A DNA stretch of 64,000 bases from Takakia lepidozioides (lineage: Eukaryota > Plantae > Bryophyta): positions 75,268,001 through 75,332,000 of the forward strand of contig CM060732.1 of NCBI GenBank assembly GCA_030704615.1, given 5' to 3'. Below, in pieces: positions 1 to 64,000 of the stretch (position 1 is the first letter of the stretch; each line of letters begins with the position of its first letter). The position numbers and the translations under genes were made by a program. The notes under the pieces were generated by a model that saw nothing but the letters and a program-made list of their open reading frames with translations, ran no database searches and was not told where the DNA came from.

Positions 1-459
1 TCTTTTCAGCTTGAAACAGAGAAAATGTAAGACAATATGACTGAATATGACAACTATCACTCTCTCTCCATGCATGCAGGTACTGGAAGCTCACGAGATG
101 AAGCGAATGGCGTTAATGACACTCACACTATACTAGAATGGAAAAAAAATTTGTTTGGTGTAAGTCAAGACTGGATCATAGTTACTGTCGACACCGACAC
201 TCACTTTCTGTTGTATCAGAATGAGAGTTTTGAAATGAAAGAGAGTGACATTGCCGACAATCACAGGTTCCTGTTACAGAATGAAAGAGAAAGAGTGCTG
301 GAAAGGCAAGCAGATTGACTCTTTGATCTTAAGAATAGTGAATGGTGGTACCGCCAGTCACAAACATACGGTATGGAAAACCATAAACATAGGAGTAGAA
401 AGCAAATCAACATGACTTCATAGTGATGGTCGGTACCGACCATCACTTTTTAGGTCATT

Positions 460-822
460 TCACTCACTCACTTCGTAGATCTGTAAGCAAGAAATTGAAG
501 AGTGGAGAACACTTACTGGCGCCTTCTTCGGTTTTGAGTTTGGATCCCCTTCTGCAACTTTCCTCTTCCCCTTCACATCTGTCAAAATTCCTGTCTGCTC
601 TAGGGTTTGTAGACCTTCTCCCGGTTCTGCGATCCCCGGACTTCCACCTCCTTCAGTTTCCTTGCGAATCATATCTTCTTCCACAGTCTGGTTTTCAACG
701 CTCATTGTTCCCTCTGGCTGTGTGACAACTGCAGCCTCATTCTCGGTCTGCTCTTGTGTTGCAGTCTCCATGTTCACCTGCTGCCGTGGCCCTGTGTTCT
801 CTATCAAACGACGCCTCGTCAT
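460..822 (-). CDS. Probable first exon of an unidentified multi-exon gene, divergent from the MULE transposase (possible element accessory gene); continues off the window
   Basis: ATG at 822; acidic low-complexity peptide ending KGKRKVAEGDPNSKPKKAP followed by a GTAAGT donor at 516; further GTGAGT-like donors on the minus strand near 471, 204 and 127. No family recognised. Confidence 0.3.
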   Translation of the reverse strand: MTRRRLIENTGPRQQVNMETATQEQTENEAAVVTQPEGTMSVENQTVEEDMIRKETEGGGSPGIAEPGEGLQTLEQTGILTDVKGKRKVAEGDPNSKPKKAPVSVLHSSISCLQIYEVSE

Positions 823-1709
823 TTTCTCTCTTGCTCTGAGTCTCTCTCTACGGGAAGTAAAATAAAGTGACTTCTTTCTCCTTCGTATCGTAGAGGGAAC
901 CCTCTTCAGCTTAACTACCTCTCTCCCTCTAAGTGCAGAAACAAGAAAGACAAAGTGACTCTCGATTTCTTGCGGAGTTGCGTGCGTTGGGGATTGTCTC
1001 TAGAACCATCGGATTCCATCTCGCTCGACCGTTACACAAATGTCATTCTCTTATTAGTGCACCTGCCTGCCATTGGTGGACAGCTGTTCGTCTGCAATGT
1101 AGTTATCGATGTCTGACGTATATCGCCCAAAATGAACGGCTTGTCGTTTATTTTGGGGGTTTCAATAATTGAATATAACAACGACAAATATTATAAATGA
1201 ATACAATATTTTAAATAGAAAATTAGTTGGTCTGGCTGCTCAACTTCAATCAATGCCTATGCCATCAGAACCATGGCACCATGAAATATGGGGCCATCTG
1301 GCGCACAATCTCAGACAAATATATGTAAGTGAACGAGTGTTTAAGGACAAATTTCTGGATATTATACACATTCATCCTTGTAAGCCCACCCCACGTTCGT
1401 TTCACAGTTTGGACTTTCCACGTGCGCATGATCAATGATACTGTTATAAAGATGCATTTACTTCATCTGCTATCCCATCCTCAGATCCTCACAAGCACAC
1501 TTCTGAGAAGTTGGCTGGTTATTATGATAATTGATGACGTTCTGAATAAAGGTTTAACAGCTAACGAAATTGCTCCTAGGGATACTCTGTCTACAGGGCC
1601 CACATTAAGAGTAATTAAAATGGACGGCTGCATGTCTGGAAGAGCTTGATAGAGGCAAAAAATAACAAAATGTGCACAATCATCTTGTGTACTTTCTCCG
1701 CGATATTCT

Positions 1710-4700
1710 GTGCTCATTCTTCAACAATGTTTTGAAGACCTCAGTCAACAGATTTCATTGAAGAGCTGCAATAGCAAGGGATCTTCGTACGAGAGGAGAC
1801 AAGAAGCAGAGTTCTTCTCTGACGATAAACCAGTGCCGTTCTCCAAGGAAGCCCTTGACAATGGATTCGCAATTGTTCTGGAACATGTCTTGGCTACCCG
1901 GTTTGAGCTTCAGAATGGCTCCATCTTCTTGGAGAAAGAGGTGTACGATTTGGACGGGAAGTTGTTGAAATACTCTTTCCAAAACCGTGATGAGACAGCT
2001 CATGTCAGCCAGTGGAGAGTGCGCCCCGGTAGATACAGAGTGCTTGGGGGGCCACGGCAAAAGTCCCTTGGATCGTATGTGACGCCCGGTACTGCTGCTT
2101 CAGTCGTTGAAGACAAGAGGGAGGTGGTGGTGAATAAAGAACAGACGTCCTCCACTCCAATCGTTGAGCTTTTGGATTCGTCCGATGATGACATAAGTGA
2201 AATTCCGACTCCAGTCTTTCCTACTGTAGTTGTGGAAGCGGATGAAGAAGACATTTGTAGTGTCATTCCAAAACTACGGACGATGGGAGGAATGGCAGGT
2301 TTCAAGAGTGAGTTACGAGGAATTGATTGGGAATCTTTGAAGTAGGTGCATGTGAAGTTCCTGCCTGAAAGTTTTGATGGGGATATCCTATGCACGGAAT
2401 GGACAAGAAACACGACGGGCATCCATGGTGCAGAACAAAAACATCCAATATTGAAAATGATGACAAGCTTGTTTTCAGGAGAACAGTTTGCAATGGACAC
2501 CTTAGGTGTGATAATTTGAATTGCAGACACTTTCTTCAGTCTGGGGTTCATAATCAAAGCGAGTGGGAGGGTCTCGCGGAAAATCCATTTAAGCCTGGGA
2601 CTGCTCCTCCACCGGCAACCACTTTCGTTTGCAAATTCTGCAAACTTGTACCATCATTCCTGGCGCTGTGTGGAGCAAGAATGTATTATGTTGTCCACCG
2701 TTTGAGAACAATGACAAGAGCTTGTGTGCATTTTGGTTTCCATAACCATCCTGTCTCAAAAGGGGATTACAGGAAGAGTGTTGAGACAGTATTGAGGTTG
2801 ATTAAACATGAGTACTTGAGAAAACCCATCCGCCACAACATCTGCAATTGCTCTTGGCGCAAGCAAGTCATTTTTGGAAAGCCATATTTTGAGTGAAGGG
2901 GATTATGTGGGGACTAAACTTGACGGTCCAGCATTGGACATTGTCATGGATCATTTCTCCACTTTGAGTTCGCCTAACATTCGTCATCAGATCAATGCAT
3001 TGAGAATGGGCTCTGGGATCAAAGGCTACATAGACAACATTTTGAAATTGAAACGACTGAGCAAGTACGACTACATCCGGGACAATGTTTTTCCAGGTCA
3101 AGGTGCCATCAAAGTATTTCTTTTCAAAATGTCGACTGTCGGGGAGGGAAGTGGGGTTAGCCTCGTGAAGTGGATGTAGAAGACTGGGGAGCTGCAGAAT
3201 TGTTTTCTTATGCTTGATCATGTGAAACGAATAAAAGATTGGACGACAATGGCTTGTCATGTCTACGATCCAGTGTACCAACGAGTTATGACAATTGCAG
3301 TTTGTGACATGCAATCCGAGGATACGGAATCCCAGAAGCTCATATGGAATTCCCTGGTACGTGTTATGGGCTGCCATCTCCAAATTTCGCTGGTTTCATG
3401 GCAGATAGTGCTCAGGCAAATTTCAATGCTGTTCGAATTGTGTTCGGATCAGGCGACCCAAAAGTGCCAATGTCGGGAAGAGAGCGTACATGTCTATTCT
3501 ATTCGTGAAGCAGCTAGTGAACAATGCTTATATTAGTTTTCACTTAAAATACAAAAAACACCTTATGTTCACTCCAAATAGACTCCATTGGACACAATCT
3601 CTGGAGAAACATACGAAGTCGGACATCAAGCCAGAGATGCAGACATAGCACCGTAAATTGTGCTAAGAGTACAAAGATACTAGAACAATGAAGGAGGTGG
3701 ACATTTTGTTCCAGACAATTCGTGCCTGGTGGTTCTCTTCTGGAGCTGCATCGCTTGAGAGTATGAGAGCATTGGAAGATTGGCTGGCGTTTTGGCACTT
3801 CCGGTACAGACAGTGGGGAGCAGCCATGACAATGGTGAGAGGTTTCTATTGCTTGCTTTATTCGTGCATTTACTTTCCAAATTTTGCTCTTCTTGCTTTC
3901 TTCATGTTGTTCTTTGTGCACTGTTCTAAAATGTGGTTCACCACTTTGCAGAACATGTCCATTGAGGAAATGGCGGACATGCCATCTTGCAATTTGGCAG
4001 AGACTGTGCACAACGCATGGTTGTAACAATCTGGGAAACGAGGTCGGGATTTATATGTGGCAACAACAAATGATCTGATACGTGCCTTGCAACAACAAAC
4101 CAGATACTGTGATTTCTTGCGAGGTGGGGTTGGTGGCAAGGGTCCGGACAAACATGAGTTGATGTTGCGTGCTACAAGCAGATCTGGGGATCCAAGCAAG
4201 ATAGCACGGGCGGTGAGCATGTATGCCCAGGGAATGCCACTTGTTTCTAGAGTTCCATATCTTGAAGGGGAGGAGAGATTCGGCTCCTGTAAGAGAAAAT
4301 TGAACACCCCACCTGGTTCGGAGTCCGATTTGCACATGGCAGACCGTGATAACTTCTCGAAGCCTCGTGTTCCCCTGCATGACAAATCCATCTCCGGAAC
4401 CTCCGGCACGACGACAGGGTCCAGCATCAAACACTGAAATGGTGTAGGAGAGAAACTACCCCCTTGATGTGCTGGAGTCCGCATGCCCCGACCACGTTTG
4501 GCACATAGAACGTACAAGTGCAGGGTCTCGTGTGAAATGTACAGCGATTAGGGCAACTAATTTCGAAAAGTGCACTTCATCTATATCCAGAGGCGGTGCC
4601 CGCACTCATGCTCCAACTTTCACGGGTTTGATGCGTTCATACGGCCAACCAGAAGCCAATAACCACAAGTTCTGGTTTTGTGCAGACGACTGTGGTAGAT

Positions 4701-5305
4701 GTGTGCATGAAATTGTGCGTCCTTCCGTGGTGATGAAGCCAACTCCTCCATCCGTTTGGCCCGTCAAGGTGGAAACACATCTCACAAGTCAGGAGATTGC
4801 AATGCTGGAGGAGGCAGACTTTTCCCTTGCAAGACAACCCCAACTGCATGCATGTGCTTCTACTTCTGCGTCCTCTCGAGTCCCTCCGGCAAATCCTCGC
4901 TTGTGGCCAACCAAATGAGATGGAAAGCTGGTTCGGCGTTTCTCTCCAACCGCTCAACATTTCGGCAAAGTGGAGTCCGCAAGAATGCTCCAAGCTCGTG
5001 TTGCAAGCTTGTCCGATCCAAGATATGGTCGGGTGTACACAATGATCACTTCGACAGCTGCTGTTCATGACAAGGCCTACGACATCACGGTTTCGAATTT
5101 CCCGAATTGCACATGTCCTGATTTTGTGAATATGCTATCAACCAGTTTGGGCAAGAGATGAAAATTCATACCCTGCAAACATTTGAATTTCATATTTTTG
5201 AAGATGATGGTTTGCGATCCCAAACGTGACAACTTCGTTCACCAGGCCACTCTGAGTTTCAATGAGGTCGATACTCTATTGCAACGGGATACAACACATA
5301 GGTAA
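1710..5305 (+). pseudogene. Mutator-like (MULE) transposase pseudogene with N-terminal GCM/WRKY-like zinc domain, DDE core and C-terminal SWIM finger
   Basis: DGHPWCRTKTSN...CNGHLRCDNLNC...CKFC...C...HFGFHNHP (2390-2750); catalytic-type LDH (~3213), FMADSAQA (~3395), CLF-HW (split by a small insert), NLAETVHN (~3990); SWIM CTCPDF...PCKH (5105-5185); GT-AG intron ~3834-3951; several point stops and frameshifts. Confidence 0.8.
3499..3581. mobile_element. 83-bp insertion with short imperfect inverted ends inside the MULE transposase
   Basis: Ends CTATT...AATAG with internal AGTGAACA/TGTTCACT; flanked by ATT/ACT. Removing it and one flank copy restores TGT CTA TTC CAT TGG (C-L-F-H-W). Confidence 0.5.
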
Positions 5306-5688
5306 CATTATCTATCACTTCGTCTATCTCGAATGTGGTGAATGTGCAGTCTGGAATCTGCAATCTGAAATGTGTTTTTTATGGACTGTGAGTATGCAAA
5401 GTGGTATGTGGACGACCATGCCATGAAATGTGTAATTTGCAACATTGTCATGGAAATTCAATTCAAATCAATGCGTTTGCAACATCATTGTTATTTGGGG
5501 AGGGAGCAAGGTCTTCCTGTGGCAGCCTCTATGGCGCACATTTTGTGAGGATATTTTCTCGTTTTTGTAATTGTAAAAGTGAAACAAACATTTGTAATTG
5601 CACAATGTTGGATGCTACAATTGTAGGCCTTCTTGTACTCTTGATTGTTTTCAGCCAAGGATTCCCTGCATTAATCCCACGGTCATAG

Positions 5689-6142
5689 GACCATCCTCGG
5701 TTATAGGCGGCGCATGTTTATGTTGACGTGGCAGATGACAGTGCAGTGCCACGTCAGCATTTGACGCCATATCAGCCTGCTGACATCACGCTCACGCCAC
5801 GTCATTCCTGCGTGAGCGTACGCTCGTGCGCTAGGCTCACGCCATTACGTCGTTGAACCTGCGGGCTTCTGGACGTGCTCTGTGAGCTTTGGATGTGTGT
5901 GTGAGCTCTGCACATGACCATCCTCGGTTATAGGCGGCGCATGTTTATGTTGACGTGGCAGATGACAGTGCAGTGCCACGTCAGCATTTGACGCCATATC
6001 AGCCTGCTGACATCACGCTCACGCCACGTCATTCCTGCGTGAGCGTACGCTCGTGCGCTAGGCTCACGCCATTACGTCGTTGAACCTGCGGGCTTCTGGA
6101 CGTGCTCTGTGAGCTTTGGATGTGTGTGTGAGCTCTGCACAT
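5689..6142. repeat. Apparently perfect 2 x 227-bp tandem duplication, rich in ACGT/G-box-like motifs, probably in the MULE subterminal region
   Basis: 5689-5915 and 5916-6142 read identically (GACCATCCTCGG...CTCTGCACAT). Confidence 0.95.
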
Positions 6143-6712
6143 GCTATACGTGGGATCTTCTACATGTTCATCTCTATTCTGATGCTGTAAAGCCCGCTCC
6201 TTCCGAGCTCTTACACCCCTAGTTTAGCGTGCACTTTTGAGGACGGGAGGATCTCATTCAAGCACAAAATAAGCCTTCATGCAGTGCATAATTTCATCCA
6301 TGCAGCAGGATGGATGATCATCCATGGTTCTCCAACATTGGAGAGGTTACCTATTCACAGATTACCCATGTCTGTAACCTGGGACTATATAGGGAGGACA
6401 GAAGGAGACCACCACTCCTCTGCATGTCTGCCCACTATTCGATGCCGCACATCTCCAAGAGAAAACACAGAGCATGAAAGCAGAAGCCTGCTTGACATTA
6501 TTCTTTGCAATTCAGATGGGAAGACACGATGTGATCTCTCACATGCCAGGCCGGTACCTGCACAGCTTGCATTTCGGCTACAACCCTTGATCCAACGGAT
6601 TCATCGTATGCCGCGGCGCTGCAGCACTTCTATCATTGACCGAGAACAACCGAACCAAAGGTTGATATTTTTTGCGTTTGGATTGATTGGTCTGGAATCT
6701 ACTGGTAAGGCG

Positions 6713-8578
6713 ATGGCGACAGTAGCTTTGAGACGTAATGTATGCGCAGTCGGGAATTGTGTTTTGCGCAATTCAGCAGAAACGAATGTGCTCTTGGCAA
6801 GAGGCAAGAAAGCGCACGAGATTGTTCGACAAGGCCGATAATTGGTATATCTGGCGCGTAGGTCAACGCTGGAGCATGGAGCAGCGCTGGCAGGAGTTCC
6901 TAAAATATTCTTCACAATGGTGGGACAGTGGCTTTGCCAAGGTGAGCTTTCTTCATGTAGGATTCTGGTATGATCGTATTGCGTGGACTGGATCGTATCT
7001 CGCTTTGCTCTGGAAAAACTGCTTTTACTGTCCGTATCGAAGTGTTCATCCTGAGCAGGGCATGAAAGTAGGATGCACAAGGTATTATTGTCCTGGAGCT
7101 TGCAAGGTACTTGGGAGGGTTGAGACTGTGGCTGCTCAGCTGCTCCCTGGTCGTTTTCACAGACCACTAAAAAAATCTCCAGACTACAGACATAAGCTGC
7201 TCGTTTAGCATGTGTAAGCTTGGACATGTTCGAGTGTTCCTCATTGTGTGTAGTCCAATTGAGCCCAGAGTGACTTGCATGAATGTTGTTAAAAGAGCAA
7301 TAGCACTCCTCCAGAAAGGAAGTTGACAAAGTGTTGATGCTGTTCGGGCACAAAGGTCTACTGCAGAGCATGGAGCAGAGCTGGCACGAGTTTTTTAAGA
7401 TCCTTCTCAATGGTGGGACAAACACAACTGCAAGGTGTGGCTTTCTTAATGTACGATGTGAAGAAGTTTTCTACCCTGCAAATGTGGGCTCTTCCTGTTA
7501 GTAGCATGATTTGGTATTTGCCCTGGTGTTTACAAGGTCCTTGGGAGAGTCAGCAGCTTGGTCTTAGGAGGCTGAGTTTACATCTATGTCTGATCAGCTG
7601 CACCGTGGTGGTTCTCCTCACAGACCAATCCGAGTTCACCTGACTACAGACACAAGCAGCACACACAAGAGGTCCTTTTGGGTTGATGGGCGGTTGACTC
7701 CTCCATGGTTGAAGGAAAAGCTAGGTGCCATGACACAAGGCCAAGGACAAAATGGTGCGCCTTCTTCTTCAACCCATTTCAACCTGTTTGACCCTCTTAT
7801 GGGAGTCGTCCCTACTTTTTCATGTTGAAATCTGCAAGTTAGCCCGTTGGGTGGATCTATGGTGGATTGGATGGATTTTGACATGTTACTGCCAATGTGG
7901 CAACAGGAAAGCATCCAAAAACAGATAACTTGGACGAGGAGAAGCTTTGGACGGAATATTTTTCGGACCCCAGTCAATTGTGGGACAATCAAGGCAAAAA
8001 GGTAAATGCTTGTTTGACTACAGAGAGAAGCAGACGCAATCAGCATAGGAACCAGTGCGTTATGAGTAGGGTTGGGGTGTTTGCTACGACAAATCTAGGC
8101 CGTCATTGTGAGCTGCTAGCTGCAAGGTGAGGATGTTTGCATGATTTGTGCAGAGGCAGGGATAGCTGAAGGAGCAGGGATATAGTGTGGGTCCAGATTC
8201 ATCCAAGAGGGCCGGATTTCAAGCACAAGATTACCTTATGGTTTCCTGTGGATCGATAGCTACAAGAGACCTGCATGGGTAGATGGGAAGCAGCAGTGGC
8301 CACGGCACAGTTGATAAAATTAGGCACTGCTGATGAAGGCACCTTCTTCAACACATTTCAGCCTCTTTTGGTCTCTTATCAGAGTCATCCCTAATTTTTC
8401 ATGTTAAATTCTGCAAGTTAGCTTGTGGGTGGATCTATGGTGGTTTCGATTGATTTTGACATGTTACTGCCAATTTGGCAACAGGAAAGAATCCAAAAAC
8501 GGATAACAGAAACGAGGAGAAGTTTTGGAAGGAATATTTTCCAACCCCAGTCAATGGTTGGACAATCGATGCAGAAAG
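6713..8578 (+). pseudogene. Degenerate 5' exons of the PPR gene: putative organellar targeting peptide plus tandem intron-split PDF (OSB-type) motifs
   Basis: ATG 6713 MATVALRRNVCAVGNCVLRN; exons encoding W-x-E-[FY]-[FL]-x2-[PS]SQ-[WL]-[WL]-D...K (to 6941, 7367-7434, 7907-8001, 8485-8578) alternate with exons encoding PD[FY][KR]HK... (from 7163, 7624, 8197, 8774); canonical GT-AG borders; several frameshifts. Confidence 0.65.
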
Positions 8579-8773
8579 GTGAATACCTGTTAGATTACAG
8601 ATAGAAGTAGATGCAATTCAGCATAGGAACTAGTTTGTTATGAAAAGGGTTGACGGTTTTGCTAGAACAAATTTAGGCTGTCATTGTCAGCTGCTAGCAG
8701 CAAGACGAGGATGTATGCATGATTTATGGAGAGGCACGGACACTGAAGGAGCAGGGATAGAGTGTGGGTCCAG

Positions 8774-11700
8774 ATGCATCCAAGAGGGCCGGATTTCAAG
8801 CACAAGATTACCTGTAATCCCCTGTGGATCTCGACCATGACCACAGCTTGCCAAAAAGGACAAAGAGAGGGAGTCCACAATGCCTCTTCTGGCCCTTCTG
8901 GAAATGTGAGGATGCTATGTGAGGCAGGGCAACTGAAAGAGGCTCTTCAGACTTTAAACCAAGGAGGCATTTCAGCAGATTCAGATACTTATGTTTGTCT
9001 CTTGCATAAGTGCATCAAGATGAAAGGCTTGGAGGCTGGAAAGCAGGTGCATGCTCACATTATCCAAAGTGGATTCAAGCCAAACGTTTTCCTACACAAC
9101 ACCCTTGTCAACATGTATGTTAAGTGCGGGAGCATCATGGATGCTCATCAAGTGTTCAGCAGAATGCCTCAACGACATTTGATCATGATGGCAGGATTTA
9201 CCAAGCATGGGTGTGATAGGAATGCTTTGGAGACCTATGAGCAAATGATGCGGGAAGGGGTGAAGCCCAACCAGATCACATTTGTTTGCGTTTCCAGTGC
9301 GTGTGCGAGCCTGGCAGCCCTGGAAAAGGGGAAAGCGGTCCATGGTGACATCGTCAAATCTGGAATTGTACCAGATGTCATTCTGAACAATACCCTCGTG
9401 GACATGTATGCCAAATGTGGGTGCATCAAGAATGCAAAGGGAGTGTTTGACAATATGGCTGAACGGGATGTGGTGTCGTGGAATGCGATGATTGCAGGAT
9501 ATGCACAGCAGAGGCACGGGATGGAGGCTTTGGAGACCTATGAGCAAATGATGCGGGAAGGGGTGAAGCCCGACCATATCACGTTTGTTTCAGTTTGCAA
9601 TGCGTGTGCGAGCCTGGCAGTCCTGGAAAAGGGCAAAGAGGTCCATGGTGACATCGTCAAAGCTGGAATTGTACCAAATGTCATTCTGAACAATACACTC
9701 GTGGACATGTATTGCAAATGTTGGTGCATCGAGGATGCAAAGGGAGTGTTCAACAATATGGCTAAACGAAATGTGGTGTCGTGGAGCGCGATGATCGCTG
9801 GATATGCACAGCAGGGGCGCGGGATGGAGGCTTTGGAGACTTATGAGCAAATGATGCGGGAAGGGGTGAAGCCCGACCATGTCACGTTTGTGTCCGTGTG
9901 CAATGCATGTGCGAGCCTGACAGCCCTGGAAAAGGGCAAAGAGGTCCATGGTGACATCGTCAAAGCTGGAATTGTACCAGATGTCATTCTGAACAGTACC
10001 CTCGTGGACATGTATGCCAAATGTGGGTGCATCGAGGATGCAAAGGGAGTGTTCAACAATATGGCTGAACGAAATGTGGTGTCGTGGAGCGCGATGATCG
10101 CAGGATATGGACAGCAGGGGCGCAGGACGGAGGCTTTGGAGGCCTATGAGCAAATGGTGCAGGAAGGGGTGAAGCCCAACCAGATCACGTTTGTGTCCGT
10201 TTGCAATGCATGTGCAAGCCTGGCAGCCCTGGAAAAGGGCAAAGAGGTCCATGGTGACATCGTCAAAGCTGGAATTGTGGCAGATGTCATTCTGAACAGC
10301 ACCCTGGTGGACATGTATGCCAAATGTGGGTGCATTGAGGATGCAAAGGGGGTGTTCGAGAATATGGCTCAACGAAATGTGGTGTCGTGGAGCGCGATGA
10401 TTGCAGGATATGCACAGCAGGGGCGCGGGATGGAGGCTTTGGAGACCTATGAGCAAATGGTACGGGAAGGGGTGAAGCCCAACCACATCACGTTTGTTTG
10501 CGTTTGCAAGGCGTGTGCAAACCTGGCGGTCCTGGAACAGGGCAAAGATGTCCATGGTGACATTGTGAAAGCTGGAATTATGCCAGATGTCATTCTGAAC
10601 AATGCCCTCGTGGACATGTATTGCAAATGTGGGAGCATTGAGGATGCAAAGGGAGTGTTCGATAATATGGCTGAACGAGATGTGGTGTCGTGGACCGCAA
10701 TGATCGCAGGATATGCTCAGCAGAGGCACGGAATGGCGGCTTTGGAGACCTATGAGCAAATGGTGTGGGAAGGGGTGAAGCCCAACCACATCCCGTTATT
10801 TTGCGTTTGCAATGCTTGTGCGAGCCTTGCAGCCCTGGAAAAGGGCAAAGAGGTCCATGATGACATCGTCAAAGCTGGAATTGTACCAGATGTCATTCTG
10901 AACAATACCCTCGTCAACATGTATTGCAAATGTGGGAGCATCAAGGATGCAAAGGGAGTGTTTGACAATTTGGCCAAACAAGATGTGGTGTCATGGAGCG
11001 CGATGATCGCAGGATATGCCCAGCATGGTTGTCATAGGGAGGCCCTGCAACTATTTGAAGGAATGCAAAAGGAAGGCTTGAAGCCAGACAGTATCACATT
11101 TATTTGTGTTCTCTCTGCATGCAGCCATGTTGGCCTACTGTATGAAGGAATATGCTACTTTGATTCCCTGAGTCAAGATCATGGTGTCACTCCGACAGTA
11201 AAGCACTTTGGCTGCATGGTGGACCTTCTTGGACGTGCAGGGAGATTGGATGAGGCAGAGGACCTCATTAATAAAATGCCAATCAAACCAGATGCTGTGG
11301 TGTGGAAGGCCTTGCTTGGTGCCTGCCGAATCCATGGCAATGTGGAGATGGCTGAACGTGCAGCAACATCTATTCTCAAGTGGGATGAACAGGATGCTGC
11401 GACTTACGCGTTGCTATCAAACATCTATGCCACAGGTGGCAGGTGGGACGATAGTGCAAAGGTGAGAAAAATGATGATGGTCAGAGGGATTAGAAAGGAG
11501 CCAGGTCACTGCTGCATTGAGGTTGGCAACAGGGTGCACACCTTTGTTGTAGATGACAAATTGCATCCCAAAATTAAGGAAATCCATGCTGAGCTGAGAA
11601 GATTGTCTGGGGAGATGAAGGAGGCAGGGTATGTGCCTGACACACACTTTGTATTGCATGATGTGGGGGAGGAGCAAAATGGATTTTCTCTTTGCCACCA

Positions 11701-11908
11701 CAGTGAGAAGCTGGCCATTGGTTTTGGGCTGATCAGCACGGCCCCTAGGACACCTCTCCGTCTGATCAAGAATCTTCGTGTGTGTGGTGACTGCCACAGC
11801 TCCACCAAGTTCATCTCAAAGATTGTTGGCCGAGCAATTATTGTACGGGATGCTAACCGCTTTCACCACTTTGAAGATGGGGTCTGTTCTTGTGAGGATT
11901 ACTGGTGA
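8774..11908 (+). CDS. PLS-class pentatricopeptide repeat protein with E1/E2/DYW deaminase domain (organellar C-to-U RNA editing factor); long terminal exon
   Basis: Open frame of >1040 codons with P-L-S triplets, P2-L2-S2, E motifs (VWKALLGACRIHG), PG box PGHCCIEV, HSEKLA, CGDCH and terminal DYW. Confidence 0.95.
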   Translation: MHPRGPDFKHKITCNPLWISTMTTACQKGQREGVHNASSGPSGNVRMLCEAGQLKEALQTLNQGGISADSDTYVCLLHKCIKMKGLEAGKQVHAHIIQSGFKPNVFLHNTLVNMYVKCGSIMDAHQVFSRMPQRHLIMMAGFTKHGCDRNALETYEQMMREGVKPNQITFVCVSSACASLAALEKGKAVHGDIVKSGIVPDVILNNTLVDMYAKCGCIKNAKGVFDNMAERDVVSWNAMIAGYAQQRHGMEALETYEQMMREGVKPDHITFVSVCNACASLAVLEKGKEVHGDIVKAGIVPNVILNNTLVDMYCKCWCIEDAKGVFNNMAKRNVVSWSAMIAGYAQQGRGMEALETYEQMMREGVKPDHVTFVSVCNACASLTALEKGKEVHGDIVKAGIVPDVILNSTLVDMYAKCGCIEDAKGVFNNMAERNVVSWSAMIAGYGQQGRRTEALEAYEQMVQEGVKPNQITFVSVCNACASLAALEKGKEVHGDIVKAGIVADVILNSTLVDMYAKCGCIEDAKGVFENMAQRNVVSWSAMIAGYAQQGRGMEALETYEQMVREGVKPNHITFVCVCKACANLAVLEQGKDVHGDIVKAGIMPDVILNNALVDMYCKCGSIEDAKGVFDNMAERDVVSWTAMIAGYAQQRHGMAALETYEQMVWEGVKPNHIPLFCVCNACASLAALEKGKEVHDDIVKAGIVPDVILNNTLVNMYCKCGSIKDAKGVFDNLAKQDVVSWSAMIAGYAQHGCHREALQLFEGMQKEGLKPDSITFICVLSACSHVGLLYEGICYFDSLSQDHGVTPTVKHFGCMVDLLGRAGRLDEAEDLINKMPIKPDAVVWKALLGACRIHGNVEMAERAATSILKWDEQDAATYALLSNIYATGGRWDDSAKVRKMMMVRGIRKEPGHCCIEVGNRVHTFVVDDKLHPKIKEIHAELRRLSGEMKEAGYVPDTHFVLHDVGEEQNGFSLCHHSEKLAIGFGLISTAPRTPLRLIKNLRVCGDCHSSTKFISKIVGRAIIVRDANRFHHFEDGVCSCEDYW
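9190..11020 (+). repeat. About six near-identical 303-bp tandem units (one P-L-S triplet, 101 aa) within the PPR gene
   Basis: DNA-level repetition is visible; the antisense ORFs recur at exact 303-bp steps (9235, 9538, 9841, 10144, 10447, 10750). Confidence 0.95.
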
Positions 11909-13491
11909 AACAATGTTTCTCTTGAAAGGAGCAAGTGTCTTGCTTCATTCATTGATCTGTGTAGCAACTCAGTTCATCCACCATTGCCTGACCATGATGT
12001 ACTGTTGAGGGCATTTCCTGTTGCATGTCCACAGGAAATGATGGTGGGGTCTACCCAGCATAGGTGGGAAGTCACCCCATAATTGCACTTGACTGGAGCA
12101 GGTTATGAGTGAAAGGGGGTTTTGACCGACTCTGGTGATGGTGGAAGGAAATCAGTAAACATTGGATATCCCAAATTTGGCCCCAAAAACTTCTGGGCAA
12201 AGCTCTTGTTCCATCATGTCAGTTCAATTAATATCGATAAAACTACACCAAACTAAGGGATATGTGGAGAGTGAGAGGAAGCTCACTTGACTGCTCCTTG
12301 GCTGTGAGGGCATTGTCATCACAAGAACCACTAACGTTGGGTGGACCAAAAAGAGACAGATTTTTCCTGCGTAGTTTTTCCTATGTAGTGAGTTGTGGTG
12401 TGATGCTCAACTCTTGCACTAAGGGTGCGATTCTCCTTTCCTCATTAAGTTTTTGGTGGAAAGTAGCATGCAGATAGGATCAACAGGTCAAGAACTCTAG
12501 GATTCTCAATTCATCGCGCCCCTGTCACCCAAAATACTATCCCATCCCTAGAATACACCTTAAAAGTCTCTTCGTGCAGAAGATGTGACAGAATACTTTG
12601 ACAAAAGACCTTCCGTTTCTCCTTGAAGGAAGCCAGCCTAATGATGGGTGTGGAGGTCCAAGGGGCCACCTCTATTGCCCACAATACCGCAGGCATGGAC
12701 TCTGTGAGGTGACAAGATTGTCTAATAAAAAGTATTTGTGCAGCTTTAGTCATTACATTGCACATAAATAAGCTGACAGTACCTCCTCAGCTGTGGCATC
12801 AAATAGAGTAACATAGGTGCTGCATTCAATGATTCCGCTCCTACGCTGGTATCTTTGGTCAAGGTCCTCAGTGTGCACAATCCCTCTTTGAATTCAAAAT
12901 TCTAGGCTTGAACTCAGTTACAGTGAATAATAGCACCAGTGACAAAAAGCTACATGCTTTGAAGACAGCTCCGAGTTACTAGGCTTTCCCTCCAGCGCCT
13001 TAAGAGCTGCTACCAGCACTTGTGTTGAAATGTGTCTGCAAACTGAGCAACCTCTTTTCCATCCCTTGCTTCCATGTGACACCTGCTATCTCTTCCTACA
13101 ATGGAGGGTAGCTGCCATACATATGACAGAGTACACACTGCATTGCCATGGGAGGGGGGGCAATAGCATACGCAGACGTGACAATTCATAACGTTGAACA
13201 CCGGCCAAGAAAGGAGGACTTACAAGAGCAGCATTGAAGGAAGCCAACTCTGATACCAGGGACCCTGCTTGCATCGCCTGTCCAGCTGACTGGATCTCCC
13301 AACAGTCAGCGCCCAGGCTTCATTGGATCTATGCAGCTTCCCACGAACTATTTACCTTAAACACCAAACAAATACACTGCTGTCTGTGACCTCCGTGCAG
13401 AGCAAGTGATGGAGTGTCCGACCCGCCTGTGGCTTCCTCTCTGCCATCTCCCTCCCGATTTCACGCGCACATTTTCAGGGTTTCTATGTAC

Positions 13492-14305
13492 CAGCGTCCG
13501 GGAAATAATTTCATTTGAACCAGCCAGTAGCCGCTCATTCCCAGCAGCAATCGGCTAAGTGGGTTGGGCAGTCGGTTGCTGCCCCTTAGTGGTAACTATA
13601 CCCGGTCAATTTCCGGGATAAATTCTTTACAACCGGTAATATTCCTAATGATTTATTTTGTGTTCAGCTATAAATCCGGCCCTTATAAATATCAACCTGT
13701 TGACAACACAAGTGTCAAATGCACAACAATAAGTAAATAATAATAATAAGAAATAATCACAACCAGTTTTAAGCAATTCAAACAAGTGAAGAACATTGTA
13801 TCCTTATAGAAGCTGGACCTGTCAATGCCTTCAAACCACATGGAGGCCAAGAATTGAACCCGCGTGGACAGGTGAGCTGTGATAGCAGGCAACGAGTGCA
13901 AGCAGGCGTGGGGCTGGGGCTGCGAGAGCAACGTCCAGACTTAGTAGGGTTTGCCCGTGGGCCGCCCTCTTGAGTTCAATATTTTTTAACGTAAACGCCC
14001 TTCCTCGGATGTAACCCGGCCTAGCACGTTGGAATTCTGCCATGTGGCAGACTTCGACGGCCATTTCCGTTTTTTGTAATATAAAAAGGGCCGGAATCCG
14101 TCCAGGCCTTGCCAACTAAGGCAGATTTCCTGTCTGTAATGAAATGGAAAGGCAAATATCCTTCTTAAAAGTAGGGCACCCGGTTGATTTCCGCTTCGGC
14201 CATTTTCCCCCTCGGATCCATTTCCTGAGGTTTCATATTTCATTCGGAAATTCTGGAATTTAGTCGGCTAGCATGTAACTGGCTGCCGGTTCTCCCCGGA
14301 CGTTG
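13492..14305. mobile_element. Non-autonomous hAT-type element (814 bp)
   Basis: TIR CAGCGTCCGGG / CCCGGACGTTG; perfect 8-bp TSD CTATGTAC at 13484-13491 and 14306-14313; no transposase. Confidence 0.85.
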
Positions 14306-14571
14306 CTATGTACAAACTACAAAACACAAAAATAGGATACACACAAAGCACGGCTGGAAATAGTAAAAGGCTGGAAATAGTAAAAGGGAAGTGAATGGTT
14401 AGCCAAGAAGGTTGAAGTACCAGAATAGCAAAAGCAAGAGCGAGGCTTTTGACGTAAAGTCGGACGCATGGGTTTTTTCAGCGTCGACTTTCTATCCCTT
14501 CTTCTCTTTCCCCCAAGCTCCGTGTTAGGATCACAAGAACACAATTGGAGAGGTTTTGTCTCCTCCGCAAT

Positions 14572-15653
14572 ATGGAGGAGATTTGGAGCAGGCTCCCATT
14601 CGAGTTAGTGATGGTAGTGTTGGCCCTTTTGCCATATCGAAGTCTTGTCCGCTTTCAATCGGTTTGCAAGTTATGGAATTCTCTCCCATCGACCGCTAGT
14701 TTCCAACAACTGTGTCAGCAACTCCCTCTTCACGAAGACTCCCATCTCTTGTCTTTTGGCAGATGCCCACATGTTTGCATGTTGTATACCCCCACAACTC
14801 GACGCTGGCACAAAATCGGCCTGAAACTCCCGAAGGATAATTCAGTACATAGTGTTGCTGCTACAGATGGAGGCTTATTTCTTTGCACAACGGACAAGCG
14901 CTACGCTGACGTATCATGGATTGTTTTCAATCCTCTCTTGAACAGTTCCAGACAATTGCCTGCCCCTAACTCAACACATATCGGGTTTGTGGACAGGGTG
15001 CACTTGATTGTGGATAGACGCAGTAAGACCTACAAGATCATTGTGATATCACACATGGACGTCAGTGGGTCACCCTGGAGAACACACATGTATGACTCAG
15101 TTTGCGAGTGTTGGACCGAGACTGGAAAGATGCCGGCATGTGAATGGCGGTGGTGTTGGCGGTGTGATGGAAGCATTATATGTGGCCCTACCCTCTTTGC
15201 TCTGTTTCTTGGACCAAAGTATCCTTTGATGGCTTATGACATTGGTGCCGGTACGTGGACTAAAGTTGTTATACACACGGCTAAGTTTGGTGAAGATGGT
15301 GATATTGTTGCTCGAAGGCTTGTAGAGAGTGAGGGGCGCCTGTTTCTAGTTGGGGGTGCTCGTGGTGGAGATGGACGACTTCTGGTAGTAATATGGGAGT
15401 TCAAAGATTCTAACAAGACTGCAGAGTGGGTGGAGATTGCAAGAAGGGAGTTCGCAACAAGGGCCCACCTGTATCACTATTTTGAGGTGGTGAGCCTGAC
15501 AATCTCATATTCATTTGGACTGACAAACCCAATCCAGTTGTGGTGTATGACATGAAGCAACACACATGGACATCTGACTTACAAACTTGGACTATGGAAT
15601 GCCATCGTGTTAAGGGTTTTGCTAGCGGTCTTAGTTTAGGTGCAAAAGTCTAG
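14572..15653 (+). CDS. Intronless F-box / kelch-like beta-propeller protein, with an apparent frameshift near 15485
   Basis: F-box IWSRLPFELVMVVLALLPYRSLVRFQSVCKLWN; GGLFLC, VFNPL, YDS..W, AYD..W, LVESEGRLFLVGG motifs. The main ORF stops at 15555; a shifted frame continues with a typical C-terminus (VVVYDMKQHTW...GFASGLSLGAKV*) to 15653. Confidence 0.85.
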
Positions 15654-17059
15654 ACAAGTTTTTTTTTTTATTTGGCCCACTATGCAAAGGGTTTTGATGC
15701 TTAGCACTGATACTTGCGATTAAGCTCCGAGGATCGATACAGGTGTCACTAGAATATTCTGTCCGTATTTCTAATGAATGACATCCCTTGGATCAACAGT
15801 TTCATGGTCACAACAAGTTTTGTTTGGCCTTTTAAGTGTTGAGTTCAACTTCTTGTGCATGCCAATGAATGAAAGTCAATCGGATGTTACTTGCGTGCCA
15901 TCCGGGTGATTCTATTACTGCGATAGTTATTTATAGACACTCTGTAATCTTCCAGATTATTACTACCTGTTCATAAGTACTATATTGCATGTTTTCCATG
16001 CATTTGTTTTAAATAGTTTGGATCTAGAGTTGGTTAGTACACTGAGTGCCACCCACATGATTCTAGGGTCAAATCCTACTACCTTGACGGCCTCTTGATG
16101 GGTGTGGTATGTTGTATGTTCCAGTGTTGTGCTAAATCATTTACTGGGATTTATCTAGTGGATAAATTAGTGTAAGGGTAAATAACTTACCCAGGTTGGC
16201 CCATTTTATTTACCCTTACACGTCTTACCCTTTAGACGGATAAAGAATCTGAGATATCCTACAGACTATCCAGTGGACCCTCTGGATGGGCCCGGAGCTT
16301 ATGAGGTGACCCCATGGGTCGTCCTTATATCCTTATATGAAACCCCTCATATTAAAAAAAAAGAAAAAAAAAAGGAAAAAATAACCTTACGAAAGGCCAT
16401 AGAGGCTGATAGAGGAGACACTGCTCCAATATAAAATTAAAAGAGGCTCTAGGAGGCTGAGAGAGAGATGGAGATGTACGAGTTGAAAGAGAAATGCGAA
16501 GACAGGTGAGGATAAGAACTAGTGAGGAACTACATGTTGCCTCTCTTGCGCTTAGGCTCATTGAATTGAGCCTTGGATTTGCCCTTCCTAAAACTACGTC
16601 GATGACGCCAATGCACCTCTGATTCCTCAACATCCAAAGGAGAATGCCTGGTACTAATCGAACTTCAAGCGTGCAAAGGATGGGGTCATTCCATTCAATT
16701 CTCATGTTTAAATCACCATAGTATGGCATGTGTCGTTTGATCACATGCTCAACTATAAATAAGGTTTTTATTTTTATTTTTATTTTTTGTATCGGTAAGG
16801 TGGGAGGTAGTCCTCGAATTTTAGTAACATCCCCATGGGGCCACAAAGCAAACACACTATTTTTCATAAATATTTAGTGACAAAAAAAACTTGAAATTCA
16901 ATATCTCCCACATCGTAGATCCAAAAATTATGAAACCACCTGAATGCAAAGAGAAGCAAGATTCAATGATTGAGCTGAACATAAGAGAGCCGGATTCAAG
17001 AGCCATTATCTCTGTCGGAGCTCTATTGGGGGTGTAAAAGAAGAATATTGGCAAGGGTT

Positions 17060-17237
17060 TTTTAGGCGTAATAAAGAATCATTTGCATGGACTTACAAAG
17101 ATTTGAAGGGTGTCCCACCAACCATTTGCGAACAGCATATATTTTTGGAGGAAGGAGCAGTTCCGGTGAGATAGAGACAACACCGTTTGAACCCAAAATA
17201 TTTATTGTTGGTGAAGAAAGAATTGGATAAATTCTTT
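17060..17237 (+). mobile_element. Ty3/Gypsy pol fragment (region just before RT)
   Basis: Translates as RRNKESFAWTYKDLKGVPPTICEQHIFLEEGAVPVR*RQHRLNPKYLLLVKKELDK. Confidence 0.75.
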
Positions 17238-17410
17238 TATTAAGACCCTGGACGGAGGCCTTGCGGTTTGGGAGATCTCAGCAACGAAACAAAACAAAAC
17301 AAACAAAACAAACAAACAACCTTTCTTTGGTGTAGCTCCCACAGCATGGTATCATTGAATTTGACTAAGTATAAAATGTACTATGACGAAGTTAGACTAA
17401 ACATCAAGGT

Positions 17411-17571
17411 GATATGGGGTTTGTTCTTAGTGTCATTGCTTTCTTGCTTGGAGTATTTTCATTGTCTGTCACTTCTCGTATCATTGTGGCATCGACTTTC
17501 TAGTGTATTATGTTAGGAAGTGGTTAGATAACGATGTGTGTTGTAGCACGATGCTAACTTGGTGCACGACA
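17411..17571 (+). mobile_element. Diverged 3' terminus (end of A plus B repeat) of a relative of the 22643-31935 element
   Basis: TTGTTCTTAGTGT..ATTGCTT...TTTTCATTGTCT...TATCATTGTGG...AACGATGT.TGTTGT.GCACGATGCT...GGTGCACGACA aligns by eye with 31770-31935. Confidence 0.7.
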
Positions 17572-19363
17572 TGTCAATCATCCATGACTTCTCTCTTAAA
17601 TTGAATTAAAGGCCTTCTAATGGAATGTAGAGGAATCATATAAGAGTGACAGACTTAGCCAATTCCAATTCTCTGCCCAACGACAGATAAACAGGGGTTG
17701 CTTTTACAATCAAACAAGTCAAAGATTTTGATTGCAAACAGATTAGAGCAAAGCCAAGGTCACTAGCCCAACATAGAAAGACACACACTCCACGAAGTCG
17801 AAAAATCCAGCCTCTTTGCAGTCACAACCTCTGATATTGGCCAAGACTAATATCACCAATAAGAGATATTGATCCCCCAATCAAACAAGGACAATCCAAC
17901 ACAAGGGCCAGCTTGTAGTAGATGCAACACTGTGGACAACACAGAAGGAAGGGTGATACACTAAGAGCATGTCACATGCAGCCTTTAATACACAAAAGGT
18001 GTCACAGCTTGAACAATAGACAGAAGGAGCAAAAGCTGCATTGACCATCATTTCAATGTGTTCACAACACTTACTTCACATCCCAATAACTCATTGAATT
18101 TCATTTCGTTGTTAAGAATCCGTCCCAGTGTGCTCCCAACGCCACATCCGAGGGTCACCTGCAGACATAATCCTTGGTGCTATGATGTTGTCCCTGCAGC
18201 GCAAACAATGAAAATTGTACATCTAAGCATCTTCATCTCACCCTTGGGTTAGGCACTCCAATTCCTTGTAAACGCTTTGCAGTGGGCCATACCACATCGC
18301 ACATATGGGCACAAAACTGACATCTCCCATTGTCATACAGGGTTCCACCAATCCTGGTACGTTCGCAGCTTCTCACCATCCCAAAAGTTTCTTATTTCTG
18401 TTGGAGGTTGTAAAATACACTTATCCATCCACCGAGCCCTGTTCTGAATATTGACTAATTATGTTTATTTTACATGATTCTCTTCCCAATTTTGTTGAAG
18501 GAGAGTGGTTCTATGGCAGAGAGTGCACATAGCCCAAAACACCCGAATGACGACAATGTTGGAGGCAATTAGCAAAGAGCCGCTGGTGAAGTGTATGGTG
18601 GTGGAGAAGAATTGTCACTTATCCTAGGAGAATGCAATGAGATGCTCATATACGAACATTATCGTGAGTAGCTGAGAATAAAACGTGGTTGTTGGAATGG
18701 AACTCGAAGGGCAGTCCACAATAAGCCGTTGTTGTCTCCCTGCTCGAATAGTATACACGTAGTGCTCCCCTCCCTCCTTCATTGCTTAGCTCACAGACCC
18801 CGCTCCTCATTTGCTACCCTGCATTTGCATAGCGCTCACATCACTTCCTGGTCCAGCGTTGCTTCCATGCCAAACTTGCAGGTGTTTCCATTTTTCATAA
18901 ACGATGTCCCAAGAGCCCCTCGCAGACTGGCATGTCAGCAGTCTCGAGTTGTTATGGACACTAAGAGAGTGGTTAAAATTTACCCTAAAATTTCATAAGA
19001 AAAAACAAAAAAAACGACGTGTCCACATCTCATCTCCGCCATTGGATGGACATGGATCGCCTGATGCAGCCTGGGACTTGGACAACGTGAACTCCTGTCT
19101 CTCAATTTCTCTCTACTCACTCAGTTTATCGCGTTTATAGCTTTGAGGGCATAAATGGCTAGCGGTTTTTTTTCAATGACGCATGCGATTGTGGGAGAGT
19201 AGAGAGAAATTGATACCTCCGCGTACTGCCCGCTATGTGTGGAGTGGCCCAGTGCGAAGGCATAGTCGTTTGAGACACGCGACTCCTGCTCACATGGGGA
19301 TGCTGGAGAAGGAGTCGAACGACTTGGAGAGCAACTCGGAGGAGGATAGTGGAGTGACTCGTA

Positions 19364-19546
19364 TTTTTTTTTTTTAAAGGTGGACGCGTTGCCAAAGCAA
19401 GCGTAATTTATGGTGTCACTTGACCCAGAAGGGCTACTACCTTCTGGTAGGAAGGTTGACACCTTTGTAACAACCAACAGGGTGGTTTGAACCCACAACC
19501 ACTCGTAAGAGGGTATATGCCCTTACCACTGGGCTACATGTTGGTT
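19364..19546 (-). mobile_element. tRNA-derived SINE
   Basis: Minus strand: A box TAGCCCAGTGG, B box GGTTCAAACC, body AAGGTGTCAACCTTCCT, A12 tail; homologous to 49117-49237. Confidence 0.65.
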
Positions 19547-22500
19547 TAAATTGTTTAAGAAAAAAAAAAAAATCATGCGATTGAATTTACCCCATTGTCG
19601 ACGTGGCGGCCTAGGTGTACTGCACACATTATATATATATATATATATATATATAAGAGCTGTCGGGCGATGGACGACGGTGGCTATATATATATTTTTT
19701 GGGTTCGAGCGACCGCTGGGCGACCGTGGCCTTTTTTTTTTTTGGTTTCAGGTGGCCTCTGAACGACGGCGACGGTTGGAGCCTGGGGACGACCGTAGCG
19801 ATGCAATCTTTATTTATTTTTGGTTCGGACGACAACGACGATCGTCGCACCCTCACTATACCGACGGCGATGGTCGGGCGACCATGACGGCCATTTCTAA
19901 TACCGATTTTTTTTTTTTTTTCATAAGTGTAATTTTCGGAGGACGTGGGTCACACCTACGTGTCACACTCTGTACCCCCTGAAAATTACATTATTGACAC
20001 CTAAAACCGACATGACGTGATCGTCATTGACGCAGATGACGGGGATTTGGAGAGCCATTTAACTCATGACATGGTGTTGAATAATTTACTCCAGTAGTTA
20101 CCATTACTCCAGTCCATTGTCGTGTGGATGTTGACATGGCATCACCCAGTATTATCAATGACTGGACATAAAATCTGACGTGGCTATTAAACATTGGAGG
20201 TTCTACTGAGACACGTGTCTATTGTCAATGGTTTTGTTTTAGATTAATAATAGGATGTGACATAACAACAATATTATACTACTCAACTCACACATAATAT
20301 ATCAAACCACTATGTCAGTGGTCTAGCATTCCCCAGCAATGTACCCAAGGAGCCAGGGATCATTGCTGACGATGGGGACTCCATCATGGACAAAAGACAC
20401 AAATACGCCATAGGAAAGTGTTACACCTGCACCACAAAATACCCAAAATGTGGGGAAATGCTAGACCGTGAGTAGCTCACATGAGTAAAAAATTACCTGA
20501 GCATCAAACTGCTTACTCTAGGCTCACCATCAAAGCAAGGGGTCTATAACCGCGGACACCACAGCTACATAGGGCCTATTATCGCGGGTAGGAGATGTGA
20601 AAAACAATCATCCTCTCAGGTTTGGGGTTGCTACAAAATAAAGTGTGACACATGTTGCATGCCTACGACTGAGCTATCTAATGAAGTTCAAATTGTTGCT
20701 GGAGGGATTCCCTTCACTGGAAGATCCTTCTTTCTTGGACCGTCTTGTTGCACTTGTGGGGAGCTTTGAGTTTTCAGACGTCATGATGGGCAATGCCTAC
20801 GGTCAATGGTGTGTTAAATTAATGGTAACACCTCTTCTTCATGGCCTGCATCTGTGTTTCTCTATTTTGTTGTTGATGGTTTGTGTCCCTACATTTGACA
20901 TTAAGTTCTATGCCTCCATGCATTTCTGTGCTATTTTGTCATTGTGCACCATGGAACTCCAGGCCGATAGGAGATAGGGTAATGTTTGGTGGATCATATA
21001 AGAATTCCACCTTAAGCAGACAAAAATCTTAGTGGAATGAGGCACAATTGCTTGATTGGACACCTGCACTCGACCGCTTTTGAATGAGGACCAAGAGAGG
21101 GAATCAACAACAACTCTTCTAGCATTTGTGGGGATGTGAGTACACATGTAATGCAGGACATTTGACGGAGGTGCTGCACATTTTGAACCTTCAAGGCATA
21201 ATTGCTGCAGAATACTTACTCCTATCTCTTGCAAAAGTGCATCAGCATGAAAGGCCCAGCAGAGGGAGAGCTGGTGCACTGCCATATCATCAGAAATGGG
21301 ATTCAATCCACATTGACTCCCATCTCCTGGGAGAGATGGCTCATCATTTGTTGAGTTGGTTGCAACTCATCCGCCACGTCACTTTGTTCATTCTGCTGCA
21401 AACTCGGATTTGGTAGACAATTTACCTCATCCTCCCCTTGAGCTTCAACTGTACCGAGTAATGGATCCTTTTTCGTCGCCAGACCACGACAGTAGCACAC
21501 CTTCCTTTATCATTTTCTCATAAATCTCCAACCATATCAATACCCTCCTCCAAGTAAATATGATATCTAGTTCAGGCATTTTTATACATCCACTATGGTC
21601 CCGCACTTGGCATGCACGTTGACAAAGGTGTTGAGTAGAGAGATGTATCAGAAAGAGATCATGGAGGACTTCCAATGCGAAGGAGAAGAAATAATTCGTT
21701 GAATATTCCAACAGGAGGAAGCAGACATGGAATTGTCCAAGGTCATTATTGCACTCCTCAACAAGTCATACCACCTCCAGTAGACTCTTGGCCCGCTTTA
21801 GTTTCTGAGCCACCTCAAGAACAAGAAGCCACCACCAAGGAAGCCATGATGCTCAATACAATGAACAGAGCCTCCAACTTGCTAACAAACTACTTTAAGG
21901 ATTATGTACCCTTAAAGCAAGTGGACACTTTAAGGGTACATAATGGGTGGGTTCCTATAAGGTTGCCTGAAATGCGGCACCCTTTTCCTCTTTCACACTT
22001 GTTGTCTTGACCAAGAATGGAAAAAGGGCGTTGCATTTCCTTGGTCGAGACCCTTCCCAGTACCTTTTTCTCCGGGTTCTTCTAGGGTTGCCTGCGAAAT
22101 ACGACACCTTTTTTCTTCTTTCTTAGGTGGCTTCACACATGGGGAATTGCTGGTCACTAATTTCACGAGCTCCCTTGTTGTTAGGTTGATACGTACTAAT
22201 TTTTTGGGGGCAACAAATTCGAGGTGTGCATATTGTACTTGAAACTTCTTTCTTGAAAGTTTGTACTGTAAGAACTTGTATACATTCACAATCCCGAGGG
22301 TGCCACCAAGAGATATTCTTGTCCTTGGCTTTGAAGGGGCCATGAGCCCCGCAATGTGTAAACTTACTTGCAAAGTGTGGATGATGATGTTTGAATCTCA
22401 AGCCTTGAATTTCACATAGTTGCATCATCAGTCTGAGGTTCAACTTCATAAACTTCTGGTTAGCCTTCTTCAAATGACCTACATAGTTCTGTTCGCGGGG

Positions 22501-22642
22501 AATGATGTTGAGGTCCGCGCCAGTGTTGGGCGGGTATTACTGTTTCTAATACCAGCCGGGTCCGGGTATTGAAATGAAATTAATTTGCAATACCAGCCGG
22601 TTCCATAGTATTGAAAGATTCCCTTAATTTTAATACCTGCCA

Positions 22643-23062
22643 TGTCATGGTTTTAGTCATGGTTATCTAGAATTACCTACTTCTAGTTAACTAGGACATT
22701 TTAGATATTTATATTTATATTTTGTGTGTTGGGACTTCATTGGGTCTCACATGCCAAGTGAGGTGTCGAGCCTCACTTGGGACATGGGGATAGGTTTTCC
22801 CCTTGTGAGGATGGAGGAGGCTCATCTTCTTGTAGTTGAGCCTCCATGAGCTTCTCTCACCTCCATAGCTCTAGGTTTGAGAGGGAGTGTGTTGAGGGCT
22901 TTGTAGGGTGGATTCCCTTAGCAAGGGTGCCCTTGGCTTGACTTAGTTTATGTGATAAAGTGGATTTCACTTGGAAGGACTAGGGCTTGTTCTTAGTGTG
23001 ATTGCTTCATGCTTTAAGAGTTTTCATTGTCTTCCACTTCTTTCATTTCTCATCTCTTATCA
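22643..23062 (+). repeat. Terminal repeat A1 (LTR-like, 420 bp)
   Basis: Matches 31428-31847 with about 6 substitutions and one 1-bp indel by eye. Confidence 0.95.
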
Positions 23063-24371
23063 CTATAAGAAGATCACCTTATGCTTGTGAGTGCGGAGTG
23101 TAAGGATTAGTTTTGCACTTGTATGTTAAAGAGGTTGAGAGCTAGGAGAATTTAGCTCTTGTATCACAAGGCTTGCAAGGGGTTGCAAGGAAATGTACTC
23201 GAGTGTTGCATGCACTAAGGAGTTGGAGAGCTTGAGAAGAAAGCTCTTGAGTCACAAGATTTTGCAAGGATTGCAAGGAGGAAGTCTTGTGTGTGTGGAA
23301 GCATGGATTCTAGGGTTTGATAAACATTTGTATGCATTATGGAGTCAATGGTATGCGCTATGGCTTGTGGAGAGTGACTAAAGGCTTGTTAGTGCTCATT
23401 TCACTATCAAGCTAGGGTTAAGCAAGTTCAAAGTGTGGATGTTGTGGAAAAGAAGCCAAGGAGCTACATAGGCTTTGGGCTTGAAGACAACAAGGGCAAG
23501 TACTTGGAGAGTACTAATAAGCTCAAGAGGTTTTGAAAGGAAGCATGTGAAGAAATCTTCCAATCATAGTGGGGTGGAGCCAAGCTTTAAGGCGCCATTG
23601 GAAGGGCTTGGAGAACATATGGTGGGAAATCCTTGAAGGGAAATCATCATTCAATGTATGCATAGCTTCACCCTAACTATGTAATGTGACAAGAGGGGGA
23701 GGCAATACTTGGCTATTCATGCTCTTGGTAGTGCGAGCTTTGTGGTGGATAGTTGACCAAGCAAGTGGTGCATGTGTGGAGCATGCTCTCTTTGAGTTTG
23801 TAAGTTCAAGTTTGAGAAGGGGAGCTTTTGAACTAGCAAGAGGTGAAGGCCTTGAGATCCATTTGTGTGTGAAGTGGAGAGGTGTTGATTCATGTTATGA
23901 TGAAGGAGAGCAACAGATAGGCCAAGAGGTCATGGAACATGCATTCAAATGACCAAGGGGAGCACATGGATGATGGATTGGTGCAAGACCCCAAATGAGG
24001 CATATGGTGGGATCCAAGGCGGATTGCTTGGGAGCATTATTGTAAGTGACAAGCATCTGCTTCTACACATTGAGATAATTTGTGTTGATTTGGAGCAATT
24101 GTCAAGTGATGAGGAGACAAATGCATGATTGCTCGGCAATGGAGATATGGTAGTTTGTAATCAAATCCCAAGGACTAGAAGGGGGATTGATTTGGTGGAC
24201 AATGACTTGCAAGTTGAGTTGGACCACTCTTGGTTGCACATTGGGGTGGAAGAGAGCAAGAAGATGCCTCTTATGACCACCTAGAGACCATATTTTTGCT
24301 TGAGTAGAAGCATAGAAGTCAAGGACTTGCATTCTAGCTCTTCATTACAAACCCTAGTAGTGTATGCTCAG

Positions 24372-24626
24372 ACTATACCTCTGTTAGTATACCAAACAAG
24401 AGCTTGTCCCTTTGACTATACCTCTGTTGAGGTATCACCATATGTGAACCCTAATATGAGACTATACCTCTGTTAGTATACCAAACAAGAGCTTGCCCAT
24501 TTTACTATACCTCTGTTGAGGTATCACCATATGTGGACCCTAATCAGCTCAGACTATACCTCTGTAAAGGTATCATCAACATAAGGGACCCTAGCAACCT
24601 CAAACTGTACCTCTGTTAAGGTATCA
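24372..24626 (+). repeat. Six-copy hairpin-forming repeat array in the element leader
   Basis: ACT(A/G)TACCTCTGT at 24372, 24415, 24461, 24504, 24553, 24604; 89-bp higher-order dimer. Confidence 0.85.
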
Positions 24627-24654
24627 ACATTGAAAGGACTTAGTGAAATTTAAA

Positions 24655-24800
24655 GGCCTTTGGAGGATTGTTTGGAAGATATTTCAGGGCCCTTGGAGGA
24701 GTATTTGGAGGATCTTTGGGGTCCTTGGAGGATTGTTTGGAGGATCTTTGGGGTCCTTGGAGGAGTATTGGAGGACCCTTCGAGGAGCTTTGGTGGACAA
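24655..24800 (+). repeat. TTGGAGGA-based minisatellite (about 11/33-bp period) in the element leader
   Basis: Repeated CCTTGGAGGA.T.TTTGGAGGATCTTTGGGGT units. Confidence 0.8.
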
Positions 24801-25456
24801 TGTTGAAGAGCTCTTGAAGGATTGATTGAGGGATATTTGAAGGATACTTGCCATGGCCATACAAGCGAGTGGATAGAGAAAGGAGAGAGAGTGGTGGGAT
24901 GAGAGCATTATGGGATTAGGAATTGCTTTAGTTTCTCTTCTCCATAGTCTTTCACCATCTCTGCAGGCCAAAACCTTTCCGTAGGTGGAGGCAAAAGTCA
25001 GTCCAGGTTTGGGCTGGGGTGTCCTTGCAGGAGCGACACTGTGGAGTGTTTTTGGTGTGGGGGAGTTGCTGTCTTGATTTTCTTGTGTTTGGATCCCCTC
25101 CACACCTGCATGCTTGACTGTGCGTCATGTTAGCTTTGTGTGGGCGCTTGTTTTCATAGGAGGTTGGTCCGGATTTGATCACCGGCCAATCCTAGAGTGT
25201 GCTGTCGGTGGTGAGGCTGGAGTGATGACTAGCAAGACCACCAGTGTTTCTTCTATGGTGAGGCTGGGTTGATGACCAACAGACCATAGGAGTGCTTGCG
25301 GTGGATGCAGGTGCAAGTACAGATCTACGTTAGAAACCTATTATTCATGCTTGAACCAGTAGCCGCAACAGGTTCTCTACCCGGTTACCTTGTAGATTAA
25401 AGTGGGGATTAGAGACAGGTTGACAACCGGTTGGGTTGTGAGTTTTCGTCACGGAG

Positions 25457-25820
25457 GTGCCACCAGTTGCTAAGGGGAGTGCCGGTACAAACACCAGCGA
25501 TACTAGTGGGTACACAAGACGAGGTGTGCGGTTTAGGCCACCTTCACCTTCAGTGTCTTCTGAGGAAGGTTCAGACTCGGAGTCAGGAGGATTCTCGTCG
25601 AGGGTGCAAGTCATTTCCGTGCCATTGATGTGGGACACGATGGAGGAGATGTATGGAGCTACCAAGGGGCCACGTAGGTACTCTGGAGCTGTGGGCACCA
25701 TCGAGCTTGATGACTTCATACAAGAGTTTGACATTGGTGTGATTTGCAGCAAATGCGCAATCCACAACTGTTTACGCCCTTTATGGCGTGGAAGGGGATA
25801 TTCCAGTACCTTGAGGGGTT
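25457..25820 (+). pseudogene. Truncated gag N-terminus
   Basis: PRRYSGAVGTIELDDFIQEFD (frameshift) WCDLQQMRNPQLFTPFMAWKGIFQYLEG, then an abrupt jump to pre-protease sequence; most of gag appears deleted. Confidence 0.55.
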
Positions 25821-25879
25821 GCAGGAGTTGCCAGCTAGGCCAGCCATTGAGTGCAGTATGGTGACTCTTGGGGTAGTCT

Positions 25880-26260
25880 TGGTGGACAATCAGGATGGAG
25901 TGTTTCAATTGGGTGGCCCAGCCGGGAGGAGGTATAGGCCACTGCGGGTCTTGTTGGACTCGGGAGCACAGCCATTGATGTTGGGGAGAGCAGCAATTGC
26001 AGGCTTGGGCCTTACAGAGCCTTGCCTTTTCCAAATTCAAACATCTTTGGGCGGTTCAGAGAAGGCACGAGGGATTACACGCCATGAGCTCTTCATTCGA
26101 TTGTAGCCAGATCATCCTACAGATGACTCTGTCATGAGAGCTAAAGCCATTGTTACGAACGCGATGTCTTATGATGTGCTTGTTGGTGGGGTTGTGTTAT
26201 ACCCGATGAGCTTTACTTTGGACTTTTGGGAAGAAAGGACATCCTACAGGCCGGAATGGC
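25880..26260 (+). pseudogene. Retropepsin aspartic protease domain
   Basis: RVLLDSGAQ active-site motif and C-terminal YDVLVG motif; one in-frame TAG at 26104-26106. Confidence 0.85.
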
Positions 26261-26658
26261 AGTCAGGGGATGGTCGACGTGCACTACTTCCAGTCCGGTT
26301 TATTGGGAATGTAGCAGTGGATCATAGGAACATGATGCCCACATTGGCTGCATTCTCAGGGGTGGTGGCTTGGGGTGGTGAGCTCTTAGAGGGCAATAGC
26401 CATGCAGATGATAGACCACCACCTGATGAGGACAAACAATTGGCATACAAGGCTGATTTGCTTCCTCATGTGCTTGTTCATATTCCACTGTGGGATACAG
26501 TTGGGAATTTGCATCGAGTAGCAGGCGAGTGTGTGCACCAAGCATGGCAGGAGGCCTATCCATTGGTGAGTGAGGGGAGTTCAGTGACATCACCCGGACC
26601 TCCTCAGTTAGCTCCTTTGGACACAATGCCCATTACCTGGCAACCACCCGACTCAGGG

Positions 26659-27620
26659 ATTTGTTTGCTAGACATGTTTGGAGGCATGAGCACTGGGCTT
26701 GCAGGAGTGTTGCAAGCAGGGATTGAAGTACGCAAGTACTTGTATGTGGAGAAGGATGAGATAGCTCGGCGTATTTCTATACGCCACATCGCTTTGCTCA
26801 CACACCGGTATTCTGAGTTGGTGCCTCTCTCAGCAAATCAAGGGTATCAAAAGGCCTTGCCAGCAGACATTATCTTGCTGGGGGCGGATGATTTGGACCA
26901 GCATGGTGCCATTGACTTGGTGATAGCTGGATGGACTTGCCAAGGACACTCTCCCGCAGGTCATGGGAATGGCTTGCATGATGCACGATCGCATTTCTTC
27001 TGGGAGATGTTGAGAGTGTTGCGTGACTTGCAGACGAGGCAAGTGCAACCTCTAGCCTATATCTTGGAGAATGTTCCTCTTATGGGGGGCTCTCGGGCCA
27101 GGGTTATGACCAGTGTACATCAGGTGCGGTCTTGGATTGGATCGGCGGTGCTATTGGATGCAGCAACTGTGGGATCACGAGCGCATCGACCTTGATTGTG
27201 GTGGACCAATCTTGCACCACCAGAACTGCTCAAGAGAGCATACGATTCAATTCAACGGCCACCCAATCTCACAGTTGATGGCATTTTGGACCAATGGAGG
27301 CAACCACAGAGGGTGCGACATGATGACCGTCCACCTCTAGCAGTGGTAAATCGAGTGGGGCAGCCACGTGCAGCCTTGCATACGCTCATGAGCTTTCCCT
27401 CGTCTCATGCTTTTCGAGACAATGGTCCTGGATTGATTTGGGACAGTGTGCTACAGTAATTGGTGGAGCCCAATGCGGATGAGCGAGAGCGGGCAATGGG
27501 ATTTGCCACGGGCACTACAGCTGTGCCAGCTCTGTCAGAGGCTTCATGACGCTAGGTGTTGGATCAGGCAATGGATCTCAATTGTTTGACATGGGTCATT
27601 GGCTTGTGCATGGCTGAACA
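26659..27620 (+). pseudogene. DNMT3-like C5 cytosine DNA methyltransferase domain within pol
   Basis: Motif I LDMFGGMSTG; II YVEKD; III ADI; IV DLVIAGWTCQ; VI ILENV; VIII AHRP*LWWTNL; IX ERERAMGF; X *R*VLDQAMD; linear I-X order. Confidence 0.9.
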
Positions 27621-28101
27621 ACGGAGATTGCAAGCACTGGTGGCTACTTCTGCACTTCCATTGGATATTGCACCATCTCTGCCAACCAGGACGGTGGAGG
27701 CAGTGAGCGGGGGCGAGCACATGATCATGGGGTGCAAACACCCATGGCAGATGTGGGATGAGATGCGCAAAGAGAGAGAGTCATTGGATCTCTCAAGCAG
27801 TATGAGGAGTGGGAGAGCCAACACTAAGGATCAGTTGGCGGCCAATGTGACCAATGCTTTTGAAGAGGTTGAGAATGTTTCTTCCCCAGAGGATGTTCTC
27901 AAGGTGGCTATGGCGGAGCAAGTGGAGGCTACGCCACGGTCAAGGTGGGCGGATAAAGCCCAAGAGGTTGCTATCTAGCAACCAAAGGATGCGTCTCCTA
28001 CTTCCAAGCCTGGTGTACCCAAGGTTGCAGTCACTGAGGACAACTGGGAACCAGATGTTGGACCTACAGTCACCGGAGGAGAGAGGCGGAGGATCCAGTG
28101 A

Positions 28102-29465
28102 TTTCTAAGGGCTTATAGAAATTGCTTTGCCTTCGGTTTGAAGGATTTGGGGAGTTTAAAGGACCAGGAGATTCGTATTGATTTGACAAGTGACATGCCA
28201 ATTTTTCGAAGGCCCTACAGGTATAGTGATATGGAGAGGTCTTTGATCCAGTCACGGACTATGGAGTTGTTCAAAGCTGAATTGGTGGAGTTGTCAGGTG
28301 GGGAGTATGCCTCGGCAACGGTGATGCCAGCTAAGAAAGATATCTATGGCAATTGGACAGAAAAGAGGATGTGTGGGGCCGTCCTGTGAACCGTCAGACT
28401 AAGTCCGATAGATATGCCATGCCAACTCCAGAGGAGATCTTTGATGCCATTGGGCATGCAAAGGTGTTTAGCACATTGGACTTGCGATCTGGTTACCACC
28501 AGTTGCCAATCAAGGAGGCTGACAAGCAAAAGAGGACATTCTGGGGGATTGACCAACATGGGAAGGATTGCTTGTACCAATGGCAGTTCCTACCGTTTGG
28601 GTTGAAGAATGCTCCTGCAGAGTTTCAGAGGGTCATGGATAGGATTCTTGCGGGGCTAGACTTCGCCCGGTGCTACATTGATGACCCATCATCATCTTTA
28701 GTGCTACGATTGAGGAACACGAGAGACACCTTCAGATGGTGTTTGAGCGTTTGAGAGCGCTTGGGTTGAAATTGCACCCTGGGAAGTGCAAGTTCTTCAA
28801 CAACCAGATTGAGTATTTGGGCCACATGATATACCCTGGAGGATTGGGTGTTCAAAAGACGAAGGTGGAGGCCATTGCAAGCATTCCACACCCCATTGAT
28901 GTTATCAGAGTTCGTGCTTTTATGGGGTTGACAAACTACTATCGATGGTTTGTTAAGGGGTTTAGCAGCATTGCAAAGGCTCTTACCAAGTTGACCAAGG
29001 CGGGTCAGGAGTGGCAGTGGGAGGAGGAGCAGGAGGAAGCCTTTGAGGAACTCAAGGCTCGATTGACTTCTGCGCCTATTCTGAGGCGACCTATTCGGGG
29101 GCGGTCTTTCTAGCTACATACGGATTGGTATGCTGGGGATTGGAGCAGTGCTCACACATGTGGATGATGAGGGAAGAGAGTTCATAGTGGCATATGTTAG
29201 CCGCTCGAACAATGATGCCGATGCGAAGAATAGTTCCTATGAAGGGGAGTGTCTAACTGCAGTATGGGCAGTGACACATTTTAGATGCTACCTCTATGAC
29301 AATCTCTTCACCCTTGTCACGGATCACCAATCATTGAAGTGGTTGATGGAGTCAGACAAGCTTACAGGAAAGCTTGCACGGTGGGTATTTATGCTTCAAG
29401 AGTACGACTTCCAGGTGGTGCATTGAGCCGGAATAGTCAACCGGGATGCGGATGGATTGAGTCAC
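28102..29465 (+). pseudogene. Reverse transcriptase and RNase H
   Basis: IFRRPYRYS, FSTLDLRSGYHQ, LPFGLKNAPAEFQRVMD, YIDD, KLHPGKC, YLGH; RNase H LHTDW, YEGECL, TDHQSL, ADGLS; frameshifts near 28378, 28686 and 29128. Confidence 0.95.
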
Positions 29466-29849
29466 AATCCATGCACAAGTGAGCTTGATGATACAGGAGC
29501 TCGTTGGCATGGTGAGACGGACGAGGAGATGGTGCCAGGATGGCACGCATTTGCCTTTTTATGCATTCTAGCAATGGGAGCTCAAGCTGGTCCATCCCAT
29601 GCGATTGGTCATAGAGATGGTGTGCATGACTATCTAGAGATCAGTGAGGAGCTTGGTGGTGCTAAGGATGTACATGAAGATGCAGCAGTGTTGGCCTACC
29701 TTCGTACTAGAGAGACAACAACTAGTGTGACTGCTAAGGAGAGAGATCAGATTCTACAACGAGCTAAGAGGTTCAAGTGGGAGGGGACTTACCTACTCCA
29801 AGTATGGGAGGATGGACGAGTGAGGATTGTGCCTCATCCAACACAACGA

Positions 29850-30930
29850 GCGCGATTGGTACGCCATGCCCATGAGGAGTTGGGACATTTTGGGGTGCGG
29901 CGCACTCATAGTTTGCTGCAATGACAGTATTGGTGGCGGGGCATGCACACGGATGTGCAATAGTTAGTGGCAAGGTGCATGGTGTGTGATAGTGTGCGGG
30001 CTTCTTTCAATGCACCTACTCCACAATTGCATCCTTTACCCATTATGGGTTTGGGCTATCATTGGAGTCTTGATTTCGCAGACCCATTGCCACCAACGAT
30101 TCGTCATAACAAGTATGTGCTGGTGATGGTGGAACATTTCTCCAAATGGATTGAACTGGTGGCATTGCCTGACAAGGCAAGTGAGGGGGCTGCGTATGCA
30201 TTCTTAGATCGATTGCTTAGCCAATTTGGTGCTTCAGTTGAGGTACTCATAGATTAGGGGAGAGAGTTCTTAGGAGAGTTTCAGGCTTTGTGTGAACAAG
30301 CCTTGATAGATCACCGCACTACTTCTCGGGATCATCCCGAGGCTGATGGCTTGGCCGAAAGGGTTGTGCAAACAGTCAAGCAAGGTCTGCGGATGGCTTT
30401 GCAGAAGGGACACTTGGGAGATTGGGACCTTCAACTACCTTGGTTGGCCATGGATTACAGGTTTAGCAAACAAGCATCACTTGCCTCGTTCTCGCCTTAT
30501 TTCCTTCTCTTTGGCCAAGAGCCAGATTTGCCTGCATCTATTCGCAGGGAAACTGCAGTAGTCCTCAACCTTGATGATCCGGATGTGTGGACACAAGCAT
30601 GTGCCCAACGGGCAGAGTTGTTCAAGAGAGTCATGCCTATGGCTTTTGATAACCTTGCTATTGCCCAACACCGAGACACATTGAGGTACGCCACTATATG
30701 TGGAGGAGGATATCGGCCAGGTGTTCGGCGTTTCCATTATGGGACTATGTGTATCTGCAGCAGACAATGCCTATGACCTTGGATGTCACAGCTGGTTATG
30801 TGATTCTAAGGGTCTGGGAGGTGTTGCCTTCAGGAGTGTTGATTCTGGAGGGTCGAGATGGCATGGTATGGAAGGATCATGTGCGCAATTGTACGCCATG
30901 TCACCTTCCACATGTGGATGGAAGGATAGA
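29850..30930 (+). pseudogene. DDE integrase
   Basis: HHCC zinc finger (HEELGHFG...CMVC), WSLDF, VEHFSKW, ID*G (DQG), DGLAERVVQ, SPYFLLFG. Confidence 0.92.
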
Positions 30931-30964
30931 TCCCAACCTTACAGTGGTACCTGCAGGGTTGCGT

Positions 30965-31099
30965 TGCATGCTATGTGGGCATGCTGGTGGTGCCGCGACC
31001 ATGTTCGTATGTGGCAAATGCTCAAGGGGGTGGCACATGGGATGCTTGACACCGCCACTTGAGGAGGTTCCTAGTGGAGAATGGTTGTGTCCACGATGC
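30965..31099 (+). other. PHD finger (C4HC3) at the integrase C-terminus
   Basis: CMLC...MFVCGKC SRGWHMGC LTPPLEEVPSGEWLCPRC, stop at 31114. Confidence 0.92.
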
Positions 31100-31371
31100 C
31101 TTGGACAGAGGTAGTGGGGCATGACAGTGGCGAGGTTGACAAGTGATCCAAGGTGTAGCTAATGGGAGTTTGATGCCATGGACACCCAATTGAAGCCATG
31201 GATTGCACGAAGGCGAGTAGTGATGGGGTTACTTTTGTACCCAGCCTCTTGATCTATTGACCTCAGATAGTGGGAGTTGGGCGATTGATGACCAAACGAT
31301 GATCATATTGGGATGGATACTTGTTAGCTATCTGGTGTTAGAGGGACCTAATCACCGGCTAGGGGGGCGAT

Positions 31372-31935
31372 TGTGGTATAGCTTTCTAGGATTGTATGGT
31401 GGCCACGATGCTTAGGTGCACGACAGCTGTCATGGTTTTAGTCTTGGTTATCTAGAATTACCTACTTCTAGTTAACTAGGACATTTTAGATATTTATATT
31501 TATATTTTGTGTGTTGGGACTTCATTGGGTGTCACATGCCAAGTGAGGTGTCCAGCCTCACTTGGGACATGAGGATAGGTTTTCCCCTTGTGAGGATGGA
31601 GGAGGCTCATCTTCTTGTAGTTGAGCCTCCATGAGCTTCTCTCACCTCCATAGCTCTAGGTATTGAGAGGGAGTGTGTTGAGGGCTTTGTAGGGTGGATT
31701 CCCTTAGCAAGGGTGCCCTTGGCTTGACTTAGTTTATGTGATAGAGTGGATTTCACTTGGAAGGACTAGGGCTTGTTCTTAGTGTGATTGCTTCATGCTT
31801 TAAGAGTTTTCATTGTCTTCCACTTCTCTCATTTCTCATCTCTTATCTATTGTGGTATAGCTTTCTAGGATTGTGTGCTTAGATTGTGTGGTGGACAACG
31901 ATGTATGTTGTGGCACGATGCTTAGGTGCACGATA
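31372..31935 (+). repeat. 3' composite terminus B1 (31372-31425) - GC - A2 (31428-31847) - B2 (31851-31935)
   Basis: B1 and B2 share TGTGGTATAGCTTTCTAGGATTGT...CACGATGCTTAGGTGCACGA(C/T)A; A2 matches A1. Confidence 0.9.
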
Positions 31936-34237
31936 GCCAGTTCTCAATAGTAGTATGATTTTCGATTTGCGGACGAGTATCAATAGGATGGTTATTCCAA
32001 TCTAATACCAGCCGGTTATCAACCCGGGTATAAATAATCAAAATTAAAAATTAAAATAACCACTAAATCATGGAATTTAGAAGATTTCAATTAATTTCAC
32101 AAAGAAATTAATTATTATGTTGCAAAATTCAGTTTTGCATTACATGATAACAACGTTGCAGATTTCAGTATCCAAGCTTAGTTAATCCCTAAAGGACGAG
32201 CTATTTTTTGGTGGCCCACTAAAAAGGGTGCATACCCTTATGGACCAGGGTGTAATTTCTTACCCCCGATCATCCATGGGGATGAACCTTATACTTATGT
32301 GCGTATCTACTAGATCCATGTCATGTAAAAAATATAGGCAAATTGACCCTTGCATTCTGGAGATTATAACAAACTAATATGCCCCAATTTGTAAATATAT
32401 TCAAGAGTTGCATGGAAAAAATTGTTTGACCACAAAATTGAAGTATCAAGTTGAATCTTTCTAGACAAAGGCCCTCCATAATCTGATTATATGGCACCTA
32501 AACTACTGCCTCCCCCAAAAAAATGACCAAAATTCCAAAATTTCAGATAGGCTGCTTTGTATGTGAAATTTGGGGGGTAAATTATCTTGTTTTGGCTTCT
32601 TTCCCAAGTATACCCATGAGGTGACATTTGTTTTCCAATTCTGGTAAGTAAGTGCACAGTAACATTTCAAGGTGCCTTGTCCAAATTTTTTGGCATTATG
32701 ATAAATTTTCCGCCCTAGATGTTATCTTGAAGATTGCCCATTTGGCTACCACGTAGGCAGGTCAATGGTGCTCTAACACTGGATCTCCTGAAACCCTGGC
32801 ACTTTGCAAAATTTTAGGGAGCAAAGCTTTTATGGATTTTTGGTGCTGTAAATTCCCACATGTGCTCCTCTCTGACATCTACAATTCATCTTCAAGGTTC
32901 ACTTCTATCCATTATCATCCATGGGAACTGGAGCGTGGCAAGTAATCTCACGCCACCCGATTCGGGTCGCGTCGTCCTTTGGGGATTAAAAGAAGCCTGA
33001 TTGCAACCCTCATCTTCAAATAAACCAGCATCTGCAATGAGGTCCTCATAAGACACCCTATATATGCTAAAAATAAATAAAGAATAAGGGCGGGCCCACC
33101 CTACATGTGGTAGTGGCGGGCCCTTGGGGCTGGACATGCCCTGCCTGACATGTGCACCCTCTTACCCTGACCCTGACATATTGTGTACCCGCCAATTTTG
33201 TATTCAAACCATGGTATAGTTCTTGTTTTTGCCCATAATAGGGGTATGCACCCCGGTATTGCCTTGGCAATACCAGCCGGTCCGGTTATCAACCATAGTA
33301 TTGGAATTGCCAATACCAGCCGGGTCGGTTATTCAATACCCTGGTTGATACCCGGCCAGACCCTATATACCAATCCAACAGTGGTACAGGCAAGCAAGCT
33401 GTCTACAAAAGCACATTTGGGTTGACAATGTAATGGCTTGGTGAAATCATCAGTGGGTTATGTATTATGTTTCAGGGGGTTTTGCAATTGAGACAGGCAA
33501 ATGATGTGTACGAGTGCAGCACCATCTCGAAGGGAAGCTCCGCCTGGGATATTTCAACGGAACCACCAGTCTGAGGTTCAACTTCATAAACTTCTGGTTA
33601 GCCTTCTTCAAATGACCTGCAGAGTTCTGTTCACGGGGAGTGATGTTGAGGTCCGCACAGGCACATCTGCTACCTTGTCTTTGGGTCAATCAATATGAAT
33701 TAATGCTTTCATAAAGTTGTAAGCACTTTCCAGGAAATCTCAATACATGTTCACCAACAATGCTCACAAATAAGCAAGACCCTCTCAAGTCTTGCATCTC
33801 ACATATCAATCTAGTTGACTGTCTAGCAGACCCTAAGGCTCCTTGGAGCCACTTCAAATCGTCCCTGCTTCTCCACATACTAGTGGGAACCATGCAGACT
33901 TTCAAGTCTCTGGTAAATTCATAGCCAGAAAATCCACAGGTGTTACCAACCCTATTTGCCAGGAGAATGGAATGGACTACTATATGGATAGTGTTAGCTA
34001 TCCTGTGTATGAATACATCACTTGAGCTCAAGGACAGGTGTATGATTCACTTTGATGTGTTCCAAAGTTGCTATGACAGGACATGACGAGCCTTATCTGA
34101 TGGAGATCAAGAGCACTCACAATTCAAGTTGATGGCAACAAGAACAGTGTAGATCATCGGGTTAGTAGCCAATATGACTTTCCACTCTTGGTTGAATGAG
34201 TGTCTCATCATCATGTATATGTGAAATTTTAACTACA

Positions 34238-37206
<2,969 letters not shown>

Positions 37207-37687
37207 CGCTTCCCTTTTCCACCACAAGAAATCGGGGAGAGAAATATCGCTAAGTGTTCTTCTTATTGATCTGAAACATAATCAGCACGCGAAATGGAAG
37301 CCTCTCTAAAATTCCTTAACCTTAAACTTCTTACAGGTCTTTCTCTCTATCTTCTACTTACATCGAAATTCTCCCTGAAGAAGGATCCTGAAACACATAC
37401 ATACAATAAGAAACGTAGTGTAGATTGCTATAGTCCTACAAAACAATGGAGGATTTGAACAGAGCTGAGGATTAGGAGAGCTAGCAGAGAGGAGGGAGGA
37501 CTCGTTTGAACGAGACTGTTTGCCGCGCTTCACTAGTAAATACTAGTAGTTAGTAAGTTACTAGTAACTAACTCTAGTTACACTAAAACAAAACCCTAAA
37601 CCCTTCTCTCCCTCTCTGAAAAGAGAGGGTGAACGTATGTGGCCTTTGATGAGCCCGACCAGTTTGATCGCACGAAGGTTTGATTTC

Positions 37688-37719
<32 letters not shown>
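37207..37719. promoter_or_regulatory. Compact bidirectional promoter/5' UTR region between UBC37 and RPL20
   Basis: 513 bp between divergent ATGs; telo-box AAACCCTAAA at 37591-37600; (GA)n at 37691-37719 abutting the RPL20 ATG. Confidence 0.6.
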
Positions 37720-37723
<4 letters not shown>

Positions 37724-38636
37724 ACAATCAGAAGATATTCGAGCTGGCAAAGGGCTTTAGGGGCAGGTCAAAGAACTGCATTCGTGTGGCCAGGGAGCGT
37801 GTGGAGAAGGCGTTGCAATATGCCTACCGAGACCGACGCACCAAGAAGCGCGACATGCGTGGTCTCTGGATTCAACGCATCAATGCTGGCACTCGTGAAC
37901 ATGGGGTAAGTTTCGTCTCGCTGCTCCTCTCCATCCTGGGCCCAATGGACTCATTTTAAGGTCTGGTAATGAAGGGTGATCTCGTTAGGGTACTAAGACG
38001 CATGGAACCTGTCGGTGGGTTTAATTCTCCAGGGTATTGCACAGCTTTTGTATCAAAGAGAGGGTTAGGTGGGTTAACAAGCTCTGGACTCTGGTGCATG
38101 TTGTCCACAGTGGTTCTGGTGAACTTGCATCTCCACTGCATGGGTGTTGATTGGTGACTTCCTTTCACATGCTATCGGAAGATCCTCACTTGCTGGTTTC
38201 GACTTCCTTTGTGAACTGTCTCGGGTTTTCTAGAGTTGAAAGTAATGTCATTTCGTCTGCTTGATACTTGATGTGCAAGGCTTTTTGTAAGGCTCCTAGG
38301 GTTTCTTCTTGCAAATTGCATAGATGTGTTGTCAACCAGATCATTCTGGTCTTTAAGACAGAATTGGGTTGTGGATGAGAACTGTGGGTGCAGGTGAATT
38401 ATGGGCAGTTTATGGATGGCCTAGTAAAGGAGAACATAGACCTAAATCGCAAGGTGTTGTCAGAGCTTGCCATGCATGAGCCTTACACCTTCAAATCCTT
38501 GGTTGATATCTCCCGCATCTCATTTACACAAGCAAAGAACCATGGGAATTATGGGCAGTTAATGGATGGCATAGTAAAGGAGAACATAGACCAAAATCGC
38601 AAGGTGTTGTCAGAGCTTGCCATGCATGAGCCTTAA
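37720..38636 (+). CDS. RPL20: Nuclear-encoded organellar (mitochondrial-type) ribosomal protein bL20, 2 exons, with C-terminal internal duplication
   Basis: Exon 37720-37905 ([12 protein letters not shown]...[27 protein letters not shown]) and exon 38394-38636 ([25 protein letters not shown]). Confidence 0.88.
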
Positions 38637-50587: not shown

Positions 50588-53116
50588 ATTTGACAGGATG
50601 AAACCGGCATACAGTGCTGTCAGAGATCGCACGCTTTCATTAAGTTCTTGCATTTATTGCTAAGTAGTCTTCTCCCAGAAACAAAAGACACGGTCTCTCT
50701 ATATTAAGATGAGCAAACATGCTTGGGCCAACAGCTAATAAGACAACAAGGGCTGCTGATAACATCAGGGTTACTTGAATGCATGAATAGTGTTTATCTC
50801 ACCAAACTTAGACCCGAACTTGATGAGACAAAGTGATCAGTGACACCACGAGTGTTTGTCTTTTGAAAATTTTCTAAATTTTGAAAGGAAAACACGCGCG
50901 AGTGACAGCTCAGCCTTAATCAGATTATAGTTAGTAGGTGGACAAAGTAACCTCGCCAAGAGCATGGGACATCGGCCAAGGAAGGCTTAGAAGATCGTAC
51001 CACACCCAAGGTAGCAGGATTTCAACAACAAGTACCTTGGTGGGCTCTCGGTGAGCTCTATCCAACCGAACTTTGAAAGGTAGGGCCGCCCTTCAAACTT
51101 CAAAACCTCAACGGCACTAGTCCCTGCAATGCCAGGGCTGAATGAGGGCATCCAGTTCAGTACCACCAGATTAGCGTGGCGTATGGGTTCAAAGTCAATG
51201 TCACAAAGACGGCACGTAGCAAAGCTTTTCAACAATATCGCAGGCTACAACCTAGCAGGTACAATAGTAAATCTCACGCTCATACTTACTCAACTTCATG
51301 GAGACCCAATCCTGGACCATTCTCGGAGCATAAGAAATCATAGATCATAATATAATTAATGTCCCACCGCAGAATCAACTCGCCGAATGAACTGTACATG
51401 TGTCATGTATGGCCGCCTCCATGAATCTGCGAACCAGAAATTCCCAGCTCAGGTTGAATGACTGTCAGTGACCCATTCTTTCCATGCCGAAAATCAAGGG
51501 CTGGTACTTCCAGAAGCAGTAAATCATTGAATCAAGCCAAAACCCAATCGATCTTCACAATCACACATGTAGACAATACATGCACCAACCCACTGTCGGA
51601 TTAGTGTAAAGAATCTTCAAGCCTGCACGCCATGCCCTACCCCATCAAGCAAGCGAGCCGGATCAGACCTGCACCGCATTCACGCAGCTGCAGCATGTCC
51701 TATATCGACGCGCACACCCTCATAAACAAGCTAGCCCGGAACCGACACGCGCATTCAATAAACCGGGGCACGCTCTCCATTATGATTTATCCCATATCGT
51801 TTGCACAGCGCTACCACGCCACGCAGCATAAAAGCCTGCGCTGCGTAACTCAACCACCAACTCTGCCTCGCCACCCCGCGACTACTCCCTTTGACCTCCC
51901 GCCTTTATTCCGCCCTCCCTCCATCCGACGGCCCACAGACTTCCAAAATTAAATCCGACGGTCCAAAACCCAAAACCTGCGATAGGAGACTCATCGTGGA
52001 TCTCGGAACACTGAACGGCTTCGATCAGTTTCTCTGAAAGCTACTTTTCGGCGTAATATTAGCTGTCAACGTGGCTTTATAATAAAACGATTAAATAGAT
52101 TACCGAAATGCGGTGGTTTACGTTTCGTTTTACGTTTCTTTATGTTGGGTTCCGTACCCGCATTATCTAAATCAATGGAATAATCATCCACGCTAAGATC
52201 GCAGAACCTAAAAATACACGTTGTTCATCCATTATTAGCTGAGCTGTGGATGTGTTCCGTCGCGCGAACTGAGAGATAAGACTAGGATGGATGAGATACG
52301 AGGTAGATGGATGTACGCTAAGGTATAGGTGTATAGAATACACGGGCAGCATTAATCGTTTGTGATCTGGGCACGCTGATGGCGTGACGAGCAGCTGCTG
52401 GTCGTCGAGGTCCACAGACCGTCGTTGGGCGTGGGCGAGGCTGGCGCTGCGTCATCGATCTGCTGGTGACCTTGCACCAAAGAGTTGTTGCAGAGCTCAT
52501 GCAGTTGATACAAGGTTGGGGCTGTGGGGCTCTGTTGCTCGCTGAGGAGACTTATTACTGCGCTTGCAGAGCTCTCTGTCGTCTCTGGGTGCTTGTAGGT
52601 GGAGTTCCTCTGGACATATATATAACGTTAGTTCTTTGAGCAGGCACTGGACAGGTTGACACCCCTGTGCAGCGATCGATAGATCTCATCACACTTCCTT
52701 GATCTGTTGTCTTTGAGGAATCCACGGGCTCCGAACGCTTGTAGGCATTGAATGGTCTTGGAGAGTAGGATCAGACACCTACAACGCGCGAGAGCTGTAG
52801 CCCGGGCGTAGCCTAAATCGTCCCTCGTTTTATTGTGCTGCTCAGGACTGAGAGTTGTCAGTCAACAACATAGGGAGCTTGGACTCAAAGCCTAGTGTGA
52901 GTGGCAATGCGGGTAGCTGCCTGTAGCCCAGGGAGGAACTTTGGACGAGTTCAACATATGTGATCTAGAGGTATAGTTAACCATTTTCGTTAGTGCTAGG
53001 TTGAAATTAGACTAGCACAGTTGCTGTCTAACCGTCGAGCAACCTGTGCATGCTACATTTTCTGGAGGGAGATTTGCCAATTCCGTCACAGACGCATTCG
53101 AACCGAGATCATCACG

Positions 53117-56100
53117 ATGGAGATACTAACATCAACAGCATGGAATTGCGTGCTTCTTCTGGGCATGAGTATTGGACTCTGGCTCGTCAACTATCGGCGC
53201 ATGCAATCTGGAAGAAAGGGGCCCAAACAGTGGCCGGTGCTGGGGTCGACCGTCGAGCAGCTCATCAATTTCAACACAATGCACGATTGGCTACTTTCCT
53301 ACTTCGAGAAGGGCATCAAAACATTTCCGGTGGCAATGCCAGATTGCACATATACATACACTGTTGACCCCGCAAACGTGGAATACATTCTGAAGACAAA
53401 CTTTTCCAATTTCCCCAAGGTATACTCTTCTTGCCCATCCTTGTACATCTCGTCTCCATCAACAGCTTAAGCTCACCAATTCTGATCCAGCACTGAACAA
53501 TTGTTTCGTGGACAAGAAATGTTTCGTAATTTTGTGTGTACACAGGTCTTGTGAGTGTAACTGTTTCTGGTGCAAACGTCGATGTTGCTACCGAGAATGC
53601 CTCTAAGTTACATGTACAGGTTCTGTGAAGAATGGCAGAACTTCGAAATTTACTGACGATTGGTCGCGATCATGCTTGCTGGCAGGGAGAGATATGCTAT
53701 AGAAATTTCGAGGTCTTGCTAGGAGATGGCATTTTCAACTCGGATGGGGATACGTGGCGGCATCAACGCAAGACGGCAAGCTTTGAGTTTGCCTCACGGG
53801 TCTTCCGTGACTTCAGCATTGTCACCTTCCGCGAGAATTCCCTTAAGCTGGCTTCAATTGTCTCTCGTGCCACTGTTTCGCAAAGGTCCGTCGACATGCA
53901 GGTTCGTCCTTCTCTGGAATCTCTTTTGTAGCCACTTCCCTTTGCCCGCTCTCCTTGTAGAGCAGTTTTGGAGAATACCTCATAGGTGAAGTTCGCCTGG
54001 CATGGATCAATAGAATTATAATTCAGCATGGCAGAATGCTACAACGAGGAAGTACTGTTCAGACTAGAATGGTGAGAGCCTGTGCCGGTCTAGAGTAAAA
54101 GTGGAAAACGCATGGTGGGTGACAAGTTCATGAATGCAGGATCTATTCATGCGCTTGACGCTGGACTCAATATGCAAAGTGGGGTTCGGGGTGGATATTG
54201 GAACTCTATCTCCATCGCTGCCTGCAGTGCCGTTTGCCACAGCATTTGACACCTCAAATGAGGCAGTGACTTTGCGGTTTTTCGATCCTACATGGCCCAT
54301 CAAACGGTGGTTAGGTCTCGGGATAGAGGCAACTCTTGCACGCAGTATCATAGTGGTGGACGACTTCACCTACAATGTGATTCGAACGAGGCGAGTAGAG
54401 ATTGAAATGGGTCGGGCGCAAGGAAAAGAAGAGGTGCGTTTTGCCGTGTCCTTCTTCTTAAAAGGTTGACACTGCCAGTGTAGTTTCATTGCAGTCAGGG
54501 AGTTGTCCTGCCAGAACGAACGGGAGGGAGTGCTGAATTTGAGAGGCATCTTAAAATTTATCTTTCCTGAGGCGCTGTCTGCAGAAAGAGTTCAAGTAAT
54601 GATTGAACCTCTTTTTAACGCTTAGAGTTCAAGGTTGGAGTCAATTCAGGACCGCTTGTGGCCTTTGATCTCCATTTCATACAGCCTGGGCTAAGAAGAA
54701 CTTCACATGTCTAAAAGACAGTCTGTATGAAATGGTGAAGATTGCAAAGATGGACACTTGTGTGGGAACTGGAGAGGAAATAGTACTTACGTAATGCCTG
54801 GAAAGTTCTGATTTGAACTCGAGTACGTGGTGTATAATGCGTTGATCACGACAGATCGAGGTGATTGTATAGGAATAGTGAAGCTTGATCGTATCGTCTT
54901 GAGTTCAAAGGCACACATTGGAACATAGGCTGATCTTCACACAATGATCTGTATAATTTGCAGCGAGCAGATTTACTATCAAGGTTCATAATGATGGGAG
55001 AGGCCCAAGATCAAGACAAAGACCAAGACCAGCAGCAGTTTACGGACAAAACGCTGCGGGACGTTATTCTCAACTTTATGATCGCAGGCCGGGACACTAC
55101 GGCTGCAACATTGTCATGGTTCGTCTATCTCATCAGCCTGCACCCAGACGTTGCCGAAAAGATCAATCACGAAATGCACAGTTTATTCGATGAGGATGGT
55201 GAGGCGATTAGTAAACTCGACTTCAATGAGTCGATTGTCGACTACGCATCGCGGCTTTCCTACGATGCCCTTAACAAAATGCACTATCTGCATGCTGCGA
55301 TCACGGAGACTGTGCGCCTCTACCCTGCTGTTCCTCAGGTGATCTAGCTGACCTCTGGAGCTTGTGAAATTGTTGGACGATTTGCAAATCAGGCTGACAG
55401 ATAACTGTATCTCCTTTCAATTCTCCAGGGATGCCTTACATGTCGACGGCACTGGTCTGGTGTTCGCCTCTGTGTATAGTGCTGTTCTCGTTGGGCAGTC
55501 TGAGGACTCTTGCTAAGAGAAGGAACTAACTAGTATGTGTACTTGTTTCTGTGATGTCCAGGACCCCAAAGGCATTTTAGAAGATGATGTGCTGCCTGAT
55601 GGCACGGTGCTCAAGAAGGGAGGACTAGTAACATATGTGCCTTATTCACAGGGGCGCATGAAATACCTCTGGGGCCCAGATGCCAAGGAGTTTCGGCCAG
55701 AGCGCTGGTTGAAGGACGGCGTCTTCCAACCGGTTTCAACTTTTAAGTTCAGTGCATTCCAGGTGAGCTAGTGTGGACACGAGATCCAGACTAAATGATA
55801 TGTTCAACCCTCCCTCAAAGTTTGTATATACATAAAACAGCATAAAAACCGTAGACCTGCTTTTGAAGTACCTCCAGGGAAATGCTTAAGAGCCCCGGCA
55901 CTCTCCTTTATGCTCATGGACCGGGAATCATCCCGTTTGTGCACTGTATGTGATGATCTTGTGTTAAATATGTTGCTCGTCGTTTTTCACAGGCTGGACC
56001 GCGAATTTGCTTAGGAAAGGACTCGGCCTACTTGCAGATGAAGATGGTCACTGCAATTCTGTGCCGCTTCTTCAGATTTCAATTGGTGCCAGGGCATCCT

Positions 56101-56169
56101 GTGCAGTACCGCATGATGGCCATTCTGAGCATGGTGCACGGCTTGAAGGTCCATGTCACAAGGCGGTAG
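53117..56169 (+). CDS. CYP704B: Cytochrome P450 CYP704B-like fatty acid omega-hydroxylase (sporopollenin/cutin precursor pathway), 6 exons, 521 aa
   Basis: Exons 53117-53419, 53686-53901, 54140-54433, 54964-55338, 55562-55762, 55993-56169, all phase 0; AGRDTT, ETVR, PERW, FQAGPRICLGKDSAYLQMK. Confidence 0.93.
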
Positions 56170-59100
56170 CATACCCATACCGAACTCATACTGAAAGCGT
56201 GCGCAGGACAATGGATCAAGCCAATCCACACAGGAGCATGATATATAGAGAACACAATAAGAATAACCTCACCGTCACCACAATTGTAGCTAGCACGGTA
56301 GGCTGTATTGGGGACCGTCCTCTGGAGGGACGATGGTCAGAAATCACATTCACGGACCGAATATTGATATGTACTTACTGCAGGGATGGTTGGCGGGGCC
56401 CAGCTTGTTTCTCGCAAAACGGCCATGCCCACCCTCTTCAGCAGTATACATGAACCTTATATCATAAACATTTACGGTAGTTAGTTCTGTACGCCTGTTG
56501 AGATCATCCAGCTGAGCAACCAGCTGTTGGGTTGTCGTCTTCAGATCTGCAGGCAGCCTGTCCCATTCAATGAAGTGTACCGCATTCAAAGCCGATTCCT
56601 TGCGTTATTGTTTGTATGTTCCTCGTCTGTGTTCCATAAAGAAGGTAGGCACGCTACTCCCTCGTGCAGGTCCCATTACACCAAACAGGACAAACCTTTC
56701 TCTGGGTTTTCTGATGGGCACTGGACTTGAAGGCTTCCGAGTCCCCTTTTCTTCAGTTTAAAGAAAGAGAAGAAAAAAACTGAAGCACAGAAATTGGGAA
56801 CTTGTCCATCGAGTCAATCCACAAACAAACATGTGCAAGCAGCTCAGATTGTAAGTAACACACAGTCTAAAAGCCATTGAATCTTTCATAAGAGATCATG
56901 GTTTATGTCTTCTCATTATGACGCTCGTTTAGATGGAAAGAGCTTTTGATTGATTACCATCCACGTCAATGATGCTTGTCCTTGTGTCTCAATGAGGCAA
57001 GGACAGATGCAATAAAGCTTTCATATTATTTGCGACCTGTTTATGTGTTTGCATTTTCTCCTCCCTTCACACGTGATTTGGTACCATGCATGTGAATGGC
57101 TGCTCCATAAATCTTTCATCATTCCCTTCTTTCACTGTTTAGACAGTGGCATATTTCAGTCCCTTTTGGGGCTTTTCTTTTTCGGTTTTTTGGATGTGGA
57201 TTTTGCAGATTTGAATCGATGGGCCCCAATTTCCGAGCTGCTGATGCCATCCACTTGGTGGACAGGAGTCCAACGCGCGATCTTGCAGATTTTTTGGTTA
57301 GGGTTTCAATTTTTTGGCACCCAAGGTAGCGGGATCCGACTGGTTTGCAGCGTCAAAGCACATCTTCTATGTCTCTGTCGTCACATTGCGAGTTTGCCTT
57401 CACACCTTCTTCTTGTGCGTGTTTTGGAGCTTCAGTAACCTGCGGCGTGTGTACATGTGGCTGTTGCGATTGTGGCAGGGGGCCATTGCCCATCGTATAT
57501 TTCATCTTGCTGCATTGTTGTTTTGTTGCATTACTACTCACCCTCTCTCACCTTCTCTCCTGAGCCTTAACATTGATAACACCAACCTACGGTACTCCAT
57601 GCAGGATCTTGCGTTGTAGGTGTGAGTGCTTGAGAGGTGCATGCCTTGCATTGAAGTCTCAATTTTGAGTAAGAGAGAGAGAGGAAGTTTAAGGTGAGAT
57701 CAAGGTGCGTTGTGAGTGAATGCATTTCGGCGCTGGTGACAATTGACATAGGTTCGCACCTGCGCATATGTCTGCTCAAGTGGTAACAATTGCTAAGTGG
57801 GCACAGTCACTGGGTGCAACTTATGAGCAGGTCGATCAGATCCTTGGTTGCCTAAATGAAGACTATCTTTCTGAATTGAAGAGACCTTCAAGGATGAGGT
57901 GGTCAGCCTTCCCCTAACCTTATTGGAGCTGACTAGATGTGATGACTTCATGCTAGTGTGGATCAATACCACAAAAGTATGATAATTCGATTCTCGAGAG
58001 GGAAAATCCTGGCTTATTGCAACCCCACTAACAGGGACAGTGGTGGGGGATTGTGGCGTAAGCATATAAAAAACGTGAGCAAGATCCACGGTTATAGGGA
58101 TGATATGTATGCCAACGGAAATACATATAATTGATGGACATAGGATCTTTCTGGGTCTCCATGGTGTAAAAATTTAATATGAAGGATATAGAAGGAGCTT
58201 GACAGGGAGAAACTTTAAATAAAATAAAAATAAAAAGAAACCAAAACTCCAATTTTGCCAACGACTCAACCCAAGCTTCGCTGGCAAAAATCCATGTTTC
58301 GTTGAAAAAAACCCAAGATGCGTTTGCGTTCACTCGCGAAACCCATTGTTCGGGTGGTTCTTGGGGATGTTATACACACAATGTTTTACCAAATGCCACA
58401 TTGTTTCCGTGCGCTGACCTTTGAGTTATGGCAGATATATTTGTGGGTCTTTGTGCTCACGCGAGTTAAGCTTTGGACGATTAATTTCATAAGTTTTGTT
58501 GCATGACCAGATAGTTTCGTGTATTTTTTTTTCATTGAGCACATTTTGGTTTCGCTAATGCATATTCTCCGGATTTTGGGGAGTATGCAGAATATGCCTC
58601 TGTGTGAGCTTGCTCACTAACTACCCAACCTCACACTGGCGAGCATCTAGAACGCGCAAGACCTATCAACCTCATTTCCGAGTTCTGAGTATGTATAGAG
58701 TGTGAAGGTTGATTTCCTCCGCCACTTGTCCAGTTTTGCTCTCTTCCGATGCAGGCTAGCACTACAAGCCTCTGGCCTAACCCTTAATGGCTATTTTAAA
58801 TGCATGAATTTGAAAATCTTCGGAGTGCTCCCAAGTACTTCGTTGACCAGAAGTACCAAAGTATTGGTTCTAGTAGAAGAGCAGAGTCCTACTTGCAAGG
58901 TTCAGGTCAAGGAAAGTGTTAGCAAACTATTCAAACCATACCACTAGAAGTGTTTGCTAAACTCTACCGCCGAAAGTACAAAGAAGGGGAACCTTTGTGG
59001 CAGTATTACCAAGACATTAAGGTTGGGGCCAGAGAGAATTTCAAAAATCCTGAATAGAGAGCCCAAGTGGTCAAGATATTTCTTTGGCCAGTCTTATTGT

Positions 59101-60499
59101 TCCATAAACTAGCCATTTTCTTGTAAGGAGTGGGGTTTTTCTTGTACGCAGGTTTTTCGATTTGGCCTGTAGGTAAGAGCAACTTGCAGCTCTCACCAGT
59201 CTCTTATCACTGATATGGTACGGCTGGTCATTTGATCTCAGACATGCTCAGGTTCTCTTAATCATCTTCTAAGGTCTCAATTATGCATGGCTATTGGAGA
59301 CCTTAGTGGGTGCTGGTGACTTCTAAAGTGTTTGCATATCAAGATCACACGTGGATCTAGAAGTTCTCGGAACGCTTGAACGCTCTTCACAGGGGTTCAG
59401 ATCTCTTTCACTAGGGGGGGTAAAAAGCCTCACAATTTTGAGCCTTACATACTAACCACCTTGAGCTAGTAAAGTAAACCCTTCATTTTTTAGCTTAGCC
59501 TTTCATTTGCAAGTTTCATTTTTCTCCAGCCCTTCATTTACATGCCTTTCAGGCAAGTAAAGTCTGGCAAGTAAGGTCTGGTCTGGTCCATCCAAGACAG
59601 TAAGGTTGTCTTATGCCTGTGAGCCTGTGGCAAGCAACTTAGGCTACTGGAGTATCTTTCCTCCAGTATTCAAACCCATTGGTGTATCCTGGTCTGTACA
59701 TGGGAGCCAAGGCACAGTTTGCTCACAAGGGAGGGTAGGGGCCTTGGTGGAGAGCAAAGTGGCCTATGACCATCAACTAGGTAGGGTCTAGGCTCGAAGA
59801 CTACGGCAAAAAATTATGAAGAGGTTATCTTATGCATTCATCTTTGCAAACAAGTCCCGGTACCTGACCACCATCTGCAAGCGATTATGCACAGGGATAA
59901 TACCCTCAGTAACGGATTCCATCTGAAGTAATTTCAGAAACTACCAATACATTCAAATCAGATATCAAACCACACAAACATAGGAAATGAATTCAAACAG
60001 AAGTCAAAACTCTCAAGTTTGAACACAAAGATTTACAGACTTACAGACGGTTGGGGCAAAGCAGACAGCATAACAGCAATCTGCCCTCACCCACACAAAG
60101 CTGAAAGGCTTGCTTCTTCATTTCGTAGTGCACACCAAAAGAACACTTTCTCTGCAGCCAATGCCAGAACTACTGCTGTGCCTTTCTCCTTAATCCACAT
60201 TGCACATGCTAGATGTCAAGGCTTGTTGCGTGTAGTTTAGATCCACCCACCAAACGTGCTACATTTTTGCTACGAGTAACATATGGTCAAGAAGAATGCC
60301 ATTCTCCAGGCACCTCTAGGCCCAAGATTCTCTCCAAGCAAAAGAAAACACTCTTTAAACAAGGGACATCAATGCCATCAACCCCCAAAAGACCAATTTT
60401 AAGAGAAAATTAGCACTCTACAATCCAAGGGTAGACCTCAGCCCCAACCCTCTCCAGCAGTATTCCCTGTTTCCCTCCCTCTGCAGTTGCCCAGATTGA

Positions 60500-63400
60500 T
60501 CAAAATTGGCAAGATGTCCCAAGTCTTTGCAGCCGGTTCACATTCTTTGCCTTGCACTTAACCACTGCCTCAACCAAAAGCTGCTGGAAGTACTCCAGAA
60601 AGAGAGACCATGCCTTCTCGTTCATGTCCGAAAGAACAAGGGGCACAGAACTCAATCCCAGATCCTCAGGTCTTATCTGTGCAACATTGGAGGTTGAAAC
60701 TCCGCGCGGTCCTAATGTACGTCGCTGTTTTGCGTGCGTATGACACTGGTATCTGTGACTATTGAGAGAGATCCTTGGACTTGGACCTAACATTTGAGAG
60801 AGAGCTATTGGGGAGGTAGGCTCCTTGCAGTTGAGGGTACTTTTCGGTGAGTGGGGAACCTGTGCGTGTTCTAAAGGCTGCAACTGCAATAGAGAGCTGA
60901 AGCCCCGCTGGATTGACGAAAGTGGGGAAGGGGACAGTGGTGACAAGGGCGCATAGCCAGTACTGGGCAATGGAGAAAGGGCCTCACTGTTCTCCAAACC
61001 ATCCCAAACTGCCTGCTCCTCATGGTCCTCCATGTCGAATTGGATAGGCTCACTACAAGGATCCTCTGGCAAGCTGCCACTGTCACCCTCAGAACTCATT
61101 GCCAAAAAATCCTCGTCAACCTCCATTTTCGCTAGCAGACACACAGTCTCCAGCTCACTTGGTCCCTCAATGACTCCACAAAGCTCTCGCGACATCATAC
61201 CTCCTATTTCTGCCAGAGACAGGCCTGCCGCAGCAGCCTTTTTTAAGAAGGTGGTTGAGAGAACCAGCATGCGTAGGCAGGCTTCGCGCAGCATAGGCAG
61301 TTCCTTGCGCAGCATTTCAACATCACGTGCTGGGTCTAGCCTCTCAATGTATGCCAGCTCAACATCAGAGAAGGGAAAGGATGCTTGTGGCCAATGCAGC
61401 CACTCGAAGTAAGGATCATCCAGAAACTCTGGGAGGCATAGACCATGATCAATGGGAATTAGCTCCACAGCTTCCTCCACTCGAAGACCTGAATATGACC
61501 AGCAATTAATGGAGCTCCCCATGCCGCCATGCTTCTCCCCACCTCTTCCATCCATCTCCAGCTTCTTCACCAGAATGTTGCCTGCATGGCGATCCGTGTT
61601 AAAAAGCCGGATATCCAGTATGCCAATACGATGGACTGAAGAGACAGGAAATCGTGATGTTCCGTGTTCACTTGCATCGAAGTCATGAGTCACAAACTTC
61701 TGGAAAGATCCAATCTTTGCAACACCTGGCTGAGCAGAAGCAGGAGGCAGTTTGCCACCCCTACTTACTGAGTTTCCGGGATTCACATTGAATATCGGGT
61801 GATGGGCCTTGACAAGCACTGTGGGTGGGACTTTCGCAAAATGCTCATGATCTAGCAAGTAGGCTGCTACCTCTCGCACACCAGTCTCACCCACACGGAT
61901 CGATCGTTTTAGGCCTGGCTGCCCCAAGGCTTTGCCGACAAAACCTTTTGGGTTGTTGGGTGCAAAAGGCTCTTCATCAGTAGGTTTAACAATAGCAATA
62001 CTCTGCCCTCTACGGTTCCGAAAGTAGTACGCGCCCCCTAGGCCCCCTGCGGCAGGCACTGGCTCAATTCCAGACTCAATGGCCTTCACCGATTCCTGTA
62101 GCAGCCGCTTGATCTTGGAACAGCAGTTCAAGCCTCCCACAATCTCAAATGGCCTACCTTGACCAAAGTCTCTGTTGGAACTTAAGACATCAGTTATCGT
62201 TGGTGACAGGCATGGAGTTGAAGAGCTCCGATACAGACTGCGGGTGAGTAAGAGAGGGGCATCATTTCTCACTTCGCTTAGATCCTTCTCCAAAACATGA
62301 TCGCCAAACACGAGAGCACTTTGCTCTGTCGGAACACACAATGCAGCCTGCACTTTCTTCTTCACTGATTCCACCTTATCAGCCCTGTCCAGCTCAATCC
62401 CTAGCAAATGGCCTGCATGAAGCAACACTCCAGACAAAATCAGTTTAGCAAACAGCAGCTGTAGCAAAGGAGGGAAATAGAAAAGAGCTCTTACTCAGGT
62501 TCAATGAGAATTTCAAGAAATGGTTTAAGATGCGAACTTTCACAATGCCAACTGAAATGCATAACCCCAAAGACTTTTAAGTTCACCAATTGCCAGGCTC
62601 CAAGACTTGGTGGGCACGGGCACCAGGAATCCCGACACCCTACCAAGTGGCATTTTTTCTCTCGACAACCCTACAAGTCTGCCTAGTTCCCGGTTCATGA
62701 CGTCCATGTGGCAGGATGCCTACCAGTTCATACTATGCAGTTGCCTAAGAGTAACCTGGGCAATATTCTCAGAGACTGGTTGCTTGTCAAAAGTGAGGAG
62801 GTGCTCAGCATCAAGCACTAGTTTGAACAAACTGCACAACTCATACACGGATCCCCACATAACAACATTGATATTTTCACATGCAATTTGAACTGTAACA
62901 TGTTATCCAAGAAAGTAGAAAGGGCTCAAGGCATGACTCATGGACACACATGAGTAAGGCATTTTATCTGAGATTCACAACATGGCCTTAAAAAATGCCC
63001 ACCAGATACAACCGAATCCCCAGTACACCACACCCCCACTGCCCTCGAGAATCTCTTCAGCGGCGCTTTTTCTAATTGGAAATTTCATATCTCTCTATCT
63101 CTCTCTCTCTCTCTCTATGCATATATGGAAATTCAAAAGCTCGCATAACTATATAATGTAACCAAATGCTGGTCTCAGGTGACATGAAAAATCTAGGATA
63201 CCAACTGATCCACAGGCAAATACTCCTTGTGGTCCATAAGCCACACTACTCAGAAACTTCACTTCATAATGGAAGTCTGCATCCATAGGAAAATCTATTT
63301 ACAACCAAAAAAAACAATGAATGCTGAGGTGCTAGGACCAGCATCCAACTCTGGTCCAAAAATGAATGTCAAGCCTCCCATGCCAAACTATGCTGTGATG

Positions 63401-63597
63401 AACACAATGATGCCTGACTACTCCCAAGAAGGTACACAAAGACAACCTGTGTCTGTTTGCACAAAAATTCGCCGTCGCCCAACCTGCCGCCGGCACATGT
63501 TGGGGAATCCACCCGTGGACCCACCTTTGCCATTGACTCCATCAGGAACAGCCACAGGTGTCTGGACTTGCACCGGGCTCTGCGAGCTGGGAGGCAT
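60500..63597 (-). CDS. PI4KG: Type II phosphatidylinositol 4-kinase gamma (gamma5/6/7-like) with ubiquitin-like N-terminal domain, 2 coding exons, 687 aa
   Basis: Exons 63597-63447 and 62412-60500 join as RRIFVQTDTG-HLLGIELDR; GGLGGAY, KPTDEEP, REVAAYLLD, NTDRHAGN, PIDHGLCLP; C-terminal GTSCQF. Confidence 0.93.
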
Positions 63598-64000
63598 GCC
63601 TGGGCACCTCTTGTAAATTTCGCTTGTTCTGGCCACTTGGTACTACAAAAATGTTGGTCTTTCAGAAAAGAACTGGTCTTGAAAATTGAAGCACAGTCCT
63701 CCACACTAATCTTTTGCAATAGACATAAAGTAATAGACCTTTGTCACATTGGAGAAAGCTGCCTGCCTTTGATAGATTACAACTCTCAACTTGGTCCAAA
63801 TGAGGTTGCATCCAGGTCCCAAAGCCCACTGGACCAAAATGTCCATCAACCAAACAAATTTTTTGCTGTCACTGTGACTTATGTTTCATCTTTTGCGCTT
63901 CAAAAATCCCTTTCCACCAACTAATCCCATAACCCTCGCCAAAACAGAAACAATGCAAACCCTCATATGCTAAAAATCCCAGACAATCGCTGACACTTGG

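Follow-up and report, generated by a model that had tools for sequence, protein, structure and literature searches.

The question raised by this locus is why a moss retrotransposon should carry its own cytosine methyltransferase (MT), and what that enzyme would act on. The window, meaning the whole stretch of 64,000 nucleotides analysed from Takakia lepidozioides (contig CM060732.1, positions 75,268,001 to 75,332,000), holds what we read as a decayed copy of a family encoding a DNMT3-like MT ahead of a stop that is likely read through. On balance we favour an enzyme that is likely to be packaged and has the cDNA of the element itself as its likely substrate. All features given below lie on the + strand and are numbered from the first letter of the window. 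The sister set consists of 80 metagenome loci, some counts being made on non-redundant subsets, and host-genome copies were viewed through contigs of public runs, where summed depth is not a copy number.

Element borders and repeats

The sequence-only reading had described a Gypsy-like element in a land plant from a single frame. This is borne out, and the full element is larger, a decayed and gag-deleted Gypsy copy at 22643-31935 with the repeat order A-body-B-A-B. It is flanked by a 4-bp target-site duplication, GCCA, on the left (22639..22642) and on the right (31936..31939), and the empty site is seen in contigs that join 22638 to 31936. The left end is repeat A1 (22643..23062, 420 bp, TG...CA), which is 98.3% identical to A2 (31428..31847), and the right end is repeat B2 (31851..31935). 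Repeat B1 (31372..31425) is 30 bp shorter than B2; it is abutted on its 5' side by a polypurine tract (31361..31370), whose position is the same in the sisters, and is followed by a 2-bp spacer, with the B1/A2 junction reading CA-GC-TG. The pattern CA-NN-T(G/A) recurs in all six sister loci that have a B/A junction, and the A-body-B-A-B repeats were also found in sister loci L032, L052, L056, L057 and L071.

We rejected the A repeats as ordinary LTRs because they have no target duplication of their own and the polypurine tract precedes B1. The 4-bp duplications flank whole elements, one of the two A copies is internal, and the tract stands before B1 and not before the right-end repeat, which departs from the canonical LTR layout. 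Short A-body-B insertions with 4-bp duplications occur at four loci (L034, L042, L051 and L078). A direct origin from circles with a single repeat is not needed to explain them: the insertion site of L042 is also that of L073, one carrying the short and the other the long form, and either recombination between B copies or a collapse in assembly is enough to account for this. If the circle held two repeats symmetrically, the mirror form A-B-A-body-B should arise as well; it was seen at 0 of 19 sister 5' ends and is absent from the window. The combination of split repeats with a DDE integrase points to an integration route without prior description. The repeats of the window copy are 98.3% identical, which would predict a less decayed coding region than the one seen: this differs by 3.3% from most sisters, and gag is deleted. 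Copying in trans thus likely took place when decay was already under way. The window copy is likely unable to move itself.

Coding frame and decay of the window copy

The window element encodes, in order, protease, MT, reverse transcriptase (RT), RNase H, integrase and a PHD finger. Seven point stops had been noted in the frame 25744-28389, and all seven are present (26104, 27193, 27457, 27547, 27553, 27976 and 28099, with a final stop at 28387) in a frame that translates as described; only six of them are decay, the one at 27976 being conserved. The same reading had placed RT in this frame, which holds for a part of RT but not for the whole, with frame shifts near 28380, 28685, 29130 and 30740.

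A remnant of the Gag N-terminus was located by tblastn with Marchantia P0007 at 25640..25818, with a frameshift near 25733, and the first 25 codons of frame 25744 are this remnant fused to the pre-protease region. A deletion at 25818/25819 has removed about 530 residues that are present in Marchantia Mp4g09160, the zinc knuckle included; sister loci retain the full gag. The pre-protease region and aspartic protease (25819..26319) carry a single decay stop, 26104, and the protease site LLDSGA is in frame as had been read, with its DSG at 25957. Pfam gave the protease no score in the window, and Asp_protease matched in 5 of the 14 relatives scanned. The decayed C5 MT follows at 26656..27618, with four stops, then RT and RNase H at 28045..29480, broken by stops and by the frameshifts near 28380, 28685 and 29130. 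The DDE integrase, with H2C2 zinc finger and rve core, lies at 29838..30338 (PF17921, E 1e-15; PF00665, E 1e-12), and the C-terminal PHD finger at 30965..31099 (PF00628, E 2e-10), downstream of the frameshift near 30740. Pfam matches in the downstream pieces in other frames were RVT_1, RT_RNaseH, Integrase_H2C2, rve and PHD. A tyrosine recombinase, the mark of DIRS, PAT and Ngaro elements, was not among the matches of the frames scanned, where rve and H2C2 were found instead. Twelve other ORFs of the window were also scanned, and one had a Pfam match.

Identity of the methyltransferase

The DNA_methylase profile PF00145, suggested earlier as a check, matches the window frame with an E-value of 2e-8, above the curated cut-off. 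The translation bears out motifs I to X in linear order and in frame, as well as the damage that had been read in this copy, TC in place of PC in motif IV and LDQ in motif X. Sequence, profile and fold all support the earlier assignment as DNMT3-like and non-permuted. The best matches by sequence among solved structures are DNMT3A/B (E 6e-12), and the family profile scores DNMT3A at 101 bits, the six top phage MTases at 74-90, a DRM-type entry at 57, M.HhaI at 38 and DNMT2 at 27. Single-sequence scores favour two phage enzymes (60 and 56 vs 48 for DNMT3). The predicted fold (model pLDDT 92.6) aligns with DNMT3 at Z 29.3 (rmsd 2.6, 278 aligned) and with M.HhaI at Z 24.2, and identity to the human DNMT3A/B structures is 23-26% in the structural alignment. 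The contrast drawn with the permuted DRM enzymes also stands, in that the motifs run from I to X and DRM2 matches the motif I-IV part only. The closest known sequences and folds of the element MT are thus those of DNMT3.

Searches of phages and plasmids gave 24-31% identity only, among the matches listed, and a search of viral contigs yielded no relative. In a tree confined to element MTs and phage MTases, 59 of 59 element MTs fell on one side and 5 phage MTases on the other.

Conservation and selection in relatives

Wherever covered in the 80 metagenome loci the order is the same, gag-CCHC-PR-MT-RT-RH-INT-PHD. Divergence in the MT tree tracks that in the RT tree (28 elements; Mantel r 0.67, reached in 0 of 999 permutations), and this co-divergence, with the fixed position, agrees with the earlier view that the MT is not a nested insertion. 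A consensus without PC/ENV had been named as speaking against catalysis; for PC this did not occur, motif IV PC being kept in 57 of 65 non-redundant sister loci, while counts of ENV and motif II in these loci are biased in that the scan itself used those patterns. In run X1, from the host species, 93-99.8% of the depth carries letters other than those of the window at motif IV, at the four MT stops and at motif X, so this damage is private to the window copy. Most sampled copies are nevertheless dead, with a stop-free MT domain in just 1 of 58 sisters.

The MT in relatives is under purifying selection, which answers the selection check proposed earlier. Between lineages pN and pS are 0.25 and 0.74 for the MT and 0.19 and 0.73 for RT, with pS saturated and the pN/pS ratios to be taken as bounds. 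Among the minority MT variants listed for run X1, 11 of 13 are synonymous (expected 25-34%, p 3e-4). The constraint on the MT is weaker than that on RT within the main sister clade (shared-variant pN/pS 0.56 vs 0.43). CpG depletion is similar in the MT region (0.52) and its flanks (0.53-0.58), so base composition offers no hint of self-methylation. As for expression, nothing is read from run X11, which was taken for RNA only as a guess and gave 56 contigs of low depth.

A conserved stop between MT and RT

At the position of the 27976 stop, 40 of the 44 non-redundant sister loci covering it have an in-frame stop. At any codon of the five conserved domains, stops occur in at most 32% of sisters, so the one at 27976 is not decay, and it is kept in three lineages that are about 65% alike in DNA. 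Five predicted proteins, three of them from Marchantia, end 88-94 residues past motif X. In this clade the MT is then the C-terminal part of a predicted Gag-protease-MT ORF that ends at the conserved stop, and the polyprotein including RT that had been proposed stands as to the shared frame but is split between MT and RT.

The stop and its context in the window (27976..27984) read UAG CAA CCA, a predicted read-through signal, which is exact also in L026, and the main sister clade has CAACCC, matching five of the six CARYYA positions. A CARYYA motif after a stop is described as a read-through context (PMC4132726, accessible text), and the TMV signal gives 6-10% read-through in transgenic Arabidopsis by the available text of PMC4132726 and PMC2754532. 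We consider it very probable, from the conserved context, that RT is produced by read-through. The stop is not family-wide, since some relatives are without it, among them P0178 and P0183, each of which is one uninterrupted ORF (2327 and 2138 aa, respectively).

Priming of reverse transcription

A 12-mer in A1 (22824..22835), the predicted transcript 5' end and self-primer, is complementary to the 12 nt past A1, which form the predicted primer-binding site (23063..23074). This site does not start with TGG, the typical start of tRNA primer sites. The pairing comprises 11 Watson-Crick pairs and one G-U, was equalled by 0 of 200 control 12-mers, and is present in both the MFE and centroid folds; taken as a whole, the fold of 22822-23085 does not exceed shuffled sequences in stability (z -0.94). 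An exact-match test in L057 found nothing, because the L057 copy is mutated. When wobble pairs were allowed, the best partner lay at offset 163-167 in 11 of 19 sister loci; all controls were beaten in 5 of the 19, and 8 missed, some through a misplaced repeat end. The primer partner in sister loci is about 30 nt downstream of a TATA box. Taken together this makes it probable that reverse transcription is self-primed.

Host range

As recognised by similarity, the family is abundant in moss and is present also in liverworts, peat mosses and green algae, with relatives in seven named genera (Marchantia, Riccia, Calypogeia, Sphagnum, Closterium, Klebsormidium and Scenedesmus). In Marchantia, Sphagnum and Calypogeia its frames are annotated as host genes. 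The literature searched gave no land-plant description of such an element, including the accessible parts of PMC10952607, bioRxiv 2023.01.30.526367, PMC8557442, PMC6673714 and PMC12344493; the supplementary figures of PMC5890265 and PMC12344493 may show bryophyte sequences.

What the enzyme could do

The reading that we favour is that the leaky stop would let the MT be made at Gag levels, that the enzyme would likely be packaged in the particle, and that it would likely methylate the element's own new cDNA, the purpose being that new copies arrive marked like host heterochromatin. That the MT is catalytically active in active family members is quite probable from its motifs, and we have moderate confidence that its substrate is the cDNA in the particle.

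An active enzyme could instead act in the nucleus on chromatin, at integrated copies, insertion sites or competing elements, where it would damp its own family or reshape the host methylome, with the integrase PHD finger guiding insertion. Production at Gag level would indeed supply enzyme far in excess of what two cDNA strands call for, a PHD finger is found in 50 of 176 mapped proteins as well as in the window element, and accidental host methylation and self-restraint were raised by de Mendoza et al. in the accessible text of PMC5890265. This nuclear role is nonetheless unlikely in our judgement. In a second layout, seen in 88 of the 176 mapped proteins and in the Scenedesmus relative, the MT is flanked by RNase H and integrase within Pol, and this place beside the cDNA machinery accords with cDNA as the substrate; the K. 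nitens methylome is described as ordinary plant-type (same source).

It is more doubtful still that the domain is kept for a role other than 5mC, be it binding or base-flipping at cDNA ends or at the CA-NN-TG junction, or methylation of genomic RNA. Most rows retain motif I for SAM binding, the catalytic Cys, Glu-Asn of motif VI and Arg of motif VIII, the fold is nearest to DNA-bound DNMT3, and the profile scores the tRNA methyltransferase DNMT2 far below DNMT3A, all of which argue against such a role. Its attraction comes from the weaker constraint on the MT than on RT, from algal and unnamed relatives, in which the motif IV Pro is often replaced (GWECQ in 15 of 46 rows) and the third motif VI position varies, and from the K. 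nitens enzyme, which was without activity in yeast (PMC5890265, accessible text). That the MT serves the element in no way, being a one-time capture, a nested insertion or a domesticated host gene, could appeal to the dead MT of the window and of nearly all sampled copies and to the Marchantia copies annotated as host genes. This is very improbable and already refuted by the family-wide layout, with a fixed position in 80 loci, seven named genera, purifying selection, co-divergence with RT and target duplications around whole elements.

Building on the cDNA reading, a wider and tentative proposal is that an old green-lineage Gypsy clade (chlorophytes, Klebsormidium, Zygnematophyceae, liverworts and mosses) kept one captured DNMT3, which moved between two polyprotein sites. 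Bryophytes would make the MT at capsid stoichiometry via the leaky stop, reverse transcription would be self-primed, the cDNA ends would be joined into a circle that integrates by cutting the internal CA-NN-TG to give A-body-B-A-B, and copies would arrive pre-methylated.

Significance

Retrotransposon cytosine methyltransferases in print come from dinoflagellates and one charophyte, as far as the accessible text of PMC5890265 goes. The abundance in moss and liverwort and the Closterium and Scenedesmus relatives would mean that this is an old clade of the green lineage and no mere local curiosity. Marchantia is among the hosts, and genetics and methylomes are routine there; its annotated Gag-PR-MT frames keep the catalytic motifs and, if the wider proposal is true, the role of a retrotransposon DNMT could be tested in a land plant. 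The predicted dose of enzyme, at Gag level and some tenfold above RT should the stop be read through as efficiently as in TMV, bears on whether the target is cDNA or host chromatin. Family frames annotated as host genes can swell the tally of methyltransferases, and LTR-finding programs built around paired terminal repeats would likely mis-call these elements.

Comparison with known systems

The comparisons below follow the accessible parts of the sources cited. The element MT has in common with host DNMT3 the linear motifs, AHR in motif VIII, ER..GF and R..LG in motifs IX-X, and the fold; unlike human DNMT3A/B and Physcomitrium DNMT3 (PMC10952607), it is without chromatin-reading domains and is fused to Gag-protease. 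The window and L026 have the exact TMV-type UAG-CARYYA context, which here, as predicted from sequence, separates Gag-PR-MT from RT in a retrotransposon, and Tj1 likewise has a stop between gag and pol. The self-priming Gypsy elements Tf1/Sushi and Tcn1 (PMC6317226, PMC4600332) have a primer site complementary to a site in the 5' repeat, as predicted here, but ordinary paired LTRs, unlike the moss element. The words 'methyltransferase', 'PHD' and 'Marchantia' have 0 occurrences in the accessible text of the plant LTR survey PMC6317226.

SymbioDIRS-Dnmt3 and SymbioLINE-Dnmt of Symbiodinium are, like the moss element, retrotransposons bearing a C5 MT, and SymbioDIRS has the A-coding-B-A-B repeats as well. 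These use a tyrosine recombinase or LINE endonuclease, whereas the moss element has a DDE integrase and 4-bp duplications. The SymbioDIRS DNMT3 showed de novo CG methylation in yeast (PMC5890265). Among relatives that have been tested, the closest is the Gypsy enzyme of K. nitens, which was inactive in the one yeast assay, called inconclusive by its authors (PMC5890265).

The nearest system is KnitGypsy-Dnmt3 of the charophyte Klebsormidium nitens, described with an intronless, non-permuted DNMT3-related MT, A-coding-B-A-B repeats in the DIRS-type order and purifying selection (PMC5890265). The available text of that paper makes no mention of read-through, self-priming, target duplication or host range for it, and presents its MT as an acquisition 'in the K. 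nitens lineage' placed in the Pol ORF, whereas the MT of the moss clade ends ORF1 ahead of the conserved stop. The K. nitens protein GAQ93235.1, labelled partial and ending 12 residues past the MT, has CCHC, protease and MT in the same order as the moss element; the moss MT is 35% identical to the K. nitens protein and is not its sister in the tree. Both elements have Gypsy PR-RT-RH-INT with a DDE integrase, an intronless non-permuted MT under purifying selection, and A-body-B-A-B repeats. The charophyte parallel drawn earlier was therefore apt: judged by repeats and domains, the moss element is of the same kind as KnitGypsy-Dnmt3, with a land plant in place of a charophyte as its host.

Structure of the element and its damage

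The sequence-only reading held that protease, a DNMT3-like C5 cytosine methyltransferase domain (MT, 26656-27618, +) and reverse transcriptase (RT) once formed a single frame with seven internal stops. Translation of 25744-28389 agrees on both counts, the frame running from the protease site through MT motifs I-X in linear order to the start of RT. PF00145 matches it above its curated cut-off (E 2e-8, with X read at the stops), and the pieces that follow match RVT_1, RNase H, integrase H2C2, rve and a C-terminal PHD finger in Pfam. From RT onward there are frameshifts near 28380, 28685, 29130 and 30740, and about 530 gag codons are absent at 25818/25819 by reference to Marchantia Mp4g09160. 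The 2.6 kb leader is about twice the length found in sister loci, and two short tandem arrays (89-bp and 32-bp units) lie at 24370-24790.

The element ends at 22643 and 31935, each end flanked by one copy of GCCA, and contigs of the host species connect 22638 directly to 31936 as an empty site. The order of its repeats is A1 (22643-23062, 420 bp), body, polypurine tract, B1 (31372-31425), a 2-bp spacer, A2 (31428-31847, 98.3% identical to A1) and B2 (31851-31935), and a paired-LTR reading was rejected. It is nested in another repeat (22400-22638 / 31940-32200) whose empty site occurs in many contigs; 22426-22518 is repeated at 33564-33656. A remnant at 17400-17571 is the right end of a related element, namely the 3' part of an A-like repeat followed by a B-like repeat ending CACGACA. 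The window also holds a PPR-E-E+-DYW RNA-editing factor (8747-11908, +) with six 303-nt repeats and two 577-579-nt repeats upstream, an F-box ORF (14458-15555, +, Pfam match) and a zf-RVT fragment (45316-45825, +, Pfam match), which suggests a LINE remnant.

Type of enzyme

The likeness to DNMT3 was upheld by sequence, profile and predicted fold. The best solved-structure match of an intact relative is DNMT3A (E 6e-12), and a 59-sequence profile gives DNMT3A 101 bits, DRM-type enzymes 57 and 43, M.HhaI 38 and DNMT2 27. A confident structure prediction for MT (pLDDT 92.6) has DNMT3A/B as its closest fold (Foldseek E 1e-19; Z 29.3, rmsd 2.6 over 278 residues), the next families reaching Z 25.8 and 24.2. 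The margin of DNMT3A over phage enzymes appears modest, since six phage methyltransferases chosen from the best matches score 74-90 bits with the same profile and two exceed DNMT3A in single-sequence scores. A tree confined to element MTs and a phage outgroup puts every one of the 59 element sequences on the same side, with the bryophyte sequences in a starred clade.

Family members and their hosts

Metagenome scanning yielded 123 relatives; 80 were retained, and removal of near-duplicates left 65. The order gag-CCHC-PR-MT-RT-RH-INT-PHD is found in the kept relatives (n=80) wherever covered. All but two of the 65 loci fall into a single clade, allied with Sphagnum proteins; the other two (L026 and L033) are a third lineage. 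Five sister loci, one pair being near-duplicate, have the complete A-body-B-A-B order, and 4-bp duplications surround L032, L057 and, with one mismatch, L056, as well as four short A-body-B insertions. In the host species, a stretch of 701 MT bases is matched by 2,244 contigs, which is not a copy count but points to many family copies.

Named protein relatives come from the land plants Marchantia, Riccia, Calypogeia and Sphagnum, from the algae Closterium and Klebsormidium nitens (four of ten clusters looked up bear names) and from Scenedesmus (one of ten). Vascular plants, hornworts, Physcomitrium and Ceratodon are not named among the matches listed (26 and 120), which is weak evidence. One element-type MT under a bacterial name (P0370, Candidatus Obscuribacterales, on a 2-kb contig) is placed among element sequences in the tree; it probably represents DNA of a plant or alga that was mis-binned. 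In 176 mapped proteins the MT lies before RT or after Gag/protease in 39 and after RNase H or before integrase in 88; 46 show MT only and 3 protease only. The 88 (P0026, P0031 and others) are a large sister group with MT between RNase H and integrase, one clade with support of 94 in the MT tree and 99 in the RT tree. Scenedesmus is the one name among ten of its clusters looked up; our literature search found no description of this layout.

Element and host phylogenies disagree: Sphagnum MTs are placed with those of liverworts and not with that of the window moss (26656-27618, L003, P0007 from Marchantia, P0346), and a moss clade is rejected (p-AU 0.005; this grouping was defined by host taxonomy once an earlier tree had been seen). 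Between Sphagnum-like and Marchantia elements identity is 75% (MT) and 82% (RT), whereas the host kinase pair Sphagnum/Calypogeia shares 59%. The window's own PI4-kinase gamma (60500-62494, -) is 69% identical to that of Sphagnum balticum, 57-58% to Ceratodon and Physcomitrium and 55% to Calypogeia. These values make the host a likely early-branching moss outside Sphagnum, and the PPR-DYW gene is a land-plant marker. The mismatch between element tree and hosts could reflect either old paralogy or horizontal transfer.

A conserved stop

All seven stops had been taken for point stops. The number holds, but the one at 27976 (UAG CAA CCA) is unlike the rest, being in frame at the matching place in 40 of the 44 sister loci covering the site; of the other four, one has the stop out of frame, one a sense codon and two lack the region. 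No codon carries a decay stop in more than 32% of sisters, and the remaining six window stops, on conserved domains or their edge, recur in 0-29%. In five predicted proteins, three of them from Marchantia, the C-terminus lies 88-94 residues past motif X. In the TMV-type read-through signal the stop is followed by CARYYA (PMC4132726), to which the window's CAA CCA after UAG corresponds, and this signal gave 6-10% read-through in transgenic Arabidopsis (PMC2754532). We infer an ORF1 that encodes Gag-PR-MT, with ribosomes that pass the stop supplying RT-RH-INT-PHD; MT would then match capsid in abundance. The stop is a feature of the bryophyte clade and not of all family members, as the main sister clade has CAACCC after it and in two unnamed relatives a single frame stays open throughout.

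Maintenance and possible role of the methyltransferase

MT is maintained in the family and not in the window copy. The damage reported at motifs IV and X is private to this copy: at these residues and the four MT stops, 93-99.8% of the depth in X1, a public sequencing run of the host species, differs from the window. The purifying selection proposed as a check is seen between lineages (MT pN 0.25 vs a saturated pS of 0.74; RT 0.19 / 0.73; protease 0.30 / 0.73), and 11 of 13 minority variants listed in host-species contigs are synonymous (p 3e-4 vs a transitions-only expectation). Within the main sister clade the shared-variant ratios are higher (MT 0.56, RT 0.43), post-insertion decay dominating there. 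MT and RT tree distances co-vary (28 elements, r 0.67, 0/999 permutations). Of 701 sites, 23 set the window apart from most sisters, more than its own repeats predict, so this copy was likely made in trans after decay began, with the caveat that the repeat is CpG-poor and could mutate more slowly.

We consider it fairly probable that MT would enter the particle along with Gag, be freed by the protease and methylate new cDNA, so that incoming copies arrive already marked. The motif IV PC is kept in 57 of 65 sisters and the DIRS enzymes methylated CG in yeast; the closest tested relative, the K. nitens Gypsy MT, was negative in its sole test, called inconclusive (PMC5890265). Action on nuclear chromatin seems unlikely and a non-catalytic or RNA-directed role quite improbable. 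Passenger capture of MT is ruled out.

Predicted priming and a possible integration route

Directly past A1, a 12-nt stretch does not begin as tRNA-primed sites do; it can pair with 22824-22835 within A1 (11 pairs and one G-U; equalled by 0/200 controls), and both folds contain the stem. Sister loci have a different sequence with the same kind of pairing, 30 nt after the TATA box where intact, and in 11 of 19 the best partner is at that position. From the polypurine tract 5' of B1, ordinary reverse transcription would yield cDNA with B-NN-A at each end. In most copies the sequence at the A2-B2 junction is what joining the two predicted ends would give, and the integrated ends are the halves of a CA-NN-TG junction. 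This is suggestive of a circle that integrates after being cut at an internal junction, as IS3-family transposases do. The mirror form is found in none of 19 sister 5' ends, which counts against a simple circle version. The short A-body-B forms can be explained without a separate route, since L042 and L073 show a short and a long form at one insertion site.

Comparison with known elements

The 96-genome survey of de Mendoza et al. included Physcomitrella and Selaginella, and a term search of its supplements returned neither Marchantia nor Sphagnum (PMC5890265). We found no land-plant or chlorophyte description of such elements in the accessible literature, subscription papers and supplementary figures being largely outside it (PMC12344493, PMC10952607, PMC8557442, PMC6673714, PMC6317226, bioRxiv 2023.01.30.526367). 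The predicted pairing after A1, in window and sisters, resembles the self-priming described for Tf1, Tj1 and Tcn1 (PMC4600332, PMC6317226). The A-body-B-A-B order is shared with SymbioDIRS-Dnmt3 of Symbiodinium, for which it was given, and with KnitGypsy-Dnmt3, stated to have the identical repeat structure but Gypsy domains (PMC5890265). The kind of element is thus already known from K. nitens, and what is new here is its wider host range and two undescribed signals.
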